Shown in pieces: positions 1-64,000 of a stretch of DNA of 64,000 nt. The DNA lies in contig JAUPKX010000007.1 of assembly GCA_030837225.1 (NCBI GenBank), forward strand, positions 158,657-222,656. The letters are read 5' to 3'. Both the position numbers and the translations under genes were made by a program. The notes under the pieces were generated by a model. That model had not been told where the DNA came from and did no database searches. It saw only the letters and a program-made list of their open reading frames with translations. Numbering within the stretch: the stretch's first letter is position 1; each line of letters opens with the position of its first letter. The DNA is from Patescibacteria group bacterium (GTDB lineage Bacteria > Patescibacteriota > Minisyncoccia > Phycocordibacterales > Phycocordibacteraceae).

Positions 1-268
1 ACGTTGCTGCTGCAGCAACTGGATACGTACCATCTTCACCATACGAGGCACCTCGTAACAGGGTGAGCGATTCTCTCACACCGCGACTCGCGCTATCAAC
101 CGCAGTCGTTGCCTCAAGAAGAAACGCATTCGACCGATAGAAGTACGCAATCATAGACAGAAGTCCCACCCCTACAAGTCCCGTGAGTCCGATCACCACA
201 AGCATCTCTATAAGAGTAAGTCCTCTCTGGACCTTACGTGCGCTCGATACGGTATCGGTGTGATGCAT
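1..268 (-). CDS. pilin-like protein (partial, runs off window start); N-terminal prepilin-type motif GLTLIEMLVVIGL
   Basis: Minus-strand ATG at 266-268; translation MHHTDTVSSARKVQRGLTLIEMLVVIGLTGLVGVGLL shows class III (prepilin) signal/G-F/L-TLIE motif. Confidence 0.6.
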   Translation of the reverse strand, partial: MHHTDTVSSARKVQRGLTLIEMLVVIGLTGLVGVGLLSMIAYFYRSNAFLLEATTAVDSASRGVRESLTLLRGASYGEDGTYPVAAAAT

Positions 269-273
269 GACGG

Positions 274-1755
274 TTATTCTAGAATAATAACCGCTTCGGT
301 GGTCGTGCCCGGGTCGAGCGCGTAGGGAATCGTCGATGTCGGGCTCACGAGTGTATACCCATTAAAGATGAACGTGTACACGTCCCACTCAAGCGTAAGG
401 GGTCGTATGCCAGTCGCATCGGTGGTGTCGTCCATGACCGTCTTATAGAGCGGCGCACCGGCTCCTGTCGTACCCTTAGACTTCTCGCCGGTGAGCGTGA
501 ACGGGACGTTCGGAAACGGTACAGGACCCTCGTCAAACACGATTTCCCACATCTGCAGAGACGGCGCAAAGAGAATGTCAGAAGTAGAGAGTTGTGCTCG
601 TAGTGCGAGGCTTGGATACGTCGATGTAGACACAGCCGTCAAATCAATCGGAAACGTCGTGAAGCCAGAACTGTTCCCTGGCAGGACAGCATCTGGAAGA
701 GGTGCCCCGCTGCTATCAACTACGGACACAGCGAACGCTGTGTTTGCAGGGCTTGTGCCCGCAGCATCCACTGACGTCCATGCGGCGAGGTAGGTGGGGG
801 CGGTCGTGGTTGAGCGAGCACTTCCTGAAAGTGCGAAACTTCCCGAAGCACCCGAAAGCGTGAGGCTTCCTGCGCTCACCTGCACTGAAACCATCTCCGC
901 GAGATGTGTTACGTCCACGAACGAGTCGCTCGAGGTCGCAGCTCGTATCGGACTGTATGTCTTAATCGTAAACGATGAGAGGAGATCGATAGCAAAAGTA
1001 CCTGTGGTGGTCTGGTTCTGCACAACGGTGAGGTACCCTGGGGTTGGGTTCTGGTTTGTTTCATCACGCGCATACGTTTGTGCTGATGAGTACCCATCTT
1101 TAGAGACGGAAATGCGATAGTCAGTAGAGGTTGGTGCACCAGGAAGAATCACCGACCCTGCAATGTCAGAGAACGTGGTGACGTCTACCTCGGGAATGAG
1201 GCTTGGATTCTCAATACGCACACTCGCACCCGCCACCGGAGCGCCAACCGCATCAACGACATTCACACGGAGCGTGCCTCCGCCTGCGGTTGTCTCAATC
1301 GATGGCGGCACCACGTTTGAAACGATAACGATCTCCCGCTCCTCCCCACGGAACTGATACGTTGTGGCGACCCGTACGCGCTTATAGTCGGTCGGGATGC
1401 CGTTCGTATCCGCTGCCCCGCTCCCGTCCTTCGCATCATCTACATACTGCACGAGTGTGCGTACTCCGTACGGTATGCCGTTCATGGTTGTTGTTGCGTA
1501 CTGTTCAACCGGACCTGCCGGGATACCGCCGATTGTTCCAACAGAGTCGTATGTCAGAGAGCGGATGTATTCCATCTGCGTGGTTGCAATCGCCGTTGCG
1601 CCCGCCTTCGCTTTCGATGATGAAGAGATAAGTAGTGAGGCGCGCAAAAGGCCTAGGAGCCCGAGAAATACAATGAGTATGAGTGCAATGCCAATGATGA
1701 CGTCAATGAGTGACGTGCCTCGAGGTGCCTTCATATAGGTATGATAGCGCACCAT
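274..1755 (-). CDS. large minor pilin/pseudopilin-like protein with C-terminal beta-rich (carboxypeptidase-regulatory-like) domains
   Basis: N-terminus KAPRGTSLIDVIIGIALILIVFLGLL = prepilin cleavage/methylation-like helix; long Thr/Ser/Val-rich extracellular region; same operon as upstream pilin. Confidence 0.6.
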   Translation of the reverse strand: MVRYHTYMKAPRGTSLIDVIIGIALILIVFLGLLGLLRASLLISSSSKAKAGATAIATTQMEYIRSLTYDSVGTIGGIPAGPVEQYATTTMNGIPYGVRTLVQYVDDAKDGSGAADTNGIPTDYKRVRVATTYQFRGEEREIVIVSNVVPPSIETTAGGGTLRVNVVDAVGAPVAGASVRIENPSLIPEVDVTTFSDIAGSVILPGAPTSTDYRISVSKDGYSSAQTYARDETNQNPTPGYLTVVQNQTTTGTFAIDLLSSFTIKTYSPIRAATSSDSFVDVTHLAEMVSVQVSAGSLTLSGASGSFALSGSARSTTTAPTYLAAWTSVDAAGTSPANTAFAVSVVDSSGAPLPDAVLPGNSSGFTTFPIDLTAVSTSTYPSLALRAQLSTSDILFAPSLQMWEIVFDEGPVPFPNVPFTLTGEKSKGTTGAGAPLYKTVMDDTTDATGIRPLTLEWDVYTFIFNGYTLVSPTSTIPYALDPGTTTEAVIILE

Positions 1756-1765
1756 TGCGTGCTCT

Positions 1766-1984
1766 CTAGCTACTTCGACGACCTGGTTTCAATAGTTTCG
1801 ATAAAAGCGCGAAGAGCTCAATGGCCTCTTGCCGCGTAACATGCATTTCGGAGTCTTCGTCCGGACCAGTCACGAACAACACTACGCCAGGAACTCCCTG
1901 CACCAGCTCTTCACTTGCGCGTACATACACATCGTTCCCTTTCTCATTCCTGAAACGGATTGATACCACCTTTCCTATCGCCAT
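1766..1984 (-). CDS. hypothetical small protein (72 aa)
   Basis: ORF in gap between pilin-like gene and P-loop gene, co-oriented; no recognisable motif. Confidence 0.25.
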   Translation of the reverse strand: MAIGKVVSIRFRNEKGNDVYVRASEELVQGVPGVVLFVTGPDEDSEMHVTRQEAIELFALLSKLLKPGRRSS

Positions 1985-2036
1985 ATGCAGGCAGTGTAGC
2001 GCGATTGAGGGGTTGGGACGATGGCGGAGTTTGGAC

Positions 2037-2585
2037 CTAAGTCAATTGTCGCAGATACTCCTGTTCCTCCTTTTGAGAACGTAGTATCACTACTTTGTTT
2101 TTATGCGTTTCTACAAATTTGAGCAGTTTTGGTTTGTTCTTTCGTTCTCGTCGTATGATCTCTCGAAAAAATGTAATCTCGTCCCTAAGACCAAGTTCTG
2201 CATGTCGCTTTGGTTGAAAGAAAGCTCGGTGCATATGGTTAAGGAGTCGAACTGACAGAGGAATATCAAGAAAGACAATTGTGTCCGCAAGTGGCGCAAT
2301 CTCTTCCTGAACGTTCATATATACCCCATCGGAAACCCAGGACTCGGCTTTTGTTGCTTCCATGGCCCTTTCTTTTACTTTCTCCTTAACCTCATCAATG
2401 TTCGGCGTATCATGCCTGCCCTGTCGTCCGCCGTTCTCAAACCAGAAGCGGTCGAGGTGAATATGGGGTATGGAGAGTTTCTCTGAAATCTTCGCCGCAA
2501 GAGTAGACTTCCCGCTGGCCGGTAGCCCCACAATATCGATTCGCATACCATTAAGTGTATTTAAGGAGCGGCTCTCTAGAGTCAA
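2037..2585 (-). CDS. P-loop NTPase, small kinase-like (AAA_33/topology-modulation-like)
   Basis: Walker A IVGLPASGKSTLA followed by HIHLD motif; internal Met (MRIDIVG) may be true start. Confidence 0.6.
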   Translation of the reverse strand: MTLESRSLNTLNGMRIDIVGLPASGKSTLAAKISEKLSIPHIHLDRFWFENGGRQGRHDTPNIDEVKEKVKERAMEATKAESWVSDGVYMNVQEEIAPLADTIVFLDIPLSVRLLNHMHRAFFQPKRHAELGLRDEITFFREIIRRERKNKPKLLKFVETHKNKVVILRSQKEEQEYLRQLT

Positions 2586-2586
2586 C

Positions 2587-3798
2587 CTAAATCTTATCTG
2601 AAAGCGAGTAGATCGGTGTAATCATCGCCATCGCGAACACTCCCACGGCGCTTCCGATGAAGAGCATGAGTATCGGCTCAATGATAGTGGAGAGGTCTTT
2701 GGTGCGTTCCTCAACATCGTTCTCGTAGTACTGCGCGACCTGCCCGAGCATATCCGCCACTTTTCCCGTCTCCTCCCCTACCGCGATCATGTCACCCACG
2801 AAGACAGGATAGAGCTTGGCATGGTCAGTGAACGAGACAGAGAGTGTTTCACCCTTACGAACACGCTCTTCAGCTTCCTTAATCACTTTTCCAAACGAGT
2901 TGTCCCCTACCACTTCCGCAGCAATACTAAGAGCGGAAAGCATCTCAACGCCTGACGACAAGAGCGAAGACATCGCGCGAGCGGCTCTGGCACTCATAGT
3001 CTCGCGAACGAGCTCGCCAATAACCGGAACACGGAGCGCAAGGAAGAGCGTTATGCGGCCTCCAATCTTTGATTTCAAGAAGAATATAAAACCGGTAATG
3101 AAAACTACGAGCATAACGAACACGAGAATCGCATTCGCCGCCATAAAGTCTGATGCACCGATGATTACTTTCGTTGCAGTCGGCAGCTCGACGTTAAGCT
3201 CCTTGAAAGTATTCGACAAGGTCGGCACCACGAAGATCATCATGAGGATACCGATTACGATAATCGCAACGAGAATGATGGCCGGATAGATCATGGCGCC
3301 CTTCACCTTCTTCTGAAGCGTATTGGCCTTATCCATCTGGCGCGCAACAACCGCGAGCGCATCAGCCAAGGTTCCCGATTCTTCGCCTGCCTTACTCATC
3401 GCAATGAAGAGATCCGAGAAGACTTTCCGATGTCTGGCGAGTGCCTCATGGAAAGACGACCCTTTCTTCACCTCTTCCTCAAGATCCATAACGATCTTCT
3501 TCAGCGCCTTATTCTTTGTCTGTCGCTCGATAACGGAGAGCGCGCGGGTTAGCGTAAGGCCAGCAGCAATCATGGCTGCTAGATTCTTGGTAAAGGTAAT
3601 CTTCTCGTCGGTCTTTACGCCGGTACCAATCGTTATCTGTGTCCATGCAGGCAAGAGTGTGCCGCTTCCCTCTTGTACAGAAACAACAACACCTCCCTCT
3701 TTCTCTACCTGCTCGTACACTGCAAAGCGAGACGGCGCATCAATAACGCGCTTCGTCTCTTCTCCTTCGGGACTTTTCGAGGTTACGCGAAATTTCAT
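2587..3798 (-). CDS. pilC: type IV pilus assembly platform protein PilC (GspF family)
   Basis: 403 aa, two GspF-like repeats with three TM segments typical of T2SSF/PilC; sits next to PilB. Confidence 0.85.
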   Translation of the reverse strand: MKFRVTSKSPEGEETKRVIDAPSRFAVYEQVEKEGGVVVSVQEGSGTLLPAWTQITIGTGVKTDEKITFTKNLAAMIAAGLTLTRALSVIERQTKNKALKKIVMDLEEEVKKGSSFHEALARHRKVFSDLFIAMSKAGEESGTLADALAVVARQMDKANTLQKKVKGAMIYPAIILVAIIVIGILMMIFVVPTLSNTFKELNVELPTATKVIIGASDFMAANAILVFVMLVVFITGFIFFLKSKIGGRITLFLALRVPVIGELVRETMSARAARAMSSLLSSGVEMLSALSIAAEVVGDNSFGKVIKEAEERVRKGETLSVSFTDHAKLYPVFVGDMIAVGEETGKVADMLGQVAQYYENDVEERTKDLSTIIEPILMLFIGSAVGVFAMAMITPIYSLSDKI

Positions 3799-3867
3799 AA
3801 AAGAATCGTAGCATGCAAAACGATGTGGGCCGGATTCTCACGAGGAGAATCCGGCCCGGCGGCGATA

Positions 3868-4044
3868 CCTACACCCCCTTCGACACGAAACCGTAGCTCT
3901 GCACCTCCTTCGGGTCGAGGTGGCCACGCACGAATGCGACGAAGAAGAACAGGGTCACTGCGCTGCTGATCACAACGACGGGACTGAAACCGAGCGCGTA
4001 CGCAACGAGTGCAGCGAACATACAAATAACAAACAGACGACGCA
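3868..4044 (-). CDS. small membrane protein (about 58 aa), not in ORF track
   Basis: Minus-strand ATG near 4044 preceded by GGGAGGACCACA (SD-like); translation MRRLFVICMFAALVAYALGFSPVVVISSAVTLFFFVAFVRG... two hydrophobic helices; coordinates approximate. Confidence 0.3.
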
Positions 4045-4124
4045 TTGTGGTCCTCCCATATCAGTCCCTGTTTGGCTCAATACCGAACAATCGGGATGAT
4101 TAAGACACCTTATACTATAAGGCT

Positions 4125-5879
4125 CTATTCGGAAACCGCTCGCAACACCTCCTCAACCGACGTAATGCCGCGCGTGGACTTATAGAGCCCGTCCTCAAGC
4201 ATCGTGAGCATGCCTTCCTTGCGAGCTTGCGCTTCAATGGCGTCGGGTGCTGCGTTGTGAAGAATGAGCTCGCGAAGCGCAGACGAAAGCATCAAGACCT
4301 CATGAATACCAATACGGCCGGAGTATCCGTCCTCACACTGAGCAGACGGTACCGGCTTGTAGAACGGAACTTTATCCATGGTTGTTCCTTCCTTCACAAG
4401 CTTCTCTTCGAGAAGAGCCTTCATAACATTGTCGAACTTATCGTCGCTAGCAACCTTGCTACGTTCCATCGCATCAAGCGCGTACTGCTCTTTGCCGTCA
4501 CAGAGTCTGCGCACAAGACGCTGACCCATAACCATGCGGAGCGTTGAGACCAAGAGGAATGGTTCCACACCCATGTCCATAAGTCGTGGGATAGCGCCTG
4601 CAGCGGAATTCGTGTGAATGGTTGAGAGTACGAGGTGTCCCGTAAGTGCGGCGTTAATCGCAAGAGATGCTGTCTCCGCATCACGAATCTCTCCCACCAT
4701 GATGATGTTTGGGTCCTGGCGAAGGAGGGCACGAAGACCGTTCGCGAACGTAAACCCTATGGCTGGGTTCACCTGTGTCTGATTCACGCGCTTCATCTGG
4801 TACTCGATCGGGTCCTCAACGGTAGAAATGTTTACGTCCGGCGTATTCAAAATATCGAGGATGGTATAGAGGGTCGTGGTCTTTCCGGAACCAGTCGGTC
4901 CGGAAATCAAAATGATACCCGTAGTCTGTTTCATAGACTGATGCACCCGCTCAAGCCCCGAGCCATGGAACCCGAGCACATCGAGGGTAAATCCTTCGCC
5001 GGTCTCCCTCAACAAACGCATAACGATCTTCTCGCCGTAGTAGGTCGGGAGAAGTGACACGCGGAAGGACACCTTGTCCGCTTCAGTCTCCATCTTGAAG
5101 CGTCCGTCCTGCGGAAGACGCTTCTCATCGAGCTTCAAATTCGCAAGCACCTTGATGCGCGCGGTGATGCCGGGGGCGGCAGTGCGCGGCAACGTCATCG
5201 CGTCGTGCAAGACCCCGTCGATGCGGTACCGCACGAGTACCTCTGTCTCCATGGGCTCGATATGAATGTCGGATGCCTTTTGGATGATGGCGTGACGAAG
5301 CAACGTATCAACAATGCGTACAATCGGCAGGTCCTCGGCCATCTTCTTGAGATCCTCGCCTGATGCCTCGTCTCCAGACTGTCCGTCCTTTATTAGGTTA
5401 ATGCGGCCCGCTTCCGTGGTGATGAGGTCGCCGAACTCTTCCTTTAAAGACTTCTGGTACTGCAGCAGTACATTCTTCAAAGACTCGTCGTCTGTTAGGC
5501 GCGGAAGAATCTTTAGTCCTGTGGTCTTTCGGACCGAATCGATAGAGGGAAGATCCTCAGTATCAAGCATCGCTACCTCGAGCGAGTTTCCGTCCTTCTT
5601 AAACGCAACAATGGAGTGAGTACGTGCAATTGGTTCTGGAATCAAAGAGAGGACGTTCAAGTCGATCTTCTTGTCCTTCAAGTTAACGAACGGGATGCCG
5701 AGCACGTATGCCTTAATGCGACGAAGGCTATCGCTTGAGAGAAGTCCCTGCGCAATCAATATGTCGCCAATGGATTGCTTCTTCCGTTTCGCTTCTTCGT
5801 CTGCAGCATCGACATCCTTTCGAGACACGAGTCCGGAGTCGAGGATAAATTCTTTGAGTTCGCTTTCAGAGACCTGCAT
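4125..5879 (-). CDS. pilB: type IV pilus assembly ATPase PilB (GspE family)
   Basis: GspII N-domain, Walker A SGPTGSGKTTTLY, Asp box, Walker B, His box; likely start MQVSESELKEF at 5879 (track start 5993 is an upstream extension); TATACT -10 just upstream. Confidence 0.9.
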   Translation of the reverse strand: MQVSESELKEFILDSGLVSRKDVDAADEEAKRKKQSIGDILIAQGLLSSDSLRRIKAYVLGIPFVNLKDKKIDLNVLSLIPEPIARTHSIVAFKKDGNSLEVAMLDTEDLPSIDSVRKTTGLKILPRLTDDESLKNVLLQYQKSLKEEFGDLITTEAGRINLIKDGQSGDEASGEDLKKMAEDLPIVRIVDTLLRHAIIQKASDIHIEPMETEVLVRYRIDGVLHDAMTLPRTAAPGITARIKVLANLKLDEKRLPQDGRFKMETEADKVSFRVSLLPTYYGEKIVMRLLRETGEGFTLDVLGFHGSGLERVHQSMKQTTGIILISGPTGSGKTTTLYTILDILNTPDVNISTVEDPIEYQMKRVNQTQVNPAIGFTFANGLRALLRQDPNIIMVGEIRDAETASLAINAALTGHLVLSTIHTNSAAGAIPRLMDMGVEPFLLVSTLRMVMGQRLVRRLCDGKEQYALDAMERSKVASDDKFDNVMKALLEEKLVKEGTTMDKVPFYKPVPSAQCEDGYSGRIGIHEVLMLSSALRELILHNAAPDAIEAQARKEGMLTMLEDGLYKSTRGITSVEEVLRAVSE

Positions 5880-5952
5880 GCTGTTTGTGTGTAAAGTATA
5901 GCGCGCCGCGAGATGAATCGCGGCGCGCATATGGTTTATGTCGGGGAAAGAA

Positions 5953-6348
5953 TCAGTCGTCGTTCTTGAGTGGATGCGGCCAAAACACCACAAAGCCTAT
6001 CCTCTCAACCTTCTCTCCCTCAGAAGATTCATGTTCACCTGTGAACTTCTTGAAGGTGTACCCGTCCGCCATGAAAAGCCGCTCGGCGTGTAGGAGCACG
6101 CTCCCGGCTTCAGGATACTCAGCGGGCAGGAGAATGGTCGTCGAGAAATTGCCTTGAGAAGCTTCCAGGTCGATTCTCTCAAGCCACGTCCCCTCATATG
6201 CTCGGCGCACCGTAACCTCGATACTTGTCGAAGCTTCAGGCTTCTGGGTGGGATCGAATATTCTGAAGACATCTTCGGCGCTTGCCTGCGCAAGTGCTCC
6301 CAACGCCTTGTATCCACTACTCTCTGCACGGTTCATCAGAACCTCCAT
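5953..6348 (-). CDS. hypothetical protein (131 aa from MEVLMNRAESSG)
   Basis: ORF with GAGGATTAACTATG RBS at internal Met; no recognised domain. Confidence 0.4.
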   Translation of the reverse strand: MEVLMNRAESSGYKALGALAQASAEDVFRIFDPTQKPEASTSIEVTVRRAYEGTWLERIDLEASQGNFSTTILLPAEYPEAGSVLLHAERLFMADGYTFKKFTGEHESSEGEKVERIGFVVFWPHPLKNDD

Positions 6349-6514
6349 AGTTAATCCTCGGCTACAGTAGCGCTCCCGGCACATTGACGCAACACCTATA
6401 TATGGTATCTTCTCCCTATCTGGAATGTCCGCCCCCGCGGGCATTTATTTTTAGGAATCCAGAGATACGTGCGAAAATAGAATAATAGAGTGCGAACAAC
6501 TAAATACAGGACCT

Positions 6515-7903
6515 ATGTTGGATCTTAAGACAATCAATTCAGTGCTCGGAGAGTTCGAGGAGCGCGGTATCACCAAGGAAACCATGGTGGACGCTATCGA
6601 GCAGGCCATGGCAACGGCCTATAAGAAGGAATACGGAAAGCGCGGCCAGGTGGTACGCGGCATGCTCGATATGGATTCGGGTACCGTTACCTTCGAGCAG
6701 GTAAAGACTATCGTGGACGACACGATGGTGCGTTTCCCTGAGGAGGGTGAAGAGGTAAACGACCTTCCGGCGCATCACCCGCACTTTGACCGCGAGGAAG
6801 AGGTCGCTGAAGGCGAACTCCCCCGCTACGACGCGGAGAAGCACATTCTTCTTGAGGACGCGAAGCGTATCAAGCGCACTGCAGAGCTTGGCGAGGAGAT
6901 CATCTTCCCGCTCGAGCCACAGGACGACTTCGGTCGCATTGCAGCACAGACGGCGAAGCAGGTTGTTATTCAAAAGATCCGCGAGGCTGAGAAGCTTTCT
7001 ATCCTCGACGAATTTGGACACAAGAAGGGCGAGATTGTCACGGGTGTCGTGCAGCGCGCTGAACGCGGCGCAATCTTCGTCGACCTCGGACGGGCAACGG
7101 GCATCATTCCCTACGAGGAGCAGATCCCCGGCGAGCGCTACCGTCCAGGAGAGCGCATTAGCGCGTACCTCTACGCGGTAGACGAAGGATTCCGTGGCGT
7201 ATATCTCCGCCTTTCCCGTTCCCATCCTCGCTTCCTTACCCGTCTCTTTGAGATGGAGGTGCCAGAGCTCGCAGCGGGCGCTATTGAGATCAAGGGCCTC
7301 GCCCGCGAACCCGGCAGCCGCACCAAGATTGCAATTGCATCGAACGATCCGCACGTAGATCCCGTTGGATCACTCGTTGGCCAGCGCGGCGTTCGCGTCT
7401 CGACCGTTATGGCAGCACTTGGTGGCGAGCGCATCGACATCATCGAATGGTCCGAGGTCCAGGCGGCCTACATTAAGGAGTCTCTTTCTCCTGCAACCAT
7501 CATCGAAGTTGTTCTCGACGAGGAAGGACACCGTGCGAGCGTTACCGTTACCGAGGACCAGCAGTCTCTTGCTATCGGTCGCGGCGGCCAGAATGTTCGC
7601 CTCGCAGCGAAGCTCACCGGCTGGAACATCGACATCATGGCCGTTGGCGGCACAAACGTCGCTGAGAGCGAAGCACCGGTTGAGATTGCTGAAGGCGCGT
7701 CCGACGAATCCGTAGCAGCACTTGAGGAGGCTGAGGACATGGATCCAGCGGTAGCTGCAGGTATCGACCCAACCGAGACCGAGTCTCTTATCACGGAGGA
7801 TGCCCAGACTGACAGCGCACTCACCGTTGAAGACGAGACCACCCTTACGGACAACGGTTCCGTTGCTGACGCTGAAGAAGCGCGCGATGAATCTGCGGCA
7901 TAG
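6515..7903 (+). CDS. nusA: transcription termination/antitermination factor NusA
   Basis: NusA N-terminal domain, S1 and two KH regions (GRGGQNVRLA), acidic C-terminal tail. Confidence 0.9.
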   Translation: MLDLKTINSVLGEFEERGITKETMVDAIEQAMATAYKKEYGKRGQVVRGMLDMDSGTVTFEQVKTIVDDTMVRFPEEGEEVNDLPAHHPHFDREEEVAEGELPRYDAEKHILLEDAKRIKRTAELGEEIIFPLEPQDDFGRIAAQTAKQVVIQKIREAEKLSILDEFGHKKGEIVTGVVQRAERGAIFVDLGRATGIIPYEEQIPGERYRPGERISAYLYAVDEGFRGVYLRLSRSHPRFLTRLFEMEVPELAAGAIEIKGLAREPGSRTKIAIASNDPHVDPVGSLVGQRGVRVSTVMAALGGERIDIIEWSEVQAAYIKESLSPATIIEVVLDEEGHRASVTVTEDQQSLAIGRGGQNVRLAAKLTGWNIDIMAVGGTNVAESEAPVEIAEGASDESVAALEEAEDMDPAVAAGIDPTETESLITEDAQTDSALTVEDETTLTDNGSVADAEEARDESAA

Positions 7904-7916
7904 TACTCTGTATTCT

Positions 7917-8441
7917 ATGAACCTTCTTCACGACATCGCTCCGGGCACGAAGGACGAGATGAATGTAGTCATCGAGATTCCTCGCGGCTCGCACAACAAG
8001 TATGAGATAGACAAGGAGACGGGTATCATTGCGCTCGACCGCGTACTGCACACCGCGCAGACCTACCCGTTTGATTACGGCTTCGTGCCGCAGACACTGT
8101 GGGACGATGGTGATGCGCTTGATGTTGTTCTCCTCACCACCAATCCTCTTCTTCCCGGCATCTTGGTTCGCGCACGCCCTATCGCAACCCTTCCTATGGT
8201 TGATGGCGGCGACTCAGACGAGAAGATTCTCGCCGTACCAATTGCAGATCCACGCTTTGCTGATGTGCACGACCTCAGTGACGTGAACAAGCACACGCTC
8301 AAGGAGATCGCGCACTTCTTCGAGACGTACAAGAAGATACAGAACAAGGAAGTGTCTCTTGGTGCCTGGGCTGACAAGGCAGCCGCACAAGCAGCATTCG
8401 ATCGCTCCGTAGCGATGTATCAGGAGAAGAAATCAGCATAA
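7917..8441 (+). CDS. ppa: inorganic pyrophosphatase
   Basis: MNLLHDIAPGTKDEMNVVIEIPRGSHNKYEIDKETG and DGDALDV motifs typical of family I PPase; track start 7800 overlaps nusA and is rejected. Confidence 0.9.
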   Translation: MNLLHDIAPGTKDEMNVVIEIPRGSHNKYEIDKETGIIALDRVLHTAQTYPFDYGFVPQTLWDDGDALDVVLLTTNPLLPGILVRARPIATLPMVDGGDSDEKILAVPIADPRFADVHDLSDVNKHTLKEIAHFFETYKKIQNKEVSLGAWADKAAAQAAFDRSVAMYQEKKSA

Positions 8442-8557
8442 CTAGCGCTTTCAGAAAACCCGAGTCTCAATGGAGACCCGGGTTTTCTCGTATCCCCACC
8501 AGATAGCCACCCAACCCTTCTTTCCCCTATACTTAGGGCACACCTAATCAATCATCT

Positions 8558-8851
8558 ATGGAACAAGCACCAGATCAGAATATGAACCCAGGGAGCGTTA
8601 CTCCTCCGCCGGCAGCAGCACCTATGGCAGACGCGCCAAAGAATCCTGCCGCATTTGGTTCAGTCCTCGGCATCATTCTAATCGTCGCGATTCTTGTTGC
8701 TGGCGCGTTCTATGTCTGGAACGAGCGTCTCGGCACGAGCGAGATGCCCGAGAATGGCGTTCGTGGCGAAGTCCTTCCTGACGGCTCTATGCCGACCGTT
8801 GAAGGTGCTGCAGACATTGAAGAGGGCGAGAACGGCCCGGTACCGCAGTAG
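8558..8851 (+). CDS. small Pro/Ala-rich single-pass membrane protein
   Basis: One hydrophobic helix LGIILIVAILVAGAFYVW; followed by hairpin terminator near 8868-8898. Confidence 0.4.
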   Translation: MEQAPDQNMNPGSVTPPPAAAPMADAPKNPAAFGSVLGIILIVAILVAGAFYVWNERLGTSEMPENGVRGEVLPDGSMPTVEGAADIEEGENGPVPQ

Positions 8852-8991
8852 TTACATACCAGGAGTAAGCAAAAGTCCCGCCACATGCGGGACTTTTGCT
8901 ATACAGTCGAACACTGCATCTGGATCGGTTAGCGGTATACTAGGCCACAGCATCACGAGATTCGTGACTGCCCTAAGCATTCCTACTACCT

Positions 8992-9807
8992 ATGAGAATA
9001 TCAATTCTAGCGTTGCTCTTCCTTAGCCTTATTGTCTCGGGCGGAAGTGCACATGCACAGGACATAGTTCCTGGCACAACCACCGTTCCTTCTGTAGACA
9101 CTCCAACAAGGACACAACAGGAGAAGCCACCACTTAAGGAACGACTCAAGGGTGCGCAGGACCAGTTTCTCCAGCACCAAAACCAAGTGAAGGCTCGAGT
9201 GTCAGAGGTTAAAGACTCGGTCCCAGTAAAAGTAGAAGGTATTAAAGCCGAGGTTATGGAGCGACGCGAGGCGATGAAGAATATGATTTCCGAACGCCGC
9301 GCGCTTCAGGGCATGAAGCCTGAGGAACGAAAAGAGGCCGTGCAAACTCACATTGAGGAGCGCAAGGGATTCCTCATAGAGAAGCGTGCTGCATTTGCCT
9401 CAAGTACCGAGGAGCGCCGAGAGAAATTCTCTTCGAAGCTTGGAGAGAGCGCAGTCGTGAGCTTCAACAATGCAGTACAGCTTATGAATGCCATGATCCT
9501 ACGTCTTTCAGGCATAGCAGACAGAATTGATGCACGTATAGATGTGCTTGCCGCAGACGGAATCGACGTCGGCGACGCTGAAGTAGCACTGGCGTCTGCG
9601 CGCACGAATATTAGTGAGGCAGAAGCCGCCATAGCTTCGCTTTCAGATGCGATATCTGATGCACTCGCGAGTGAAACGCCGCGCGAGTCCTTTCAGGCAA
9701 CGCGCGCGCTTGCTCAAACAGCAAAGGCTGCAATTCGCTCGGCACACGAAGCGCTGAGAAGCGCGGTGCAAGCATTGCCAAAGCCGGGTACAGAAACAGG
9801 AACCTAA
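8992..9807 (+). CDS. secreted coiled-coil protein, hypothetical
   Basis: Signal peptide MRISILALLFLSLIVSGGSAHAQD, Lys/Glu/Arg-rich coiled-coil region. Confidence 0.5.
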   Translation: MRISILALLFLSLIVSGGSAHAQDIVPGTTTVPSVDTPTRTQQEKPPLKERLKGAQDQFLQHQNQVKARVSEVKDSVPVKVEGIKAEVMERREAMKNMISERRALQGMKPEERKEAVQTHIEERKGFLIEKRAAFASSTEERREKFSSKLGESAVVSFNNAVQLMNAMILRLSGIADRIDARIDVLAADGIDVGDAEVALASARTNISEAEAAIASLSDAISDALASETPRESFQATRALAQTAKAAIRSAHEALRSAVQALPKPGTETGT

Positions 9808-10116
9808 TTGAACATACGTATGGACCAGACACCAGAATCCCCTGTCGTTAACGTATTAGAGCCACAGAAGACCTCGTGGGTCGCACTCGGCGGCCTTGTT
9901 GTTGTGCTTCTTGCGGTTGCTGGCGGCGCCTACTACCTCTCAAGCACTATGCCTTCTACAGAGAGCATTGAAGCCCAGGTAGAAGCCCTCGAGACTCAGA
10001 GCGAGTCAACAAACCCTGAAGCAATCGAGGCAGATATCGCAGCACAAAGCCCCGAAGCGTTTGAGGAAGACTTCGATGCCGCATTCGCGGAACTCGACGC
10101 GTCTCTCGCAGAGTAG
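9808..10116 (+). CDS. small acidic single-pass membrane protein
   Basis: TM helix WVALGGLVVVLLAVAGGAYYL, acidic C-terminus; start immediately after previous stop. Confidence 0.4.
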   Translation: MNIRMDQTPESPVVNVLEPQKTSWVALGGLVVVLLAVAGGAYYLSSTMPSTESIEAQVEALETQSESTNPEAIEADIAAQSPEAFEEDFDAAFAELDASLAE

Positions 10117-10194
10117 AACCAAGAAGTAGAGAAAGCGCCTCGTATTCCGGGGCGCTTTCTCTTATGTCACGAGCTTTGGTACTATGACTCTACT

Positions 10195-10803
10195 ATGGAA
10201 CACCGAACTACAAACCCCCGTGCGATGCTTGTGCCGATGGTCGTGGAGAAGACGCAGTTCGGTGAGCGTGGCTACGACATCTACTCGCGTCTCCTCAAGG
10301 ACCGCATTGTGTTTCTTGGTGGCGGCATCGACGACGACATGGCCAACCTCATCATCGCCCAGCTTCTTTTCCTCGAGTCTGAGGACCCGAAGAAGGACAT
10401 CTCGCTTTATGTGAACTCTCCTGGTGGCTCGGTGACCGCAGGTCTCGCAATCCTCGACACCATGAACCACGTGAAGCCTGACGTCTCCACCGTCTGTGTT
10501 GGTATGGCTGCTTCCGCTGCTGCAGTTATTCTCGCTGCCGGTGCCAAGGGCAAGCGCTATGCCCTTCCGAACGCTGAGGTTATGATCCACCAGCCATGGG
10601 GCGGTGCACAGGGCCAAGCGACCGACATTGAGATTACCGCGAAGCACATCCTGCTTACGCGCGACCGACTCAACAAGATTCTTGCGAAGTCGACCGGGCA
10701 GCCACTCGCGAAGATTGAGAAGGATGTTGATCGCGATTACTTCATGATGGCAGAGGACGCGAAGAAGTACGGACTCGTAGACCAGGTCTACAAGAGCAAG
10801 TAG
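10195..10803 (+). CDS. clpP: ATP-dependent Clp protease proteolytic subunit
   Basis: ClpP signature incl. Ser ([11 protein letters not shown]) and His (MIHQPWGG) active-site motifs; extended -10 TGgTACTAT about 10 nt upstream of ATG. Confidence 0.95.
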
Positions 10804-10891
10804 TTGCCCACTTTCGCTATCAGTGGTTAAGTGAGTACGGCTTGTTCGCTGTGAGCAGCTTTTCAGTGTCCGGACGGACTCAAAGGGATGG

Positions 10892-11311
10892 ATGTCCCAG
10901 AAAGAGGATGAAGTGACTACGATTATTGAGCGTTTCCATGTGAATCGCAAACTATTCGATGATTTGCCCTGGCTATGGGCTATAACACCCTCCTGCGATT
11001 TTGGACTAAAAATTGCAGTGCGTGCCTTCAACCCTGCCGATCTTACTCGTCCTGCGGACGAAAGATTCACTTGGTGGATTAAGACTAGAATGCAGAATCT
11101 TAGGGAGTGTGTGCTCGCGGTCGAACACGATCCGAGCCGAAACTTGGCCGCTGACATTGAGTACACTGTGGCCCTGATCGCCGGACTAGAAATTCAGTTC
11201 CTCGTTCTTGATGACCGGACCGACTTCACGAGGAAGCTCATCGTCTATCGTCCTCCTATTTCGGAACCGTCGCTGGCTGATCTATGTGTGAACATGGCTC
11301 AATCGTCATAA
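10892..11311 (+). CDS. hypothetical protein (139 aa), lower-GC orphan
   Basis: Good RBS AAAGGGATGGATG; no recognisable family; composition AT-richer than neighbours. Confidence 0.45.
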   Translation: MSQKEDEVTTIIERFHVNRKLFDDLPWLWAITPSCDFGLKIAVRAFNPADLTRPADERFTWWIKTRMQNLRECVLAVEHDPSRNLAADIEYTVALIAGLEIQFLVLDDRTDFTRKLIVYRPPISEPSLADLCVNMAQSS

Positions 11312-11494
11312 GGGGCACTCCTCCGGCCCGGCCAGAAATGGTCGGGTCGTTCGATTTGCGAAACTCGCAAAAAGTGTTATTTTATAAGGGTTCTGGGGAA
11401 TTCTTATACGCAGAAACGGCTGAAATGCTGCATTCCCGAACCTAATTTGCTTGCAAACCCCTTTGCGTACGCGTGAAGGGATCCATCCACCGGT

Positions 11495-13024
11495 ATGTCC
11501 ATAAAGATAGTCTTGAGTCTTCTCGCCCTTTCAGGTCTCGCCGGTATCGTGCTCGGGTACGTGCTTCGTCTCTTAATTGCGCTCGGCCAGCGTGGCTCGT
11601 TGGAGCTTGAAGTGAAGCAGAAGATGCTCGAAGCCAAAGAGCGCGCAAGCCGCGTGCTTGAGGATGCCGAAGATCGCGCCAAGAAGCTCGAGGGTGAGCG
11701 CATGCATCCCCTTAAGGAACGTGAGGAGAAGCTCGCGAAAGCTGCGGACCGTATAAACAAGCGTGAGGAGTTCCTCGACGAGCGTGAACGCGCACTCGCA
11801 ACTGAAGCAGATGATGTAAAGAACCGTGAGAACGAAGTCGCAAACCTAAAGCGTGACGCTGAGAAGCTCCGTGACGAACGACGCCAGGAACTTGCTCGTA
11901 TCTCACATCTGTCAGAGAAGGATGCAAAAGCCATGCTTCTCAAAGACCTCGAAGATAGCCATGAGGAAAGCGTGCTCGCACGACTTCAGAAGCTCGAGGC
12001 ACACGGTCGAGAGCAGCTAGAAGCAAAGGGACGCGCCATTCTCCTCTCAGTTATTCATCGCATGGGCGCAGCCGTTAACAGCGAGGTTATGACGCTGTCC
12101 GTACAGATTCCTTCAGAGGAAGTGAAGGGCAAGATTATCGGGAAGGAAGGTCGCAACATTAAGGCCTTTGAGCGAGCTACTGGTGTTGATGTCATCATCG
12201 ACGACGCACCAGACAAGATAACGCTCTCATCGTTCGATCCACTGCGTCGCCACACTGCAAAGCTCGCACTCGAGAACCTCATTGCAGACGGTCGTATCCA
12301 GCCTGCGAAGATCGAAGAGGCTGTTGAGAAGGCAAAGGCAGAGATCGCAGAGATGGTTAAGCAAAAAGGCGAAGAAGCAGCATACGAGGTTGGTGTTATC
12401 GGCCTTGATCCGCGCCTCATTGCCCTTCTTGGGCGCCTTAACTTCCGCACAAGCTACGGCCAGAACGTACTTCAGCACTCTATTGAGATGGCGCACATCG
12501 CTGGCATGCTCGCTGCAGAGCTCGGTGCGAACGTAGAGGTCGCAAAAGCTGGAGCGCTTCTTCACGACATCGGAAAGGCCGTTGATCACGAACTCGAAGG
12601 CACCCACGTCGAGATCGGACGCCGTATTCTCGAGAAGTTTGGCGTTGATATAGCGGTTATTCAGGCGATGCAGTCTCATCATGAGGAGTATCCGTACGAG
12701 ACAACAGAGTCCATGATTGTGCAGGTGGCAGACGCAATCTCTGCAGGGCGCCCTGGAGCGCGTCGTGATACCGTAGAGCGATATCTTGAGCGTTTAGGCG
12801 ACTTGGAGCGGATTGCGCGAGGGTATGAGGGCGTCGAAAAGGTATACGCTATCTCTGCCGGACGTGAAATACGCATCTTCGTAAACCCAGGAAAGGTTAC
12901 GGACCTCGCGATGCACCGCATGGCGCGCGATATTGCTGAGCGCGTGCAGAAGGAGCTGAAATATCCGGGAGAAATCAAGGTGAATGTGATTCGAGAGAAC
13001 CGCGTCGTCGAGTTTGCACGGTAA
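11495..13024 (+). CDS. rny: ribonuclease Y
   Basis: N-terminal TM helix, coiled coil, KH domain (IIGKEGRNIKAFE), HD domain (LLHDIGKA). Confidence 0.9.
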   Translation: MSIKIVLSLLALSGLAGIVLGYVLRLLIALGQRGSLELEVKQKMLEAKERASRVLEDAEDRAKKLEGERMHPLKEREEKLAKAADRINKREEFLDERERALATEADDVKNRENEVANLKRDAEKLRDERRQELARISHLSEKDAKAMLLKDLEDSHEESVLARLQKLEAHGREQLEAKGRAILLSVIHRMGAAVNSEVMTLSVQIPSEEVKGKIIGKEGRNIKAFERATGVDVIIDDAPDKITLSSFDPLRRHTAKLALENLIADGRIQPAKIEEAVEKAKAEIAEMVKQKGEEAAYEVGVIGLDPRLIALLGRLNFRTSYGQNVLQHSIEMAHIAGMLAAELGANVEVAKAGALLHDIGKAVDHELEGTHVEIGRRILEKFGVDIAVIQAMQSHHEEYPYETTESMIVQVADAISAGRPGARRDTVERYLERLGDLERIARGYEGVEKVYAISAGREIRIFVNPGKVTDLAMHRMARDIAERVQKELKYPGEIKVNVIRENRVVEFAR

Positions 13025-13191
13025 ATCTCACACAGAAATCCCGTCATTTCTTCGGAGGTGACGGGATTTCACCTTATCCCCTTATAAAATCAAGCCCTAT
13101 TGCGTTAAATGGCTCATTTCCTATACTTCTCAGGTAGCCCTCCCGTAGGGCTTTACCAAAGCCCTACCAGGGAATAACCCTAATTACGATC

Positions 13192-13464
13192 ATGAACAAA
13201 GCAGACATCGCAGCAAAGGTGCAGGACGTACTCGGCGGCACAAAGGCTGACGCAGAGCGCGCAGTTGAGTGTGTCATCGGTTGCATCACTGACGGCCTCA
13301 AGGGAGGCGACGAAGTATCAATCGCTGGCCTCGGCATCTTCAGCGCGAAGGCTCGCCCAGCACGCACCGGACGCAATCCACGCACTGGCGAGACTATCAA
13401 GATCGCAGCTACTCGTACTCCGAAGTTCCGTGCAGCTAAGGCACTCAAGGACGCGGTTAAGTAG
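13192..13464 (+). CDS. hup: DNA-binding protein HU
   Basis: 90 aa; MNKADIAAKV...GFGxF...RNPRTGE...PKF motifs of HU/IHF family. Confidence 0.9.
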   Translation: MNKADIAAKVQDVLGGTKADAERAVECVIGCITDGLKGGDEVSIAGLGIFSAKARPARTGRNPRTGETIKIAATRTPKFRAAKALKDAVK

Positions 13465-13483
13465 TTAGACTGTTTGTTATAGA

Positions 13484-13509
13484 AAGGCCCCGCTTCTGCG
13501 GGGTTTTTC
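13484..13509 (+). terminator. intrinsic terminator after hup
   Basis: GGCCCCGC-ttct-GCGGGG followed by TTTTTCT. Confidence 0.6.
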
Positions 13510-13565
13510 TATAACTCTGTACTCAGGTACTTTGCGCTTCCCTACTTGAAAAACAAACGAATGTT

Positions 13566-13898
13566 TTAATGTACCGTCTCTGGTGGATGTGCACGCACTA
13601 ATTCCAAAAATGCTGAGACCTTAGACTGGTCAAGCTGCATGTCTTCTGGGGTGCGCGCCGGGTCTTCGATGTATGCACGGAAACGACTTGCAAGAGAGTC
13701 TCCAGGTGCCTTCTCTTTGACCCAGGAATCTAGTGGGGACTGCGCATTAGGAAACGCAGCGGTAGCAAGGAGTATCTGGGCTTTCATAATGCTCTTGAAG
13801 TCAGTAAGCGGTAGTATGCCCTGTCCCGATTCTATTACCCTTTCATACGAATGCGTGGGTTCAGGTGATCGGAACTGTCCTTCAGGTGAGAAATCCAT
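13566..13898 (-). CDS. hypothetical protein (about 110 aa from MDFSPEGQF)
   Basis: TATACT box 7 nt upstream of ATG at 13898 (leaderless-type); longer track start lies inside neighbouring terminator. Confidence 0.35.
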   Translation of the reverse strand: MDFSPEGQFRSPEPTHSYERVIESGQGILPLTDFKSIMKAQILLATAAFPNAQSPLDSWVKEKAPGDSLASRFRAYIEDPARTPEDMQLDQSKVSAFLELVRAHPPETVH

Positions 13899-13999
13899 AA
13901 GAAAAGTATACCGCTTCTCTATACCTCCTAATGCTGCTCTGTACCCGTAACGCAAAAGCAGGCTCCAGAGAGCCTGCTTTTGTTTCCTTTCTTGCAGTA

Positions 14000-15220
14000 C
14001 TAGAGAGCGTCTATTGCCTCGTCTGCGAGGTCCTGTGCCTCTTCAGCGAAGTCTATAGCGTCTTCATAGTCTTCGTCATCAAGGGCGTCTTCTGCGTCAT
14101 TGAGTGCGTCCTCAGCTTCGTCCAGAAGATCTTCTGCCTCGTTTATTCTTGAGCTTGAGCTATTTGAGTCATCAATCTCATCCTGCGCGTCGTTGATCGC
14201 TTCCTGCGCATCATCGATAGCGTCTTCTGCATCAGATTCGTCGTCATCACTGTTGCTGCTTGAACCTATTTCGTCGAGTGCTTCGTCAATAAGATCTTCA
14301 GCTTCGTCTGCTAGATCCATGGCTTCCTCGTAGTCCTCATCATCGAGAGCGTCCTCTGCCTCGCTTATGAGGTCCTCTGCTTCGTCGAGGAGGTCTTCAG
14401 CATCGTCAGTGTCTTCGCCATCATCATTTGCAGCATCGACCTCGTCCCTTGCGTCGTCGAGCGCATCATTTGCCTCGTCGATAGCGTCTTCAGCGTCTCC
14501 TTCGTCGGCATCGTTGTTGTCATCGTTGTCATCATCATTTCCACTGCCGTCGATCTCATCGAGAGCATCATCTATAAGATCAAGGGCCTCGTCCGCGAGC
14601 TCGTTTGCATCGCTATAATCCTCGTCAACGAATGCGTAGAGCGCAAGCGTGACCTTCTTATCTGCGTTAACGAGGAGTGCCTTTGAGTCTCCAACCTCAT
14701 CGCCTTCGTCTTTGGCGTTTTCATAATCATCCATCGCGTCCTCATGTGCGTCACGCGCATCAAGAATTGCGCTCCGTGCCTCAGTCTGCGCGGTGGAGGT
14801 TGGCTTTGGTGTCGGAATAACAGGCGTAGTTAGTTGTGGAGCGGGTACCGTTGGCTTCGGGACCGCTGGCGACGTGAGTACGATGTACTTCGCGCGCGAG
14901 ACCGGACCGAAGGTTCCTGTTGCAGGACTAATCCCGTTTGCAGTCTGCCACTTCTGGACTGCCGCTACGGTCTTCGTCTGGTACTGGTTTGTCTCATATC
15001 CCTTTGAGCCGACACCTGATGTCGAAATCGTAAAACCATTTGCGTTCAGGTACTGCTGGAGGCAACGTACCGCCTCGCTCTCGACACCGAGTTCAAGATT
15101 GCTTGTAAAGGTACAGGTCGCAGCGCGCGCTTGTGCTGGAATCATGAGCGTACTTGCAACGAGCATCATGCCGAGCACGATAAATGCTGCAGCGCTCTTT
15201 TGGATAGTGGTGATATTCAT
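14000..15220 (-). CDS. secreted peptidoglycan-binding (PG_binding_1-like) protein with very acidic Asp/Glu repeat tail
   Basis: Signal peptide; domain LGVESEAVRCLQQYLNANGF...VAAVQKWQTANGISPATGTFGP; Pro-rich linker; about 200 aa of D/E repeats (EAEDALDDEDYEEAMDLADEAEDLIDEALDEI occurring twice). Confidence 0.65.
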   Translation of the reverse strand: MNITTIQKSAAAFIVLGMMLVASTLMIPAQARAATCTFTSNLELGVESEAVRCLQQYLNANGFTISTSGVGSKGYETNQYQTKTVAAVQKWQTANGISPATGTFGPVSRAKYIVLTSPAVPKPTVPAPQLTTPVIPTPKPTSTAQTEARSAILDARDAHEDAMDDYENAKDEGDEVGDSKALLVNADKKVTLALYAFVDEDYSDANELADEALDLIDDALDEIDGSGNDDDNDDNNDADEGDAEDAIDEANDALDDARDEVDAANDDGEDTDDAEDLLDEAEDLISEAEDALDDEDYEEAMDLADEAEDLIDEALDEIGSSSNSDDDESDAEDAIDDAQEAINDAQDEIDDSNSSSSRINEAEDLLDEAEDALNDAEDALDDEDYEDAIDFAEEAQDLADEAIDAL

Positions 15221-15355
15221 ACGTACTAAGATCAGTGGTAAACGTGCCGCGTCGTACGCGATGTACGATCGTATGTATTAAAGATAGCATGTGGGTATCT
15301 GTGGAATGTGTGACGGAGATACAGAAAAGAGCGCCATGCGGCGCTCTTTTCTTTT

Positions 15356-15428
15356 GGTGCGGGATAGGAGAATCGGACTCCTGCTCTCAGTTTGGAAAAC
15401 TGATGTTCTACCATTAAACTAATCCCGC
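15356..15428 (-). tRNA. tRNA-Gly (anticodon TCC), CCA encoded
   Basis: GCGGGATTAGTTTAATGGTAGAACATCAGTTTTCCAAACTGAGAGCAGGAGTCCGATTCTCCTATCCCGCACCA read on minus strand; cloverleaf parsed by hand. Confidence 0.85.
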
Positions 15429-15475
15429 TTCGGCTCGAGAATACCATATTCTAGAGCCCTCTGTCTTCTTCCTAG

Positions 15476-15546
15476 TCGGGGTGCGGAGAATCGAACTCCG
15501 TCAACTACTTCCCAAAAGTAGCGTACTACCGGTATACGACACCCCG
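15476..15546 (-). tRNA. tRNA-Pro (anticodon TGG), C1:G72, no CCA encoded
   Basis: CGGGGTGTCGTATACCGGTAGTACGCTACTTTTGGGAAGTAGTTGACGGAGTTCGATTCTCCGCACCCCGA on minus strand. Confidence 0.85.
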
Positions 15547-15905
15547 AGCGAACGATAGGATGCGCAGCAGCACATCCCGACAGGAATACCTTCTCATGAA
15601 TCTCCTGTCTTCGCTATCCTAACAGATTTATATGATTTGCGGCAGAGAGCCTCAGAATCTCTTTAAGTTAGGTCTATGGGGGTCTCTTATTTTGTGGATA
15701 CATGTCGAATAGCTTCATGTCTCTCAACACAGAGGTCTTTGAGAGAGACTTATATAAAACCTAGCAAACGTAAGGGTATTTTTAGGACTATGAAGATTTC
15801 TTTAGGTTTGTCCTATGTCCTTTATCCCCAGTATCAACAGACTTATCCCCCTTTGTCCCAAAAGCAAAAGACAGCCGATTGGGCTGTCTTTTGCTTTCTC
15901 ACGCT

Positions 15906-15979
15906 TGGTGCGGATAGGGAGAATCGAACTCCCGCTATATCATTGGCAACGATATGTTCTACCACTAAACTATATCCGC
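15906..15979 (-). tRNA. tRNA-Gly (anticodon GCC), CCA encoded
   Basis: GCGGATATAGTTTAGTGGTAGAACATATCGTTGCCAATGATATAGCGGGAGTTCGATTCTCCCTATCCGCACCA on minus strand; hairpin terminator (AAAGACAGCC-gatt-GGCTGTCTTT) downstream at about 15870-15900. Confidence 0.85.
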
Positions 15980-16666
15980 GCTGGGTTTTATACTCTCATA
16001 ATACGCGCTATTCATCAATTCCCCTGGCATCAGGGATATCCACGCTAGAACCTTAGCCTTGAAATAGGCACTTGATACAGTAATCAAACAGACACCGTGC
16101 GAGAGACGTCGTGTCTTGTGGCGACCATTGATTGTTGTTGTTTTGGTGAAATTCTCCTCAGGCAGACCAGTGGCGGCCACCCAGTATCTCCGACACTGAT
16201 CATCATTTAAGTCAGGATAGATGAGTATTTGTGCCCTTACCCTTTCCATAGGTATTCGGCAAACATGTAAGACAAAGAACACATAAAGCCTAATCATTTC
16301 AGAGTCTGTGTTCGTAAGCCTTACGACAGATTTGCCAAGCTTCGTGCCTTCGCCCCAATACAGCATTATGCCTGCTATGAATAGCGGGTTGTATTTTAGG
16401 ACCTCGAATTCTTCAGTAGCTACCTTTCTCGCTTCATCGTACGCAAGCTCAAGATTCTTTCCACGCGTTTTGTTCAAAGTCCTAATTCTTAGAGTGTGTT
16501 GGACTCGAGCCGCTTCGGAAAGTTTGTCTCGTATTTTTTCAGACCAATCCTCTTTCCCGAACCATCCAGACAGGGTACTTCGCGGTACTTCAAGAATCTC
16601 GATAATTTCTTTATAACTCTTACCCGAAAGCCTTAGGTGCCTCGCGGCTTCTTTATCAGTACGCAT
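15965..16666 (-). CDS. HTH + LAGLIDADG-like homing-endonuclease-family protein, tRNA-adjacent
   Basis: N-terminal HTH (GKSYKEIIEILEVPRSTLSGWF), motif LFIAGIMLYWGEGTK resembling LAGLIDADG block; segment VVRLTNTDSEMIRLY alignable to the paralog at 63465; last 15 nt overlap tRNA-Gly 5' end; lower GC. Confidence 0.5.
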   Translation of the reverse strand: MRTDKEAARHLRLSGKSYKEIIEILEVPRSTLSGWFGKEDWSEKIRDKLSEAARVQHTLRIRTLNKTRGKNLELAYDEARKVATEEFEVLKYNPLFIAGIMLYWGEGTKLGKSVVRLTNTDSEMIRLYVFFVLHVCRIPMERVRAQILIYPDLNDDQCRRYWVAATGLPEENFTKTTTINGRHKTRRLSHGVCLITVSSAYFKAKVLAWISLMPGELMNSAYYESIKPSADIV

Positions 16667-16734
16667 TCTATAATGATACTCCTCGGAAGTTCGACTTTCG
16701 AAAAACTTAGCGAAAGTTGTGTAACTTGTGGGGA

Positions 16735-17916
16735 TTACAGAGCGTACTCCGACGGAACGAACGAGATGTCCTTCAGTCTGCCAGCTCCCGAAACGAGAAC
16801 CTCACGCGGGAGCGCGTGCATATTGAAGTTACTTGCCATAGAGAATCCATAGGCACCGGCGTTCCGTATAACAAGAACATCATCCAGTTCTGGACGGATC
16901 ATCATACGATCGACAGCAAAGAGGTCTCCTGATTCACACACGTTGCCTGCGATCGTTATGGGAGTCTTGGGACCACGAGTGCGAGAGAGGTTCTCGATAG
17001 GATGATATGAGCCGTACATGGCATGTCGTATCAACTGATTGAACCCGGAGTTAACACCAACGAACTGATGTTTGTTTGTTTTCTTTTGATCTACTACTGA
17101 CACGAGCAAAGAACCGCTCTCAGCCACAATGAATCTGCCGGGCTCCATAGCAAACGACACATCACGTCCCATAGATTCCTTGAAGGCGCTGGTGAGAATC
17201 TTGAACTCCTTCCCTACCCTCTTCAAATCAAGCTGACTTTCCTCCGGCGCGTACGATATGCCGAGCCCTCCGCCGAAATCAATGTGTGTAAGGTTCGGAA
17301 ATCTCTTAGCCGTTTGTAAGAGCACACGCACTGACTTGAGGAACACTGTCGCATCAAGGACATTCGATCCAATGTGCTGCTGTATCCCCACAACCCTAAG
17401 GCCGTAGGTGTCTGTAATCCGCAGTGCCTCCGGAATATCCTCAAGTGTTATGCCAAATTTGCTATGCGGACCGCCTGTTATTACGTGCGCATGGTGCCCC
17501 GCACCAATACCCTGATTAAGACGCAGGGATACTTCCCTGCCGAGCGCTTTCCTACCCCACGTCTCAATCTGCGTAAGTGAATCAAGATGTATGCGGGCGC
17601 CTGAAGACGCTGCACTCGCTAGTTCTCTTTCCGTTAAACTCGCACACGTAAAGCTCGTATCTTTCGCTTTGAACCCCGCATGCTTTGCGAGCGCGAGTTC
17701 TCCAAGACTTACGGCCTCTGCTCCTATTCCTTGCTTGCGGATAATCCTCAGAATCTCAGGATTGCTGTTCGCCTTCATGGCGTAATGGATCGCGACGTTC
17801 GGGAAGTGTCGCCAGAGCTTCTGACACTGTGCCTCTATAACCTGCTGCTCATAGACATAGACTGGAGTCCCGTATGTCTGCGCCGCCTTATGTAGTACCT
17901 CTCTTCCCTTTTTCAT
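16735..17916 (-). CDS. lysA: diaminopimelate decarboxylase family (PLP-dependent fold-III decarboxylase)
   Basis: YAMKANSNPEILRII PLP-lysine motif, GxGLG and C-terminal beta-barrel motifs; start MKKGREV at 17916 (track extension to 17979 would overlap tRNA-Arg). Confidence 0.8.
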   Translation of the reverse strand: MKKGREVLHKAAQTYGTPVYVYEQQVIEAQCQKLWRHFPNVAIHYAMKANSNPEILRIIRKQGIGAEAVSLGELALAKHAGFKAKDTSFTCASLTERELASAASSGARIHLDSLTQIETWGRKALGREVSLRLNQGIGAGHHAHVITGGPHSKFGITLEDIPEALRITDTYGLRVVGIQQHIGSNVLDATVFLKSVRVLLQTAKRFPNLTHIDFGGGLGISYAPEESQLDLKRVGKEFKILTSAFKESMGRDVSFAMEPGRFIVAESGSLLVSVVDQKKTNKHQFVGVNSGFNQLIRHAMYGSYHPIENLSRTRGPKTPITIAGNVCESGDLFAVDRMMIRPELDDVLVIRNAGAYGFSMASNFNMHALPREVLVSGAGRLKDISFVPSEYAL

Positions 17917-17920
17917 GATG

Positions 17921-17993
17921 TGCGCCCGGAGGGAATCGAACCCCCGACCCTCTGTTCCGAAGACAGATGCTCTATCCACTGAGCTACGGGCGC
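17921..17993 (-). tRNA. tRNA-Arg (anticodon TCG), no CCA encoded
   Basis: GCGCCCGTAGCTCAGTGGATAGAGCATCTGTCTTCGGAACAGAGGGTCGGGGGTTCGATTCCCTCCGGGCGCA on minus strand. Confidence 0.8.
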
Positions 17994-18053
17994 GCTTAAG
18001 TGATACTACCTGGAAGCTAGGAGAATGACCATCAGCGTACTAGTATTTTCCTT

Positions 18054-19517
18054 ATGAAGTTCCCTGTTCCCCTTGAAGTTACACGTGTAACAACTGCACT
18101 CCAGGACGCTGGATACGAGGCCTACCTTGTCGGTGGCTGCGTCCGGGACCTCCTTTTAGACCGTACCCCTAAGGACTGGGATGTAACCACGAACGCAAAG
18201 CCCGAGCAGATCCAGGCAGTCTTCCCTGAATCCTTCTACGAGAACGACTTCGGAACCGTAGGAGTGAAGACCGGGAGCGAGGACCAGACGCTCGCAATTA
18301 TTGAGGTAACCCCCTACCGCACCGAAACTGGGTACTCCGACAAGCGTCGCCCCGACGCTGTATCGTTTGGGGATAACTTAGAAGAGGATCTCGCACGTCG
18401 CGACTTCACCATTAACGCCATTGCCCTTGATCCTTCTAAAGGACAGTTGATAGACCCTTATCAAGGACAAAAGGACATTGAGGCCCGTGTCTTAAGGACA
18501 GTTGGTGTACCTGCTGACCGGTTTGAGGAGGACGCTCTGCGTCTTATGCGTGCTGTGCGACTCGTAGCAGAGCTCGAGTTCGCACTCGACACTGATACTG
18601 CTGCCGCTATTAAGGAGAAAGGTTCGAACTTGGCGCACATTTCACGTGAAAGGATCAGGGACGAGTTTGTTCGCATCCTGAACTCAAACCAGCCTATGAT
18701 GGCGCTGGTATTGGCTCAGCAACTTGAGATACTTAGCTATATCGCACCTGACCTCTCCCGAGGTGTGGGTATCGACCAGAATCAGGCCCATAGCTACGAC
18801 GTTTTTGGGCACCTTATGCGTGCTCTCCAGCATGCTGCAGATAAGGGCTGGGGGCCAGATATACGCCTTGCAGCAGTATTCCATGACGTATCTAAGCCAG
18901 AAACTAGGCGCTGGTCTGACGAGAAGAATGACTGGACCTTCCATGGGCACGAAGTGGTTGGTTCACGTGTAACCCGAAAGGCCCTTGAAGACCTTAAGTT
19001 TTCACGTGAAACTATCGAAAGAGTGAGCAAATTGGTTCGTTGGCACATGTTCTTCTCAGATCCTGACCAGATTACCCTTTCGGCCGTTCGCCGTATGATT
19101 AGGAACGTTGGGGAGGAAAATATCTATGATCTCCTCAATCTCCGTATTTGTGACCGTATTGGAACAGGGAGGCCGAAAGAACAGCCATTCCGCTTCCGCA
19201 GATATAAGGCCATGGTTGAGGAGGCCCTTCGCGATCCGATATCCGTAGGCATGCTTAAGACTGACGGTTCACGGATAATGGAGAAGTTCCACGTGCAACC
19301 GGGTCCAAAGATAGGTTTTGCCCTCCACGCGCTCCTTGAGGAGGTTCTTGAGGACCCAAAGAGGAATACTGAGGAATACCTGGACACCCGGACTGTAGAG
19401 CTTCTGGCGCTGCCTGAGGCAGATCTTAAGGCGCTAGGGGAGTCAGGCAAGAAGAGGAGGGAAGAGGAGGAGGAACGGGAAATCCAGGAAATACTTGAAA
19501 AGCACCACGTTGGGTAG
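18054..19517 (+). CDS. cca: CCA-adding tRNA nucleotidyltransferase with HD domain
   Basis: Pol-beta NTase head (GGCVRDLLLDRTPKDWDVTT), HD motif (VFHDVSKPE), C-terminal charged tail. Confidence 0.9.
   Translation: MKFPVPLEVTRVTTALQDAGYEAYLVGGCVRDLLLDRTPKDWDVTTNAKPEQIQAVFPESFYENDFGTVGVKTGSEDQTLAIIEVTPYRTETGYSDKRRPDAVSFGDNLEEDLARRDFTINAIALDPSKGQLIDPYQGQKDIEARVLRTVGVPADRFEEDALRLMRAVRLVAELEFALDTDTAAAIKEKGSNLAHISRERIRDEFVRILNSNQPMMALVLAQQLEILSYIAPDLSRGVGIDQNQAHSYDVFGHLMRALQHAADKGWGPDIRLAAVFHDVSKPETRRWSDEKNDWTFHGHEVVGSRVTRKALEDLKFSRETIERVSKLVRWHMFFSDPDQITLSAVRRMIRNVGEENIYDLLNLRICDRIGTGRPKEQPFRFRRYKAMVEEALRDPISVGMLKTDGSRIMEKFHVQPGPKIGFALHALLEEVLEDPKRNTEEYLDTRTVELLALPEADLKALGESGKKRREEEEEREIQEILEKHHVG
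18998..19013. promoter_or_regulatory. parS-like site GTTTTCACGTGAAACT (13/16 to TGTTTCACGTGAAACA), inside cca coding sequence
   Basis: Palindromic CACGTG core flanked by TTT/AAA; weaker copies also at 18638-18653 and 18961-18976. Confidence 0.5.
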
Positions 19518-19533
19518 GTTTTCACGTGGAACA
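19518..19533. promoter_or_regulatory. parS-like site GTTTTCACGTGGAACA (14/16)
   Basis: Matches the B. subtilis-type parS family TGTTNCACGTGAAACA; directly after cca stop. Confidence 0.6.
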
Positions 19534-19549
19534 CGCTTAAAACTAGATT

Positions 19550-19571
19550 AAAGCCCGTATATACGGGCTTT
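19550..19571 (+). terminator. hairpin terminator after cca (AAAGCCCGTATATACGGGCTTT)
   Basis: Perfect palindrome; near-identical hairpin recurs at 45684-45705. Confidence 0.5.
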
Positions 19572-19576
19572 AATGC

Positions 19577-19592
19577 TGTTTCATGTGAAATA
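19577..19592. promoter_or_regulatory. parS-like site TGTTTCATGTGAAATA (14/16)
   Basis: Same palindromic family with C-to-T changes. Confidence 0.5.
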
Positions 19593-19735
19593 TGACCATA
19601 TAGCAGAAGACCGCCTGGGAAGGCGGTCTCTTCTGTAATGCGTCCAAGGCGGCGGGAAAGGTTGGGGAAGGGGCTTTGGATGGTTCCCGCCAAGAGAGTA
19701 TGGACATAACAGGACAAACGAACTGATGATTTGTG

Positions 19736-19751
19736 CTTTTCACGTGGAACT
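19736..19751. promoter_or_regulatory. parS-like site CTTTTCACGTGGAACT (13/16)
   Basis: TTTTCACGTGGAAC 14-mer identical to the copy at 19520-19533. Confidence 0.55.
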
Positions 19752-20003
19752 AGTTTATGCCGGACCCGGTCGATATGTGGAGGATACGCCTCGTCGTCGG
19801 TCAGCTATAACACGTCACACGCTACTTGCACCTGATGAAGTGAACAAAGAGCTCGCAAAGAACATCGCCACCCTTAAGGGGTGGCGTATCTCTCGCGAGC
19901 TTTGCCCAACCCCCTCAGGTCTTTATAGATAGTACTCTTCTATAGGACAGAGTAAAGGACAACTCTGTGGATAGAGTGGATAACTTGTCTTTTATAATGT
20001 CCT

Positions 20004-20798
20004 TTAGAGCGTAATGGACACAGGGCAGTGGTCAGAACCGTATATATCAGCGTGTATCTCAGCGCCCTTAACTTTTGCTGAGAATTTCTTTGAGGCGAAT
20101 ATGTAATCGATTCGCCAGCCTACATTGCGATCACGCGCCATCCGAAACGGGCTCCACCAGGAGTAGTGGCCGTTGCCTTCGGTGAACATTCGGAACGTAT
20201 CGATGAATCCTGCTTCCTGGATCTGATCAATACCTGCTCGCTCTTCCTTGGTATATCCGTGCCCGCCCTCGTTTGCCTTAGGGTTTGCGAGATCGTCTGG
20301 CGTATGTGCGACGTTCAAATCCCCGCAGAAAATAACAGGTTTCTCCTCTTCGAGACGCTTCATATAGGTTAGGAAAGCAGGGTCCCACTTTTCGTGGCGA
20401 AGACTGAGACGGGATAGGTCTTCCTTGGAGTTCGGAGTGTAGACCGACACAACCCAGAACTGGCCCATATCTGCAGCGATAATACGGCCCTCCTCGTTCG
20501 GGTCTCCGTACTCGTCGTCAGAAAGGCCGTATTCCTTGGCTATATCTTCGGGCATACCAAAAAGCACATCCTCGGGAATCTGCTTGGTGAATATGGCAGT
20601 TCCGCTGTAGCCCTTTCGATTCTTTGCTGAATGCCAGTATTCCTCATATCCCATGAGATCAACAGGGGATTGGTGCTGCTCAGCTTTGGTTTCCTGGAGA
20701 CAGATGATGTCTGGCTTTAATTGCTTTATAAACGGCTCAAACAGGCCCTTCTTGTGAACGGCTCGGATGCCATTTACGTTCCAAGAAACGATTCTCAT
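20004..20798 (-). CDS. xth: exodeoxyribonuclease III (AP endonuclease, EEP family)
   Basis: MRIVSWNVNGIRA...CLQETK...GDLNVAH...SDHCPV motifs. Confidence 0.9.
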   Translation of the reverse strand: MRIVSWNVNGIRAVHKKGLFEPFIKQLKPDIICLQETKAEQHQSPVDLMGYEEYWHSAKNRKGYSGTAIFTKQIPEDVLFGMPEDIAKEYGLSDDEYGDPNEEGRIIAADMGQFWVVSVYTPNSKEDLSRLSLRHEKWDPAFLTYMKRLEEEKPVIFCGDLNVAHTPDDLANPKANEGGHGYTKEERAGIDQIQEAGFIDTFRMFTEGNGHYSWWSPFRMARDRNVGWRIDYIFASKKFSAKVKGAEIHADIYGSDHCPVSITL

Positions 20799-20846
20799 GC
20801 GGGTATTGTATACCGTTAGAGTTCGATCCCTACTCTGCCAGCTACT

Positions 20847-21076
20847 GATATAAAAAGATAACGCCCAGGAACGAAGTTCCTGGGCGGCACCGTCCTGATT
20901 CGGATTTCACCAGTACCATCATAGGGATTCCTACCCTAGGCCTTTTAGTGTCAGAACACCTGCTCTTGCTGGATTAGGTGCGTCCAGCTCACCCTGTATT
21001 CCTTCCCATGGCCGGGACTACCATATCGGGAAGACCCCACTGTTTCACCGCCGCTCCGTGTGGACGAGTTAGTCGG
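20847..21076 (-). ncRNA. candidate small RNA (about 225 nt) bounded by a TTGACA promoter and a strong intrinsic terminator, identity unknown
   Basis: Minus strand: TTGACA (plus 21106-21111) with weak -10 TACTGT about 16 nt on; 11-bp stem CGCCCAGGAAC-uucg-GUUCCUGGGCG plus U-tract (plus 20847-20886); no ORF over 12 codons; xth has its own TATACA box after the terminator. Confidence 0.3.
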
Positions 21077-21126
21077 CCTGAGTACAGTAGCATATAGTGT
21101 AATTCTGTCAACCCCTATTTAAGTAA

Positions 21127-21151
21127 GTTCCAACATCGTCCCAGACTGCCA
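21127..21151 (+). repeat. 25-bp motif GTTCCAACATCGTCCCAGACTGCCA (copy a)
   Basis: Identical to copy at 21513-21537; related copies at 50413-50437 and 63257-63281. Confidence 0.8.
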
Positions 21152-21178
21152 GCAATATTTCCATGCTAGATTCATGAT

Positions 21179-21508
21179 ATGGATATTCCCCTGCAATCTA
21201 TACTTCTAATAGTACTAATTGTCGCAGTGCCGCTACTGCTCTCCGGAGCTCTTATATACGGCCATATAAAAGAGGGAAGAATAATGGGTGCCGCCCATTT
21301 CCCATTCCTTCAATCATGGACCAAGTCATTTTGGTATTCGACTGGGATGCCGAAGTATGTGAGTAGAAAACACGAGCCCTTAGAGTTTTGGTTCGGATTC
21401 ATCCTCCGAATGATCCCGCTTATAGGGATGTTGCTGCTACTAATGCTGATGGGCGTTAGTGCAGTACTCGGAGTGACCTTCTACGAACTTATAGATTTGC
21501 TTTTTTAA
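21179..21508 (+). CDS. small membrane protein (109 aa), flanked by 25-bp direct repeats
   Basis: Two to three TM helices (LLIVLIVAVPLLLSGALIYG; IPLIGMLLLLMLMGVSAVLGV). Confidence 0.5.
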   Translation: MDIPLQSILLIVLIVAVPLLLSGALIYGHIKEGRIMGAAHFPFLQSWTKSFWYSTGMPKYVSRKHEPLEFWFGFILRMIPLIGMLLLLMLMGVSAVLGVTFYELIDLLF

Positions 21509-21512
21509 AAAG

Positions 21513-21537
21513 GTTCCAACATCGTCCCAGACTGCCA
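21513..21537 (+). repeat. 25-bp motif GTTCCAACATCGTCCCAGACTGCCA (copy b)
   Basis: Lies in the 30-bp gap between converging stop codons of the small membrane gene and the recombinase gene. Confidence 0.8.
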
Positions 21538-21538
21538 A

Positions 21539-22447
21539 CTATCCTCGCTTCGAATGGAACTTCTTATGCACCTCTCGTAGATGCGAGTCTGTAACGTGAG
21601 TGTAGATCTGCGTCGTATTGATAGATGCGTGGCCAAGGAGCGCCTGAACGGAGCGAATGTCCGCACCATTTGAGAGGAGATCGGTGGCAAACGAGTGTCG
21701 CATAACGTGCGGAGTCACTTTCTTCGTGATGCCGGCCTTCGTGGCATAGGTCTTAATGAGAAGCTCTATGGAGCGGGGAGTAAGGCGGGTAGGGATTCTC
21801 TTCTTGGTCTCAGACTTTCTGGCTGTACTAACGAACAATGCTGGCTCCATATCCGTACGAGCCTTTAGATAGGCTCTCGTAGCGGCCTTGGCAGCGTCTG
21901 AGAGGAATACGACACGCACCTTGTCGCCCTTTCCGCGGATAGGGAAGTCATCACGGGAAAGATCGAGGTCTGAATCAAGCGAACATAGTTCTGAAACACG
22001 AAGTCCCGTAGAGAAGAGCATCTCAAGAATCGCCTTGTCGCGAAGCGCTTTCTCGCTCTCGCCATCCGTTGCTTTGAGAAGGCGGTCGAGCTCGAGCGGG
22101 GAAATAAGGTCCAAGTGACGCTCCGGAACCTTCGCAAGTTCAATCTTCTCGGGAGAAAGCGAGGGAATGTCACGCTTCCGGAGGAACTTGAGGTACGCAC
22201 GGAGCGCGATGAGGTAGTAATTCTGGGTCCGGCGCTTCATCGAGTCCTTATTCGTGCCCGGCTGGCGATTAAGCCAAAGCCTAAACTCACGCACCTTCTC
22301 CTCGGTTATAGCTCCCGTATCCTTAATCTGAGCGTATTCAAAGAATCGAGAGAGGTAATGGTCATAGTTTTCTATGGTCTTTACCGCTCTACCTCGCTCT
22401 ATCTCGAGATACTCAAGGAATTGACGCTTCATCTGTACCGCATCCAT
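21539..22447 (-). CDS. tyrosine site-specific recombinase, XerC/XerD-like
   Basis: N-terminal SAM-like domain (FLEYLEIERGRAVKTIENYDHYLSRF), catalytic HVMRHSFAT and LLGHASINTTQIYTHV (R-H-R-H-Y); track start 22486 is a TTG; ATG at 22447 preferred. Confidence 0.85.
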   Translation of the reverse strand: MDAVQMKRQFLEYLEIERGRAVKTIENYDHYLSRFFEYAQIKDTGAITEEKVREFRLWLNRQPGTNKDSMKRRTQNYYLIALRAYLKFLRKRDIPSLSPEKIELAKVPERHLDLISPLELDRLLKATDGESEKALRDKAILEMLFSTGLRVSELCSLDSDLDLSRDDFPIRGKGDKVRVVFLSDAAKAATRAYLKARTDMEPALFVSTARKSETKKRIPTRLTPRSIELLIKTYATKAGITKKVTPHVMRHSFATDLLSNGADIRSVQALLGHASINTTQIYTHVTDSHLREVHKKFHSKRG

Positions 22448-22521
22448 ACGAAAAGAGTAGCACGCAGGTTCGCACAATATTCTCAAGGTCTCCTTAACGT
22501 AATACGCTATACTTTCTCTAT

Positions 22522-23277
22522 ATGGAACTCTTACTTACACTCCCGATTCTCGTACCGCTTTTTATCGTTGTGCTTGTCGCTGTTATCAAGCAGATAAACC
22601 AGTATGAGCGTGGTGTTCGTTTCACTATGGGTAGGTTCTCCGGAATTATGAACCCTGGGTGGCGCGTAATTATCCCGGTCTTCCAGACATACCAGAAGGT
22701 GGATATGCGCACGAAGGCGGTTGATGTGCCAGATCAGAACGCGATTACACGCGACAACGTGTCAGTACGCGTAAATGCAGTCATATACTACAAGGTTTCT
22801 GACGCTGAGAAGGCGATTATCGAGGTCGAAGACTTCCGATTCGCTATCTCGCAGTATGCGCAGACAACTATGCGCAATATCGTGGGCGAAGTGACGCTCG
22901 ATGAGCTGCTTTCAAGCAGGGATCAGATTGCTGACCGCATCCGGGAGATTGTCGACAAGGAAACTGATGCATGGGGCCTTAAGGTCCAGAATGTAGAGCT
23001 TAAGGACGTTAGTCTGCCTCCTGATATGGAACGCACCATTGGAAAACAGGCAGAAGCTGAGCGTGAGAAGCGTGCCGTCATTATTACATCCGAAGGAGAG
23101 GTCGCAGCGGCACAAAATATGGCTAACGCAGCGCAAATGCTGTCCGCCGTACCTGGTGCGCTACATCTCCGTACCCTCCAATCCATTAACGATATCTCGT
23201 CAGATAAGTCGAATACCGTGGTATTTGCTATCCCGCTAGAGATCTTGAAGGCCCTTGAAGGCTTCAGTAAGCCCTAG
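22522..23277 (+). CDS. SPFH/band-7 (stomatin/prohibitin-like) membrane protein
   Basis: N-terminal TM, SPFH core (VDVPDQNAITRDNVSVRVNAVIYYKV...IVGEVTLDELLSSRD). Confidence 0.85.
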   Translation: MELLLTLPILVPLFIVVLVAVIKQINQYERGVRFTMGRFSGIMNPGWRVIIPVFQTYQKVDMRTKAVDVPDQNAITRDNVSVRVNAVIYYKVSDAEKAIIEVEDFRFAISQYAQTTMRNIVGEVTLDELLSSRDQIADRIREIVDKETDAWGLKVQNVELKDVSLPPDMERTIGKQAEAEREKRAVIITSEGEVAAAQNMANAAQMLSAVPGALHLRTLQSINDISSDKSNTVVFAIPLEILKALEGFSKP

Positions 23278-23331
23278 GGGCACACTAGGAAACACTTGCG
23301 TTTTTAATCAAGGTGTGGTAAGGTGCATGTA

Positions 23332-23598
23332 ATGCTTACGAAACGAGTTAAGACCGCGGTTATTAAGGATATTGCACGCCACCCACAAGATACCGGCTCT
23401 GCCGACGTCCAGGTGGCTATTCTAAGCCGTCAGATTGACGAGCTCACGACCCATCTTAAGAAGAACAAGAAGGATTTCCATTCTCGCCGTGGTCTTCTCC
23501 AGATGGTTGCTGACCGCCGCACCCACCTTCGTTACCTCGAGAAGAACGACAAGCGCCGCTACAGCGCAGTTGTGAAGAAGCTCGGTCTAAAGAAGTAA
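23332..23598 (+). CDS. rpsO: 30S ribosomal protein S15
   Basis: GSADVQVAILSRQIDELTTHLKKNKKDFHSRRGLLQMVADRRTHLRYL; AAGGTG RBS before second Met. Confidence 0.9.
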   Translation: MLTKRVKTAVIKDIARHPQDTGSADVQVAILSRQIDELTTHLKKNKKDFHSRRGLLQMVADRRTHLRYLEKNDKRRYSAVVKKLGLKK

Positions 23599-23599
23599 G

Positions 23600-23630
23600 A
23601 AACCGCGGGCAGAGGCCCGCGTTTCTCGTT
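23600..23630 (+). terminator. intrinsic terminator after rpsO
   Basis: AACCGCGGGC-agag-GCCCGCGTT then TCTCGTT. Confidence 0.55.
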
Positions 23631-23698
23631 CTAAGCAGGTGCTAGAATATAGATAGGCTCCTCTGAGCCCCATTACACCGTTTTAATACTGAACCGTT

Positions 23699-24211
23699 AT
23701 GCCTGTTATCAAGCATCCGGCGCAACGAGTAGGAGTTTTCATCGACACGCAGAACCTCTACCACAGCGCTAAGCATCTTTATAAGTCCCGCGTTAACTTC
23801 GCCAAGGTCCTCGAAGAGGCCGTGGGGGACCGCATTCTTGTTCGCGCCATCGCCTACGTTATTTCTACCGAAGGTGGCGACGAGAGTGCCTTCTTCGATG
23901 CTCTCACCAAGATCGGCATCGAAACAAAGGTGAAAGGTCTCCAGATCTTCTCAGACGGCGCAAAGAAAGCCGACTGGGACGTAGGTCTCGCCATAGACGC
24001 CGTTAAACTAGCTCCCAAGCTCGACACTGTTATTATCGCGAGCGGGGACGGGGATTTCGTGCCTCTTATTGAATACTTGGACATGAACCAAGGCTGCCAG
24101 GTGGAAGTTATCTCCTTCGGGAAATCTTCCTCGCAGAAACTTAAGGAAGCCGCACACGCGTTTACCGACATGTGTGAGGATCCAAAGAAGTTCATCATCG
24201 GACATCGTTAG
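23699..24211 (+). CDS. NYN domain (LabA-like, PIN-related) protein
   Basis: RVGVFIDTQNLYHSA ... VIIASGDGDFVPLIEYL motifs typical of NYN/DUF88. Confidence 0.65.
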   Translation: MPVIKHPAQRVGVFIDTQNLYHSAKHLYKSRVNFAKVLEEAVGDRILVRAIAYVISTEGGDESAFFDALTKIGIETKVKGLQIFSDGAKKADWDVGLAIDAVKLAPKLDTVIIASGDGDFVPLIEYLDMNQGCQVEVISFGKSSSQKLKEAAHAFTDMCEDPKKFIIGHR

Positions 24212-24315
24212 AGATGTGATTCAGATAGAGAGGCCGCGACAGTGTGTCGCGGTCTTTTCTATACACGCATGCACCTCTTCATAGAGCAGGGGGCAGGTAT
24301 AATTGAAACAACACC

Positions 24316-25911
24316 ATGCCACCACTCAACGACCCAAAGAAGGACCCTGCGACAACTCCCACTCCTGCACAAACTGCGGCCAACATAACTGTCGCGCCCG
24401 AGGATCGTTCAAAATATATCCGTACCATGGCCAAAGACATGGCCACGCTTTCCGGAAACCCTCCCGTTCATGCACCAACAAAGAAGCTGCCCGCGAAGGA
24501 AGAGACTGTTGCGGGCGTCACCCTAAAGACTGAAGAGCGTCCGTTCTTTGAGAAGCCGCAATCGAGAGAAGAGCGCGAGGCAGATGTGCCAATCGCACTC
24601 CCGTCCATGCAGGAAGCGAGCACCGTAGTAGAAGCAGCACCGAATCCAGTTGAAGTGCGCGCAGCAGAGCGTGCCGCCGTACTCGAGCGCCTTCGCCAGA
24701 AAGTTGGGGAGAGCGCACAGATGTCCATCCAAGATTCTCCTGCGCCCGAAGTACCAAGCCCTGCACAGGTTCCAGCAGAGAAGTCGTGGCCAGATATTCC
24801 CGTACCTGATTTTTCAGTACCCGAGACGCCGAAATCTGAGTGGGCTAACATTCCTGCTCCTGCTCCGCAGTTTGCGCCGCTCGCAGAACCCGTGCCGTCG
24901 AGACTTCCTCCTGTTGGGAAGGAGTCGTATCGTGAACCTATTGAATCAAGCGAGCCTGGGCGTCCACTTGCTCCCGCTGGTCCTGACGTAATGCATACCT
25001 ATTCGAGTGATTTCTCGAACCGGATCGACACCAAGAGTGCGTCCACGTTCTCCGTGCTTGCTGCTGAACAGGACTCTCAGACAAAGACCGCCGCAGTACT
25101 ATCTACACCAAAGAAGAGCCCCGTTAAGGCAATCGTTGCTGTTGGTACAGGCATCCTGCTTCTCGCACTCGCAGGTGGCGGTATCTTCGCTACGTATCAG
25201 TTCGTTATGACCATGCGCGACACACCAATCGCATCGCTTACTGTTCCCTCAATTGTATTTGCTGACGAGTACCGTGAACTCTCGGGCACCGGAAACGAGC
25301 TGATGAGTGCTTTCAAGTCCGCGGCAAACGGCGCACTCGTGCCGGGCAACGTTCTCGTTACCTATATCCTTACCGATTCGAACGGGGAAGACGGCTCTGT
25401 GCTTCGAGGTCCTGCGGGCGGCGCTGCCTTTGTTCGTGCGCTTCAGGTTCCTGCACCTGACATACTCCTTCGAAATATCGCAGAAGAGAGCACGACTGGT
25501 GTAGTGAACGCGGAAGGGAACACAACACCGTTCTTCGCACTTCGTGTCGATTCGTATGAGCGCACCTATGCGGGCATCCTTACCTGGGAACCACTCATGC
25601 ATCGGGACCTCGGACTTCTGTACCCACTCTATGCAGTTGAAAACGCGCCAGCTATAGAAGAGACGATTGCAACAACAACTGCTACTTCAACCATCGCAAC
25701 AACAACGAAGGCAGCTCCCGTGTCCTCAATTGAAGCGTCTGCCCGCACCCGATTTGAAGACGCAATTGTCGCGAACCATGATGTGCGTATCCTTAGAGAC
25801 ACTGAAGGACGTTCTCTTATTCTCTATGGATACGCAGACAAGCGTACGCTCCTTATTGTCCGTGACGAGGCTTCCTTTGAGGCTCTCCTTGCACGCCTGA
25901 AGGCTGAATAG
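24316..25911 (+). CDS. Pro-rich hypothetical membrane-anchored protein
   Basis: Low-complexity P/A/E N-terminal half, TM helix AIVAVGTGILLLALAGGGIFATY; TATAAT at 24298-24303 only about 12 nt before ATG. Confidence 0.5.
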   Translation: MPPLNDPKKDPATTPTPAQTAANITVAPEDRSKYIRTMAKDMATLSGNPPVHAPTKKLPAKEETVAGVTLKTEERPFFEKPQSREEREADVPIALPSMQEASTVVEAAPNPVEVRAAERAAVLERLRQKVGESAQMSIQDSPAPEVPSPAQVPAEKSWPDIPVPDFSVPETPKSEWANIPAPAPQFAPLAEPVPSRLPPVGKESYREPIESSEPGRPLAPAGPDVMHTYSSDFSNRIDTKSASTFSVLAAEQDSQTKTAAVLSTPKKSPVKAIVAVGTGILLLALAGGGIFATYQFVMTMRDTPIASLTVPSIVFADEYRELSGTGNELMSAFKSAANGALVPGNVLVTYILTDSNGEDGSVLRGPAGGAAFVRALQVPAPDILLRNIAEESTTGVVNAEGNTTPFFALRVDSYERTYAGILTWEPLMHRDLGLLYPLYAVENAPAIEETIATTTATSTIATTTKAAPVSSIEASARTRFEDAIVANHDVRILRDTEGRSLILYGYADKRTLLIVRDEASFEALLARLKAE

Positions 25912-25940
25912 GGTAGGGGTTTCGTGGTACAGTAGCGGCC

Positions 25941-26294
25941 ATGAACATAGAACAATTCCGCACACGCTTAACCGAAGAGAAGACAGCACTCGAAGCAGAG
26001 CTCGCTACCGTTGGCCGCAAGAACCCAAGCAACCCAAATGACTGGGAGGCAACGCCTGAGGAGACTGGTCTTGAGGCTGATCCAAATGATCGCGCAGACC
26101 AGATGGAGGAATTCGGCAACAATGCCGCTATCCTTACCGACCTCGAGCGTCGCTATAACGATGTAATCGCAGCAATCGCTAGAATCGAGGACGGTATGTA
26201 CGGCACGTGTATCGCAGGGGACGAGACCATCGAAGAAGATCGTCTCGAGGCAGATCCTGCTGCCGCAACATGCAAGACACACATGAACGGCTAA
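25941..26294 (+). CDS. DksA/TraR-family (YteA-like) zinc-finger protein
   Basis: Coiled-coil N-terminus and C-terminal GTCIAGDETIEEDRLEADPAAATC motif. Confidence 0.55.
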   Translation: MNIEQFRTRLTEEKTALEAELATVGRKNPSNPNDWEATPEETGLEADPNDRADQMEEFGNNAAILTDLERRYNDVIAAIARIEDGMYGTCIAGDETIEEDRLEADPAAATCKTHMNG

Positions 26295-26296
26295 CT

Positions 26297-26956
26297 ATGA
26301 ATACTTTTTCTGTTAAGGAAGCGATAAAGCACGGGTGGAACACCTTCAAATCTCGTCCGTGGCTATTCGTGCAGGCAGGAATCTTTCTATTCCTTCTGAA
26401 CTTTGGTATGAATCTCGTGCAGACCCTGCTCGAGGAAACTGGCAAGATGAACGGGGACGTCGCTGCCCTCATCTTTGGGCTTGCTTCTATGGTGCTCGGT
26501 ATTGGCGTGTCCTTCCTCATTAGCATGGGAGAGACCGCGTTCTTCCTACGCGCTCATGACAAGCCGGAAAGTGTGTCCCTTAAGGACCTCTGGCATCCTC
26601 ATCCGTACTGGAAGTTCCTCGGTACGAGTCTCCTCGCAGGTCTTATGATCCTTGGAGGTCTCATCCTGCTCATCGTTCCCGGCATTATCGTTGGCCTCAT
26701 GGTTACGTTCGTTGGCTACATCGTTATTGAGGAGAAGCTCGGTCCGATCGATGCAATCAAGCGCAGCATGGCCCTCACGAAGGGGAATCGCTGGAAGCTC
26801 TTCCAGCTCTCTCTCGCGCTTCTCCTTCTAAACATCCTCGGGTTGCTCGCGCTTCTCGTTGGTCTCTTCGTTACCATCCCTGTCTCATTCATCGCCATGG
26901 TGCATGCGTACCGGGCCCTGAAAGGGGAGGCGGTTGAAGAAGCGGTAGCGGTGTAA
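26297..26956 (+). CDS. multi-pass membrane protein, hypothetical
   Basis: Start MNTFSVKEAIKHGW right after DksA-like stop; 5-6 TM helices; track start 26207 overlaps previous gene and is rejected. Confidence 0.5.
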   Translation: MNTFSVKEAIKHGWNTFKSRPWLFVQAGIFLFLLNFGMNLVQTLLEETGKMNGDVAALIFGLASMVLGIGVSFLISMGETAFFLRAHDKPESVSLKDLWHPHPYWKFLGTSLLAGLMILGGLILLIVPGIIVGLMVTFVGYIVIEEKLGPIDAIKRSMALTKGNRWKLFQLSLALLLLNILGLLALLVGLFVTIPVSFIAMVHAYRALKGEAVEEAVAV

Positions 26957-26972
26957 GGACACTGTAAAGAGA

Positions 26973-27003
26973 AAAGCCCCGGACCAGTCCGGGGCTTTTC
27001 TCC
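26973..27003 (+). terminator. intrinsic terminator (AAAAGCCCCGGACCAGTCCGGGGCTTTTCTCC)
   Basis: Near-identical to terminator at 27765-27795. Confidence 0.6.
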
Positions 27004-27020
27004 ATTTCGGGCAGCGATGC

Positions 27021-27761
27021 ATGCTAGCATCTCAGGTAATGATTTCTGTACTGGTTGTGGCACATAACGAGGAAGCTCATATAGCAGCCTGTCTCGACTC
27101 ACTAATGCGGCAGACGCTACGACCGGAGGAGATTCTAGTCATCGTGCACAACTCGACTGATGCTACCGCCGATATCGCCAGTAAATATCTTGTGCGCGTT
27201 ATAGAGTACACGGGCCCGGCCGGATCTATCTATGCGCGCATGAAGGGATTTGAGTCTGTCGCTGGAGATATTGTGGCCTGTATCGATGGGGATGCGGAAG
27301 CGAGTCCCGGGTGGCTGCACAATATTGTGTTGCCCCTCAACAGGCCAACCGTATCGCTTGTAGGAGGACCCATCTTCTGGAAGAACACTCCTTTTATGCA
27401 GATACTAAGTCTGTGGATATTCTTTGGATACTACCCACTCACGCGTCTTCTGAAGCCAGAAGCCTTTGTAGACGTGTGGGGTGCAAACTTTGCACTTCGA
27501 ATACGAGATTACAGAGCGGTTGGTGGATTATCAGGACTTGAATCCGTACGTGATGCACTTGGTTTCGAAGAAACGTACTGGCCTGATGATTTATATCTAA
27601 CATTAAGACTTCGAACTCAAGGTTCGGTTGCCATAGCCCATCGAGCAACGGTTTCGGTTACAGGAAAGGAGCGGGGTAACGCGCATGCATTTATGCTTTC
27701 AGCACGTAATCGCAAGCGAGCACAAATGATTATTCGATATATGAGAAAAGGAAGTTTATAA
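27021..27761 (+). CDS. family 2 glycosyltransferase
   Basis: ISVLVVAHNEEAHIAACLDSLMRQTL ... CIDGDAEASPGWL (DxD) motifs. Confidence 0.75.
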   Translation: MLASQVMISVLVVAHNEEAHIAACLDSLMRQTLRPEEILVIVHNSTDATADIASKYLVRVIEYTGPAGSIYARMKGFESVAGDIVACIDGDAEASPGWLHNIVLPLNRPTVSLVGGPIFWKNTPFMQILSLWIFFGYYPLTRLLKPEAFVDVWGANFALRIRDYRAVGGLSGLESVRDALGFEETYWPDDLYLTLRLRTQGSVAIAHRATVSVTGKERGNAHAFMLSARNRKRAQMIIRYMRKGSL

Positions 27762-27764
27762 AGA

Positions 27765-27795
27765 AAAACCCCGGTCAAGTCCGGGGCTTTTCTTG
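27765..27795 (+). terminator. intrinsic terminator (AAAACCCCGGTCAAGTCCGGGGCTTTTCTTG)
   Basis: Hairpin plus T-tract; sequence family shared with 26973-27003. Confidence 0.6.
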
Positions 27796-27806
27796 TATCG
27801 CTATCT

Positions 27807-28817
27807 CTAGGACCCGAACGGGTTCTTTGCACCGCGAACCTCGAAGTGGAGGTGGTAGCCAGTAGACTGTCCGGTGTTTCCAACGGTTCCAATGTTCTGT
27901 CCGCGGACAACCGTGTCGCCAACCGATACTGCGTCAGTACTTAAGTGTGCGTAGAGCGTCTGTACGCCGTTGCCATGATCAATAACGATGTAGTTGCCGT
28001 AACCTCCGTTCCACCCGCCAACACGAGAGACAATAACGGTACCTGCTGCCGCTGCGTTAACAGCAGAACCTTGAGGGCCAGCAAGGTCCACGCCGTTCCA
28101 TCCATGGATACCTTGGGAAAGGCGAGCGGATGGTGCTGGGTTCGCGAATGAGCCGGAAGAAGTATTAGAAGTGTTGCCGGTACCAAGAACTGAACCGAGA
28201 CTGCCTCCGGTCTTAATTTTCGAAGTAGCCTTTGCAACCGCCTTCTTCACAGGAGCCTTAGCTGCTGCAATCTCGCCGCCAGGAATAATAACGGTGTCAC
28301 CTGAAGCAAGACTTCCTGAGCTTGAGAGGCCATTGAAGGACGCGATTTCGTCCGCATCTGAGCCGTAGCGCTTTGCGAGAGTCGCGAGTGTGTCGCCTGA
28401 TGCTACTTTATGGCGAATACCAGAGACCGGAAGGATAACGAGGGTCATACCCGGGCGTACTGCGCCCTTATTTGAAAGGTTGTTGGCCCAAAGGATCGTG
28501 TTCATCGATACGTCGAACATATCCGCGATGCCAGAGAGGGAATCGCCGTCACGAACGGTATAGGTAGAAATGCGGCCAGAGGACGCGGTGCGGTCGATGT
28601 CCGCGATAGTGCCATCAGGACCGGTATAGGCAATAAGCGCTGAGCCGCCAGTAGTAGCGATGCCTCCACGACCCTTAGCCGGGTTCGGGTCAGTGTTTAC
28701 GGCCGCATCGAGGAGGTCGATGCTGCTGTCATGGACCATAGGTACGGTCGAAGTGCCGTCCGAAGCTCTCGTAACAGAAAAGGGCCAGAATGCACCGGCG
28801 GTGCGTGGCATAAGCAT
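27807..28817 (-). CDS. LysM-domain M23 family metallopeptidase
   Basis: Two LysM repeats (YTVRDGDSLSGIADMF; HKVASGDTLATLAKRYG) and M23 motifs HxxxD...HLHFE (YIVIDHGNGVQTLYAHL...GYHLHFEV). Confidence 0.85.
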   Translation of the reverse strand: MLMPRTAGAFWPFSVTRASDGTSTVPMVHDSSIDLLDAAVNTDPNPAKGRGGIATTGGSALIAYTGPDGTIADIDRTASSGRISTYTVRDGDSLSGIADMFDVSMNTILWANNLSNKGAVRPGMTLVILPVSGIRHKVASGDTLATLAKRYGSDADEIASFNGLSSSGSLASGDTVIIPGGEIAAAKAPVKKAVAKATSKIKTGGSLGSVLGTGNTSNTSSGSFANPAPSARLSQGIHGWNGVDLAGPQGSAVNAAAAGTVIVSRVGGWNGGYGNYIVIDHGNGVQTLYAHLSTDAVSVGDTVVRGQNIGTVGNTGQSTGYHLHFEVRGAKNPFGS

Positions 28818-29101
28818 GATTCCTATCCCCAGAAGGAGGCTTGCGGCGATTAGAGCGCCAGGAATCCAGTATGTGTTACGGTCGAGAGCAACTGCTGCAG
28901 GACCGAAAGCTTTGGTGGTTTCAGTTATAGGGGAAACAGGGGATCTTCAGCGTTTCTTCAGAATACAAAAACGGCTTAGGTAAGCCATCTCTTGAGTATC
29001 AGGTAATCATTCGATGAAGGTAGTATAAACGCTCCTGGGGTAGGGTCAACCCATAGAAAAAGAGGGTGTTGAGAGCGAATTTCGGGTATAGTTGAGGAAG
29101 C

Positions 29102-32100
29102 ATGCAGCACCTCGAAGGCCTTAACGACGCGCAACGGGAAGCCGTCCTAGCCACCGAGGGTCCGGTCTCAGTCCTCGCGGGTGCCGGATCGGGCAAAACA
29201 CGGGTTCTAACCACCCGCATCTACCATCTTATAAAGGAAGGGGTGCCCGCTAACCGGATTCTCGCCGTTACCTTCACCAACAAGGCCGCCCGAGAGATGA
29301 GAGAGCGCCTCGCGCACAGACTCGGGGATAGTCCGCTCCCGTTTGTAGCTACGTTCCATGGCCTTGGCCGGGATATTCTCCAGCGATACGGCAGTCGCAT
29401 TGGTATCTCTCGTTATTTCACGATATTTGATCGCGATGACTCGAAATCCGCCATAAAGAGGGTATTGAAGGAGATGGATATCGACCCAAAGGAGATGAAT
29501 CCAAACTTTGTCCTTTCCCGCATCTCGAAAGAAAAGGGAGAAGGCTCCACTCCCGATGCTTTCCGTGAGAAGTACGCACAGAAGAGCTTCCAGTCCCGTG
29601 TTATCGCTGAAGTCTGGCCCAAGTACGAAGCAATACTCAAGAAGGAGAAGGCGCTCGACTTCGACGATCTTATTTGTCTTCCGGTGCGCTTGCTTCGCGA
29701 GCACGAGGACATCCGTAGGGAAGCGGAGCAGCTCTACAGCCACGTACACGTGGACGAGTTCCAAGACACCAACGAACTGCAGGGCAAGCTCGTCGACATG
29801 CTCACACAACCACAGAACAATGTGTTCGTGGTAGGGGATATTGACCAGTGTCTTCTTGCCGGAACAGAAGTGCGCATGGCAGATGGTTCGAAAAAATCTA
29901 TCGAACTAATTCAAGAAGGGGATTCTGTTCTGTCTAATTTTGGAAGTGGGGATATGCGGGCCGCAAGCGTTATAAGAGCCATGAAGCGAGAGTTCTCTGG
30001 AGACTTGGTTCACATCATCACTATGTCTGGACGCACCCTTACAAGCACGCCGGAGCATATTCACTTTGCCGGATACCGACTAGGTGTCGTACCCCAGAAA
30101 TACTTTACCTACCTGATGTACAAAAAGGGGAAAGGGTGGCGTCTTGGCGTCTCGCAGACCTATACCAACGGCCAGCGCGCGCCCATGATCGGATTTCAGC
30201 AGCGATGCAACCAAGAGCACGGGGACAGTGTGTGGATTGTTGGCGTATTTGACTCGGCACAGGAAGCACGCGTGCACGAGTACAAACTCTCGTTAACGTA
30301 TGGCATTCCAACGCTCCCTTTCGTAGCGCGAAAGGGAAGCGTAGGCGGGTATATCCATGACCAGGAAACGCTTGATGCGGTATTCGCATCATTCGATACT
30401 GATGCCGCCGCAAGAAAACTCTTATCAGACCGTGGACTCTCTCTTTCCTATCCCCATCATCGTGCTCAAGCAACGCGCAGCAACAGAAGGAATATTCTTA
30501 TCACACTATGTGGGGACCACAGGGGTAGCACACCCATGCATCGCATATCGATTGTTGGGAGCGATGATATAGGAAAAGAGGCACTGGTAGCGGCAGGATT
30601 TTCAGTACGTTCAGCAGGGTTAGGTTCGATGAGTTGGAGATTTGAGACCGCCCATGCCGATTACGGCAAGGCGAGAGAAATCTCTGATCGACTCCTCATA
30701 ATATTTCCAGATGCTCAGGTCGTAGAAACCGCGCGTCTCGGAGGAAAGAAAACAAACCCTAAGGATTCGAACTCATTGCCATTTCTTCCCGCTGCCTCGG
30801 TGCTGCCAGGTATGGCCATGTTCGACGACGAAGCTGGATGGGATATCGTCGAGTCTGTAGAACGTGTTCCTGGGAACAAGATACCCGTCTATGACTTAAA
30901 CATTGAAGGGACACATAACTTCATTGCAAACGGTCTTTCAACACACAATTGTATCTACACCTGGCGAGGCGCTACAATCGAGAACCTGCTCAAGTTCGAA
31001 GAGCAGTACGAGAACGCAAAGACCATCGTGCTCGCGCATAACTATCGTTCAACAAAAACAATTGTTGCTGCAGGAAACCAGATAATCGAGAAGAATCAGA
31101 ACCGCAAGGATAAGCATGCAGTAACCGACAACGCGGATGGGGAACCGATACGCTTACACATTGCGCGCAACGCAGAAAGCGAAGCTCGATGGGTGGCGCG
31201 TGAAGCGAGGAAAGCTATACGGGAAGGCGTTTTACCTGAAGAAGTTGCCGTACTGTTCCGTACGAACTTCCAGTCTCGTGCTCTTGAGGAAGCGTTCCTC
31301 TCAGAAGGCCTCCCATACAAGGTGCTCGGTACGCGCTTCCTTGATCGCAAAGAAGTGAAGGACGTACTCGCATGGGTCAGACTTGCACTTGATCCAGAAC
31401 GCGAAGTGGACCGCATCCGCGCCGTACAGGCACCAACGCGCGGAATAGGGAAAGTGACCCTCGGCAAGCTTATCGACGGAAAGAGGGACACTTTGAAGCC
31501 TGCAGAAGTGAAGAAGGTAGCGGCATTCGAAGCTATCGTTATGGAACTGAACGAACTCGCAAAGATTGCGGTGCCGAGCGAATTCGTAAAGCTCGTCATT
31601 GAGCGCTCAGGATTAGCCGAAGCGCTGCGTAAGGGCGGGGAAGAGGACGCCGAGCGCCTTGAGAACGCGAAGGAGCTCGCAACCTTAGCCAGCCGCTATG
31701 ACGGCATGCCAGGAGAGGAGGGAATTGCAGCATTTCTGGCGGAGTCCGCCTTAGCTGGCGACCAAGACGAGCTCGACGCACCAGGCACTGCCGGCATTAC
31801 CCTTATGACCGTACACGCAGCCAAGGGACTTGAGTTCGATACCGTATTTGTTACCGGCATGGAGCAGGGATTGTTCCCGCACGAAGCGAGAGAGGGGGAG
31901 AAGCGGGACGAGGAAGAGGAGCGCCGCTTGTTCTATGTAGCGGTTACGCGCGCAAAGCGCAGGCTTAATCTCACGCTCGCAACCGTTCGTCGCATCTATG
32001 GCACCGACTTCGCCTCGGAACCTTCCATGTTCATCCGCGACATAGACGAGGGGCTTATCAGTTTCTCAGAAGGGGACGAGCTCTATGGAGAGCGTACGAT

Positions 32101-32110
32101 ATACATCTAG
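29102..32110 (+). CDS. uvrD: UvrD/PcrA-family DNA helicase interrupted by an intein in motif III
   Basis: Walker A AGSGKTRVLT, DEFQDT, then VVGDIDQ | intein | CIYTWRGA, downstream helicase motifs IV-VI. Confidence 0.9.
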   Translation: MQHLEGLNDAQREAVLATEGPVSVLAGAGSGKTRVLTTRIYHLIKEGVPANRILAVTFTNKAAREMRERLAHRLGDSPLPFVATFHGLGRDILQRYGSRIGISRYFTIFDRDDSKSAIKRVLKEMDIDPKEMNPNFVLSRISKEKGEGSTPDAFREKYAQKSFQSRVIAEVWPKYEAILKKEKALDFDDLICLPVRLLREHEDIRREAEQLYSHVHVDEFQDTNELQGKLVDMLTQPQNNVFVVGDIDQCLLAGTEVRMADGSKKSIELIQEGDSVLSNFGSGDMRAASVIRAMKREFSGDLVHIITMSGRTLTSTPEHIHFAGYRLGVVPQKYFTYLMYKKGKGWRLGVSQTYTNGQRAPMIGFQQRCNQEHGDSVWIVGVFDSAQEARVHEYKLSLTYGIPTLPFVARKGSVGGYIHDQETLDAVFASFDTDAAARKLLSDRGLSLSYPHHRAQATRSNRRNILITLCGDHRGSTPMHRISIVGSDDIGKEALVAAGFSVRSAGLGSMSWRFETAHADYGKAREISDRLLIIFPDAQVVETARLGGKKTNPKDSNSLPFLPAASVLPGMAMFDDEAGWDIVESVERVPGNKIPVYDLNIEGTHNFIANGLSTHNCIYTWRGATIENLLKFEEQYENAKTIVLAHNYRSTKTIVAAGNQIIEKNQNRKDKHAVTDNADGEPIRLHIARNAESEARWVAREARKAIREGVLPEEVAVLFRTNFQSRALEEAFLSEGLPYKVLGTRFLDRKEVKDVLAWVRLALDPEREVDRIRAVQAPTRGIGKVTLGKLIDGKRDTLKPAEVKKVAAFEAIVMELNELAKIAVPSEFVKLVIERSGLAEALRKGGEEDAERLENAKELATLASRYDGMPGEEGIAAFLAESALAGDQDELDAPGTAGITLMTVHAAKGLEFDTVFVTGMEQGLFPHEAREGEKRDEEEERRLFYVAVTRAKRRLNLTLATVRRIYGTDFASEPSMFIRDIDEGLISFSEGDELYGERTIYI
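29849..30949 (+). mobile_element. intein (367 aa) within uvrD
   Basis: Starts Cys (CLLAGTEVRMADG), block B GRTLTSTPEH, C-terminal VYDLNIEGTHNFIANGLSTHN followed by +1 Cys; flanking extein halves re-form helicase motif III. Confidence 0.8.
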
Positions 32111-32111
32111 T

Positions 32112-32894
32112 ATGCTCGCCAAGAAATCCCTCGGACAGAACTTTCTTATGCATCGGCAGACTGCCGAGCGTATCGTTGGTGCAGCCCTCCTTCCAGAGAA
32201 CGCTCAAGTGCTTGAGATTGGACCAGGGACCGGCATGCTTACACGTGAACTGCTTAATGCAGGCATGCGTGTTATCGCGGTTGAATCGGACTATGTACTT
32301 ATACCTGAACTCGAGGAGACCTTTAGGAATGAGATAGAGGAGGGAACACTTACACTTGAGCGCGCAGACATACGAACGTTTGATACGACGAGCATCAAGG
32401 GGACGTATCATTTGGTTGCGAACATCCCGTACTACATAACCGGCGAGATCATCCGGCAGTTCTTAACGAGCCCAAACCAGCCAGCGTCTATGACGCTTCT
32501 CGTCCAGAAAGAGGTAGCGATTCGTATCGCCCGAGAGAAGAAGGAGAGTCTTTTGTCTTTGTCCGTAAAGGTATACGGGGTACCAAACTACTGCTTTACG
32601 GTGCCACGCGGCGCGTTTAAACCAGCCCCGAACGTTGATTCAGCGGTACTACGTATTGGGAACATAAGTCGCACTGGTTTTACTGATGCTTCCGAGGAAG
32701 AGCGGTTCTTCGAGGTTATCCGTGCTGGATTCGCACACAAACGAAAGCGTCTTGCGAAGAATCTTGAAGAGAAGTTCTCGAAAGAGATGGTTGCGGGTGC
32801 ATTTGGCGCAGCTGTCCTTGATGCGAATGTACGTGCCGAGGACCTCTCGCTCGAGACCTGGAAGGTGCTCACGAGAGAACTGAAGTCTTCATAA
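32112..32894 (+). CDS. rsmA: 16S rRNA (adenine1518/1519-N6)-dimethyltransferase
   Basis: LGQNFL, SAM-binding EIGPGTGMLT, NIPY motifs of KsgA/RsmA; start overlaps uvrD stop. Confidence 0.9.
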   Translation: MLAKKSLGQNFLMHRQTAERIVGAALLPENAQVLEIGPGTGMLTRELLNAGMRVIAVESDYVLIPELEETFRNEIEEGTLTLERADIRTFDTTSIKGTYHLVANIPYYITGEIIRQFLTSPNQPASMTLLVQKEVAIRIAREKKESLLSLSVKVYGVPNYCFTVPRGAFKPAPNVDSAVLRIGNISRTGFTDASEEERFFEVIRAGFAHKRKRLAKNLEEKFSKEMVAGAFGAAVLDANVRAEDLSLETWKVLTRELKSS

Positions 32895-32977
32895 AACACC
32901 ATGCACTAATGCACATGTACCTCTATAGGTAGATGAAGGGGGGATGAGCCTGCGTGCTATTATTTTGATACTGAATT

Positions 32978-33994
32978 ATGGCTCATTCTACCCGCACCCT
33001 CCGCATCGCAGGCGCATCTTTACTCGCTGTTTTCATGGTCGGCGGCACATATCTTTCGACAGGACCTAATCCCTTCTTTGGCATGACGCGCATCGCAGGC
33101 GCGCAGTCCTCAGAAGAACTTCTTCGTGAGTATGCCGCTAAGGATAGCGACGCTGACGGACTTCCTGATTGGCAGGAATCCTTGTATGGGACCGATCCCT
33201 TGAATCCTGAATCCTTCCAGGCAGGGATTAAGGACGGGGAAGCGGTTGCTCAGGGTCTTATCGAGCCGAAGGTTGTTGTTCGTCCGGAAGAGGAACCGAT
33301 TGACCCGAATAGTATCCCGGGTATCGATGCGGTTCCTGATTCGCTCACCGATCGATTCTCTCAGACTCTCCTAAAGCAGTATCTGCTTAATAAGGGGACC
33401 GAACCACCCACACAAGAGGAAATACTCGCGTTCGTGCAGCAGGGTGTCGCGGAACTCTCCGCGACCTTTGTGCCGAAAGATGCCTACAGTTCTGCACAGG
33501 TGCGCTCTTCCGGTACTTCCGGGGAAGCTGCTCTGCGTGCGTATGCGGCACAAGTAGATGCTGCATTTGAAACACATACCGTGTCCTCAGAGAAGAACGA
33601 GCTCTTCTATTTCGAGGATGCTATGAAGGGCAGCACGAGTGCTCTTAAGAAGATTGCTGATATCAGCGAGGCATACACCAATATCGCTGACGCGCTTATG
33701 GACATCCCGGTACCACAAGAAGCACAGCGTGCTCACCTTTCGATCGTGAACGCGCTCATGCAGATGAGTGATGTGACCGAGCACATGGCTTCAATGGAGA
33801 GCGATCCACTTCGAGCGCTCATGGGTATCGGACTGTATCAGCAGTCTGCTGACCGGGTTGTTACCGCCCTTACCGGCATGCACGGAATCTTTACTGCTCT
33901 ACAGGTAACGATACCGGCTGGGACGGACGGATATGAACTGGTTCAGATGGCGAACTATGCCGCGCAGGTTTCTGCTAAGAACTCAGCACAATAG
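32978..33994 (+). CDS. membrane-anchored hypothetical protein, first gene of T4SS-like operon
   Basis: N-terminal TM LRIAGASLLAVFMVGGTYL; no recognised domain. Confidence 0.45.
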   Translation: MAHSTRTLRIAGASLLAVFMVGGTYLSTGPNPFFGMTRIAGAQSSEELLREYAAKDSDADGLPDWQESLYGTDPLNPESFQAGIKDGEAVAQGLIEPKVVVRPEEEPIDPNSIPGIDAVPDSLTDRFSQTLLKQYLLNKGTEPPTQEEILAFVQQGVAELSATFVPKDAYSSAQVRSSGTSGEAALRAYAAQVDAAFETHTVSSEKNELFYFEDAMKGSTSALKKIADISEAYTNIADALMDIPVPQEAQRAHLSIVNALMQMSDVTEHMASMESDPLRALMGIGLYQQSADRVVTALTGMHGIFTALQVTIPAGTDGYELVQMANYAAQVSAKNSAQ

Positions 33995-33995
33995 T

Positions 33996-35477
33996 ATGTC
34001 TTTCTTCTCAAACTCTCGCTCCATACTTGCAGGACTCGCGTTTCTCCTCATGCTCAGCGTAGCGACGCCAGCTCATGCGCAGGTTCCAATTCCAGCACCA
34101 CAACCTGTTGTAGACGTTTTGGGTGTTCCTGTTCAAAAACTGAATCTGATAGAGAGTATCGTAAGTGCCGCGAATAGCGCGGCTGATCACACGCTCGAGT
34201 ATGTTTTGAACGGGCTCGCGTGGGATGTCGCGAACCTCGCCATTGAGTCCATGACGAAGAGTATCGTTAACTGGATTAACTCGGGCTTCGAAGGCTCTCC
34301 TGCCTTCGTTACGGATCTCGAATACAACTTGCGCGGCTTAAGCGATGCGGTCGCCGACCGTTTCTTTGATGAGCTTGCGGTATCTACGCAAGCCATTTTT
34401 GAGGCTAATGGCCAGGACAGAGTGCTCGACGCTGTCCGGCTCGCATATTACCTGCGCACGAGCCCTGAATCCTTCTATGTACGGTACCCAAATACTCTTG
34501 GCCAGGTAAGTTCAGACCATCGCGCATTTCTTGATGGGGATTTTAGCCAGGGAGGCTGGAACGCCTGGATTTCAGCCAGCCTTAACCTGACCAACAATCC
34601 GTATGGTCAGCGAGCACTTCTTGAGGACGAGCTTTCAGGACTCCTCGCAAGCGCAACAGGCAACCGTCTTCAGGAATTGTCGTGGGGAAGCGGTTTCCGC
34701 TCACTACGTGCGTGTGACACCGAAGGTACGGGACCCGCAATTGCCTCCTCTACGGAAATCAGCCTGAGCGGTGTCGAGCCGTGTGCTTTTGGAGAGATGC
34801 GTACACCTGGCTCGGTGATCCAGCGCCAGTTGAACGATGCTCTTGGTTCCGGTAGGGATCGGCTCATCGTTGCGGATGATTTTAACGAGATCGTCGGTGC
34901 TCTTCTAAACCAGCTCGTCGGCCATGTACTTGGTGCAAACAATTCTGGAGGTTTGAGTGGAGTTTCTCGCCCATCAGCTGGTGGCGGTGCTTCGTTCCTC
35001 GACCGGTCAACAGATCCTTCGCAGAATACGGGAAGTGGTGTTCGTACTGCTGCTTCCTTCACCGCAACAATCGAGGATCAGCGTCGTATCGTTAAAACAT
35101 ATCAAGCGAACTGGGAGAAGATACGCGGCGCAGCGGATACCGCAGCAGCAAAGTGCCCGAACAACTCTGACGCGGAGAACGTAGTGACCAGAGCACAAGC
35201 GGCACTAATAAAGGCGGCGGATGCGTTAGCGAAGTTCGATGACCTCCTTTCGCGCATTGCAGCAGCGAATGCTGCGGGAGGGAATCAGAGTACCGCAATA
35301 TCAGGAATTGCGAACGATTTCACTATTCTTAGCCGTTCAGTAATTGTTCCAACTGGAGAGGAGATAGCAGAAGCCAAGATAGAGTCGCAGGATACTGGAG
35401 ACCTCGAGCCAGGCTCGCTCTACAGCCAGATGGTGCGTGCTGCGAAAGCTACCTCATGCCAGGCGAGTGGGGAGTAA
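33996..35477 (+). CDS. secreted hypothetical protein (T4SS-like operon)
   Basis: Signal peptide MSFFSNSRSILAGLAFLLMLSVATPAHAQ; track start 33933 overlaps previous gene. Confidence 0.45.
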   Translation: MSFFSNSRSILAGLAFLLMLSVATPAHAQVPIPAPQPVVDVLGVPVQKLNLIESIVSAANSAADHTLEYVLNGLAWDVANLAIESMTKSIVNWINSGFEGSPAFVTDLEYNLRGLSDAVADRFFDELAVSTQAIFEANGQDRVLDAVRLAYYLRTSPESFYVRYPNTLGQVSSDHRAFLDGDFSQGGWNAWISASLNLTNNPYGQRALLEDELSGLLASATGNRLQELSWGSGFRSLRACDTEGTGPAIASSTEISLSGVEPCAFGEMRTPGSVIQRQLNDALGSGRDRLIVADDFNEIVGALLNQLVGHVLGANNSGGLSGVSRPSAGGGASFLDRSTDPSQNTGSGVRTAASFTATIEDQRRIVKTYQANWEKIRGAADTAAAKCPNNSDAENVVTRAQAALIKAADALAKFDDLLSRIAAANAAGGNQSTAISGIANDFTILSRSVIVPTGEEIAEAKIESQDTGDLEPGSLYSQMVRAAKATSCQASGE

Positions 35478-35527
35478 TTCCTATGATACGGACCTTACTT
35501 GAGAGGATTCGTAGGGGAGGATTGTCT

Positions 35528-37645
35528 ATGAAGCTACCGGTATCTGCATTTCTCGCAGGGTTTCTACTCGTAACACCACTGACTGCACAGGCAGCGGGTG
35601 CTGCTGATGTTCTTTCATGGGTTGGTAGGCAGGTGGGTGGGGCATTTGTCGACATCTTGTCTTTAATGGTTGTGCCGATAGCGTTTGTGTTCCTTTCGAT
35701 TTCAAATTTCGTACTTTGGGTCTCTGGACTCGTATTCAACTGGGCAGTTATCCGGACCGTATTCCAGTTTGGAACCTACTTTGGCACCTCTGATGAGATG
35801 TTAACCGCTTGGGGCGTCATGCGGGATGTCGCCAACATCGGCCTTTTGTTCGGTTTCATATTCATGGGAGTGCTTCTCATCCTGAACGTTGAGGGGGGAG
35901 GGCATGGACACGGGGGAGGCATCAGTGCCAAGAAGGCTATCCCGAGGCTTCTTATATTCGCCGTGCTTGTGAACTTCAGTTTGTTCACCACTCAGGCGGT
36001 TATTGATGTGTCTAACGGCCTTGCCTCGGTGTTTGCTGAGCAGGCAGGACAGAAGTGTGATCTTGTTGGTGATGCTGAGAAGTGCGCGAATCTAGGAATC
36101 GCGTCCGTTATATCTCAGCGTGCAGGCATAACGACTATTTTTGCAGGCGGCCCCAACCCACTTACTGATCCGCTAAAGACTGCTGTAGTGTATGTCGGTC
36201 TTTCAATATTCGTCATGATTACGGCGATGGTCCTTTTGGCTGGAGCCATCATGTTTATCTATCGTGCAGTGGTGCTCTCGTTCCTTATGGTTACGTCGCC
36301 CATAGGCTTTGCGGGTATGGCGATTCCTTCCCTTAAGAAAATCGCAGACGAGTGGTGGAGCAAACTAATCTCTCAGGCGTTCTTTGCTCCAGTGTATCTC
36401 CTTTTGATATTCATTAGCCTCAAGCTAACTGAGACGTTGGCTAAGGTCTCAGTGGAGGGTGGGGGTAAGGGCAGTCTTGCGAGTGCGCTCGCTGGAACCG
36501 GAGGAGAGCCGGGCACCGAGGCAGGGAATATACAGATTGTGCTCGTGTTTATGGTTGTTATTGGGTTCATGATGGCGTCCCTTGTGACAGCAAATAAGAT
36601 GGGGGCTGTGGGAGCGAAGTTTGCAACTAAGACTGCCGGCGCTCTTACGATTGGCACCGCTGGGTTCGTTGGTCGCAGGACGCTTGGAAGGGCTTCGACC
36701 AGAATTGCCAACAATATTAGGCGTTCGCCCCTTGGCGAAACCGAGGCTGGGCGCCGCCTGGCTGGGATTGCAGATTATGGTTCTAAGGCGAGTTATAGCT
36801 TGAGGAATGTGGGTAACAAGGCGTTGAGTGGTGCGGGAGCAGGAATAGATATTGGAACGGCAAATAAGACTGCCGGACATGGATACCACGGCATTGAAGA
36901 GAAGGCAGTGAAGGAACGCGTTGACTATGCCAAGAGTCTTAAGGGCCCAAGAGGAGAATCGGATCAAGAGATGGAGTACCGTCTTGCGCACCAGGAGGCG
37001 AGCCTTATTAACGCAAACAGTAATTACGACGCTGCGGAAACCTCACTGTCTACATCGCAAGCAGCGCGTAACTCACAGCAAATGGTTCGAGATAACGTCG
37101 CGTTCTCTGTTGCCGAACAAGAGAGAATTATCGCCAGCAATCCAGCTGATACAGATGCATACAGGGTGCTCGCTGAACTTAAGTTGCAGCTTGCAAAAGA
37201 AGAACAGGCGCTTACTCAATCAGACCGAGACCTTAAGAAGGCGAATGATACCTTGGCAAAAGCTACAACTGACCGCGCTAACGCAATGAAGGCTGCAGAA
37301 AACACTGATCGAGGCTACGTGGAAGAGAAGGATCGTCAAAGAGGCTATGCCCGTAACCTAGACTCACGTGCGCTTATAGTAGGAGAAGACGGAAAGCCTG
37401 TTCGAGGACCCGCAGGACGTCCTCGCGGAGCCTTTGATTTAATCTCAGGAGATCATGCTTTCACACTTGCACACCACGCAGAACACGAAGCCTCCGGAGA
37501 CATAGTTAAGTATGCAGGTAAGGATGCAACGGAGCGTGCACTGGACACCCTTAAAAAACAGATGAGTAAGGCTGATAAGCCAGCAGATGCACCTGCACCA
37601 AGCACAAGTGGACCATCTACGGGCGGTGGCGGTCCTAGTCATTAG
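35528..37645 (+). CDS. VirB6/TrbL-like polytopic membrane protein with C-terminal coiled-coil extension
   Basis: GGAGGA RBS before MKLPVSAFLAGF signal; six or more TM helices with Gly-rich loops; long charged coiled-coil tail. Confidence 0.55.
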   Translation: MKLPVSAFLAGFLLVTPLTAQAAGAADVLSWVGRQVGGAFVDILSLMVVPIAFVFLSISNFVLWVSGLVFNWAVIRTVFQFGTYFGTSDEMLTAWGVMRDVANIGLLFGFIFMGVLLILNVEGGGHGHGGGISAKKAIPRLLIFAVLVNFSLFTTQAVIDVSNGLASVFAEQAGQKCDLVGDAEKCANLGIASVISQRAGITTIFAGGPNPLTDPLKTAVVYVGLSIFVMITAMVLLAGAIMFIYRAVVLSFLMVTSPIGFAGMAIPSLKKIADEWWSKLISQAFFAPVYLLLIFISLKLTETLAKVSVEGGGKGSLASALAGTGGEPGTEAGNIQIVLVFMVVIGFMMASLVTANKMGAVGAKFATKTAGALTIGTAGFVGRRTLGRASTRIANNIRRSPLGETEAGRRLAGIADYGSKASYSLRNVGNKALSGAGAGIDIGTANKTAGHGYHGIEEKAVKERVDYAKSLKGPRGESDQEMEYRLAHQEASLINANSNYDAAETSLSTSQAARNSQQMVRDNVAFSVAEQERIIASNPADTDAYRVLAELKLQLAKEEQALTQSDRDLKKANDTLAKATTDRANAMKAAENTDRGYVEEKDRQRGYARNLDSRALIVGEDGKPVRGPAGRPRGAFDLISGDHAFTLAHHAEHEASGDIVKYAGKDATERALDTLKKQMSKADKPADAPAPSTSGPSTGGGGPSH

Positions 37646-37662
37646 TCTGTAAAATTATTGAA

Positions 37663-38478
37663 ATGGATGCTCCAGAAATTTCTGACGAGAATGTTACCGA
37701 CGCCATGGGCGTCCTCATAGGAGGACTTCCAAAGCCGGTGCAAGAATTCTTGTTGAGCGACGAGAGAAACGCGGTGGCAAGCGAACTATCGAACAAGTAC
37801 GGTCTCCATGCAGATCAAGCAGGGAAGTTCGAAGAGGCATACCTGCACATGCTTCTAGGTATAGCAACACCTGAAGATTTTGTATCTTCCCTCAAGAAGG
37901 CTGGGGTGCAGCAAGAGGTAATAAACGGTCTTGCGGCCGATGTTAATACGCGCGTGTTCATGCGTCTGCGCGATGCTGAACGCCTAGGAACTCCAATAAC
38001 GGATACGCCGCCACCAACACCGAGTAAGCCCGCTCCTCTTCCTCCTCCCGCTCTCGACTATCAGCCAGCAGCAGTTCCAACTCTCCCCGGGTCTCCGGTG
38101 CCAGCACCTATGCCCCCTGCTCCAGCAGTAGTAGCACCCGTTCTTGCAGCTGCTGAACCGACACCAGTGCCGCAACCCCTAGCTCCTCAGCAGCATTTCG
38201 TTCACACGATGCCTAGTTCCCAGCAGCAACAGGGCTGGCACCCTGCCGCGGCGGTTCATATCTTCGTTCCGACGCATGGAGCACCTATGCAGATGAGCGC
38301 GCCAGCACCGCAAGCACCCGTTCAAGAAACTCCTGTTTACAATGCTGCTTATTCTGAGCCAGCTCCAACCGTTCCTGTGCAGCCTGTATATGTAAACCCG
38401 GAGCAAACACCAGTAGCTCCTGCTGCTGTAATTCATAAAGAGTACAGTGCCGATCCGTATCGCGAGCCCGTGCAGTAG
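37663..38478 (+). CDS. Pro-rich hypothetical protein (T4SS-like operon)
   Basis: PPPTPSKPAPLPPPALDYQPAAVP low-complexity region. Confidence 0.45.
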   Translation: MDAPEISDENVTDAMGVLIGGLPKPVQEFLLSDERNAVASELSNKYGLHADQAGKFEEAYLHMLLGIATPEDFVSSLKKAGVQQEVINGLAADVNTRVFMRLRDAERLGTPITDTPPPTPSKPAPLPPPALDYQPAAVPTLPGSPVPAPMPPAPAVVAPVLAAAEPTPVPQPLAPQQHFVHTMPSSQQQQGWHPAAAVHIFVPTHGAPMQMSAPAPQAPVQETPVYNAAYSEPAPTVPVQPVYVNPEQTPVAPAAVIHKEYSADPYREPVQ

Positions 38479-38521
38479 AAAAAAGGGAAGTGGTTTCAGG
38501 TATCAGGTATACTGATACGTA

Positions 38522-38929
38522 ATGGAGTACCAGATACCACAGTTCATCGAGGTTGAGGACAAGATATTCGGACCGTTCACGCTGAAGCAGTTTATCTATG
38601 TCGCTGGTGGGGTGGGACTTTGCGCCATTGTGCTCCTATATTTGCCACTTTGGCTTGGTGTAATCATCGGTCTGCCGGTAGGACTGCTAACCTTGGCGCT
38701 CGCGTTCTATAAGATAAACAATAAGCCGTTCGTTGAGATCATGGAGGCGGCATTTAACTACTACATCGGGGACCGACTATACCTTTGGAAGAAAGAGAAG
38801 AACCAGGTAGACGCTCCTGTTATCGTGAAGCCTGCGGATCCTGCAAAGCTCGGCCTCACGCAGAGCAAGCTCAAGGACTTGGCCTGGTCGCTCGACATCA
38901 AGGACCGCGAGAACAACAATCCTGCATAG
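38522..38929 (+). CDS. PrgI/VirB3-like small membrane protein
   Basis: QIPQFIEVEDKIFGPFTLKQFIYVAGG followed by two TM helices, the PrgI-family signature. Confidence 0.6.
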   Translation: MEYQIPQFIEVEDKIFGPFTLKQFIYVAGGVGLCAIVLLYLPLWLGVIIGLPVGLLTLALAFYKINNKPFVEIMEAAFNYYIGDRLYLWKKEKNQVDAPVIVKPADPAKLGLTQSKLKDLAWSLDIKDRENNNPA

Positions 38930-38932
38930 ATC

Positions 38933-39562
38933 ATGGCATCTACCAAGACTACCCAATCATTCGTACCTGTTAAGGAAGTAAGGAACGGCGTCATCGTCCT
39001 CAAGGGCGACGGGTACCGAGGTGTACTCATGTGTTCGTCGATTAACTTCGCTCTGAAAGGGGAGGATGAGCAGCGCGCCATCATCGGCGGATTCCAGAGC
39101 CTTTTAAATACGCTCGATTTCTCCATACAGATCGTTGTCCATTCACGTAAGACCGATATACGCCCTTATCTCGCACTACTTGAGACTCGCATGCAAGAGC
39201 AGACGAGCGAGCTTATGCGGTTGCAGCTTCGCGAGTACGTCGCCTTCATTCGGAACTTCATTGATTCGAGCGACATCATGACAAAAATGTTCTACATCGT
39301 AGTGCCGTACACGCCAGGAGCCGGAGGCATCGTTGCCAGTGCCGCACCGTTCCTTGGAGGAAAGAAGTCCGCAAACGACGGAGCGACAGATTCGTTCGAA
39401 GAGAATCGTGTGCAGCTCGAGCAGCGCATGTCGCTCGTGGTATCGGGCCTTGCCAGTAGCGGGGTACGCGCAGTGCCGCTTGGCACTGAGGAAATAATCG
39501 AGTTGTTGTACCGTTCATTCAACCTGAGCGAGCTCGAGAACCCTATCCATCTATCCGCGTAA
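38933..39562 (+). CDS. VirB4-like ATPase, N-terminal portion (separated from the ATPase body by one in-frame TAA)
   Basis: Same reading frame as 39566-41380; stop TAA at 39560-39562 then TCT ATG. Confidence 0.45.
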   Translation: MASTKTTQSFVPVKEVRNGVIVLKGDGYRGVLMCSSINFALKGEDEQRAIIGGFQSLLNTLDFSIQIVVHSRKTDIRPYLALLETRMQEQTSELMRLQLREYVAFIRNFIDSSDIMTKMFYIVVPYTPGAGGIVASAAPFLGGKKSANDGATDSFEENRVQLEQRMSLVVSGLASSGVRAVPLGTEEIIELLYRSFNLSELENPIHLSA

Positions 39563-39565
39563 TCT

Positions 39566-41380
39566 ATGGCACTACTCGACTTCCTCGGAAAGAATAAGAA
39601 GGATGAGGCTCCCGCAATGGCACCGGTACTTCCGAAGGACATCTACGCGGAAGGGGAACTTCAGCTCGCTGACGCTATCGCGCCTGCGGCGCTTAGGGTG
39701 GGTCCGCGCGAGCTCGAACTCGGTGAGAAGGTGTCTCGAACGTTCTATACCATCTCTTATCCACGCTTCCTTGTTGATAGCTGGTTCACGCCAATCATCA
39801 ATCTCGACAAGGTGTTCGATGTTGCTATATTCGTCCATCCTATTGAGACCGGTTCCGCACTTCGAGGATTCCAGAAGAAAGTGGCGGAAATCGAGAGCCA
39901 GATATCAGACAGGGAAGAGAAGGGTTTGGTGCGCGACCCGATGCTCGATACGGCGTACCGAGATCTCGAACAGCTCCGCGATCAGCTTCAGCAGGCTGAG
40001 GAGCACATCTTCGAGGTAGGGCTCTATATAACCCTCTATGGTGATTCGAAGGAGGATCTCGACAAGATTGAGGGTGATGTTCGTGGCATCTTGGACGCGA
40101 AACTCGTCTACACGAAGCCAGCACTCTTCCAGCAAGAGCAGGGGTTCCGTTCGACACTCCCTTTGGCAAACGACGAGCTTATGGTAACGAGCAAGTTGAA
40201 TTCGTCGCCTCTTTCCTCGATATTCCCATTCGTGTCCTTTGACCTTACGAGTGACCGCGGCATCCTGTACGGCATCAACCGCCACAACGCCTCCTTGATC
40301 CTCTTCGATCGCTTCTCGCTTGAGAACTACAACTCGGTAGTGTTCGCGAAGTCCGGTTCCGGTAAGTCCTATGCGGTGAAGCTCGAGATACTGCGAACGC
40401 TTATGTTCGGTGCAGACGTTATCGTTATCGACCCTGAACGCGAGTACGAGAATCTCGCTTCAGCGACCGGAGGCCGCACCTTTAATATCTCGCTCTCTTC
40501 GGAGCACCACATCAATCCGTTCGATCTTCCACCGGTTAAAGAAGACGAGGAGCCGTCCGACATTCTCAGGTCTAACATTATCAACCTGGTTGGTCTCTTC
40601 CGCATCATGCTCGGAGGACTTACACCCGAGGAAGACGCTATCGTCGATCGCGCTATCACTGAGACCTACGCCCTTAAAGACATTACTGGGGACGCTGACT
40701 TCACGGGCGTAGAGCCGCCGCTTCTTTCAGACTTCGAGAATGTGCTTTCGGGCATGGAGGGCTCAGAGTCGCTCGTTATACGCCTCTCGAAGTATACGCA
40801 CGGTACCTGGGCCGGGTTCATCAACCAGCCGACCAACATCGATATCAACAAGCAGTTCATCGTCTTCTCGGTGCGCGACATGGAGGATGAGCTGAAGCCG
40901 GTGGCGATGTATATCATTACGCACTTCATTTGGAACGCGGTCCGTCACGAGCTCCGCAAGCGTCTTCTCGTGATCGACGAGGCATGGTGGATGATGAAGT
41001 CGGAGGATACGGCATCGTTCCTCTATAGCGTCGCGAAACGCGGCCGCAAGTATTATCTCGGTGTTGCAACGATAACGCAGGACGTTGAGGACTTCTTGAA
41101 GAGCCCGTACGGTCGCCCAATTCTCACCAACTCCTCAATGCAGCTCCTGTTGAAGCAGTCGCCAACGACGATTAACGTACTCAAGGAAACATTCAACCTA
41201 ACCGATGAGGAGAAGTTCCTGCTGCTTGAGTCGGGAGTGGGGGAGGGGCTCTTCTTTGCAGGACTCAAGCATGTCGCCATTAAGGTCGTCGCATCGTATA
41301 CCGAGGACCAGATCATAACTTCAGATCCGTCACAGCTTCTGCAGATAAAGCAGGAGAAGATGCGCAATGAGGCCGCATAA
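39566..41380 (+). CDS. VirB4/TraE/CagE-family conjugative/type IV secretion ATPase
   Basis: Walker A FAKSGSGKSYAV, Walker B LLVIDEAWWMM, DUF87/AAA_10-like architecture. Confidence 0.85.
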   Translation: MALLDFLGKNKKDEAPAMAPVLPKDIYAEGELQLADAIAPAALRVGPRELELGEKVSRTFYTISYPRFLVDSWFTPIINLDKVFDVAIFVHPIETGSALRGFQKKVAEIESQISDREEKGLVRDPMLDTAYRDLEQLRDQLQQAEEHIFEVGLYITLYGDSKEDLDKIEGDVRGILDAKLVYTKPALFQQEQGFRSTLPLANDELMVTSKLNSSPLSSIFPFVSFDLTSDRGILYGINRHNASLILFDRFSLENYNSVVFAKSGSGKSYAVKLEILRTLMFGADVIVIDPEREYENLASATGGRTFNISLSSEHHINPFDLPPVKEDEEPSDILRSNIINLVGLFRIMLGGLTPEEDAIVDRAITETYALKDITGDADFTGVEPPLLSDFENVLSGMEGSESLVIRLSKYTHGTWAGFINQPTNIDINKQFIVFSVRDMEDELKPVAMYIITHFIWNAVRHELRKRLLVIDEAWWMMKSEDTASFLYSVAKRGRKYYLGVATITQDVEDFLKSPYGRPILTNSSMQLLLKQSPTTINVLKETFNLTDEEKFLLLESGVGEGLFFAGLKHVAIKVVASYTEDQIITSDPSQLLQIKQEKMRNEAA

Positions 41381-41391
41381 CGCACTCTGCC

Positions 41392-42165
41392 GTGGCCAAC
41401 GAACGGATTCAAGTGAGGCAAGGGCAAGGCACCGATGATTCTTTAAATAAGGTCGCGGAGCTGTTTGCTTCGCGGGGTGAGAAGTTTGATGAAGAGGATG
41501 CGCAGATGCTCCAAGAGAAGCTGCCGACCGATCCTGGGTTTCCGTTCATGATTACGGCGTTGGTGGTTATTAAAGACCTTCTCGATTTAGTTCTCGATGC
41601 AACCGTTATTCTCGCTATTGTTGCCTGGGTCCTGTCGGCCATAATCGGCATTATCCTGGTGTTCTGGACGTTCGGAAAGATTAGCGGAGGCTGGTGGAAG
41701 AAGGGCGCCATACAGTGGCTTTGGAAGCGATTCTTCTTGATGATTAGTGTCGAGCTAATTCCGTTCCTTAACATAATGCCTACGAACGTCATTTACGTAC
41801 TCATGGTGCATTACCGAGAGAAGAAGATTGTGAAGCTTTTTAACGAAGCGCTCGAGATATTCCATGGCGGGGGTGGGGGCAAGCCAGGGGTATCGGGACG
41901 ACAGGCATTTCTGCGAGGACTCGCAAACAGGGCGGAGGAAGACGAAGAAGAAAATACCGTATCTAAAGCGGGCAGGACCATTACCCGACTTACACAATCA
42001 CCCGCAGGGAAGATGGTTAGAACCGCAACTAAGTTTGATCCGACTAAAAGAACTGCGGTAGGCACAGCACGATTCTCGAGTATGAACGCCACCAGGCAGA
42101 AGCAACTCAGTCGAAAAACGTCCCAAGGGCCGCAAGGGTCCGAAGCACTACGCGAAGCAGCGTAA
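41392..42165 (+). CDS. membrane protein, hypothetical (T4SS-like operon)
   Basis: Three TM helices then Gly-rich and basic disordered tail. Confidence 0.45.
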   Translation: MANERIQVRQGQGTDDSLNKVAELFASRGEKFDEEDAQMLQEKLPTDPGFPFMITALVVIKDLLDLVLDATVILAIVAWVLSAIIGIILVFWTFGKISGGWWKKGAIQWLWKRFFLMISVELIPFLNIMPTNVIYVLMVHYREKKIVKLFNEALEIFHGGGGGKPGVSGRQAFLRGLANRAEEDEEENTVSKAGRTITRLTQSPAGKMVRTATKFDPTKRTAVGTARFSSMNATRQKQLSRKTSQGPQGSEALREAA

Positions 42166-42219
42166 CCTTACCCACGCCGCAAGCAGGGGACTGTCTCTAC
42201 TTCGGTATATACTGAGCAC

Positions 42220-43197
42220 ATGATCCGCGCCGTGCTTCTTTTTCTCCTCATTTCAAGCGCTGCCTCCGCGAGCGCTCAAACGCTTCCGGGTACTGATCCG
42301 CTCACCCTTTCCGTGTCTCCGTTGTACCCCCGCCCGTACCAAACGGTCTCCATCGCTCCTCGAAGCACGCTTCTTGATCTCTCGGCAAGCACCGTGAGGG
42401 TGACGGTGGATGGGGATGTTGTGTATGAGGGAAGCGGAACACAAGCAACCACCGTACGTTCTGGAGCCTTTGGTGAGCGCACTACCATTGTTGTTACGGT
42501 CACCGATCCTTTTGGAAAGACTTACACAAGGACCCAGATACTGCGGCCAGCGGAAGTCTCTCTGGTGCTTGAGCCGGTATCAACTACCCATCCTTTCTAT
42601 CAAGGAGGGAGTCTTGTGTCTTCAGAAGGGAAGGTTCGGTTGGTTGCGCTCGCAGATTTCCGATCGGGACCAGGAACCCGGCTTCCTCCGTCGTCCTTGG
42701 TATATACCTGGCGTCTTGGAAACCGGATCCTAGCCGACTCGTCTGGAATCGGACGCTCAACCCTGACCGCGACTGCACCCGTGCGCCACCGAAATGCTGA
42801 TGTTAGCGTTACGGTGACGAGTCCGGATAGTTCTCTGGTGGGCGAGGCCCGGACCCTTATATCTGCCATCGACCCCGTGGCGCGTATTTATCGCAATGAC
42901 CCGCTCCTTGGTCCGAACTTCGACGTGGCGCTTTCGGGTAATTTCTCTATGCCTGATACAGAGGCAACCTTCAGGGCGGTTGGCTACTTCTTCGCTGTGC
43001 CACCCACGTTCGCGTGGACGGTAAACAAAGCAACGAACGGAACCGACAAAGACATCACCGTTCGTGCAACTGGAAATGGTCAGGGTACCGCACGCTTAGG
43101 GGTAACGGTACTTGAGTCTGGGACACGCACTTCGGCAGAAAACAATGTGGCGGTGACGTTCGGCTCTTCCACAGGCTTTGGGTTCTTCGGTCTATAA
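42220..43197 (+). CDS. secreted beta-rich protein, hypothetical
   Basis: Signal peptide MIRAVLLFLLISSAASASAQT; Thr/Val/Ser-rich repeats. Confidence 0.5.
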   Translation: MIRAVLLFLLISSAASASAQTLPGTDPLTLSVSPLYPRPYQTVSIAPRSTLLDLSASTVRVTVDGDVVYEGSGTQATTVRSGAFGERTTIVVTVTDPFGKTYTRTQILRPAEVSLVLEPVSTTHPFYQGGSLVSSEGKVRLVALADFRSGPGTRLPPSSLVYTWRLGNRILADSSGIGRSTLTATAPVRHRNADVSVTVTSPDSSLVGEARTLISAIDPVARIYRNDPLLGPNFDVALSGNFSMPDTEATFRAVGYFFAVPPTFAWTVNKATNGTDKDITVRATGNGQGTARLGVTVLESGTRTSAENNVAVTFGSSTGFGFFGL

Positions 43198-43203
43198 CCA
43201 CTT

Positions 43204-44445
43204 ATGAAATACCTTCCTTTTCTTTCTCTTCTTCTCCTCGGTCTTCCGTTGGTTGTGTTCGGTCAGCAGGACCCGGGCTTCGTTCCCCTAACAACCGGTG
43301 TTCCGTTTCTCGAGAACGTTGGAAACGCCGATTCATTGTCCGCCTTCCTGAACGATATCTATAAGGTTTGTATTGGTGTGGCCGCAACACTTGCGGTGCT
43401 GCAGATTATGCGCGCGGGCATTATGTATATGGGAGGGGACAGCGTAACCGAGAAGAAGGAGGCGAAGAATCTTATCGCAATGTCTATCGGAGGACTTATT
43501 CTCGTGCTTTCACCGGTTGTGGTGTTCTCAATCATTAACCCTGAAATACTTAATCTTGAGATTAAAGGGTTGAAAGACCTTGCAAGCGATGTTGAGGGTT
43601 GGGGACTGTCTGAAGAAGCTCGAGAAAACACGCTCGATGTAAATACCACTGACACTCGACCTGTAGCCAAAGCTGCTTGTATCGCTCGCGGTGGTACTCC
43701 GGTCTTCACCTGCACCCCGAGAGCTGGTGGAAGTGGGCGCACTGTTCCCGAAAGTGAACTTTGTAATGCGGCAACTGAACTCAGTGCGACAGTTTGTACT
43801 AGGAATGAAACTACTGCAACAAGCGAGAGCTGTACTGGATACACTGGTATCAAGGACGCAGATGGTGGCCTTTGTACTACTGAGGGGTACACCCGCATTG
43901 GTGATTCATGCTGCGCCAGTGGCGTGTGTTGTGGTTCGAGGAGCGGGGCTGTTGATGACCCTGCACGAACCAGCTTCTTCTCTATTTTTAGAGGAATTGA
44001 GGAGGAAGCAAACCGCTATGTCGCTGCATGTGATGCGTTAAGGCCATCTGCTGGCACTCAAGACATCGTAATGAGGAGGCACGGAACTAAAGTACAGGTA
44101 CCAAGAGCGATTGATACGGAGACGAGACAGAATCTCTTCTACGGCATCTGTGAATCCTACAGTTTGCCTTTCATTAAGTATGCGGTGGTAACTCGAGGTG
44201 TCAGTGAAGCAAAAGGTTTCGCTCCAGGTGAGGAAGATAAATATAATCGGTACTTTCAGGGCTGTCGTAATAATCCAGGCGGAACCTTTCAGGATGAATG
44301 GTCAGGCACCAGAAGAGAGGGTGGGCCGATTACCTGTCCCGCAGACATAAAGACCAGGATAGAGGCTTCTTTGGGGCCGCCGCCTACTGAGGGCACTCGA
44401 ACCATTAGCTGCACCCAGGTAACGTTCCGTTGTATCAAACCTTAG
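43204..44445 (+). CDS. secreted protein with pilin-like double hydrophobic segment (VirB2/TrbC-like topology) fused to Cys-rich domain
   Basis: Signal peptide, then VCIGVAATLAVLQIMRAG...IAMSIGGLILVLSPVVVFSII; C-terminal domain with over 20 Cys. Confidence 0.45.
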   Translation: MKYLPFLSLLLLGLPLVVFGQQDPGFVPLTTGVPFLENVGNADSLSAFLNDIYKVCIGVAATLAVLQIMRAGIMYMGGDSVTEKKEAKNLIAMSIGGLILVLSPVVVFSIINPEILNLEIKGLKDLASDVEGWGLSEEARENTLDVNTTDTRPVAKAACIARGGTPVFTCTPRAGGSGRTVPESELCNAATELSATVCTRNETTATSESCTGYTGIKDADGGLCTTEGYTRIGDSCCASGVCCGSRSGAVDDPARTSFFSIFRGIEEEANRYVAACDALRPSAGTQDIVMRRHGTKVQVPRAIDTETRQNLFYGICESYSLPFIKYAVVTRGVSEAKGFAPGEEDKYNRYFQGCRNNPGGTFQDEWSGTRREGGPITCPADIKTRIEASLGPPPTEGTRTISCTQVTFRCIKP

Positions 44446-44448
44446 ACC

Positions 44449-45666
44449 ATGCGCCGCACTCTCATCATCGTCGCCAGTATTGTGGTCGTCCTCGGCCTCC
44501 TTGTGGGCGCGTACTTCCTCTTCTTCAACAACCCAACCCTTTCGGTCGGCGTTCCTAGTAATCCCTTCGGTTCAAGCGGAGACCGCGTAGAAACCGAACT
44601 ACTTGGTCCTGACGGACAGCCTATCCAGGGAGCAGGGACGGTAGTGGCGCCGAGACTCATCCGCATTAGTGACGCACCGGTCGCAAAGGGGGCTGTAGCG
44701 CTCTATATTCCCCCTGTGCCATCGGTAGCTTCCTCAACGGAGCCCGGCATCCCCGCTGACACCGAGGTGCGCTTCATCGAACGCCAGAGCGGCAACGTCT
44801 ACGCGTTCAGAGTGCATGATCGGGTATTAACCCGCATTTCAAATCGAACACTTCCGGGCATTCAAGAGGCAGTGTGGACCACGGACGGCGCACGCGCGTT
44901 CGTTCGGTACCTTACTCGTGCCGCCGACGGTACAGAACATGTTGATACTTATATGCTTCCTGCAGACGGCGGGGAGGGGTACTTCCTTGAGCAGGATCTC
45001 GAGCAGGTGGCGATACGTGCGACCAGCACGGTGTTCTCGCTCCTTCCGAGCATGTCTGGATCCATAGGAACATTGTCGGCACCTGATGGCACGAACGTGC
45101 GTACGCTTTTCACCTCGGTGCTCTCGCGACTGCGTGCAGGATTCTCTGGCGCAGACATCATTGCCACCACTAAGGCCTCGAGCGGGCTTGATGGGTATTC
45201 GTTCCTTGTAAGCGGCTCTGACGGGTCATTCACGCGCATTCTAGGGCCACTCCGCGGTCTTGCAACCCTTCCGAACCGGGAGGGGAGTGCGGTTCTCTAC
45301 ACATACGTAGACGCGAACCGCACCTATCTTCAGGTGCTCGATCTCGCATCAAGGAACGCAACGTCGCTTCCGCTCGTTACCCTCGCAGAGAAGTGTGTGT
45401 GGGAGCCGGGGGGAAGGGCTGTGTACTGCGGGGTACCGACGGCACTTGCAGGTAATGTGCCCGACGAATGGTATCAAGGAGTAAAAACATTCTCAGATCG
45501 CATCTGGCGCATTGATCTCGATACCCGACTCGCGACACTTGTTGTTGATCCAGGACAAGTAGCAAGTGTTGCGATTGACGCGGTTGCGCTCGCGATTGAT
45601 TCGGAAAGTGACACGCTCGTCTTTACGAATAAGAAAGACGGTACGCTCTGGGTATACGACCTCTAA
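44449..45666 (+). CDS. membrane-anchored beta-propeller-like (TolB-like) protein, hypothetical
   Basis: N-terminal TM IIVASIVVVLGLLVGAYFLFF; repeated beta-strand-rich segments. Confidence 0.45.
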   Translation: MRRTLIIVASIVVVLGLLVGAYFLFFNNPTLSVGVPSNPFGSSGDRVETELLGPDGQPIQGAGTVVAPRLIRISDAPVAKGAVALYIPPVPSVASSTEPGIPADTEVRFIERQSGNVYAFRVHDRVLTRISNRTLPGIQEAVWTTDGARAFVRYLTRAADGTEHVDTYMLPADGGEGYFLEQDLEQVAIRATSTVFSLLPSMSGSIGTLSAPDGTNVRTLFTSVLSRLRAGFSGADIIATTKASSGLDGYSFLVSGSDGSFTRILGPLRGLATLPNREGSAVLYTYVDANRTYLQVLDLASRNATSLPLVTLAEKCVWEPGGRAVYCGVPTALAGNVPDEWYQGVKTFSDRIWRIDLDTRLATLVVDPGQVASVAIDAVALAIDSESDTLVFTNKKDGTLWVYDL

Positions 45667-45677
45667 TAGAGACATAG

Positions 45678-45708
45678 AAAAAGAGCCCGTATATACGGGC
45701 TCTTTTTC
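45678..45708. terminator. bidirectional terminator hairpin AGAGCCCGTATATACGGGCTCTTTTT
   Basis: Between converging genes; core GCCCGTATATACGGGC also at 19553-19568. Confidence 0.6.
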
Positions 45709-46445
45709 TATGTAATCGCGGTTAGCTCAATCTTCTTTCGACGGATGATGAACTCTTGGAGGACGCCCACGAGGTTGCTCGTAATGAAGTAGAGAGCGAT
45801 AGCAACGGAGGTGTAGTACGCTGCGACACCGATGAATACCGGTAGCATGAAGCGCATCTGCAGAGCGAGAGAACGTCCGAAGTCTGCCTGCATATCGGTT
45901 CCGGGCTTCTTCGTGCTCTTTTCTGGAACGGGTATCGCATACCAGCCGTATGCGAACTGCGTGATTGCTGCGATAAGTGCGAGCGTGATGCTTACGCCTG
46001 TAACCGCGAAGATACCGAGGAAAAGCGGGGAGATGGCGAGTGGAGCCGGAACAAACGAGTAAAGGATTGAAGCATCCACCGTGAGGAGGGTCTTGTTGTT
46101 AAACACCCAATAGAGCGCAATAACGATAGGGAGCTGAATGATAAGAGTAAGGAGTCCCGCAAACGGATTCACACCGTACTTCTTATAGAGTGCGAACATC
46201 TCTTTCGCCTGTGTTTCCTTATCGTCCTTAAGTTTCTCGCGTATCTCTTTCATCTCAGGCTCGATCGCCTTAATCGCGCGTTGAGTACGGAGTGCCGCAA
46301 ACGAGAGCGGCATGAGAATGACCTTAACTATCAAGGTCGCCGCAACTACCGCAAGACCGATATCCTGCCCAGGCAGAATATCGGTAAGGAACATAAGGAG
46401 GTTATAGATCGGTGTGTAGAGAACGCTATGAAAGAAAGATGCCAT
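45708..46445 (-). CDS. yidC: membrane protein insertase YidC (short form)
   Basis: YidC/Oxa1 core with conserved MPLSFAALRTQRAIKAIEPEMKEIREKLKDD. Confidence 0.9.
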   Translation of the reverse strand: MASFFHSVLYTPIYNLLMFLTDILPGQDIGLAVVAATLIVKVILMPLSFAALRTQRAIKAIEPEMKEIREKLKDDKETQAKEMFALYKKYGVNPFAGLLTLIIQLPIVIALYWVFNNKTLLTVDASILYSFVPAPLAISPLFLGIFAVTGVSITLALIAAITQFAYGWYAIPVPEKSTKKPGTDMQADFGRSLALQMRFMLPVFIGVAAYYTSVAIALYFITSNLVGVLQEFIIRRKKIELTAIT

Positions 46446-46456
46446 GGAAGTTCAGT

Positions 46457-46783
46457 CTACCGTACTTCGGGGAAGGCGCGAGTGAGGAGTTCTTCGAGCT
46501 CCTCTTTAAGAACTGGAAAGGGGATGGTCTGGCTTCCGGGGCGGGCATAGACAATGAGTGCGCGGGTAGGGAGGCACCAGGGCTTCAGTACCGAAAGGAC
46601 CCGACGCTTCAAAAGGTGCCGGCCAACGGAGAGTTTTGAGACTTTTTTAGAGACCACAACCGCGCAGCCACCTTCGGTTTGGTTATCTCGTATAGATAGG
46701 GAAAAATGGCTTGAAACAAGCCTTTTTTCAGGTCCGGTAGGCGCAAAATGCGCCCGAGAGAGGCGCAATTTACGTGGAATCAT
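46457..46783 (-). CDS. rnpA: ribonuclease P protein component
   Basis: Basic 108-aa protein, KKVSKLSVGRHLLKRRV motif; start overlaps rpmH stop (TAATG). Confidence 0.75.
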   Translation of the reverse strand: MIPRKLRLSRAHFAPTGPEKRLVSSHFSLSIRDNQTEGGCAVVVSKKVSKLSVGRHLLKRRVLSVLKPWCLPTRALIVYARPGSQTIPFPVLKEELEELLTRAFPEVR

Positions 46784-46920
46784 TAGACAGTGAGCTTCGA
46801 GCGACCCTTGCGGCGTCGGCGAAGGAGAACAGCGCGTCCTGTAGGGGTACTGGTACGGGCTCGGAAGCCGTGCGTACGCGCGCGCTTACGCTTTTTCGGC
46901 TGATAGGTGCGCTTTGGCAT
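46783..46920 (-). CDS. rpmH: 50S ribosomal protein L34
   Basis: Translation [45 protein letters not shown] (45 aa); absent from ORF track because under 60 aa. Confidence 0.85.
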
Positions 46921-47009
46921 ATGCACAGGATACTAACAGGTTGACGGGAGAGTAGCAAGCAAAAGCCTTGTCGGGCCCCCGGTCGCGCATTTTTGAAACG
47001 TCCGTATAC

Positions 47010-47018
47010 TTATCCACA
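47010..47018 (+). promoter_or_regulatory. perfect DnaA box TTATCCACA just upstream of dnaA
   Basis: Exact consensus 9-mer, 3 nt before dnaA ATG. Confidence 0.6.
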
Positions 47019-47020
47019 CG

Positions 47021-48373
47021 ATGAATAGGCTTGATGCGCGGGAACTCTGGGAATACACCCTCACGCAGGTGGAGCTCTCCATTTCACCCGCTAACTTCAA
47101 CACGTGGTTTAGGGATAGCTCAATCGTAAAGATTGAAGAGGGGATTGTGTATGTTGGTGTCCCGAGCCAGTTCTTCCGCGACTGGTACCTAAAGAAGTTC
47201 AACATGCTTCTTTTGAAGATCATCCGTGGTGTGAGTCACGAGTACCGCAATATCGAGTACATGATCGTAAAAGACGATCGCAGGCGTCCTCCCAAAGAAT
47301 CTCGCCATAAACCTCAACAGACGGTTGAGATGCCACTCGATGAGTTCTACATAAACAAAAGCGACGGCTTAAATCCTCGCTATACCTTCGACACGTTCGT
47401 GGTTGGTTCTTTTAACGAACTCGCTCATACGGCTGCTCAGGCTGCTTTAAAGCGCCCTGGCATCATGTACAACCCTTTGTTTATCTACGGAGACACTGGA
47501 AGAGGGAAGACTCACTTGATTCAGGCGATCGGCAACCAGTTTAAGAAGCTGTATCCCGGAAGAAAGGTCTTCTATTTAACGTCTGAAACCTTTGGCCAGG
47601 ACTACACGAACTCCATTCAGGCTGGAAACACTAATAGATTCAAGGAGAAGTACCGCCAGTACGACCTATTGATCATGGACGACATTCAGTTCTTCGCGAA
47701 GAAGGACAAGACACAGGAAGAGTTGTTCCATCTCTTCAATGCGCTCTACGACAACAACAAGCAGATCCTCTTCTCCTCTGATAGGGCACCTGCAGCGATA
47801 CCGGACATCGCCGACAGGCTTCGAGGACGCTTCGCGGCCGGTATGTCGATTGATATTGGGGAACCCGACACTGAGAGCCGTATGGCAATTGTCCGCAAGA
47901 AGGCTGCCTCTCACGGGGTATACCTCTCAGACGAGGTTATAGAGCACATCGCGACCTCAATCTCAGGCTCGATCCGAGAACTCGAGGGTGTCATTAACAG
48001 CGTGGTCTGCCACACACAGGTAAAGGGGGTACCACCAGACCTCGCGGAAGTCCGTCATTCGCTTCGTTCCTTTGCGCGTCCGCAGAAAACAGTCTCCGTT
48101 AAGCATGTAGTATCAAAAGTTGCCGAGTTCTATGGCATTGATGAGGAGAGCATCTACGAGAAGACTCGCAGAAGGGAGGTGGTACGTCCTCGCCAGGTAA
48201 TCATGTACATCCTTCGCGAGGATTTCAGTGTGTCGTATCCGACCATTGGCTCGAAACTTGGTGGTCGTGACCACACAACCGTCATACACTCCTGTGAGAA
48301 GGTGAAGAGGGAGGTGCTTGTCGATCCGGACCTCGCAAAAGAGATCCAGGATATTAGAAGCCTGTTGGTATAG
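47021..48373 (+). CDS. dnaA: chromosomal replication initiator DnaA
   Basis: AAA+ Walker A GDTGRGKTHL, Walker B LLIMDDIQF, C-terminal DNA-binding domain (GGRDHTTVIH). Confidence 0.95.
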   Translation: MNRLDARELWEYTLTQVELSISPANFNTWFRDSSIVKIEEGIVYVGVPSQFFRDWYLKKFNMLLLKIIRGVSHEYRNIEYMIVKDDRRRPPKESRHKPQQTVEMPLDEFYINKSDGLNPRYTFDTFVVGSFNELAHTAAQAALKRPGIMYNPLFIYGDTGRGKTHLIQAIGNQFKKLYPGRKVFYLTSETFGQDYTNSIQAGNTNRFKEKYRQYDLLIMDDIQFFAKKDKTQEELFHLFNALYDNNKQILFSSDRAPAAIPDIADRLRGRFAAGMSIDIGEPDTESRMAIVRKKAASHGVYLSDEVIEHIATSISGSIRELEGVINSVVCHTQVKGVPPDLAEVRHSLRSFARPQKTVSVKHVVSKVAEFYGIDEESIYEKTRRREVVRPRQVIMYILREDFSVSYPTIGSKLGGRDHTTVIHSCEKVKREVLVDPDLAKEIQDIRSLLV

Positions 48374-48585
48374 CTGGGGAAAACCTATGGATAACCTTCG
48401 AAAAACTACGGGGATATGCAGGGGAAAGAAGGGTTTCCGAAAGGACAAGAATGTCTTATCCCCAGAACATCTCGTCCAGACGAGGCCGTCCTCAACAGGT
48501 TGTTTCCGGATGAAGCGTCTTACTACCGCCAATCTATTGAACGGAAGGGGTTGTCCCCCGTGTCCACACCCCTAATAATAGGACT
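48374..48585. other. dnaA-dnaN intergenic region with three DnaA-box-like 9-mers (candidate oriC)
   Basis: TTATCCATA (minus, 48386-48394), TTATCCCCA (48456-48464), TGTCCACAC (48561-48569). Confidence 0.45.
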
Positions 48586-49686
48586 ATGATTATTACTTTA
48601 GATAAAAAAGAATTCTCAGAAGGAGTGCAGAGCGTTGCACGCTTCGCAGAGAAGAGAAGCGGCACGCTTCCGGTACTCGCGGGTATCGCAATCATCGCGG
48701 GAGACGATGGCATCAAGCTTCGTGCTACGAATCTCGAGACTGGTGTCGACCTTAAGATCGAAGGCACTATAAAGAGCGATGGCGTTGTGGCGCTCCCGGC
48801 AGCAACCCTTCGCGATATTGCATCCTCGCTTTCTGGAAGTGGCACATTAACGCTCGAGCATTCGGGTGACACGGTCCTTGTATCAACCGGAAACGGCCGC
48901 TCAACGCTCAAGACCCTCGCGTTCGAGGATTTCCCTACACTTCCTCTCCCTGAGTCCCCACGGGCGAAATTCGAGCTTCCAGGAAGTCTCCTTAAGGCAC
49001 TTGTTATGTCGGTTGTGTCGTATGCATCCACGTCTACTGTTCGTCCTGAACTCGCGTCTGTCCTTATTGCAGGAGAAGGAAGCGCCCTTAAGGCGGTTGC
49101 CACAGATTCTTTCCGTCTTGCAGAGAAGAAAGTATCGCTTTCAAGCTCCATTGCAGCGTTCTCGATGCTTATTCCTGCAAAGAATGCGATTGATATCATG
49201 CAGACATTGCCTGACGAGACTATTGAAATCGCGGTAGACGAGCACCAGTGCGCGTTCTACTGGAAGAAGGGTGTCCTTACGACTCGTCTCGTTACCGCTA
49301 ACTATCCGGACTACACCCAGATTATCCCAAAGTCCTTTGTCTCTGAGGCAACCGTCCTTAAGAAGGACTTCGAGGCGGCACTCAAGCGTACTGCTATCTT
49401 CTCGGACACCTTCCAGAAGGTGCGTCTTGGGTTTGATGCAGGATCAAAAGCAGTTGCACTCTCGGCACAGAATGCAGATGTAGGGGATTCAGCTGAATCT
49501 ATTCCTGCTGCTATCTCAGGAGATGCGGTTGAGCTCTCCTTCAACCATCGGTATCTTTCAGCGCCAATCTCAACCATTGCTGCAGAGAGTATTTCTTTGT
49601 CTGCAAGCGGTATTGGTAGAGCAATGGTTATGCGAGGTTCAGGGGACACTTCGTTCTTGTATCTCGTGATGCCGATGAATCAGTAG
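48586..49686 (+). CDS. dnaN: DNA polymerase III beta sliding clamp
   Basis: Three-domain beta-clamp, 366 aa, immediately after dnaA. Confidence 0.9.
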   Translation: MIITLDKKEFSEGVQSVARFAEKRSGTLPVLAGIAIIAGDDGIKLRATNLETGVDLKIEGTIKSDGVVALPAATLRDIASSLSGSGTLTLEHSGDTVLVSTGNGRSTLKTLAFEDFPTLPLPESPRAKFELPGSLLKALVMSVVSYASTSTVRPELASVLIAGEGSALKAVATDSFRLAEKKVSLSSSIAAFSMLIPAKNAIDIMQTLPDETIEIAVDEHQCAFYWKKGVLTTRLVTANYPDYTQIIPKSFVSEATVLKKDFEAALKRTAIFSDTFQKVRLGFDAGSKAVALSAQNADVGDSAESIPAAISGDAVELSFNHRYLSAPISTIAAESISLSASGIGRAMVMRGSGDTSFLYLVMPMNQ

Positions 49687-49746
49687 GTTTGATCTCCAGA
49701 CCCCAGCAATTGATATTTGGTACTTGTTCTCTTTTACCAAGCAACC

Positions 49747-50379
49747 CTACTTTATTACTTCAAGCTGGCAAGTCTTTTCATCGCAATAAATTACTTCGCC
49801 ACGTACACTGATAGCACTGAAAACAAACGTACCGTCACTTGTATCGCTGTCACCTTTTGTACTGAGACGCCACCCTTTAGGAAACCCATCTTGGGTAAAG
49901 TTCTCTTGATCATCGTGCAGTGGGTAGTACCAGGAACCTGTAGGGGCAGAGGCGCACATACTACCAGGATTTGGATTGTACTGTTGAGTAGGATACTGCA
50001 AGTTGTACCCAGCTAATACGCACTGCAAAGCGATTTCGCGCCTTGATTCCATGAACTCAAGTACAGTTGATGCAGGAAGTACTTCTCTCTCGGGTACGAG
50101 TCCTCCCCAACGAGTAACTACACCAATGAATGAGACAGCAAATAGTACTAGTAAAATTGAAAGAAGAGTCCAACGCTTTTGAAAGAAAAGTGCGAGGAGT
50201 GCTATAAGTGCAAACGCAAGAAGAACTACACCGATCAAAAGCCTCATTGGTTGGAAGTCATCTCCAATACCAATATTGAGGGTGAGAGGATCAAGAATAA
50301 AGCTCAGACCGCCAATGAAGACCGCAACAAAAATTGGAACAGCGACCATCACTATATGTCTATGATTTGTTGGGTCCAT
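49747..50379 (-). CDS. membrane protein, hypothetical (AT-richer island)
   Basis: Four TM helices then extracellular Cys-containing domain. Confidence 0.45.
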   Translation of the reverse strand: MDPTNHRHIVMVAVPIFVAVFIGGLSFILDPLTLNIGIGDDFQPMRLLIGVVLLAFALIALLALFFQKRWTLLSILLVLFAVSFIGVVTRWGGLVPEREVLPASTVLEFMESRREIALQCVLAGYNLQYPTQQYNPNPGSMCASAPTGSWYYPLHDDQENFTQDGFPKGWRLSTKGDSDTSDGTFVFSAISVRGEVIYCDEKTCQLEVIK

Positions 50380-50412
50380 GAAAGTTTAGATTGCTTCCAA
50401 TTTATCATGCTG

Positions 50413-50437
50413 GTGCCAACATCGTCGCAGACTGCCT
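50413..50437 (+). repeat. 25-bp motif variant GTGCCAACATCGTCGCAGACTGCCT (copy c)
   Basis: 22/25 identical to copies a/b; 56 nt upstream of 50494 gene. Confidence 0.7.
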
Positions 50438-50493
50438 AAGGTGGATATGTTGATATTTCATTCTGTAATCTAGAAGACTTATATACTCTAACT

Positions 50494-50856
50494 ATGAATA
50501 CATCACCATCAGAGACAGGTAAGCGGCCCGTAATCATCAGCATAATATGTGTAGTCGGATTCCTGGGCGGCATCCTCTCCCTCGCAGGAATTATAATTCC
50601 TGCTTCCCGAGCAATGCTTGTAGAAAGCTACGGAATGTCATTTGTGATTCTAACTGCCGTGCTAACCATCCTGACGTTTGCGAGTCTCATCGGATTCTGG
50701 AAGATGAAGAAATGGGGACTCTACACATATATCGTGGCCACTGTTCTCGGAATGGTCGGAGGCCTGTACCTAGGATTACCATTCAACGTTCTTAGTTACA
50801 TAGTCCCCACAGCGATAGTTGTTACTGGTCTCTTTTATTTCAAGCGTTTCAGGTAG
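50494..50856 (+). CDS. small four-TM membrane protein, hypothetical
   Basis: Hydrophobic helices throughout. Confidence 0.5.
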   Translation: MNTSPSETGKRPVIISIICVVGFLGGILSLAGIIIPASRAMLVESYGMSFVILTAVLTILTFASLIGFWKMKKWGLYTYIVATVLGMVGGLYLGLPFNVLSYIVPTAIVVTGLFYFKRFR

Positions 50857-50865
50857 TCTACAAAG

Positions 50866-50895
50866 CAAAAACCGCACTTAGTGCGGTTTTTCTTT
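50866..50895. terminator. bidirectional terminator AAAAACCGCACTTAGTGCGGTTTTTCTTT
   Basis: Between converging genes 50494-50856 and PBP gene. Confidence 0.6.
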
Positions 50896-50904
50896 ATTTC
50901 ATAA

Positions 50905-53100
50905 CTAATTATTCTCCTGCCTCTGCCTCCTCCGTTCTTCGCGATCAAGAGCACGTTGTTCGTCCTCGGTTAACTCAGGAACTGGTTCTGTAGTGGTTGC
51001 AGTTTCTTGCTGCATCATGCCCGTCCACATCTGGATTGGTGTTTCCCAGTATGCGAGCTGTGGATCAGAATACGGGTTAACCGGCGGAGGACCTTGAGGA
51101 TTCTCCTTGTTGGTTAAGAGAAGAAGGGAGTGGTAGCTCACAACACCGCGAAGTACTGCCGGGGCGCTCTCAGGAATGCCTGGCGGCTCATTAAAGTATT
51201 CCTTCGGTACCTTTGTAAGTGCTACGTCCATAAATGCACGCCACATAGGAGCTACGATGTAGCCGGCAATTTCCTTAACCATCGGCGTGTTGTCGTTGTT
51301 TCCAGCCCACACCGCAACCGCGAGCGTCGGGGAGTAGCCAACGGTCCATGCATCGCGTGATTCGTTGGTGGTACCGGTCTTTGCCGCTACATCGTAGTCC
51401 GTGAAGGCAAGTGGATTAACCGGATTGTAGGAAGGAATACGTGCCTGATTGTCTGACATGATGTCAGCAATCTGACGCGCAACACCCTGATCGATAGCTT
51501 GTTCAGGTGCTGGTGTGAACTTCTCAATAACACGCCCCTTCATGTCACGGATCTCGAGGATACCGGTTGGGGGATTCCTAACACCGTCATTTGCAAACAC
51601 ACCCATGGCACTTGCCATCTGGAGAGGGGAGACCTCAGCAGCGCCAAGCGCAAAGGAGAGTCCGTAATCTTTCGCGGTTCCAAGGGAGGTGATTCCCATG
51701 CGAGTTGAAAGATTAATCACGTTATCAATTCCTGCGAGGTAGAGCGCCTTAACTGCTGGAATGTTGATTGATTGTGCGAGTGCGGTACGGAACGTCATAG
51801 GGCCACGGAACGTTAGGTCATAGTTCTGTGGTGCGTAGCAGGGAGGCTCGCTGTTTCCGGTGTCAGAAGGTGAGCAGGCGGTTGAGAACTGCGTCGGCAC
51901 ATCAAAGATAACGGTCTCTGGGGTGTAGCCCTTCTCAATAGCGGCTGCGTACACGAATGGCTTAAACGAGGAACCTGGCTGGCGGGGAGCAACCGCAACA
52001 TTGTAGTTGCCGGGAATAATCTCATCGAAGTAATCACGCGAGCCAACCATAGAAAGGATCTGTCCGGTCTTTGGGTCGATTGCAACGAGAGCCGCGTTTG
52101 AAGCATTGAACTTTGCAGTGTTTGCGAGGGCGTATTCCTTCACGATAGACTGCGCTGCGTTCTGCATTTCTGCATCGAGGGTGGTTATAACCGAAAGACC
52201 TTGTGTCACTACGTCTGGGCCATACTTTTGTTCAAGAAGCCCCTCAATATAGAAGACGAAGTGCGGCGCAAGGATCGAGTTGTTCTGCTGGCGACTGAAG
52301 ACAACGAGCTCGCGCTTTGCGGACGCAGCTTCTTCTGCGGTGAGGTACCCGAGATACTCCATGCGATCGATCACATAGTCCTTACGAACATCGAGCTCGT
52401 CACGATTGTTGCCGTACGGGGAGTAATAGGTAGGAAGCTGGGGGATCGCGGCCAGATACGCAGCCTCGGCAACAGAAAGATCATTCGCGCTCTTTCCATA
52501 GAACGAACGACTGGCTACTTCTGCGCCGTAGAGAGTTCCACCGTACGGGGTTACGTTGAAATAGAATTCAAGAATCTGGTCCTTGGTGTACTTCTGCTCG
52601 AGTTTCCAAGCGAGTACCCATTCCTGAAACTTACGAATAGGACTCTTAACACCTGACAGAATCGTGTTCTTTACTACCTGCTGCGTTATGGTCGACCCAC
52701 CCTGAGCAAAGGAAAGGGTCTGAATATCAACCCAAATAGCACGCGCAACCGCCTTCAAGGATACGCCGCTATGGTTGTAGAACTCAGAGTCCTCAATAGC
52801 GATAGCTGCTTTCTGGAGATTTGGTGAGATTTCAGCCAGGGGTACGATGTTCCGGCGCACGTCATGGTTGAGATCGTAGAGCACGGTCTTTCCAGTGCGG
52901 TCGTAGATCTTCGTAGACTGCGCTACCTTCCGGGAGTCAAAGGAGTTCAGGTCCGGAATTGGTGTAAGGGCAGCCCAGAGGATACCCGCACCAGCCAAAA
53001 GCATGAGGCCACCAACACCAATAAAGAGGATACGGAGCACAGGATGGGGATTCTCGAGGTGTGCACGCACGTTGAGCTTCTTGCGGGGTCGTTTCGGCAT
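50905..53100 (-). CDS. mrcA: class A penicillin-binding protein (transglycosylase + transpeptidase)
   Basis: GT51 motifs EDSEFYNHSGV, GGSTITQQ; TPase motifs SSFKP, SIN (AQSINIPAV), KTGTT. Confidence 0.9.
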   Translation of the reverse strand: MPKRPRKKLNVRAHLENPHPVLRILFIGVGGLMLLAGAGILWAALTPIPDLNSFDSRKVAQSTKIYDRTGKTVLYDLNHDVRRNIVPLAEISPNLQKAAIAIEDSEFYNHSGVSLKAVARAIWVDIQTLSFAQGGSTITQQVVKNTILSGVKSPIRKFQEWVLAWKLEQKYTKDQILEFYFNVTPYGGTLYGAEVASRSFYGKSANDLSVAEAAYLAAIPQLPTYYSPYGNNRDELDVRKDYVIDRMEYLGYLTAEEAASAKRELVVFSRQQNNSILAPHFVFYIEGLLEQKYGPDVVTQGLSVITTLDAEMQNAAQSIVKEYALANTAKFNASNAALVAIDPKTGQILSMVGSRDYFDEIIPGNYNVAVAPRQPGSSFKPFVYAAAIEKGYTPETVIFDVPTQFSTACSPSDTGNSEPPCYAPQNYDLTFRGPMTFRTALAQSINIPAVKALYLAGIDNVINLSTRMGITSLGTAKDYGLSFALGAAEVSPLQMASAMGVFANDGVRNPPTGILEIRDMKGRVIEKFTPAPEQAIDQGVARQIADIMSDNQARIPSYNPVNPLAFTDYDVAAKTGTTNESRDAWTVGYSPTLAVAVWAGNNDNTPMVKEIAGYIVAPMWRAFMDVALTKVPKEYFNEPPGIPESAPAVLRGVVSYHSLLLLTNKENPQGPPPVNPYSDPQLAYWETPIQMWTGMMQQETATTTEPVPELTEDEQRALDREERRRQRQENN

Positions 53101-53150
53101 GATTTGACCATGTTATCACGAAGAACGGCCCCTGTTGGGGGCCGTTTCGC

Positions 53151-53273
53151 TTAGATTACGTCTTCTTCCTCAGATTCTTCATCCTCATCGAGTTCGTCTT
53201 CTTCCTCGTCTACCAAGGGAAGGCCGTTCTCGTCGAGTTCTTCTTCTGTATCGAGCTTCTCGTCGTCAAACAT
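53151..53273 (-). CDS. possible small acidic protein (40 aa)
   Basis: MFDDEKLDTEEELDENGLPLVDEEEDELDEDEESEEEDVI; no RBS; followed by hairpin at 53121-53150. Confidence 0.2.
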   Translation of the reverse strand: MFDDEKLDTEEELDENGLPLVDEEEDELDEDEESEEEDVI

Positions 53274-53360
53274 GATGGGTACGAAATTACGTGTAGTGTG
53301 CCCCGCAATGCGAAGCTTCTCTATTTGAACAGACCCGGCAGTTTTTGGAAACAGGAATAC

Positions 53361-53831
53361 CTAGATGCGTGTGGACAGTGCACAGATGCCAAGTGCAATT
53401 GCATCAAGTTCGTCGTCGAGGCGCTTCTTTAGGGGTAGCTGTATAAGGCGGGGAATCATTCCGGCTACCGCTTTCTTGTCGGCGTTCCCGTACCCCGTAA
53501 CTGCAAGCTTCACCTGTTGCGGGGAATGCTCAGAGACGGAAAGTCCGGCTTCTGCGGCAGCAGAGAGTGCGGCACCTCTTGCTTCCGCAACGCCTAACGC
53601 ACTTCGTTTGTTGTTCGTGCTCCAGAATAGATTCTCTATAGCGACACGTTCTGGTGCATATTCTTTGATTGCGAACGCAACAGCTTCATGGATACATGCG
53701 AGGCGCTCTTCGGCAGCACCCTTAGGTGGAAGAATAGTGTCGCTCCATATATGGGTAGGTCTCGAAGGATCTCCCTCGAGAACAGCGAGGCCCATGCGAT
53801 CGTATCCGGGATCGATAGCCAGGATACGCAT
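53361..53831 (-). CDS. ruvC: Holliday junction resolvase RuvC
   Basis: MRILAIDPGYDRMGLAV ... catalytic acidic residues, 156 aa. Confidence 0.9.
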   Translation of the reverse strand: MRILAIDPGYDRMGLAVLEGDPSRPTHIWSDTILPPKGAAEERLACIHEAVAFAIKEYAPERVAIENLFWSTNNKRSALGVAEARGAALSAAAEAGLSVSEHSPQQVKLAVTGYGNADKKAVAGMIPRLIQLPLKKRLDDELDAIALGICALSTRI

Positions 53832-53832
53832 T

Positions 53833-54393
53833 CTAGTCGCTTTCGTTACTCTCGTATCCGCGCGCGTTTGTGAACACGCGTTGCACGTCGTCGTTTTCGT
53901 CGATGAGGTCGAAGATCTTGCCGAGTGATTCTTCGTCCACTTCTGAGAGATCCATCAAAGGCTCGTTCGGAGCGAACTTGCCATCGGGAGACTTCTGGAA
54001 TGCCCAAGCCGCTGATCCTGGAGAGCCGAGCTCGAAGCCGCTCTTTGAAATAAGATGCTTAATCTCTTGGGTTGTGCGGTTTGTGTTGTCCGTAAGAGTG
54101 TCGATTATTATCGCAGTACCTCCTGGTCCGTACCATTCGTACACTACCTGCGATAGTTCGCCCGCTTCTTTCGATGCACCCTTTGTTACGGCGCGTTCAA
54201 TATTGTCTTTGGGCATGTTCGCAGCTTTCGCTCGCTCGATAGCAGCTGCGAGGCCTGGAGAGGAGAGATTGCCGCCTGCTTTCTTTGCTTCAATAGCGAT
54301 TAGCTTCGCGAAGCGAGAGAACGTCTTCGATCGGGCAGCGTCCGTAACGCCTTTCTGTCTCTTAATCTGTGACCATTTGCTGTGTCCTGACAT
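53833..54393 (-). CDS. yebC: YebC/PmpR-family transcriptional regulator
   Basis: MSGHSKWSQIKRQKG N-terminus diagnostic of YebC family. Confidence 0.85.
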   Translation of the reverse strand: MSGHSKWSQIKRQKGVTDAARSKTFSRFAKLIAIEAKKAGGNLSSPGLAAAIERAKAANMPKDNIERAVTKGASKEAGELSQVVYEWYGPGGTAIIIDTLTDNTNRTTQEIKHLISKSGFELGSPGSAAWAFQKSPDGKFAPNEPLMDLSEVDEESLGKIFDLIDENDDVQRVFTNARGYESNESD

Positions 54394-54454
54394 AGACGTA
54401 TTTTACCCCACAAACCCTACTCCAGGTTTTTGTTAATTTAATTTAGGGCACGCC

Positions 54455-54479
54455 ATTATTGTTGTCCCAGACCGTCACA
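54455..54479 (+). repeat. weak, partial copy of the 25-bp motif (core GTCCCAGAC)
   Basis: About 12/21 identities to consensus; upstream of 54513 gene. Confidence 0.3.
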
Positions 54480-54512
54480 GTGTTTATGGGGCCCCGTGAC
54501 TATAATAGTTAT

Positions 54513-55283
54513 ATGAACCGACTACACATACTTTGTGCACTGCTAACAATCATCCTCCTTGGAGCAAGTGCGTACTTCTATTTTCTCTACTCAGGAACCC
54601 TCATGGATTTTTCTGGCGAAAATGTAACGGAAAACACTATTGCTATCAGCGAACCGGAGACAGAAAGTGGGCTAATTTCTCACAACCGTGTTGAACCATA
54701 TGTGCCCATTTCTCCAACAGCTGTAAGAAACGGAGACCTGACCGTAGTTACTGATCCTGAGGTCGGAATCGTATTCGAGTATCCTGCCGACTGGGGACCG
54801 CTATCAGTAAAGGACGAGCGCGGAACTTGTAGTGGGCAAGTTGCTAAATCGGACCCATGTAATCAAAGAACATATAGTTTTGATCAGATAGCGGGAGGTA
54901 TTTTCATGAGCGCACAGACAGGCCTTTCAAGAAACTACCCTGTAGGTCGCGGTCCGTATTGGGGTGACAGTGCTGCAAAACTTACGAGTGAATTCATTTA
55001 CGGGCCGTACCCGCCAGGCTCAGTTTCATTATGGAAATCAGGTTCTACACTTATGATAAGCAATAGTGGTCTAAGTATTCGAAAGCTAATAGATACCAAC
55101 TACATCACCTCAGGGGATGAACCAGGCAGGGTAGTGACCTTCTATCATCTTTCTCAACCCGAAAGACCGTATCAGGGTATTCTACTCACACAGGAAAGAC
55201 TTACTGACGACACGAACTCAAACATTGGGCGCCTCTTTGAGGAAGTGCTCGTTAAAAGTCTCAAAGAGATACCCACTAATTAG
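54513..55283 (+). CDS. membrane-anchored extracellular protein, hypothetical
   Basis: Perfect TATAAT (54501-54506) 7 nt before ATG (leaderless-type); TM LHILCALLTIILLGASAYFYFLY. Confidence 0.5.
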   Translation: MNRLHILCALLTIILLGASAYFYFLYSGTLMDFSGENVTENTIAISEPETESGLISHNRVEPYVPISPTAVRNGDLTVVTDPEVGIVFEYPADWGPLSVKDERGTCSGQVAKSDPCNQRTYSFDQIAGGIFMSAQTGLSRNYPVGRGPYWGDSAAKLTSEFIYGPYPPGSVSLWKSGSTLMISNSGLSIRKLIDTNYITSGDEPGRVVTFYHLSQPERPYQGILLTQERLTDDTNSNIGRLFEEVLVKSLKEIPTN

Positions 55284-56262
55284 TACCCAAGAGATATTCC
55301 TTGCCCTTACTTGTGAGCACGCGCCCACGCGGAGACCGCTCAACAAACCCAAGTCTCAAGAGATAGGGCTCATACACATTCTCAACGGTATCGGGGTCTT
55401 CGTGTAGTGCTGAAGCTAGTGCACGGATACCAGCAGGACCGCTCTTAAAGGAATCCCTGAGTGTTGTGAGGTAGCGACGATCATCTTTGGTAAGACCCAG
55501 GGTGTCGATACCAAATAGTTCGCACGCGAGATCCGCTACTTCTGCGGAGAGTTCTTTATTCTCCACCTGCGAATAATCGCGAACACGCTTAAGAAGAGCA
55601 TTCGCAACGCGCGGTGTTGCGCGACTCCTGGAAGCAACACGTTCAATAACCTCGTCTGGGGCATTAAGACCAAGAACACCAGCCGAGCGGCGGATGATAC
55701 TTCGGAGATCCTCGTCTGTATAGAAATCGAGCTGGTATACACCGCCGCCGAACCGGGAACGAAGTGGAGAAGAGAGCTGCGCAACTCTCGTGGTTGCACC
55801 AACGAGTGTGAAAGGAGGGAGCGCGAGCTCAACCGTACGTGCGGACGGCCCTTTCCCTAGAATAATATCGAGTGATCCTGATTCAAGGGCAGGGTACAGG
55901 AGCTCTTCTACCTTAGAAGAGAGCTGGTGTATCTCGTCGATGAAAAGGACAGTGCCTGGCTCGAGATTCGTAAGGATTGAGGCCAAGTCAGCGGCACGTT
56001 CGATAGCGACGCCTGAGGTTGATTTGAGCGGAGCGTCCAGAGAAGCCGCTACAAGGTGGGCAAGGGTGGTCTTGCCGACGCCTGGCGGGCCATAGAATAG
56101 AATATGTTCCGGCATGTCTCCGCGCATGCGCGCAGCCTCCAAAACGACGGAAACATTGGCTTTTACGTGACCCTGGCCCACATAATCGTCCCAGGTAGAG
56201 GGCCGAAGCGCACTATCCAGGGCCTGATCACGGAGCTTAGGTAGGTCAGTAGGGCTTGACAT
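55276..56262 (-). CDS. ruvB: Holliday junction branch-migration ATPase RuvB
   Basis: Walker A GPPGVGKTTLA, Walker B LFIDEIH, sensor and winged-helix C-terminus. Confidence 0.95.
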   Translation of the reverse strand: MSSPTDLPKLRDQALDSALRPSTWDDYVGQGHVKANVSVVLEAARMRGDMPEHILFYGPPGVGKTTLAHLVAASLDAPLKSTSGVAIERAADLASILTNLEPGTVLFIDEIHQLSSKVEELLYPALESGSLDIILGKGPSARTVELALPPFTLVGATTRVAQLSSPLRSRFGGGVYQLDFYTDEDLRSIIRRSAGVLGLNAPDEVIERVASRSRATPRVANALLKRVRDYSQVENKELSAEVADLACELFGIDTLGLTKDDRRYLTTLRDSFKSGPAGIRALASALHEDPDTVENVYEPYLLRLGFVERSPRGRVLTSKGKEYLLGTN

Positions 56263-56507
56263 AAAGTTGCACTATGCTAGTATTCTAACACACCGGCTCC
56301 TTCATAAGGGCCGAATTTCTTTTTAGATCGCACATAGCACCCTCTAGGCAAGGCTTGACGGCTTCAGGGCGTTTCCCCAAGGACCATTTGGTACCGCGCT
56401 TGTTCGCGGCTCGCTGGATGCATCCTCAGGCGACTCGTCCGCCTTTCCATTGCGGAAAGGAGTGCCTGGAGGGTACTGCGCACGATCTCGAGAGAAGGCA
56501 CAGGAAC

Positions 56508-56538
56508 AAAACGCACGCTACGGCGTGCGTTTTGTGTT
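56508..56538 (+). terminator. intrinsic terminator-like hairpin in ruvB-upstream intergenic region
   Basis: AACGCACGC-tacg-GCGTGCGTT followed by TTGTGTT. Confidence 0.4.
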
Positions 56539-56565
56539 GTTCTCCGCGAGCATGCCTTTGCTCCT

Positions 56566-56769
56566 GTGAACTGGTATCCTTGCAGCATGACCTCGAACGA
56601 TACTCAGCAGCTCTATAGAGAGACCGCCGCCGTGCTTTCTAAGGAGCATGCAGAAGCTGCGGCAGAGATTAGGCAGGGCATGATTGCCCTTCAGGAAACG
56701 ATTGCTTCTCAGGGTGCTGCAGAGAAGCGTTCCTCTCTGCTCGCACGGCTTTTCAATGGAAACGCATGA
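56566..56769 (+). CDS. small hypothetical protein, translationally coupled to next gene
   Basis: Stop overlaps next ATG (ATGA); alternative start MTSNDTQ at 56587. Confidence 0.3.
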   Translation: MNWYPCSMTSNDTQQLYRETAAVLSKEHAEAAAEIRQGMIALQETIASQGAAEKRSSLLARLFNGNA

Positions 56770-57455
56770 GTTACGAAGACATGTCGCTTGAATCTTATGG
56801 GCCCTCTGGCTCCGACCCTGTACCCGAGCTCACAACGTTTGATAGTATCGAGCATCATGCACAGACACTAGAAAGCGTGATGGATGAGCGCGAAGCAGAG
56901 CTCTTACGAACATTCGAAACAATACACACGCAAACTCCTGAGCAGGAGAGAGTTCTAGAGGCACTTAAAGAACGGACGCTTGCGCTTTCAGGCCCGCGGA
57001 TTGATTTAAAGATAGCTGCACAAACGGCTGCGCTGACGGTAGCTCTCGAAGGTCTTATGTCAGGAACAGAAGACCGCTCGCCAGAGAGTGAGCTACAAGC
57101 AGCGCGGCTTATGACAAAGAATCCAGAACTCGCAGACATGCTCATGCAAAGGATTTTTGCCATGCCAGAGCATCTCGGACATGAGGGATCTCACACCTCT
57201 GAAGCGAATACAAAACTACGTGCTGAAGCAAAAGAAGTGCTTCAGGAGATGGAGGGCTCCGACAGCAAGGTTTTTAAAGGTGTTGCTCTCCGTACCGCAG
57301 AGCGGATAACGCGAGCGCTTATAAGTGCAGGCACACTTGGTGTTGGAGGAATTGTGTATGATTCTGCGAAGGATCTGTACGTGAATCTGCGCGCACGGAG
57401 TGAACTACGAACGAAGCAGAGACTCATGGCGTCTACTACCATTCTTACGTCTTAA
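56766..57455 (+). CDS. hypothetical protein (229 aa)
   Basis: Helical, acidic; no recognised domain. Confidence 0.45.
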   Translation: MSYEDMSLESYGPSGSDPVPELTTFDSIEHHAQTLESVMDEREAELLRTFETIHTQTPEQERVLEALKERTLALSGPRIDLKIAAQTAALTVALEGLMSGTEDRSPESELQAARLMTKNPELADMLMQRIFAMPEHLGHEGSHTSEANTKLRAEAKEVLQEMEGSDSKVFKGVALRTAERITRALISAGTLGVGGIVYDSAKDLYVNLRARSELRTKQRLMASTTILTS

Positions 57456-59134
57456 TCTCGCGGAAGATCGACAACCCTAAACACCTCGTCGAGCGACGTT
57501 TGTCCCTCAATCGCTTTCAATACGCCGTCCTGCGCCATGGTGAGGAATCCCTGGCGACGTACCGACTTCGCAATGTCGCCCTCGCTCGGATTGTCTCTAA
57601 GGAAGTTTCCAAGCTCGTCGTCCATGAATATAACTTCATGGACGCCCTTTCGGCCCTTGTAGCCTGTCTCTTCAGCGCTCTTTGGATCAGGTGCCCAGAC
57701 TAAATCTATCGATGCAGGAAGGAGACTCTTGTCCTCAACGGTTGAGAGTACCTTCTCCATGAGTCGCTTCTGCTCGTCGGTCGCGGGCACTTGTTTACGA
57801 CTTTCAGGGTCAAGGGTGCGTACGAGACGCTGGGCCATAGCAACCGAGATTGCGGATGCGAACGTCTTCGGATCAACGCCGAGATCGACGAGACGAGGGA
57901 AGGTACCAGCGGCATTGTTGGTATGAAGTGTCGAGAAGACGAAGTGCCCGGTGAGAGCAGCCTGCACTGCGGTTGCTGCAACCTCAGCGTCACGCACCTC
58001 TCCAACCATAATCACATCAGGGTCTTGGCGAAGTACGGAACGAAGTCCCGAGGCGAAGGTGTACTGCTTGCCGTCAGTCTGCGTCTGCACGATGCCAGGG
58101 AGGTGGTACTCAACCGGGTCTTCAATCGTAACGATCTTAATCTCTGGGGTATGGATGTGGCGAAGGAACGCGTAGAGCGTCGTTGTCTTTCCGGATCCTG
58201 TCGGTCCCGTAACGAGGAGCATGCCGGTTGGGCGCGTAATCTCAGTCTTCAGACGTTCAAGCAGGTTCGTGCGGATGCCCAGATTTTCAAACGAGACGCC
58301 GAGGATGCTTGGGTCGAGAATACGCATAACAAAAGACTCACCGTATGCTCCAGGAATAAGTGACGTACGGATTTCAACTTCGGTATCTCCTACGGGCACG
58401 GAGAACCGACCATCTTGTGCGCGGTCCCGGATATTAATTTTGAGTCCCGAGAGAAGCTTGATGCGAGACGCAAAGAGGTTATAGGTATGGGCATCAAAGG
58501 TATATGCGTCCATAAGAGAGCCGTCGACACGGAGTCTCAATCGTATGCCAGTTTCCTCCGGTTCGATGTGAATGTCGGACGCCTTGAGTGCGAATGCAGT
58601 AGCGAGGATGAACTCAAGTACACGCGATACTTGGGCTCGCGCACCAGCCTTAAGTGTTTCGTCGAGCTGGCTGCGGAGCGCAGCGAGGCTCGTAAGCGTC
58701 CCGCGGAGTTCGTGGAGTTCATCGCCGCGAATATCGAAGACACCTGCTTTCGATTCGCTTGCGAGTGAGAGTTCAGCATAGCGTGCATACGCTTTGTCGA
58801 GGGATTTATTTGAGACCAAGAAACGGGAGAGAATAAATCCTTGTGACTCGAGTGCGTGCTCAATCTGCGTAAGTGTGATGTTGCTCGGGTTTCTGAGTGC
58901 TATGGAGAGATGCTTGCCAGACTTTTCAAATGCTACAACTTCAGCTTCGCGCGCCTCTTTCTCAGGGATGAGACGAAGCGCATCCACATTGAGCGGCATG
59001 ATAGTGAGGTCGGTATAGGTGAGTCCGTATTTCTCGGACAGCACGCGCGCCAGGTCCTCTTCTTCTTGTTCACGCAAGGACGCGAGCTTCGCGTCTTCAG
59101 CATCGGTATCAAAATGTGCAGGCATTAGCACCAT
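57452..59134 (-). CDS. GspE/PilB-family secretion ATPase (second paralog)
   Basis: Walker A VTGPTGSGKTTTLY, Asp/His boxes, N-terminal GspII-like domain. Confidence 0.85.
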   Translation of the reverse strand: MVLMPAHFDTDAEDAKLASLREQEEEDLARVLSEKYGLTYTDLTIMPLNVDALRLIPEKEAREAEVVAFEKSGKHLSIALRNPSNITLTQIEHALESQGFILSRFLVSNKSLDKAYARYAELSLASESKAGVFDIRGDELHELRGTLTSLAALRSQLDETLKAGARAQVSRVLEFILATAFALKASDIHIEPEETGIRLRLRVDGSLMDAYTFDAHTYNLFASRIKLLSGLKINIRDRAQDGRFSVPVGDTEVEIRTSLIPGAYGESFVMRILDPSILGVSFENLGIRTNLLERLKTEITRPTGMLLVTGPTGSGKTTTLYAFLRHIHTPEIKIVTIEDPVEYHLPGIVQTQTDGKQYTFASGLRSVLRQDPDVIMVGEVRDAEVAATAVQAALTGHFVFSTLHTNNAAGTFPRLVDLGVDPKTFASAISVAMAQRLVRTLDPESRKQVPATDEQKRLMEKVLSTVEDKSLLPASIDLVWAPDPKSAEETGYKGRKGVHEVIFMDDELGNFLRDNPSEGDIAKSVRRQGFLTMAQDGVLKAIEGQTSLDEVFRVVDLPRD

Positions 59135-59160
59135 AATACCGCGCCCTGGAGCGCGTTCCT

Positions 59161-59625
59161 ATGCTGCTTGGTACAATTAGGGACATGAGACCAGCCCGTA
59201 CGATACAGGACCTCCAAGACCTTGAAGCGGAGGCTCGAGAGTTTGTGTCTGCACTCCAACCAAAACAAGACAGTGCGACGTTCGTTACGCTCTCAGGGAA
59301 CCTTGGGGCCGGGAAGACGGCGTTTACGCAAGCCGTTGCGCGAACGCTCGGTGTCCTCGAGCCCGTTACGAGTCCCACCTTTGTACTTGCGAAGTCATAC
59401 GACCTTTCTGGAAAAGAGTTTTCTAAACTCGTGCACATCGATGCGTACCGTCTTACGAAAGGGAAGGAGCTTCGTGCGCTCGATTTCACACATACGCTTG
59501 AAGATCCTCGAACACTCGTGATACTTGAGTGGCCAGAGATGGTAGAGGACGGGCTTCCACACGCTGACGTCGCCATAACTCTCACAGTGCGCTCAGACAC
59601 CGAACGCGACATAGCCTATGCCTAA
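59161..59625 (+). CDS. tsaE: tRNA threonylcarbamoyladenosine biosynthesis protein TsaE
   Basis: P-loop GNLGAGKT and SPTF motifs. Confidence 0.75.
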   Translation: MLLGTIRDMRPARTIQDLQDLEAEAREFVSALQPKQDSATFVTLSGNLGAGKTAFTQAVARTLGVLEPVTSPTFVLAKSYDLSGKEFSKLVHIDAYRLTKGKELRALDFTHTLEDPRTLVILEWPEMVEDGLPHADVAITLTVRSDTERDIAYA

Positions 59626-61999
59626 GAACCCGAACACAACTCGGCTCGTTCTTCTCGACGCACATGCGATTATCCATCGCGCGTATCATGCGCTCCCTGA
59701 CTTTACGGCGCCCGACGGACAACCAACCGGTGCGCTCTACGGGCTGTCTTCGATGTTGCTTCGGATCGCAACAGATCTAAAGCCTGACTACATTGTTGCG
59801 TGCTACGACTTGGCTGGCCCAACTGTTCGCCACGAGGCATACGCGGAATACAAAGGTACGCGCTCTGCGATAGATGACTCACTCATTGCGCAACTCAATT
59901 CGTCTCGCAATGTGTTCAAGGCATTCTCAGTGCCGATCTACGAGAAGCAGGGATTCGAAGCGGACGATATCCTCGGCACCATCGTTGAGAAATTGAAGGA
60001 CGACCCGTCAATCGAAATCATCATCGCCTCGGGCGACATGGATACCATGCAGCTGATAACAGGAAAGAAGGTGCAGGTTTACACCCTTAAGAAAGGTTTG
60101 AACGACACCATCCTTTACGATGAGAAGGCGGTAGAAGAGCGCTACGGATTCCTGCCTGCACTCATCGCTGATTACAAAGGCCTTCGGGGCGATCCCTCGG
60201 ACAACATCAAGGGCGTGCCCGGCATCGGCGAGAAGACGGGAACCGAACTCATACAGAAGTTCGGCTCTGTTGAGGATATCTACAAGGCGATTAAGAAAGA
60301 CGAAGCCGCAGTACTCGCAGCCGGCATCAAGCCACGCATCGTGAACCTCCTTAAGGAGCACGAGGAGGATGCGCTCTTCTCGAAATCCCTCGCAACAATT
60401 CGTCTTGATGCACCAATAACGTTTGCGATGCCTGCAAAAGTTTGGAAGGAGACTATCGCGACTGAAAAACTACTCGCTCTTTTTGATGAGCTTGGGTTCC
60501 GTTCCCTCAAGCCGCGCGTTAGGTCGCTCCTTGGAGGAGAGGACGACACCGAAGACGAGGAGGTACGTGAAGAAGCTGCAGAAGAAAACATCCCGCTCGA
60601 TCGGCTGCAAGAAGCGAAGGTAATGCTTTGGCTTTTGTATTCTGATTTTACAAACCCAACTCTCGACGACATACTCGCGTACACCAAAGCAAAAGATTTC
60701 GATGAGGCATACACAGCACTTGAGAAGGGACTTGCTGAGACCGGACGCTTGAGGGAGCTCTACGACACCATCGAGAAACCGCTCGTGCCGATCTTAGAGG
60801 AAATGAAGCAGTGCGGCGTGCGTATTGATACGAACGTGCTTGAGACACTGCGAAAAACATATCGCAAAGAGCTCGAGACTATAGAAGCGCGCGTGTACAA
60901 GGCAGCCGGGCACGAATTCAACATAAGCTCGCCGAAGCAGCTGGGAGACGTTTTGTTCGACGAGATGGAACTAACCGCAAAAGGGCAGAAGAAGACCGCT
61001 ACGGGCCAGCGCTCAACCAAGGAATCGGAACTTGAGAAGATAAAAGATTTGCATCCGATTGTTTCAGACGTGCTCGAGTTCCGTGGGCTCCTGAAGCTCC
61101 TCTCTACCTATATAGAAGCGCTGCCGCCGCTACTCGATGAAGGCAGTCGTCTCCATGCGGAGTTCTTGCAGACGGGTACCGTTACGGGGCGCATGGCGAG
61201 CCAGAACCCGAATCTGCAGAACATACCGATACGTACCGATCGTGGACGCGCGATTAGAAACGCATTTATTCCCCGCGACGGCTATACGCTCGTTGGTATC
61301 GACTATTCGCAGGTGGAATTGCGCATTGCAGCGATTCTCTCAAGGGACGAGAAGCTTGAAGCAATATTCAAGAGTGGGCGTGATGTGCACACCGAGGTAG
61401 CTGCCGCTGTGTTCAAGGTTCCGGCAGAAAGTGTGGATCGCGAGATGCGTCGCCGTGCGAAGATCATCAACTTTGGCATCCTCTACGGCATGGGCGTGAA
61501 TGCACTGAAGACGCAGCTCGGCACGTCGCTTGCTGAAGCCCATACGTTCTATGACGACTACTTTGCAACGTTCGATACGCTCGCGAAGTATCTTGAATCG
61601 ACTCGTGGTTACGCGCGCAAGCATGGGTACACCGAGACGTTGTTCGGAAGAAGGCGCCAGTTCCCAGAAATGAAGTCGTCGTTGCCGTACGTACGAGCAC
61701 AAGCGGAGCGTATGGCAATTAACGCGCCCATTCAAGGCACCCAAGCAGACCTCATAAAGCGGGCCATGGTTGAGGTTGATAGGGTGCTCAGGGAGAGCGG
61801 AGACCGCGAGGACGCACACCTTTTGCTTCAGGTACATGACGAACTCGTGTATGAGGTGCGTGCTGAACGCGCACAGGAACTCGGTAATCGCATTAAGGAT
61901 GTGATGGAGCAGGCGTTTCCTATGGAGCTCACAAACGGCGTACCGATACTCGCTGACGCGAAGCAGGGAGCGAACTGGGGCGACATGCAACCACTATGA
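59618..61999 (+). CDS. polA: DNA polymerase I (5'-3' exonuclease + polymerase domains)
   Basis: FEN-like N-terminus, polymerase motifs A (DYSQVELR), B (RRRAKIINFGILYG), C (LQVHDEL). Confidence 0.95.
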   Translation: MPKNPNTTRLVLLDAHAIIHRAYHALPDFTAPDGQPTGALYGLSSMLLRIATDLKPDYIVACYDLAGPTVRHEAYAEYKGTRSAIDDSLIAQLNSSRNVFKAFSVPIYEKQGFEADDILGTIVEKLKDDPSIEIIIASGDMDTMQLITGKKVQVYTLKKGLNDTILYDEKAVEERYGFLPALIADYKGLRGDPSDNIKGVPGIGEKTGTELIQKFGSVEDIYKAIKKDEAAVLAAGIKPRIVNLLKEHEEDALFSKSLATIRLDAPITFAMPAKVWKETIATEKLLALFDELGFRSLKPRVRSLLGGEDDTEDEEVREEAAEENIPLDRLQEAKVMLWLLYSDFTNPTLDDILAYTKAKDFDEAYTALEKGLAETGRLRELYDTIEKPLVPILEEMKQCGVRIDTNVLETLRKTYRKELETIEARVYKAAGHEFNISSPKQLGDVLFDEMELTAKGQKKTATGQRSTKESELEKIKDLHPIVSDVLEFRGLLKLLSTYIEALPPLLDEGSRLHAEFLQTGTVTGRMASQNPNLQNIPIRTDRGRAIRNAFIPRDGYTLVGIDYSQVELRIAAILSRDEKLEAIFKSGRDVHTEVAAAVFKVPAESVDREMRRRAKIINFGILYGMGVNALKTQLGTSLAEAHTFYDDYFATFDTLAKYLESTRGYARKHGYTETLFGRRRQFPEMKSSLPYVRAQAERMAINAPIQGTQADLIKRAMVEVDRVLRESGDREDAHLLLQVHDELVYEVRAERAQELGNRIKDVMEQAFPMELTNGVPILADAKQGANWGDMQPL

Positions 62000-62646
62000 T
62001 TTATCTCTTCCACGGAACTGATACCGGAAAGACGCGTGCCAAGGCGTTTGCGTGGATTGCAGCGGTACGAGCAAAAGCACCAGAGGCCGCGTACATCAGG
62101 CTCCAAGGAAGCCAGATAACGGAGGAAGCACTTCGCGATGCTATTAGCGCGCAGGGACTCTTCTTCGCGAAGTCTTTGATACTCCTTGATGACCCATTTT
62201 CCGACGAGAGTGCCGGAGAGATCATGCTCTCAATGCTTGATCTTCTGGCTGCGTCCGAGAATCCAGTAGGTATACTCGCACCAAAGCTTCTCGCAGCTCG
62301 TGCAAAGAAACTTGAAGCGGTTGCAACAAAAGTTTTTAAAGAAGATGCAGTACCGAAGCGCGATAGGGGATTCAATAGTGCGCTTGTGAACGCGCTTGGC
62401 TCTAAAGACGGGAAAACGTTGTGGAAGGAGCTTGTGAAAGCGGAACGTCTGGGCGACGTACCGGAAATAACGCACGGACTTTTGCACTGGAAGGCACGCG
62501 ACATGATGCAAAAGGGAAATACAAAATGGGGGAAAGAAGGCGCACGTGAGTTATCCGTCTCGCTTATAGAGCTCCTGTCCGATGCGCGATCGGGGGACCT
62601 TCCGCTCGGTCCATCGCTTGAGCGCTTCGCGCTCTCTTTACGATAA
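61996..62646 (+). CDS. holA: DNA polymerase III delta subunit-like protein (short)
   Basis: N-terminus MIYLFHGTDT typical of HolA; start overlaps polA stop (ATGA); only 216 aa. Confidence 0.5.
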   Translation: MIYLFHGTDTGKTRAKAFAWIAAVRAKAPEAAYIRLQGSQITEEALRDAISAQGLFFAKSLILLDDPFSDESAGEIMLSMLDLLAASENPVGILAPKLLAARAKKLEAVATKVFKEDAVPKRDRGFNSALVNALGSKDGKTLWKELVKAERLGDVPEITHGLLHWKARDMMQKGNTKWGKEGARELSVSLIELLSDARSGDLPLGPSLERFALSLR

Positions 62647-62693
62647 GTTAGACTCCCACCCGCCCGGCAATATTTTGAGGCTATAATAGCCTC

Positions 62694-63254
62694 ATGGAAT
62701 ACCGAGAGATTGAAGTTAGATTTCTTAACATAGATAAAGAAGCTTTGGTCCAGAAGCTAGAGAAGGTGGGTGCTGAGGACCTAGAAGAAAGTCTTCTCGA
62801 TGAACGAATCATTTATGATGAAGCATTTACGTGGCGCGATGGAATCCACAAGATACTTCGTCTACGCACCGTGGATGGAAAAACTCATCTAACATACAAG
62901 CACCGAACAGAAATAACTGCGACAGGCACTGAGGAGATTGAGTTTGAGGTTGGGAATATAGACGCTGCAGAGGCCCTACTTCAAAGACTTGGTTATGTTG
63001 CTTTCAGGCACCAACAGAAACTTCGCCATACGTTCCGTCTTGGAGAGGTTCTCGTTGAAATTGATACCTGGCCAAGAGTCCCTGCATACGTAGAACTCGA
63101 AGGTCCTAGCGAAGAAGCGCTAAAGGAGACAGCAAAAGCACTCGAGCTCGACTGGAATACAGTGGAGATGAGGAGTCCCAGAACAGTTATTGAGGAGGTA
63201 TATAACATTCCAGTAGGCCAGATGCGCTGGTTTACGTTTGATAGGTTTGAATAA
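62694..63254 (+). CDS. CYTH-domain protein (triphosphate tunnel metalloenzyme)
   Basis: EIEVRFL (ExExK-type) N-terminal motif and beta-barrel-consistent pattern. Confidence 0.75.
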   Translation: MEYREIEVRFLNIDKEALVQKLEKVGAEDLEESLLDERIIYDEAFTWRDGIHKILRLRTVDGKTHLTYKHRTEITATGTEEIEFEVGNIDAAEALLQRLGYVAFRHQQKLRHTFRLGEVLVEIDTWPRVPAYVELEGPSEEALKETAKALELDWNTVEMRSPRTVIEEVYNIPVGQMRWFTFDRFE

Positions 63255-63256
63255 AG

Positions 63257-63281
63257 GTTCCAACATCGTCCCAGACATCCA
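63257..63281 (+). repeat. 25-bp motif GTTCCAACATCGTCCCAGACATCCA (copy e)
   Basis: First 20 nt identical to copies a/b; 45 nt upstream of tRNA-Lys. Confidence 0.75.
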
Positions 63282-63325
63282 GCAGATAGAAATCGGAACC
63301 TGCATCTGCTACAGTAGTAAGGTAT

Positions 63326-63397
63326 GCGCCTGTAGCTCAGCGGTAGAGCAACGGACTTTTAATCCGCAGGTCGATGGTTCGATCCCATCCGGGCGCA
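63326..63397 (+). tRNA. tRNA-Lys (anticodon TTT), no CCA encoded
   Basis: GCGCCTGTAGCTCAGCGGTAGAGCAACGGACTTTTAATCCGCAGGTCGATGGTTCGATCCCATCCGGGCGCA. Confidence 0.85.
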
Positions 63398-63464
63398 CAT
63401 GGCACCTTCGTTCAAAGAACAATGTATCTCACTGCGCAAACAAGACCACTCAATCGTGGAAATC

Positions 63465-64000
63465 ATGCGTATAACAGGAAGACCCAAAACAACGATTTAC
63501 GCACACATTCGCAACCTGCCTCTGAGTGAGAAGCGTCTCCGGTCCTATAGAAATGCATCAGGACAACATATACGTCAGTTCGCCGTTTCAAGGAAAGGGA
63601 AAAGCGAGAAGAAGTTTACTCCATTTAACGAGTGGACCCTTGAGACTGTACTTCTTGTTGCACACCTAACCTTCGACGGTAGTTTGGGACAAAGAATTGT
63701 CGCATATAGCAATCGTAGTGAGGCGCTCATCAATCGCGTAGAGTCCCTCATGAGCACAATCTACGCATATTTGCCAAAGAGATCCTTCGACTCTCACTCA
63801 GGAGTTTTGCGGACGAGTTATTACAATGTTTCGCTTGCGTTGTACCTAAAGAGTAAGTCAAGGGAGTTGCTCGCGGAGATTGAGAATTATGATCTCGAAC
63901 TAAAGAAAGAGTTCCTCAGGGCTTTCTTTGACGACGAAGGATGTATGGACTTAAAGCTAAAAACGAACAAGCGGAGAATACGTGGGTATCAAAAGGACGT
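63465..64000 (+). CDS. HTH + LAGLIDADG homing-endonuclease-family protein (partial, runs off window end), tRNA-adjacent
   Basis: Two LAGLIDADG-like blocks LLVAHLTFDGSLG and LRAFFDDEGCMD; N-terminal HTH-like GRPKTTIYAHIRNL; paralog of 15965-16666. Confidence 0.55.
   Translation, partial: MRITGRPKTTIYAHIRNLPLSEKRLRSYRNASGQHIRQFAVSRKGKSEKKFTPFNEWTLETVLLVAHLTFDGSLGQRIVAYSNRSEALINRVESLMSTIYAYLPKRSFDSHSGVLRTSYYNVSLALYLKSKSRELLAEIENYDLELKKEFLRAFFDDEGCMDLKLKTNKRRIRGYQKD

Follow-up and report, generated by a model that had tools for sequence, protein, structure and literature searches.

What might a cell-envelope protein do with a long C-terminal tail dominated by Asp and Glu? The question is raised by one gene in a 64,000-nt stretch of a Patescibacteria contig (hereafter, the window). 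No other ORF in the window is hyper-acidic (28% D/E from stop to stop here, 22% or less in all the rest), and neither paralogues nor further hyper-acidic proteins were found in these 64 kb. Hyper-acidity is therefore not a proteome-wide trait, and since the pattern is also kept in hundreds of homologues, it goes beyond what chance or general composition would give. The envelope of the CPR/Patescibacteria is poorly understood; a large part of bacterial diversity falls within this group, whose members live attached to other cells.

The coding sequence is complete according to the ORF list, specifying 406 aa followed by a TAG stop codon (14000-14002); its features are collected in Table 1. Two Ser-rich ORFs on the + strand (14100-14333 and 14367-14618) mirror the GAx/GCx codons of the gene and are artefacts, as an earlier note on this DNA had supposed. 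The observations described below are best explained if the product is a non-enzymatic protein of the cell envelope in a Patescibacteria (CPR) bacterium. The layout of the domains is strongly supported, as is its conservation; the role of the protein is discussed in more tentative terms.

Table 1. Coordinates within the window of the gene, its encoded segments and the adjacent hairpin
Feature	Position	Strand	Basis or remarks
CDS	14000..15220	-	ORF list; N-terminus aligns with homologues from position 1
Signal peptide, aa 1-34	15119..15220	-	Sequence inspection; AF2 helix aa 8-24, low pLDDT
PG_binding_1-type peptidoglycan-binding domain, aa 35-113	14882..15118	-	Invariant Cys36/Cys53 pair
Pro/Thr-rich flexible linker, aa 114-144	14789..14881	-	VLTSPAVPKPTVPAPQLTTPVIPTPKPTSTA; pLDDT <50 at aa 121-133
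Acidic module 1, aa 145-223	14552..14788	-	Module HMM 49.4 bits; AF2 helices 143-171, 179-198, 202-223
Inter-module linker, aa 224-239	14504..14551	-	DGSGNDDDNDDNNDAD; pLDDT <50 at aa 228-236
Acidic module 2, aa 240-318	14267..14503	-	Module HMM 87.1 bits; single-module AF2 three-helix bundle
Inter-module linker, aa 319-327	14240..14266	-	GSSSNSDDD; pLDDT <50 at aa 321-323
Acidic module 3, aa 328-406	14003..14239	-	Module HMM 80.0 bits; AF2; translation
Terminator-like G+C-rich hairpin, 14 pairs, 17 nt past the stop codon	13952..13983		Hairpin scan and sequence

Export signal, probable wall-binding domain and linker

By inspection, the N-terminus has the n-h-c pattern of a Sec-type signal peptide: an n-region with K8, the hydrophobic core AAAFIVLGMMLVASTLMI and a c-region (PAQARAA) in which AxA sites lie at aa 29-33, cleavage probably occurring after A31 or A33. 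An N-terminal hydrophobic segment is present throughout the family in the alignment of homologues, and the signal peptide proposed earlier is supported. The Pfam profile PG_binding_1 (PF01471) matches aa 48-106 with a score of 33.3 bits (gathering threshold 23; E = 5.5e-8), and exceeds its gathering threshold likewise in all 120 homologues among the matches listed. Structure comparison showed this region to have the fold of solved peptidoglycan-binding domains. Profile and fold thus agree with the domain put forward in the earlier note, and the two strings quoted for it were found, at aa 44 and aa 86. The domain probably binds the cell's own wall. A pair of cysteines, Cys36 and Cys53, is invariant across the family alignment. 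A lipoprotein anchor at Cys36 was considered and rejected: the preceding residues vary (T, E, D, G or S) and form no lipobox, and Cys53 co-varies as the invariant partner.

The expectation that there would be no catalytic domain was borne out, none being found in Pfam or NCBIfam; PHROGs returned only weak matches to the peptidoglycan-binding domains of endolysins. In the PG_binding_1 proteins used for comparison (the N-terminal domain of SleB, 6tci; the Streptomyces albus Zn DD-peptidase, 1lbu; and the phage endolysins 5nm7 and 3bkh) the domain targets an amidase, a transglycosylase or a peptidase, whereas here it carries acidic bundles without an enzyme. The subfamily to which the present domain belongs also differs from those proteins in its invariant Cys pair. 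The Pro/Thr linker described earlier is indeed present after the domain, and its median identity to homologues is 19%. No LPXTG sorting signal occurs at the C-terminus: the protein ends (...DLADEAIDAL) straight after its last helix, and this way of ending, with no residue beyond that helix (...EAIDAL), is shared by the family.

Sequence and predicted fold of the acidic modules

The tail (aa 146-406) consists of 28.4% D, 17.6% A, 15.3% E, 8.8% L and 5.0% I, with 114 acidic versus 9 basic residues, in agreement with its earlier description as a polyanion of D, E, A, L and I. The acidic array is real, but is ∼262 aa long rather than the ∼200 first reported. Two repeat units had been said to appear twice each; in fact each occurs once, the supposed second copies being diverged (22/32 and 13/21 identical residues). 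What actually recurs is a 79-aa module, of which there are three copies, with a period of 88 aa (264 nt) from module 2 to module 3. The net charges of modules 1, 2 and 3 are -20, -40 and -33, module 1 being a divergent, less acidic subtype. The modules are 35-60% identical to one another at the protein level and 56-65% at the DNA level (65% for modules 2 and 3), no exact internal repeat is longer than 14 nt, and TRF detected only a weak 21-nt periodicity. An assembly artefact or non-coding low-complexity DNA, in favour of which only the repetitive appearance speaks, is left with a negligible probability by this divergence and by the shortness of the exact repeats; in addition, full-length homologues number in the hundreds and were assembled independently. 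Two outcomes had been named beforehand as grounds for abandoning the finding, namely an unsupported peptidoglycan-binding domain and a collapsed repeat. The domain is supported by HMM and fold and a collapsed repeat is excluded, so the finding stands.

The prediction for each module is a three-helix bundle whose core is Ala/Leu/Ile and whose surface is almost wholly Asp/Glu. The AF2 model of the full-length protein has a pLDDT of 87 overall and >90 in the bundles, and that of module 2 alone a pLDDT of 98 and a pTM of 0.86 (helices 2-27, 33-54 and 58-78), values that are blind to electrostatics. A tail either disordered or helical had been proposed; the helical half of that proposal agrees with the AF2 bundles, while disorder or low complexity does not fit three diverged modules that are predicted to be folded. 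In 305 aligned modules of the family, core positions of the a/d type are hydrophobic in 95-100% of cases and never charged, whereas nearly all non-core positions are 50-92% D/E with a residue identity of just 35-70%; apart from the loop Gly and a Tyr/Trp cap, no conserved non-acidic surface position was seen in these modules. Moreover, 79-86% of the acidic positions of modules 2 and 3 remain acidic in homologues at only ∼50% identity. By charge and hydropathy, modules 2 and 3 fall well beyond the boundary, on its 'unfolded' side, although their bundle core is conserved. Selection acting on fold and charge, rather than on a specific binding patch, would best explain these alignments.

Searches for known relatives of the modules returned mostly generic helical proteins. 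Foldseek of the full model against the PDB gave nothing significant (best E 0.12, to designed bundles), phmmer of the protein against PDB sequences found only de novo designed bundles, and NCBIfam gave only sub-threshold matches to helical or coiled-coil families. Membership of DUF4398 (PF14346; gathering threshold 27.9 bits) is borderline on the profile scores: the whole protein scores 33.0 bits, but single modules give 28.7 bits (module 2), 25.6 bits and no match, and less acidic homologues score 21-25 bits. The solved DUF4398 member PA2901 (4fm3) was absent from the best 60 PDB-sequence matches in a profile search with the module (E up to ∼1). The literature yielded no functional studies on DUF4398, PA2901, TP0855 or CPR PF01471 proteins, nor any by Patescibacteria metaproteomics. 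The hairpin formed by helix B, a turn and helix C (A..A.DDEDYDEA..LAEEA..L) matches the TPR consensus, with E = 1.5e-8 summed over 8 repeats; however, single matches reach only ∼8 bits, and the models predict closed three-helix bundles rather than a TPR solenoid. Two further possibilities were discarded. Continuous, spectrin-like helices between modules are suggested by DSSP, which joins the helices over aa 297-351, but this reading is unsupported since pLDDT drops below 50 in the Gly/Ser linker. An EF-hand or DxDxDG Ca loop in the A-B loop (family consensus DADDDG) does not fit the loops of this protein (DAANDDG, DDSNSSS and NAKDEG), and a match to such a motif in a D-rich background is trivial, and hence no specific evidence.

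A family of the Patescibacteria

The protein aligns over its full length with 65 members of a family of 867 clusters (E ≤ 1e-30), at 36-51% identity, and scores 379.6 bits against the family profile, with three module matches. It shares the layout of the family, i.e. a signal peptide, a PG_binding_1 domain with the Cys pair, a linker and 2-4 acidic 79-aa modules reaching the C-terminus. The family has no name, and its members are annotated as 'peptidoglycan-binding protein'. All named homologues come from Patescibacteria except one on a 2.6-kb contig binned as Pirellulales, which is probably misbinned. The number of modules differs from lineage to lineage: among the homologues listed, 58 proteins have two modules (∼313 aa), 60 have three (∼408 aa) and two have four (∼494 aa). 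Some members are far less acidic (tail D/E down to 18%, K/R 12%), so extreme charge is not indispensable to the fold or to the family. A few members bear extra domains: in P0137 a GDSL esterase separates two module pairs, and in P0189 a Cys-rich domain follows four modules; the same variant of the peptidoglycan-binding domain also anchors giant surface proteins of 2600-4200 aa.

The gene occupies the position (lysA ... gene ... HU, RNase Y) that its orthologue P0036 has in GCA_019744845.1; these two are 43% identical, versus 77% for RNase Y and 86% for HU. This comparison points to surface-type evolution, much faster than that of the adjacent housekeeping genes, and the shared position would be best explained if this were a core, vertically inherited envelope gene. 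Clustering of the ORFs at 52 loci revealed no conserved operon partner, the commonest neighbour being an MgsA-like gene (7 loci); the present gene, with its own terminator-like hairpin, stands alone. The other frequent neighbour 'clusters' at these loci are antisense artefacts of the gene itself. The family is widespread in Patescibacteria (hundreds of 50%-identity clusters), fast-evolving and non-catalytic.

Candidate roles at the cell wall

In monoderm bacteria, teichoic acids serve as wall polyanions: they bind cations and determine the surface charge. By analogy, it is quite possible that the present protein is a wall-tethered protein polyanion serving as a cation sink, an electrostatic brush or a spacer. 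After export, the N-terminal domain would hold the protein non-covalently on the cell's own murein, and the linker would allow the supercharged bundles to reach out from the wall, or through it, as a chain. The bundles would constitute a genetically encoded wall polyanion of fixed negative charge, acting as a high-capacity, low-affinity reservoir of counter-ions (Mg2+, Ca2+ or polyamines) and as a non-sticky electrostatic brush or spacer, much as teichoic acids do in other single-membrane bacteria. Folding would probably depend on counter-ions, since so dense a charge would not permit a naked fold. Of the candidate roles, cation binding and an electrostatic interaction with a surface are both plausible. 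Teichoic acids are phosphodiester polymers joined covalently to murein or lipid, whereas this would be a gene-encoded carboxylate polyanion attached non-covalently via a predicted binding domain; the functional equivalence of the two is put forward as a hypothesis by analogy. It is a rather doubtful, broader proposal that Patescibacteria use such a protein in place of, or beside, teichoic-acid-type polymers, with murein-tethered bundles (about -0.4 to -0.5 charge per residue) that would fold only when loaded with counter-ions, giving a tunable cation reservoir sized by the number of modules. The genus Patescibacterium has been inferred to be monoderm with murein, possibly with a rhamnose polysaccharide instead of teichoic acids (PMC11809585). 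Highly expressed proteins with peptidoglycan-binding domains have been reported in Paceibacteria (PMC10936435, Kuroda et al. 2024); identity with these was set aside, the single checkable gene (2079 nt) not being obviously of the same family. If the protein is an abundant wall polyanion, it would represent a protein-based answer to the job of teichoic acids and a natural case of an extremely supercharged yet folded domain, and would provide a handle for studying how ultra-small bacteria touch their hosts and what physics governs their surface (as an antibody target, in cation-binding assays or through variants in module number). Should it prove to be no more than a spacer or one of the minor wall proteins, the result would be a routine refinement of annotation.

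A wall polyanion has to be weighed against other uses of such bundles. Rigid, mutually repelling, non-sticky bundles might form a stalk that holds something at a set distance from the murein (an outer envelope layer or a host surface in most members, a fused head domain in some paralogues), the number of modules (2, 3 or 4) setting the length. The discrete module classes are in favour of this, as are the giant proteins anchored by the same domain variant and the extra domains of P0137 and P0189, which a stalk or spacer fits at least as well as a cation sink. The large majority of members, this one included, nevertheless end at the last helix without a head domain, the inter-module linkers, Gly/Ser/Asp-rich and low in pLDDT, probably make for a flexible chain and not a ruler, and a spacer would leave the need for -0.5 charge per residue unexplained; a stalk is on balance unlikely. 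An adhesin binding the positively charged surface of the episymbiont's host cell, by means of wall-anchored bundles as in protein A, CbpA or Fap1, is no more probable than a stalk. There is no conserved non-acidic surface patch for a specific interface, the three-helix bundle is a generic fold for which designed bundles score equally well, and the family spans many Patescibacteria lineages whose hosts are presumably very different. Nor could the peptidoglycan-binding domain bind the pseudomurein-free or proteinaceous sheaths of known archaeal hosts, the cell's own wall being a more plausible target. The tandem three-helix-bundle surface proteins compared (protein A, CbpA R domains, Fap1 NR-alpha and Ebh of Gram-positives, and the GARP coat of trypanosomes) present faces that bind specific ligands, and are anchored by LPXTG, choline-binding or GPI; the present protein has a uniformly acidic surface and a PG_binding_1 anchor, and ends ...IDAL with no LPXTG.

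It is improbable that the polyanion regulates or traps cationic wall-active proteins and peptides (autolysins, lysozyme-like enzymes or cationic antimicrobial peptides), keeping them at the wall in the way that teichoic acids keep autolysins there: the relevant matches are all below threshold and generic for helical bundles, and no hydrolase gene is conserved nearby. Helical proteins covered with carboxylates can mimic DNA, and the earlier note had listed a DNA mimic among the candidate roles. A cytoplasmic mimic of the anti-restriction type, or a HEPN-domain nuclease, is however most improbable, because export by Sec, wall binding and the invariant Cys pair would all place the protein outside the cell, and the gene occupies a syntenic chromosomal position, not a mobile element. 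The Pfam HEPN match (PF05168) is nominally above threshold (24.1 versus 22 bits), but was rejected since it covers only 34/117 profile positions, a helical hairpin; no Rx4-6H motif occurs in the tail, which has a single His (H159) with the nearest Arg at x2 spacing.

A parallel in layout is Treponema pallidum Arp (TP0433), an envelope protein with a peptidoglycan-binding domain and acidic repeats of variable copy number, for which a positively charged partner was inferred by its authors (10.1101/2022.08.02.502389). The two are analogues rather than homologues, the likeness being one of architecture only. Arp has a C-terminal SPOR domain, for which the present protein gave no Pfam match, and near-identical 20-aa repeats predicted to be disordered or beta; in contrast, the present protein has an N-terminal PG_binding_1 domain and diverged 79-aa helical-bundle modules.

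Protein layout, repeat units and predicted fold

The earlier note had described a secreted peptidoglycan (PG)-binding-domain protein carrying a hyper-acidic Asp/Glu repeat array; the observation is real, and the description proved largely right. The Pfam profile PG_binding_1 matched residues 48–106 of the acidic protein with 33.3 bits (gathering score 23; E = 5.5e-8), and both this HMM match and the predicted fold place the domain in that family. The tail is composed mostly of D (28.4%), A (17.6%), E (15.3%), L (8.8%) and I (5.0%), as had been claimed, with 114 D/E residues versus 9 K/R/H; nor was any catalytic domain found in Pfam or NCBIfam, again as previously stated. Ser-rich plus-strand ORFs, already called artefacts in the earlier note, are present and amount to the GAx and GCx codons of the gene read in antisense. 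No other ORF of the 64-kb window is hyper-acidic, so this one is not the product of an acidic proteome.

Layout of the acidic protein, its neighbours and other features of the window (aa, residues of the acidic protein; other positions are those of the window)
Feature	Position	Strand	Details
Acidic-protein ORF	14000..15220	-	406 aa
Signal-peptide-like segment	N-terminus	-	MNITTIQKSAAAFIVLGMMLVASTLMIPAQARAA
PG-binding domain strings	from aa 44; from aa 86	-	LGVESEAVRCLQQYLNANGF; AAVQKWQTANGISPATGTFGP (read from sequence)
Pro/Thr linker	aa 114-144	-	read from sequence
Acidic tail	aa 146-406	-	from composition
RNase Y	11495-13024		neighbour of acidic gene
HU	13192-13464		neighbour of acidic gene
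Three tRNAs	15355-15979		neighbours of acidic gene
lysA	16735-17979		neighbour of acidic gene
CCA-adding enzyme, exo/endo-phosphatase, XerC/D			further neighbours of acidic gene
tRNA-Gly(gcc)	15906-15979		
Unassigned ORF	15965-16666	-	233 aa
PilB/GspE-type secretion ATPase	4125-5993	-	T2SSE + MshEN
UvrD/REP-type helicase	29102-32110	+	1002 aa
Co-oriented gene run	32978-45666	+	
VirB4/TraG-type P-loop ATPase	39566-41380		within gene run
dnaA	47021-48373	+	DnaA_N, Bac_DnaA, Bac_DnaA_C

An HMM of the module, derived from family sequences, recognised three 79-aa units in the tail (modules 1, 2 and 3; aa 145–223, 240–318 and 328–406), in agreement with the 264-nt (88 aa) DNA period between modules 2 and 3. 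These two are ∼60% identical, while module 1 is 36–47% identical to them. The two units quoted in the earlier note as appearing twice were each found once, their presumed second copies sharing 22 of 32 and 13 of 21 residues. At the DNA level, identity between modules is 56–65%, no exact internal repeat exceeds 14 nt, and TRF detected only a weak 21-nt periodicity. The possibility that the acidic region is a collapsed-repeat assembly artefact, raised in the earlier note, was rejected, since this divergence and the shortness of the exact repeats exclude it without read mapping.

AlphaFold2, run with an alignment of 66 family sequences, produced a full-length model with a mean pLDDT of 87.4 and a pTM of 0.34, the low pTM being due to the way in which separate domains are strung together in the model. 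The pLDDT exceeded 90 in the PG-binding domain and in the helices of all three modules; values below 50 were confined to the signal peptide, to the Pro/Thr linker (aa 121–133) and to the inter-module linkers (aa 228–236 and 321–323), which are of Gly/Ser/Asp composition. A lone module was predicted with a pLDDT of 98.0 and a pTM of 0.86, with helices at 2–27, 33–54 and 58–78. In an alignment of 305 modules from 121 proteins (the best 120 homologues plus the query), positions 3, 7, 10, 14, 17, 21, 24, 34, 38, 41, 45, 48, 52, 60, 64, 67, 71, 74 and 78 were hydrophobic in 82–100% of cases (mostly >95%) and essentially never charged, forming an Ala-rich heptad-type core. Almost all remaining positions were 50–92% Asp/Glu with a residue identity of just 35–70%, the only other conservation being that of Gly at position 28, in a loop, and of Tyr/Trp/Phe at position 57, in the 'DDEDY' turn. 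This pattern reads as the signature of a folded domain selected for surface charge rather than for one binding face. Of the 'disordered or helical' tail proposed earlier, the helical alternative stands and the disordered one does not: the model and the conserved core point to three-helix bundles that are folded and supercharged.

The net charges of modules 1, 2 and 3 of the query are –20, –40 and –33 (family means –15.6, –32.6 and –33.2), and ∼79–86% of its acidic positions in modules 2 and 3 are also acidic in homologues, at ∼50% identity. Judged by charge and hydropathy, modules 2 and 3 (14003–14503) are placed well to the 'natively unfolded' side (H 0.39; boundary 0.57–0.60), which conflicts with the conserved core and the very confident AlphaFold2 bundle; the simplest way to reconcile the two would be folding that depends on counter-ions. 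At –0.4 to –0.5 charges per residue, these modules would have few equals in charge among natural domains with a predicted fold.

Membership of DUF4398 (PF14346) is borderline: the whole protein scored 33.0 bits (threshold 27.9), module 2 28.7 and module 3 25.6, module 1 gave no match, and less acidic family members scored 21–25 bits, always in the same register. The fold of the modules is compatible with DUF4398. Searched against PDB sequences, the module profile did not retrieve PA2901 (4fm3, a solved DUF4398 member); it retrieved a consensus TPR motif, designed bundles and S. aureus Ebh. The TPR-like part is the B–C hairpin 'A..A.DDEDYDEA..LAEEA..L', and the sequence signal of the module is what a generic helical hairpin rich in Ala would give. 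A HEPN match was rejected, as it spans 34 of 117 positions and the Rx4-6H motif is absent.

Family, variants and genomic setting

A word-indexed search returned >360 homologues (33–51% identity), all with PG_binding_1 and often with DUF4398. Those named came from Patescibacteria, Parcubacteria, Paceibacteria, Kaiserbacteria, Nomurabacteria and Campbellbacteria MAGs, usually annotated as 'peptidoglycan-binding protein' and no more. An exhaustive profile search yielded 867 clusters (50% identity) at E ≤ 1e-30; at E ≤ 1e-10 the number rose to 9349, which takes in proteins having no more than the PG-binding domain in common with the family. Among GTDB species representatives, 48 loci were found, all but one in Patescibacteria-type MAGs; the exception (L033; JBIKXY010000372.1, 2611 bp) is a short contig of a 'Pirellulales' MAG, a label that is probably a binning error. 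The query belongs to a large, conserved, uncharacterised Patescibacteria family, of which no description was found in the literature searched.

Within the 121 proteins, two modules occur in 58 (median 313 aa), three in 60 (408 aa) and four in 2 (494 aa), so copy number differs between lineages, a comparison that the earlier note had called for. Tails average 38% D/E (range 18% to 50%). Cys36 and Cys53 are invariant in the aligned family, consistent with an extracytoplasmic disulfide. Some members carry additional domains: P0137 (977 aa) has a GDSL lipase/esterase (PF13472/PF00657) between two pairs of modules that follow the PG-binding domain, and P0189 (594 aa) has four modules and then a ∼170-aa Cys-rich C-terminal domain. 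A closely related PG_binding_1 variant lies at the C-terminus of giant proteins (P0227, P0229, P0234 and P0242; 2630–4210 aa), so that it may be a general wall anchor of Patescibacteria surface proteins; it also occurs in 2–4 tandem copies (P0129, P0164 and P0190), where, in the sequences read, both Cys positions are replaced (e.g. VRALQ or VRELQ for VRCLQ). One Patescibacteria MAG (JAUPUE01) holds two family members (L016 and L042), indicating paralogues in some genomes; none was found within the 64-kb window.

In another Patescibacteria group bacterium (GCA_019744845.1) the homologue P0036 is arranged alike: lysA lies upstream, and HU and RNase Y, in convergent orientation, lie downstream. 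The acidic proteins are 43% identical, versus 77% for RNase Y and 86% for HU. This comparison places the window in a related Patescibacteria genome and shows the acidic gene to be changing much more rapidly than the housekeeping genes beside it, a behaviour typical of surface proteins. No neighbour is conserved across 52 family loci, and a 14-pair hairpin lies 3′ of the stop codon; the gene appears to be transcribed on its own.

Possible roles

The firm points are the domain architecture, the predicted fold, the conserved core with its acidic surface, the restriction to Patescibacteria, the variation in module number, the fast evolution, and the lack of an enzyme domain or operon partner. Our tentative reading, given a little less than an even chance, is that the protein would be exported, held on the cell's own murein by its PG-binding domain, and would display a net charge of roughly –100 as a wall-associated polyanion whose modules probably need counter-ions to fold. 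Such a polyanion could serve as a counter-ion reservoir, a fixed surface charge and a non-sticky brush, analogous to teichoic acids. A geometric stalk or spacer, which family members with head domains support, seems unlikely, and an electrostatic host adhesin equally so; a role in trapping or regulating cationic wall-active proteins is improbable. These four readings are not mutually exclusive. Those of an artefact, a HEPN protein or a DNA mimic, the last a candidate role in the earlier note, are effectively excluded.

The acidic protein is kin in kind to wall-anchored envelope proteins with tandem helical bundles or acidic repeats. Its nearest architectural analogue in the literature is T. 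pallidum Arp, which combines a SPOR PG-binding domain with variable acidic repeats, and for which the function is unknown and a cationic partner has been inferred (10.1101/2022.08.02.502389), although its domains and repeats are unrelated to those of the query. In three Paceibacteria, secreted PG-binding-domain proteins are reported to rank with the most strongly expressed ones, and host attachment has been proposed for them (Kuroda et al., PMC10936435); the one gene checked is 2079 nt long and so not obviously of the same family. Patescibacterium has been inferred to be a monoderm with murein, possibly with a rhamnose polysaccharide in place of teichoic acid (PMC11809585).

Other features of the window

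The 233-aa ORF has no Pfam match and a helix-turn-helix-like N-terminus (MRTDKEAARHLRLSGKSYKEIIEILEVPRSTLSGWF); its 3′ end overlaps tRNA-Gly(gcc) in a cluster of Gly-tcc, Pro-tgg and Gly-gcc tRNAs. The PilB/GspE-type ATPase fits reports of type IV pilus machinery in CPR bacteria. The UvrD/REP-type helicase contains an intein (PF14890 Intein_splicing, aa 523–616) between its N- and C-terminal helicase domains. The co-oriented gene run with the VirB4/TraG-type ATPase, in which at least seven ORFs (271–729 aa) have no Pfam match, may be a type IV secretion/conjugation-like or pilus-related cluster of a kind common in CPR genomes. The presence of dnaA suggests that the replication origin is probably near, and the lowest G+C in the window (0.44–0.48) occurs at 49–51 kb.

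Follow-up and report, generated by a model that had tools for sequence, protein, structure and literature searches.

Genes flush with the 5' end of tRNA-Gly(GCC) in Patescibacteria: a candidate family of free-standing homing-type elements

The eukaryotic retrotransposon Ty3 integrates where the transcription of tRNA genes begins, and the transcription factor WhiA, the product of a vertically inherited core gene, combines two degenerate LAGLIDADG domains with a C-terminal HTH. The T4 protein SegB is a free-standing GIY-YIG homing endonuclease, which is encoded in a tRNA gene cluster, recognises a TpsiC stem-loop motif, is absent from close relatives and is co-inherited with the tRNA genes on its flanks (PMC2330249). 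The LAGLIDADG_3 homing endonucleases studied in Patescibacteria are rRNA-intron enzymes (PMC11270868). Our search of the literature returned no account of endonuclease-like genes that abut tRNAs in this phylum. Here we describe such a gene, designated X, from a stretch of 64,000 nt (the window) of a Patescibacteria group bacterium (GCA_030837225.1, contig JAUPKX010000007.1, positions 158,657–222,656 of the forward strand), together with its relatives at other tRNA genes.

The locus and its expression signals

Both ARAGORN and Rfam recovered the three minus-strand tRNAs that an earlier note had parsed from the window, and the ORF that the note had placed with its last 15 nt inside tRNA-Gly(GCC) was found at that position (Table 1). 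These 15 nt are common to the 3' end of X and the 5' end of the tRNA, and the stop codon of X (TAG, 15965–15967) is the TAG of the tRNA D-loop. The gene is, as had been pointed out, lower in GC than its surroundings (0.449 in the ORF vs a window mean of 0.52), a value within the bottom 1.9% of 700-nt windows. An Rfam scan of the X region returned nothing beyond the tRNAs, and neither an intron nor an unusual tRNA feature was detected at the locus by ARAGORN and Rfam. The order CCA enzyme, tRNA-Arg, tRNA-Gly, tRNA-Pro, tRNA-Gly is conserved in the clade. The tRNA-Gly(TCC) of this cluster stands without X because tRNA-Pro lies 46 nt upstream.

Table 1. Features of the X locus and of the tRNA-Lys locus, in window coordinates
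Feature	Position	Strand	Basis and remarks
tRNA-Gly(TCC)	15355..15428	-	ARAGORN, Rfam; unoccupied by X here
tRNA-Pro(TGG)	15475..15546	-	ARAGORN, Rfam
Terminator-like hairpin AAAGCAAAAGACAGCC / GGCTGTCTTTTGCTTT, just 3' of the tRNA	15857..15897	-	Read from sequence; absent from the consensus scan
tRNA-Gly(GCC)	15906..15979	-	ARAGORN, Rfam; resident gene against which X is placed
Gene X ORF, 233 aa including the stop codon	15965..16666	-	ORF list
-10-like box TATAAA in the last X codons, 7 nt before tRNA +1	15987..15992	-	Read from sequence
C-terminal alpha/beta domain of X, aa 94-217; first helix PLFIAGIMLYWGEGTK	16016..16387	-	
Single long helix of X, aa 40-90, joining HTH to C-terminal domain	16397..16549	-	AF2, pLDDT ~90
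N-terminal three-helix HTH DNA-binding module of X, aa 3-36	16559..16660	-	AF2 model; Pfam HTH_23, HTH_SB, HTH_7 across the family
X promoter-like site, TCGAAA + TATCAT, 17-nt spacer	16673..16701	-	Consensus scan
tRNA-Arg(TCG)	17920..17993	-	ARAGORN; unoccupied by X in this genome
tRNA-Lys(TTT)	63326..63398	+	ARAGORN; partner of second tRNA-abutting gene
HTH + double-motif LAGLIDADG_3 gene, 277 aa; first 200 codons in the window	63399..64000	+	

The -10 box of the promoter-like site ends 6 nt before the ATG of X, and a leaderless mRNA is therefore implied. Relatives repeat this layout (a GAAC-type -35, a TATAAT-type -10, N6-8 and ATG), with a spacing of exactly 6 nt in 34 loci. The low GC and the conserved promoter of its own were both counted in favour of homing. 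At the other end of the gene, the TATAAA box is a candidate promoter element for tRNA-Gly(GCC); TATA(T/A)A boxes overlap the X stop codon in relatives, and an Arg-type copy in locus L162 has its stop inside TGTATAAT, 9 nt before tRNA-Arg. Sites empty of X have an ordinary extended -10 box, TGGTATCAT or TGGTATTAT, approximately 10 nt upstream of the tRNA. A sigma-70 -35 box for the tRNA could not be convincingly placed inside X. The hairpin that follows the tRNA would close a transcription unit comprising X and tRNA-Gly(GCC).

The X protein family and the LAGLIDADG question

The family consists of unannotated proteins of approximately 220 aa in Patescibacteria, with 4742 cluster representatives at E<=1e-3; all of the 355 homologues of X are named 'hypothetical'. 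The resolvase-type HTH reported in the earlier note is a genuine feature, weakly matched by Pfam in the window copy (E 0.0045-0.034) and clear across the family, where HTH_23 matches 81 of 98 members (best E 1.7e-9), HTH_SB 68 and HTH_7 12. The C-terminal part is a putative catalytic or nucleic-acid-binding domain and possesses a basic loop (aa 179-191). Scans of X against Pfam, NCBIfam, PHROGs and PADLOC yielded HTH matches or none at all, with no nuclease family and, in PADLOC, no defence system; Pfam likewise returned only HTH for the 98 relatives and the viral relatives described below. A Foldseek comparison of X with PDB and BFVD gave nothing significant.

The PLFIAGIMLYWGEGTK block, which had been read as LAGLIDADG-like, is present, and no other stretch of the family is as well conserved, but the LAGLIDADG assignment itself found no support in profile searches. 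No LAGLIDADG profile matched X even at E<=10, nor any of the 98 family members in Pfam, a sequence-profile search of PDB with X was empty, and the resemblance of the X fold to LAGLIDADG is weak. The candidate catalytic residue E106 (Y-W-G-E-G) occurs in 30/30 members of the X subfamily and in 75/98 of the wider family; its replacement in the other 23 representatives counts against a homing function.

The gene that follows tRNA-Lys(TTT) had been described as a clear paralogue of X, which could not be confirmed in that form: BLASTP of the two proteins gave E=13, and the X-family HMM scored the tRNA-Lys-side ORF at E=0.67. A profile-profile comparison did connect them (prob 96.5%), with the signal coming wholly from the HTH and linker module. 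Aligned by hhalign, the N-terminal modules reached prob 97.9% (E 3e-13), whereas comparing the C-terminal domain of X with the LAGLIDADG domains found in the tRNA-Lys gene family gave prob 0.1-0.8%. The two genes thus have in common the N-terminal HTH and the start of the next helix, and nothing else. In the full-length profile alignment E106 stands opposite the E of F-D-G-E, in a region that on its own is not significantly aligned. The apparent LAGLIDADG link of X was accordingly removed by the domain-wise profile comparison.

The ATG of the LAGLIDADG_3 gene comes directly after the last base of tRNA-Lys, a junction repeated in three relatives of this gene (52-57% identity), which suggests that tRNA processing may release a leaderless mRNA. 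That an endonuclease gene with the same N-terminal module is itself welded to a tRNA was also counted in favour of homing.

Distribution and exchange at tRNA genes

Among 80 species-representative X loci (40-62% protein identity), the co-oriented tRNA-Gly(GCC) was the next feature in 79, and in the eightieth a masked stretch of Ns gives way to the 3' end of the tRNA, so that 80/80 were counted. The distance from the X stop to the tRNA ranges from -21 to +65 nt, with one read-through. Conservation of the stop and tRNA overlap, a point raised by the earlier note, did not hold: the stop lies inside the tRNA in only 20/80 loci, a functional overlap is hence unsupported, and the conserved trait is the tight abutment (<=65 nt). 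Other neighbours of X change while this abutment holds down to 40% identity.

X-like ORFs also abut the 5' end of Arg(TCG), Gly(TCC), Val(GAC), Val(TAC), Lys(CTT), Ile(TAT), Ala(GGC) and Phe(GAA), and sister clades stand in front of 10 or more other tRNAs. Clade and tRNA identity go together, each clade staying with one tRNA; in other genomes, one sister clade lies directly 5' of tRNA-Arg(TCG) and another directly 5' of tRNA-Gly(TCC). A single genome may carry several paralogues at different tRNAs, and 15-16 of the 19 extra paralogues abut a same-strand tRNA, compared with approximately 5% expected by a rough estimate. More distant relatives were found on seven viral contigs, five times inside tRNA arrays; a tblastn search of cultured phage genomes with X and a viral relative gave no match.

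Occupancy was surveyed in 60 evaluable metagenome loci picked by the 3' half of tRNA-Gly(GCC) alone. Intact X was present in 14 and a remnant in one, while 45 were empty (approx. 25% occupied); the gene is therefore far from being a housekeeping fixture of this site in all relatives, the outcome that the earlier note had named as fatal to mobility. A tree of the CCA-enzyme gene next door shows the occupied loci dispersed, with empty sisters beside each of them (trees were neighbour-joining, without support values). In the empty locus L152 the spacer between tRNA-Arg and tRNA-Gly is 39 nt, and the same place in L008 holds approximately 900 nt including X; in the occupied locus L007 the extra DNA ends 1 nt before the tRNA. 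The search for an occupied and an empty locus with near-identical flanks yielded at best approximately 73-77% DNA identity. In L146, which of the X-less relatives is closest to the window, a different gene stands at the X position. The remnant, in L162, consists of the last 30-40 X codons before tRNA-Gly(GCC) (E 4e-5); among the 45 empty sites no significant remnant was detected, a 15-residue candidate in L146 reaching E ~0.3.

The same tRNA is found at occupied and empty sites (L126 is identical to L090, and L116 to L152), which rules out a protective tRNA variant at occupied loci. That the tRNAs can be identical in both states, with no conservation upstream of the empty sites, counts against homing, since it leaves self-protection of the locus from an endonuclease without an explanation.

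The exchange of X between genomes is best seen in L008 and L021, whose CCA enzymes are 97% identical (dS 0.47) and whose X proteins are only 54% identical, with saturated dS, each X copy being nearest to copies from more distant genomes. This points clearly to replacement of the X allele between near-identical genomes, and it is the one clear case, inheritance of X looking vertical at L035, L045 and L046. A fixed intergenic position, empty sites, horizontal movement and a degenerate copy are traits of free-standing homing-endonuclease genes, and X has all four.

Readings of the locus and comparison with known systems

We consider it probable that a small selfish element lies at the front of tRNA-Gly(GCC) and that X, its cargo, is a free-standing gene of the homing-endonuclease-like type. 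The mobile homing-type element proposed in the earlier note is well supported by the fixed site, the patchiness, the sister clades, the remnant, the replacement and the phage-like arrays, and its LAGLIDADG basis is not supported; nothing speaks directly for the alternative offered there, a domesticated endonuclease of tRNA or intron biology, and no intron is involved. The unit would consist of its own leaderless promoter, the ORF (HTH, long helix and an alpha/beta domain in which a GEG motif is invariant) and a 3' end that reaches or enters the tRNA with a -10-like box, which could leave the tRNA a promoter. The protein, probably as a dimer, would use its HTH modules and its C-terminal domain to bind a tRNA-Gly(GCC) locus that lacks X and would break the DNA there, and repair from an occupied copy would bring the X gene in. 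Phages with X relatives in their tRNA arrays could ferry the gene between cells. Nuclease activity is what we infer from sequence, and the same holds for cleavage of DNA, the site recognised, the formation of dimers, translation from a leaderless mRNA and a tRNA promoter within the ORF. Counting against this reading are the empty searches for a nuclease family, the purifying selection on the protein, the single clear allele replacement and flanks that between occupied and empty loci are no closer than about 75% identity.

A bolder version, which we offer tentatively as a possibility, is that the family represents a new, non-LAGLIDADG catalytic class of homing endonuclease, in which a tRNA-gene-reading HTH, common to X and a LAGLIDADG_3 lineage, would be joined to a new alpha/beta nuclease domain. 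Such proteins would have radiated to take over the transcription-start flank of 10 or more different tRNA genes in Patescibacteria and in phages of these bacteria, bring along leaderless and replacement tRNA promoters, and might be regarded as a bacterial counterpart of Ty3.

Another explanation, which we judge unlikely, is that X is a host-serving regulator descended from an endonuclease in the manner of WhiA, binding its own promoter and the tRNA and controlling tRNA-Gly(GCC) transcription without cleavage. The HTH is strong and the best-conserved module, the promoter of X is bracketed in one subgroup by operator-like TTGAAC...GTTCAA inverted repeats, and in some loci its -35 region is similar to the T-arm of the tRNA; E106, furthermore, is lost in 23% of representatives. 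The dN/dS of X (0.09-0.17) shows purifying selection and therefore a protein kept functional, and its divergence tracks that of the host gene overall (Pearson 0.67), a combination that would also fit a useful resident gene. Autoregulation is, however, known for real homing endonucleases too (I-TevI). Moreover, the same tRNA is expressed without X, from an ordinary extended -10 box, at three quarters of related loci, and a host that relied on the regulator could not do without it so readily. The scattered occupancy on the host tree, the allele swapped between near-identical genomes, the remnant and the relatives in phage tRNA arrays all argue in the same direction.

It is very unlikely that X is a new site-specific transposase or recombinase, inserting upstream of tRNA genes by cut-and-paste or recombination. 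The precise insertion point, an HTH like those of transposases and resolvases (HTH_SB, HTH_Tnp_1, HTH_7), weak TnsD-like matches and the several paralogues per genome at different tRNAs would suit such an enzyme, but no DDE, serine- or tyrosine-recombinase or HUH domain was found in X by sequence or fold. In the general comparison of the junctions no terminal repeats or target duplications caught the eye, and each clade keeps to one tRNA, as homing endonucleases do.

Very unlikely indeed is an RNA-binding, maturase-like factor that would process or stabilise a co-transcribed tRNA-Gly(GCC) precursor. X and the tRNA probably form one transcript, given the promoter before X and the hairpin after the tRNA, the C-terminal domain has its basic loop, and LAGLIDADG proteins can act as maturases; the same tRNA nevertheless works without X in most relatives and has neither intron nor odd feature, and the conserved module is an HTH of the DNA type. 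The notion of an ordinary conserved hypothetical gene, beside the tRNA by chance or through the inherited CCA enzyme-to-tRNA gene order of the clade, can practically be dismissed in view of the unbroken abutment with changing neighbours, the excess of paralogues at same-strand tRNAs over the rough expectation, the patchy occupancy and the replaced allele.

Should the proposed homing mechanism be true, a large family, with thousands of clusters and neither annotation nor a recognised catalytic domain, would join the short list of homing-endonuclease types. It would explain many tRNA-adjacent 'hypothetical proteins' in Patescibacteria, warn annotators that such ORFs can overlap tRNAs, and provide a natural set of long-site DNA-binding or -cutting proteins of differing specificities. 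It would also be a test case for a selfish gene that settles between a gene and its promoter with the host unharmed, by means of a leaderless mRNA and an embedded promoter. In the literature that we searched, targeting by one clade per tRNA, flush with the tRNA 5' end, is undescribed in bacteria.

Compared with the known systems, X is like SegB, which we count as a precedent for homing, in being free-standing among tRNA genes, outside introns and missing from close relatives; the target of SegB is tRNA-gene DNA, and distant relatives of X also sit in viral tRNA arrays. Unlike the GIY-YIG enzyme, X combines an N-terminal HTH with an alpha/beta domain of no assigned family, is chromosomal in Patescibacteria at the exact 5' end of one tRNA, and belongs to a family diversified into clades for at least 10 tRNAs; its activity, moreover, is one that we infer from sequence. 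With the LAGLIDADG_3 enzymes X shares the phylum, and with the tRNA-Lys gene the N-terminal HTH and linker and the tRNA-abutting habit, and the G-E-G at the end of its helix is reminiscent of the LAGLIDADG motif. In contrast to these enzymes, neither X nor its 98 relatives match the profile, the C-terminal similarity remains below prob 1%, X has one domain instead of two and lies outside introns, and it sits 5' of its tRNA, where the LAGLIDADG_3 gene is 3' of tRNA-Lys. From WhiA it differs by its single alpha/beta domain and N-terminal HTH (AF2), its patchy occurrence and its horizontal exchange. Like Ty3, X makes use of the few nucleotides before a tRNA gene, where it can land safely with the tRNA still functional; unlike Ty3, whose integrase is guided by Pol III factors, it is a single small gene without reverse transcriptase that would putatively spread by DNA break and repair.

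Gene X and its position at tRNA genes

ARAGORN, Rfam and the ORF coordinates agree on the three minus-strand tRNAs and the 233-aa ORF, designated X, that had been proposed earlier, and on their 15-nt overlap: tRNA positions 1–15 are the final 15 nt of the ORF, and the D-loop TAG of tRNA-Gly(GCC) serves as its stop codon. Around X and the tRNA cluster, Rfam confirmed the tRNAs and gave no further family nearby. As also proposed, X is lower in GC than its surroundings (44.9% vs 52% for the window; lowest 1.9% among 700-nt windows). Its neighbours are genes for a PLP-dependent decarboxylase and a CCA-adding-enzyme-type protein. Judged by the source names of X homologues, the genome belongs to the Patescibacteria (Paceibacteria/Kaiserbacteria-like).

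Features of the window and modelled segments of the X protein
Feature	Position	Strand	Source
tRNA-Gly(tcc)	15355–15428	minus	ARAGORN, Rfam
tRNA-Pro(tgg)	15475–15546	minus	ARAGORN, Rfam
tRNA-Gly(gcc)	15906–15979	minus	ARAGORN, Rfam
X, 233 aa	15965–16666	minus	ORF
tRNA-Arg(tcg)	17920–17993		ARAGORN
tRNA-Lys(ttt), distant from X	63326–63398		ARAGORN
X, three-helix HTH	aa 3–36		AlphaFold model
X, single very long helix	aa 40–90		AlphaFold model
X, alpha/beta domain, first helix PLFIAGIMLYWGEG	aa 94–217		AlphaFold model
X, disordered tail, includes residues encoded by tRNA sequence	aa 228–233		AlphaFold model

A 414-aa ORF as listed (GTG start; 16735–17979) passes through tRNA-Arg(TCG); the true gene there, an Orn/DAP/Arg decarboxylase, most likely begins with ATG 17916; it lies between tRNA-Arg and X in the window and locus L017 only. 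Downstream of tRNA-Gly(GCC), a stretch of approximately 60 nt (15809–15873; …GGGACAAAGGGGGATAAGTCTGTTGATACTGGGGATAAAGGAC…), without an Rfam match, is 75–88% conserved in X-bearing and X-less relatives (L019, L021, L146, L152, L163 and others). Two more low-GC islands (0.43–0.46; 49500–51100 and 54300–55300) encode small membrane-like or unannotated proteins and have no obvious link to tRNA elements.

A survey limited to one genome per species detected relatives of X in 216 species; 80 loci were retained. A co-oriented tRNA-Gly(GCC) was the next feature after X in 79 of these; the single exception has a masked N run ending in the tRNA 3' end. In 20 loci the stop of X falls within the tRNA; it precedes the tRNA by 0–10 nt in 35 and by 11–65 nt in 25. 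Since it falls inside the tRNA in just 20/80 loci and is always within 65 nt, the overlap, which the earlier note had suggested checking for conservation, is incidental, and conservation lies in the abutment. The remaining neighbours differ between loci, with the CCA-enzyme gene mostly near. The tRNA-Gly(GCC) discriminator base is A (…CCGCA) in the close group (L001–L048) and T in the distant group (L049–L080); its CCA is mostly unencoded, and the tRNA cluster typically has a CCA-adding-enzyme gene beside it. In L066 (2440–2800), a 79-aa GIY-YIG ORF (Pfam E 6e-16) directly follows tRNA-Gly(GCC), and the tRNA 3' end recurs after it (TACCCGCAC); this has the appearance of an insertion by a further endonuclease-type gene at the opposite end of the tRNA, with a short duplication. 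One locus with X and tRNA-Gly(GCC), L073, is in a bin labelled Bathyarchaeia archaeon, a label that probably reflects mis-binning of a patescibacterial contig.

X-like ORFs (family HMM E 1e-33 to 1e-50) occupy the same position before tRNAs Arg(TCG), Gly(TCC), Val(GAC), Val(TAC), Lys(CTT), Ile(TAT), Ala(GGC) and Phe(GAA), and 15–16 of the 19 extra X copies in the first 80 loci abut a same-strand tRNA. In a neighbour-joining tree (no support values), copies at Gly(GCC), at Arg(TCG) and at Gly(TCC) each group in a clade of their own. Single contigs carry two copies at different tRNAs (L132, L163 and L161, the last at Arg(TCG) and Gly(TCC)), and several clades can therefore coexist in one genome. 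Distant relatives were found on seven viral contigs, in five of them within tRNA arrays, and none in cultured phage genomes. These contigs (L210–L216, IMG/VR; 41–527 kb) may be phages of Patescibacteria, and their tRNA arrays are dense; the relatives have 27–32% identity to X. The relative lies 12 nt before tRNA-Val(TAC) in L212 and begins 34–41 nt after a tRNA in L213, L214 and L216.

The X protein and the gene at tRNA-Lys

The predicted N-terminal HTH was borne out by the sole, weak, Pfam/NCBIfam match of X and by an AlphaFold model built from 30 homologues (pLDDT 89.8, confident). The 355 close homologues (53–62% identity, nearly all 216–233 aa) are annotated as hypothetical throughout; profile searches extend the family to 4742 cluster representatives at E<=1e-3, of which 2844 reach E<=1e-10. 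No LAGLIDADG profile matched X, HTH families alone recurred among 98 diverse relatives, and neither a PDB profile search nor Foldseek against PDB and viral models gave matches; the 'LAGLIDADG-like' block is thus a resemblance, not family membership. E106, the glutamate of a GEG motif, is invariant in the subfamily and substituted in 23/98 wider representatives.

The ORF after tRNA-Lys is, as described earlier, a gene with two LAGLIDADG motifs (LAGLIDADG_3; an identical protein in the database is 277 aa long). The earlier note called it a clear paralog of X, which holds only for one module: BLASTP and the X-family HMM detected no relation, profile–profile comparison gave a probability of 96.5% at full length, and after domain splitting the entire signal came from the HTH+linker module (97.9%, E 3e-13), the C-terminal domains being unrelated by this test (<1%). 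The two genes therefore have a DNA-binding module, not a catalytic domain, in common. The last base of tRNA-Lys(TTT) is followed with zero gap by the ATG (63399), and the identical junction occurs in three relatives (52–57% identity; L081–L087) with differing other neighbours. Processing of the tRNA 3' end would free an mRNA starting C-AUG, a leaderless message produced via tRNA punctuation.

Occupancy, replacement and selection

Metagenome contigs were searched for tRNA-Gly(GCC) of the clade by a pattern that covers only its 3' half and is blind to upstream content; the survey covered 80 of at least 120 matches, and 60 loci had sufficient upstream sequence. X was intact in 14 of them, present as a remnant only in one and absent from 45, where tRNA-Arg(TCG) often lies 110–150 nt upstream of tRNA-Gly(GCC). 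On the CCA-enzyme tree (neighbour-joining, no support values), occupied loci are scattered with empty sisters beside each, including the window's closest relative. X is thus found in a minority of loci, not at the same site in all relatives, and is not a housekeeping gene. The tRNA-Arg/tRNA-Gly spacer is 39 nt in L152 vs approximately 900 nt, including X, at the corresponding place in L008; the additional DNA stops 1 base short of the tRNA in L007, and the spacer remnant in L162 comprises the final 30–40 codons of an X. No occupied/empty pair with flank identity above approximately 75% was found.

Divergence of X correlates with that of its neighbouring gene at Pearson 0.67, vs 0.85 for two host genes. 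L008 and L021 have CCA enzymes 97% identical (dS 0.47) and DNA flanks 86–92% identical, whereas their X proteins are just 54% identical (dS saturated), and the nearest copies of each come from genomes more distant by host gene. This discord within near-identical surroundings indicates allele replacement, the one clean event found. In L035, L045 and L046, where inheritance looks vertical, X changes approximately 10 times faster than the neighbouring gene and is under purifying selection (dN/dS 0.09–0.17).

Candidate promoters and interpretation

In the close group, a conserved GAAC-type -35 and TATAAT-type -10 box precede X, with exactly 6 nt from the -10 box to the ATG in 34 loci (TCGAAA-17-TATCAT-tataga-ATG in the window); a spacing so short suggests that the mRNA is leaderless. 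Near the 3' end of X, a -10-like TATAAA (15987–15992) lies in the final codons, 7 nt ahead of tRNA-Gly(GCC); similar boxes overlap the stop codon in relatives, the stop of an Arg-type copy in L162 falls within TGTATAAT, 9 nt before tRNA-Arg, and an extended -10 box occurs at empty sites, at a similar distance from the tRNA. Together with a hairpin downstream of tRNA-Gly(GCC), this suggests that the element would supply a substitute for what its insertion displaces. Read in reverse complement, the -35 region of the X promoter (window 16680–16705; L001–L048) resembles the tRNA T-arm, e.g. GGGAGTTCGATT, with exact matches of at least 8 nt in 16% of loci vs 3% of control windows; it may either mimic a target or derive from a tRNA fragment left behind. 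In L051–L062 and L073, within 50 nt before the X start, an inverted repeat (e.g. TTGAACC ... GGTTCAA; arms approximately 30 nt apart) brackets the promoter, its left arm being the -35 box and its right arm reaching the ATG. Such an arrangement resembles an operator bound by a dimeric DNA-binding protein, for which X itself is a candidate.

Comparison among relatives gives strong evidence that X is site-specific, dispensable, subject to decay and exchanged between genomes. Fixed tRNA abutment, patchy occupancy, the remnant and allele replacement agree with the earlier proposal of a mobile homing-type element targeting tRNA loci, its nuclease being putative. We consider it reasonably probable that X is a selfish gene of a free-standing, homing-endonuclease-like kind, with the 5' flank of tRNA-Gly(GCC) as its specific site; DNA cleavage is putative, and the candidate catalytic domain gave no family match. 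A difficulty for this reading is how the X protein would avoid attacking its own locus, given that tRNAs can be identical between occupied and empty loci. The main rival, a non-cleaving DNA-binding regulator, would fit the HTH, the operator-like repeats and purifying selection; it accounts poorly for the patchy distribution and seems unlikely. Our literature search found no paper on such tRNA-abutting genes in the Patescibacteria phylum. The homing-endonuclease-like reading that we favour has its nearest working analogue in phage T4: SegB (PMC2330249) is a free-standing endonuclease encoded within a tRNA cluster and recognises the TpsiC motif, and its gene, like X, stands free at tRNA genes.

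Follow-up and report, generated by a model that had tools for sequence, protein, structure and literature searches.

A cluster of parS-like palindromes in cca and the cca-xth spacer is a likely chromosomal centromere in Patescibacteria

The 64-kb stretch of Patescibacteria DNA analyzed here (henceforth termed the window) contains cca (18054..19517, plus strand), which encodes a CCA-adding tRNA nucleotidyltransferase of 487 aa with the Pfam domains PolyA_pol, PolyA_pol_RNAbd, HD, and tRNA_NucTran2_2. Convergent with cca lies xth (20004..20798, minus strand), a gene of the exonuclease III family (Pfam Exo_endo_phos) that bounds a 480-bp non-coding spacer. Eight parS-like sites with the core GTTyCACGTGrAAC are spread over 1.7 kb of the window, from 18077 to 19751. 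Five of them are located inside the cca coding sequence: AGTTACACGTGTAACA (18077..18092, codons 8-13), a perfect 14-bp palindrome; CATTTCACGTGAAAGG (18638..18653, codons 195-200, HISRER), with a 12-bp perfect core; TGGTTCACGTGTAACC (18959..18974, codons 302-307, VGSRVT); GTTTTCACGTGAAACT (18998..19013, codons 315-320, KFSRET); and AGTTCCACGTGCAACC (19285..19300, codons 411-416, KFHVQP), the 14-bp core of which fits GTTnCACGTGnAAC perfectly. The other three occupy the spacer. The first, GTTTTCACGTGGAACA (19518..19533), begins directly after the cca stop codon; TGTTTCATGTGAAATA (19577..19592) is a CATGTG variant that matches the consensus at 14/16 positions; and CTTTTCACGTGGAACT (19736..19751), with the consensus GCTTTCACGTGGAACY, is the best-conserved spacer site.

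A preliminary description of this DNA had listed seven of these palindromes. All seven are present, their true starts differing by 0-2 bases from the coordinates given, but the eighth, at 19285, had been missed. The description correctly noted that the best sites match the parS consensus at 13-14 of 16 positions and that the 14-mer TTTTCACGTGGAAC occurs twice verbatim (19519 and 19737). It had, however, counted only two copies in coding sequence, where there are five, and had confined the cluster to the 3' half of cca, a limit contradicted by the sites at codons 8-13 and 195-200. Of the coding copies, those at 18638 and 18998 encode S-R-E, and the one at 18959 encodes S-R-V.

The six-mer CACGTG occurs 14 times in the window (14.3 expected), and seven of these copies fall within 18082-19746. 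At ≤3 mismatches to TGTTTCACGTGAAACA, the window holds five matches vs 0.18 expected, all of them in 18077-19592, and none of 100 shuffles of the window reached five. Relaxing the threshold to ≤4 mismatches yields 11 matches, eight in the cca/spacer cluster and three elsewhere that lack a CACGTG core. Each of the eight sites deviates from TGTTTCACGTGAAACA at 2-4 positions, i.e., none is a perfect parS, and the center is CACGTG or CAYGTG at all eight as well as at >90% of the spacer sites in relatives. For the source genome, the scan covered the window plus ~6 kb to its right, and this right-hand segment contained no parS-like sites.

Conservation was assessed in 80 related Paceibacteria/Kaiserbacteria-type genomes with cca orthologues (cca identity 72-97%). 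The cluster is conserved in position throughout these 80 species: cca and the following 700 bp contain 2-9 sites per genome (median 6) in 80/80 relatives, some of them with a single mismatch to parS, and the gene order cca-xth-xerD is kept in nearly all. Site density amounts to 1.96/kb in this region (323 sites) vs 0.0024/kb in 1.26 Mb of flanking DNA (3 sites), an enrichment of ~800-fold. When CACGTG alone was used as the seed, 4.0 copies/kb were found in 76 spacers vs 0.20/kb in the flanks. The spacer copies are set in the context G(0.50) T(0.85) T(0.89) T/C, a parS half-site that is absent around the copies in flanking DNA. Joined at CACGTG, this unbiased half-site from the 76 spacers, GTTyCAC, agrees with the parS core at 14/14 informative positions. 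Motif position 2/15 (G/C), a specificity position of parS, is conserved in only ~50-63%, and conservation is weak at the outermost positions of the palindrome.

Non-coding sites average 2.5 per genome in the relatives and are embedded in otherwise poorly alignable sequence. Most relatives have a site 0-30 bp past the cca stop codon, matching the one at 19518; sites are also present at the position of 19577, many of them centered on CATGTG or CACATG, and column identity at the 19736 site exceeds 90% across 49 aligned spacers. Type II restriction enzymes are known to recognize CACGTG, and one could picture the palindromes as a dispersed repeat, be it a restriction or methylation target, an uptake sequence, or a miniature mobile element, that is dense here by accident. 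We give this idea hardly any weight: CACGTG is neither enriched nor avoided across the window, the extended motif is nearly absent from the 1.26 Mb of flanks, and it is orthologous codons that are occupied, not insertions.

Inside cca, the four coding sites at fixed codons rank first, second, third, and fifth in synonymous constraint (5-codon windows), with synonymous entropy deficits of 5.6, 5.5, 5.3, and 3.95 bits vs a mean of 0.94 (sd 0.98). The highest value in the gene, 5.63 bits, belongs to the 18959 site, which is found in 52/80 orthologues, mostly as GTT GGT TCA CGT GTA ACA (2 mismatches to parS). It is followed by the sites at 18998 (rank 2, 5.5 bits; 73/80 orthologues), 18638 (rank 3; 60/80, as GTT/ATT TCA CGT GAA AGR), and 19285 (rank 5; 69/80, as TTY CAC GTG NAA). 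At 18638, codon choice covaries with the site: the codons read TCA CGT GAA AGR where it is present and drift to TCx AAR GAR CGY where it is absent. The remaining coding site, at 18077, is lineage-specific and missing even in a 97%-identical relative; the relatives' codons imply that a Ser-to-Thr codon change (TCC -> ACA) gave rise to it.

Might the sites have no function as DNA, and reflect protein constraint on S-R-E/S-R-V in CCA enzymes, shared ancestry, or chance? At three coding sites the encoded S-R residues are indeed conserved in the enzyme, and the CACGTG total for the whole window equals chance expectation. This account is already contradicted, to the point of being barely credible, by synonymous codons that are fixed only with the site present and drift without it, by the top synonymous-constraint windows of cca being the sites themselves, by the mean of 2.5 extra sites per genome in poorly alignable non-coding DNA, and by the ~800-fold enrichment over the flanks; at 72-97% cca identity, the orthologues are also not near-identical strains. 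The top constraint ranks of the fixed-codon sites thus reflect a function at the DNA level, neither chance nor protein coding, and the codon comparison indicates that the sites in coding sequence are held by selection on synonymous codons.

The 480-bp spacer had been proposed to be a nucleation zone for a partition complex. It indeed holds three of the eight sites, but it also contains a conserved DnaA box, repeated copies of the 9-mer TAAAGGACA, terminator-like elements, and hairpins with signs of covariation, and is probably oriC. Between the first two spacer sites lies a bidirectional terminator-like hairpin, ATTAAAGCCCGTATATACGGGCTTTAAT (19547..19574), which is probably the cca terminator; its equivalent in relatives is likewise situated between two parS sites. 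A hairpin region further downstream (19603..19700), seen in the relatives' aligned spacers, comprises a stem-loop (19603-19632) and then a long stem, GGCGGGAA...TTCCCGCC, around the conserved apical AAGGAGCnGGGGC..TGG; it may act as a terminator or encode a small RNA. The small conserved hairpin GAGG-ATACG-CCTC (19780..19792) shows compensatory changes, with pair-keeping double changes at 3/4 pairs in 5, 15, and 8 of 32 sequences. A conserved block, AACAAAGAGCTCGCAAAGAACA, with the hairpin CGCCACCCCTTAAGGGTGGCG (19843..19886) is terminator-like on the minus strand and would serve xth or a small RNA. RNAalifold, run on both strands of the right spacer half, supported one 4-bp hairpin. Longer helices drawn by eye were unconfirmed on the MAFFT alignment, and we therefore claim no non-coding RNA. 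No Rfam family matched in the spacer at either gathering or permissive thresholds.

Besides the DnaA box, a second conserved 9-mer, TAAAGGACA, is repeated in the spacer, and TAAAGGAC is present in 76/76 spacers. Four TAAAGGACA-like 9-mers of the same orientation additionally occur in cca codons 128-149 (18437..18500, plus strand; starts at 18437, 18461, 18469, and 18492). Such copies, 4-6 per gene, are found within cca in 77/80 orthologues, where they form an island of synonymous constraint and are conserved at the DNA level.

A putative oriC core (19941..20020), where DnaA boxes, repeats, and the skew change point come together, overlaps the xth stop codon. Its elements are arranged in the order TATAGGACA and TAAAGGACA (forward), the DnaA boxes TGTGGATAG and AGTGGATAA in tandem (19966-19983), and TGTCTTTTA and TGTCCTTTA (inverted). 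DnaA boxes with ≤1 mismatch are present in 67/76 spacers, and 74/76 boxes point the same way. They keep a fixed position, at a median of 34 bp from the xth end, and the density of perfect boxes exceeds that in the flanks 64-fold. Canonical boxes number only one or two per spacer. The AT enrichment beside them is modest, with 57% AT in the last 100 bp of the spacer vs 51% in the remainder, and the spacer showed no clear array of 13-mers or DnaA-trios. The DnaA encoded in the window has the canonical DNA-binding motif GGRDHTTV.

Raw GC skew was dominated by gene orientation and was therefore replaced by strand-corrected skew at 4-fold sites. In the relatives, this measure steps by ~+0.18 at the cca|xth spacer and is higher to the right of it than to the left in 51/53 loci for plus-strand genes and in 34/40 loci for minus-strand genes. 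Approximate per-gene means in the window change across ~20 kb from -0.32 to -0.05 (plus-strand genes) and from -0.05 to +0.29 (minus-strand genes). The best change point falls between 19517 and 20004, with a dLL of 32.8 vs 6.5-8 at dnaA. Both this switch and the DnaA box are thus found at the place of the parS sites. As had been stated previously, dnaA (47021-48373) is situated 27 kb from the cluster. It is preceded by one perfect DnaA box at 47010, 2 bp before its start codon, and two weak boxes lie in the dnaA-dnaN spacer. We rejected a main origin beside dnaA because the skew shows no step there. The conserved DnaA box, the TAAAGGACA 9-mer, and a skew switch that occurs at the spacer and not at dnaA suggest that the cca-xth spacer is probably oriC itself, an assignment based on skew and one or two DnaA boxes. 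The parS cluster would then be located at the origin, rather than 27 kb from it.

The genes parA and parB, which the preliminary description had proposed to locate, were found neither in the window nor in the relatives' loci. Motif scans (GERR), Pfam analysis of ~40 ORFs (ParBc, HTH_ParB), and inspection of unannotated proteins by eye revealed no ParB in the window, and its six-frame translation contained no deviant Walker A motif of ParA (KGGxGK). ParB was likewise absent from the ~6 kb past the window's right end. Neither Spo0J nor Soj of B. subtilis, used as tblastn queries, matched anything in the window or in 82 loci (~1.3 Mb in total), and no parAB operon lies within 10 kb of the cluster in the loci of the 80 relatives. 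Database searches returned Bacillus only (with Spo0J) or Firmicute-like proteins (with a hand-made ParB consensus), and no ParB sequence from the clade was obtained. A ParB match labelled as Patescibacteria was dropped as probably mis-binned owing to its Firmicute-type neighborhood, ParA-ParB-LarB-LarC-DUF4446. Literature searches yielded nothing relevant on ParB or its sites in Patescibacteria, Parcubacteria, or the Candidate Phyla Radiation (CPR).

The one line of support for a ParB in the clade is a published listing of COG1475, the ParB group, for several relatives. An orthologue of this group is reported in 13/17 Parcubacteria genomes (Nelson & Stegen 2015, PMC4508563, supplementary Table 1), with entries for C7867-001 to -006 and RAAC4 and none for C7867-007 and C7867-008. 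In C7867-004, the published candidate is AB199_02395, flanked by miaA and dprA. Two of the listed genomes, C7867-001 (locus L042) and C7867-004 (locus L010), carry the parS cluster; strong clusters are also present in C7867-007 (L018) and C7867-008 (L026), the genomes without an entry. The same study lists smc in 14/17 genomes, all eight C7867 genomes included, and ParA (COG1192) is missing from its Parcubacteria core table (PMC4508563).

These results bear on the identity of the binder. The palindromes may be merely parS-like and act as operators of another DNA-binding protein, such as an origin regulator or a transcription factor for cca, xth, or a spacer RNA. That no ParB gene was found in the sequence examined, that conservation is weak at the two ends of the parS motif, and that a second conserved motif, TAAAGGACA, at the same locus clearly points to the action of further factors would all fit such a protein. 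We nevertheless regard it as unlikely, since the unbiased half-site reproduces the parS core at 14/14 informative positions, 6-8 mostly coding sites over 1.7 kb do not resemble an operator layout, an origin-proximal cluster unique in its surroundings is a signature of parS, and a ParB-family COG is listed for members of the clade (PMC4508563). Less probable still is a binder that belongs to the ParB family and has a job other than segregation, e.g., Noc-like nucleoid occlusion or ParB-like regulation of initiation. Such a paralogue would accord with the absence of ParA from the window and from the published core table, and sites that abut DnaA boxes make initiation control conceivable. A ParA partner is typical of ParB/parS systems but not universal, and segregation through SMC has a ParA-less precedent in, for instance, Streptococcus pneumoniae. 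Identity with Noc binding sites was rejected, as the center is CACGTG/CAYGTG at 8/8 sites and these form a single cluster at the origin, whereas Noc sites are scattered and centered on CCCGGG.

We thus favor the interpretation that the eight palindromes are chromosomal parS sites that form the centromere of this Patescibacteria chromosome, with a probability of roughly 0.8. The agreement of the motif with canonical parS makes ParB loading the most plausible role for the cluster. The earlier suggestion of a ParB-loading centromere near the origin is favored by the parS half-site recovered from 76 spacers, the presence of sites in 80/80 relatives, their ~800-fold density, synonymous selection, and the skew switch. 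A CTPase of the ParB family, presumably encoded in another part of the genome, would bind each GTTyCACGTGrAAC in the form of a dimer that closes to a clamp and then slides along to the adjoining DNA, and one partition complex would be built over ~2 kb. This complex could organize or segregate the newly replicated origin and would probably recruit SMC; ParA might also take part.

With three sites, a DnaA box pair, and the skew switch in the spacer, the locus is best read, from its sequence features, as a fused origin-plus-centromere module that reaches into the cca coding sequence. We tentatively extend this reading, at a little short of an even chance, to a clade-wide module of ~1.6 kb that has spread into the coding sequence of cca, an essential gene, and into the cca-xth spacer, at a distance of 27 kb from dnaA. 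Its parts would be parS sites, a TAAAGGACA array that serves a third origin factor, and one or two DnaA boxes. The module may work without ParA and would be a minimal architecture that is not known to have been described in any bacterium.

Almost no work has addressed how chromosomes are replicated and segregated in the CPR, because nearly all of its members are uncultivated. The locus provides a conserved and testable landmark that predicts the place of ParB loading and, clade-wide, a start of replication away from dnaA. This matters when growth rates are estimated from metagenomes by origin-based methods, when assemblies of these genomes are rotated or checked, and when replicating or partition-competent vectors are designed for the first genetic systems in these organisms. 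The locus also represents a clean natural case of regulatory DNA that synonymous selection has preserved within a protein-coding gene across long evolutionary distances.

The parS centromere is a known kind of element, and it is the compact origin-plus-centromere layout that is unusual here. Chromosomal parS/ParB (Spo0J) centromeres with the consensus tGTTnCACGTGnAACa occur in many phyla, with examples in Bacillus subtilis, Caulobacter crescentus, and Thermus. Lin and Grossman in 1998 and Livny et al. in 2007 are said to have dealt with such chromosomal centromeres. The Patescibacteria cluster shares with them the 14-bp palindrome core, the presence of several origin-proximal copies that are rare elsewhere, and the location of some sites in coding sequence, as for the B. 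subtilis site in spo0J. It differs in being very compact, with a median of 6 predicted sites in ~1.7 kb; in the placement of most sites in a single unrelated housekeeping gene, cca, under synonymous selection across the whole clade; and in its overlap with a probable oriC, as opposed to a distance of kilobases. In Myxococcus xanthus, Corynebacterium glutamicum, and Streptomyces, parS arrays near oriC comprise ~10-24 sites, extend over at least ~10-35 kb, and have parAB next to them. Multiple close sites and one partition complex by the origin, here predicted, are common to these arrays and to our cluster, but the latter spans <2 kb, with no parB gene beside it in the loci examined.

Noc binding sites (NBS, ATTTCCCGGGAAAT) of Firmicutes have a CCCGGG center and are dispersed over the chromosome, with the terminus excluded. 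Similarities to NBS include a palindrome of 14-16 bp, outer TTT/AAA arms, and a binder of the ParB family, as presumed for our sites, which differ in their CACGTG center and in clustering at the origin. Bacterial oriC regions contain DnaA boxes (TTATCCACA) and usually adjoin dnaA. The putative origin resembles them in its canonical DnaA box or tandem pair of fixed orientation, the modestly AT-richer neighboring DNA, a skew switch of origin polarity, and the canonical DnaA motif. Unlike typical origins, it is separated from dnaA by 27 kb and lies where cca and xth converge, has only one or two canonical boxes, and flanks these boxes with inverted TAAAGGACA repeats that recur inside cca.

Between positions 18076 and 19751, the window carries the cca gene (18054-19517, plus strand; PolyA_pol, RNA-binding, HD and tRNA_NucTran2_2 domains) and part of the spacer 3' of it, which is bounded by the convergent xth (20004-20798, minus strand). 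All seven parS-like palindromes named there by the preliminary description exist, with starts shifted by 0-2 bases, and an eighth, AGTTCCACGTGCAACC at 19285, was missing from its list. The hexamer CACGTG is not over-represented across the window (14 copies versus 14.3 expected); 7 of the 14 copies are concentrated within 1.7 kb. Scanning the window for TGTTTCACGTGAAACA with up to three mismatches returned five matches versus 0.18 expected, all in the cluster, and none of 100 shuffles gave as many as five at this threshold. With up to four mismatches, 8 of 11 matches fall into the cluster, and the remaining three lack a CACGTG centre. The observation of a parS-like cluster is therefore confirmed, with eight sites and matches far above expectation located here. 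Its placement needs correction: five sites rather than two lie within the cca reading frame, and they range from codon 8 to codon 416 instead of keeping to the gene's 3' half.

Searching species-representative genomes with the cca protein as query yielded 80 related loci (72-97% cca identity) from Patescibacteria MAGs labelled, bar evident mislabels, Paceibacterota, Parcubacteria or Kaiserbacteria. Sites occur in cca plus the following 700 bp in 80/80 genomes (2-9 per genome, median 6). At up to three mismatches, these segments contain 323 sites, compared with 3 in the 1.26 Mb of flanking DNA, corresponding to densities of 1.96/kb and 0.0024/kb. Within the orthologous genes the sites recur at offsets of about 584, 903, 944 and 1231 nt, and two to four extra sites follow shortly 3' of the stop codon. 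Orthologues bearing a site use the codons GTT TCA CGT GAA AGR, GTT GGT TCA CGT GTA ACA or TTT TCA CGT GAA ACN, whereas those without a site encode identical residues with different codons (TCx AAR GAR CGY). These codon tables show that nucleotides, beyond the amino acids alone, are kept at the coding sites. In a scan of cca for synonymous entropy deficit, the four conserved sites rank first, second, third and fifth (5.63, 5.50, 5.26 and 3.95 bits; mean 0.94, s.d. 0.98). The site at 18077-18092, a perfect 14-bp palindrome, is present solely in the window's lineage. As relatives with 97% and 94% identity have TCC (Ser) where the window genome has ACA (Thr), a non-synonymous Ser-to-Thr codon change appears to have created it, which suggests that sites are still being gained.

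To avoid circularity, motif derivation began with the bare hexamer CACGTG, which reaches 4.0/kb in 76 cca-xth spacers compared with 0.20/kb in the flanks. Copies in the spacers, not those in the flanks, are preceded by G (0.50), T (0.85), T (0.89) and T/C before CAC. By this spacer-only context, the functional unit consists of the abutting half-sites nGTTyCAC and GTGrAACn, identical to the core of canonical parS on chromosomes (consensus tGTTnCACGTGnAACa). The centre variants CATGTG, CACATG and CGCGTG are tolerated, and positions 1 and 16 are free. Identity with a Noc site was ruled out by the centre, which is CCCGGG in Noc sites.

Almost all relatives keep the gene order, with cca followed by xth and xerD on the other strand, and the convergent spacer is long throughout (about 330-650 bp in the 76 loci with a delimitable spacer). 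Word enrichment of these spacers against the flanks revealed three classes: parS words (about 110-120-fold), TAAAGGAC(A), found in 76/76 spacers and enriched about 60-fold, and the DnaA box word TGTGGATA (41-fold). Allowing at most one mismatch, 67 of 76 spacers contain a DnaA box; 74 of 76 boxes point the same way, the boxes sit 34 bp (median) away from the end of xth, and perfect boxes are 64-fold denser in spacers than in flanks. The DnaA encoded in the window has the canonical recognition motif GGRDHTTV. In the window, the elements form a symmetric series of TATAGGACA, TAAAGGACA, the tandem boxes TGTGGATAG-AGTGGATAA (19966-19983), and inverted TGTCTTTTA and TGTCCTTTA. This second conserved motif, TAAAGGACA (reverse complement TGTCCTTTA), occurs in 76/76 spacers, with its forward and inverted pairs flanking the DnaA boxes (19941-20020 in the window). 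Four TAAAGGACA-like 9-mers in a single orientation also occupy cca codons 128-149 (18437-18500), kept at the DNA level by synonymous selection. The same motif appears again beside the DnaA-box-like TTATCCCCA / TTATCCCCC in the tRNA-Pro/tRNA-Gly spacer (15780-15860, about 15.8 kb).

The cca-xth spacer further contains a bidirectional terminator-like hairpin between its first two sites (19547-19574), a long hairpin whose apical sequence is conserved (about 19603-19700), a 4-bp hairpin GAGG-ATACG-CCTC with compensatory changes in 3 of 4 pairs (19780-19792), and a conserved block AAAGAGCTCGCAAAGAACA plus hairpin that, taken on the minus strand, looks like a terminator (19843-19886). The conserved elements at 19603-19700 and 19780-19886 may represent the terminator of xth or a small RNA. 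Rfam has no family that fits the spacer hairpins or the block; a larger RNA structure in the spacer was not established, and we claim no ncRNA.

Raw GC skew tracks gene orientation and is uninformative as an origin marker at the scale of the window. We hence compared G with C at 4-fold degenerate sites in plus-strand sense, split by gene strand. By approximate averages read off per-gene values, skew in the window changes at 20 kb from about -0.32 to about -0.05 for plus-strand genes and from about -0.05 to about +0.29 for minus-strand genes, with no strand-corrected step at dnaA in the per-gene values. A logistic change-point model placed the best break at 19517-20004 (log-likelihood gain 32.8, versus 6.5-8 for the dnaA boundaries), although, from the window alone, breaks anywhere between about 18 and 27 kb give an almost equal fit. 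Across relatives, 2-kb bins show a skew step of about +0.18 exactly between cca and xth, the right side having the higher value at 51 of 53 loci when plus-strand genes are scored and at 34 of 40 when minus-strand genes are. The plus strand is thus C-rich left and G-rich right of the spacer, which is the polarity of an origin. Because this switch coincides with a fixed DnaA box, the spacer is probably the oriC of this clade, 27 kb from dnaA. The preliminary description had noted that parS clusters lie near oriC and that dnaA is about 27 kb away; the origin association stands, and the probable oriC moves to the spacer itself, so that the cluster would lie on the origin rather than merely close to it. 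Around dnaA itself (46784-47020 and 48374-48585), one DnaA box is perfect; its position 2 bp ahead of the gene's start codon looks like an autoregulatory arrangement.

Between the probable origin and dnaA, the same-strand genes at 32978-45666, mostly without Pfam matches and with a TraG/VirB4-type P-loop ATPase at 39566-41380, resemble a cluster for type IV secretion or a conjugation-like process. A UvrD/PcrA-type helicase gene (29102-32110, 1002 aa) contains an intein between its helicase domains (Pfam Intein_splicing, residues 523-616). Adjoining tRNA-Gly(GCC), 15965-16666 encodes a protein of 233 aa that has a helix-turn-helix at its N terminus and a LAGLIDADG-like 'YWGEGTK' segment but no Pfam match; in many relatives its homologues lie close upstream of cca at positions that vary, a pattern suggestive of a mobile gene resembling those for homing endonucleases. 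At 14000-15220, a secreted 406-aa protein has a peptidoglycan-binding domain and, after it, a long repetitive stretch that is D/E-rich and extremely acidic.

Neither ParB nor ParA is encoded in the 64-kb window, in the few kb reachable beyond it, or in 82 loci (about 1.3 Mb), and none of the 80 related loci has a parAB operon within 10 kb. Protein-database searches recovered no ParB from this clade, and a literature search on parS or ParB in Patescibacteria found nothing. One ParA-ParB pair on a MAG contig labelled 'Patescibacteria group bacterium' (L088, JBLNBS010000073.1, 782-2414) was set aside for its Firmicute-type neighbourhood (LarB, LarC, DUF4446); its ParB groups with Hydrogenispora/Bacillota proteins, and mis-binning of the contig is probable. 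Given this case and the cca-clade loci labelled Bacillota (L029), Methylobacter (L071) or, in many instances, uncultured Saccharibacteria, the taxon labels of these MAGs cannot be relied on. Supplementary Table 1 of Nelson & Stegen 2015 (PMC4508563) lists an orthologue group of COG1475, the ParB group with the older annotation 'predicted transcriptional regulators', in 13 of 17 Parcubacteria genomes, including C7867-001 to -006 and RAAC4. The gene has a conserved position between miaA and dprA, by locus tags far from cca; 14 of the 17 genomes, among them all eight from C7867, have an smc entry, and ParA (COG1192) is absent from the core table (PMC4508563). C7867-001 and C7867-004 correspond to two of our loci (L042 and L010), and both have the parS cluster. 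C7867-007 and -008 have no COG1475 entry (PMC4508563) and nevertheless contain strong parS clusters. Based on the listed group, a ParB-family protein likely exists in the clade and is a candidate for the window genome.

In sequence, clustering, location and conservation, the sites agree with chromosomal parS. These four lines support the original interpretation as a ParB-loading centromere, amended in that the spacer is probably oriC and the window itself offers no ParB; we put the probability that the sites are ParB-loading parS at roughly 80%, with ParB binding inferred from motif identity. Under the proposed mechanism, each GTTyCACGTGrAAC site would serve as a recognition point for ParB dimers, which, following established ParB biology for the subsequent steps, would take up CTP, close as clamps and slide. 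Six to eight loading sites in less than 2 kb could thereby generate a single dense complex that extends over cca and the spacer, DnaA-box segment included, and that would tag the freshly replicated origin for SMC loading and segregation, whether ParA takes part or not. As no more than 250 bp separate the sites from DnaA boxes, one may speculate about possible cross-talk between partition complex and initiation. The layout would be notable if the fusion of origin and centromere and the third motif hold true. Compared with textbook chromosomal parS, it is very compact, most sites reside inside one unrelated essential gene (cca), the parAB operon is missing from the surrounding 10 kb, and the cluster coincides with a probable origin that does not adjoin dnaA.
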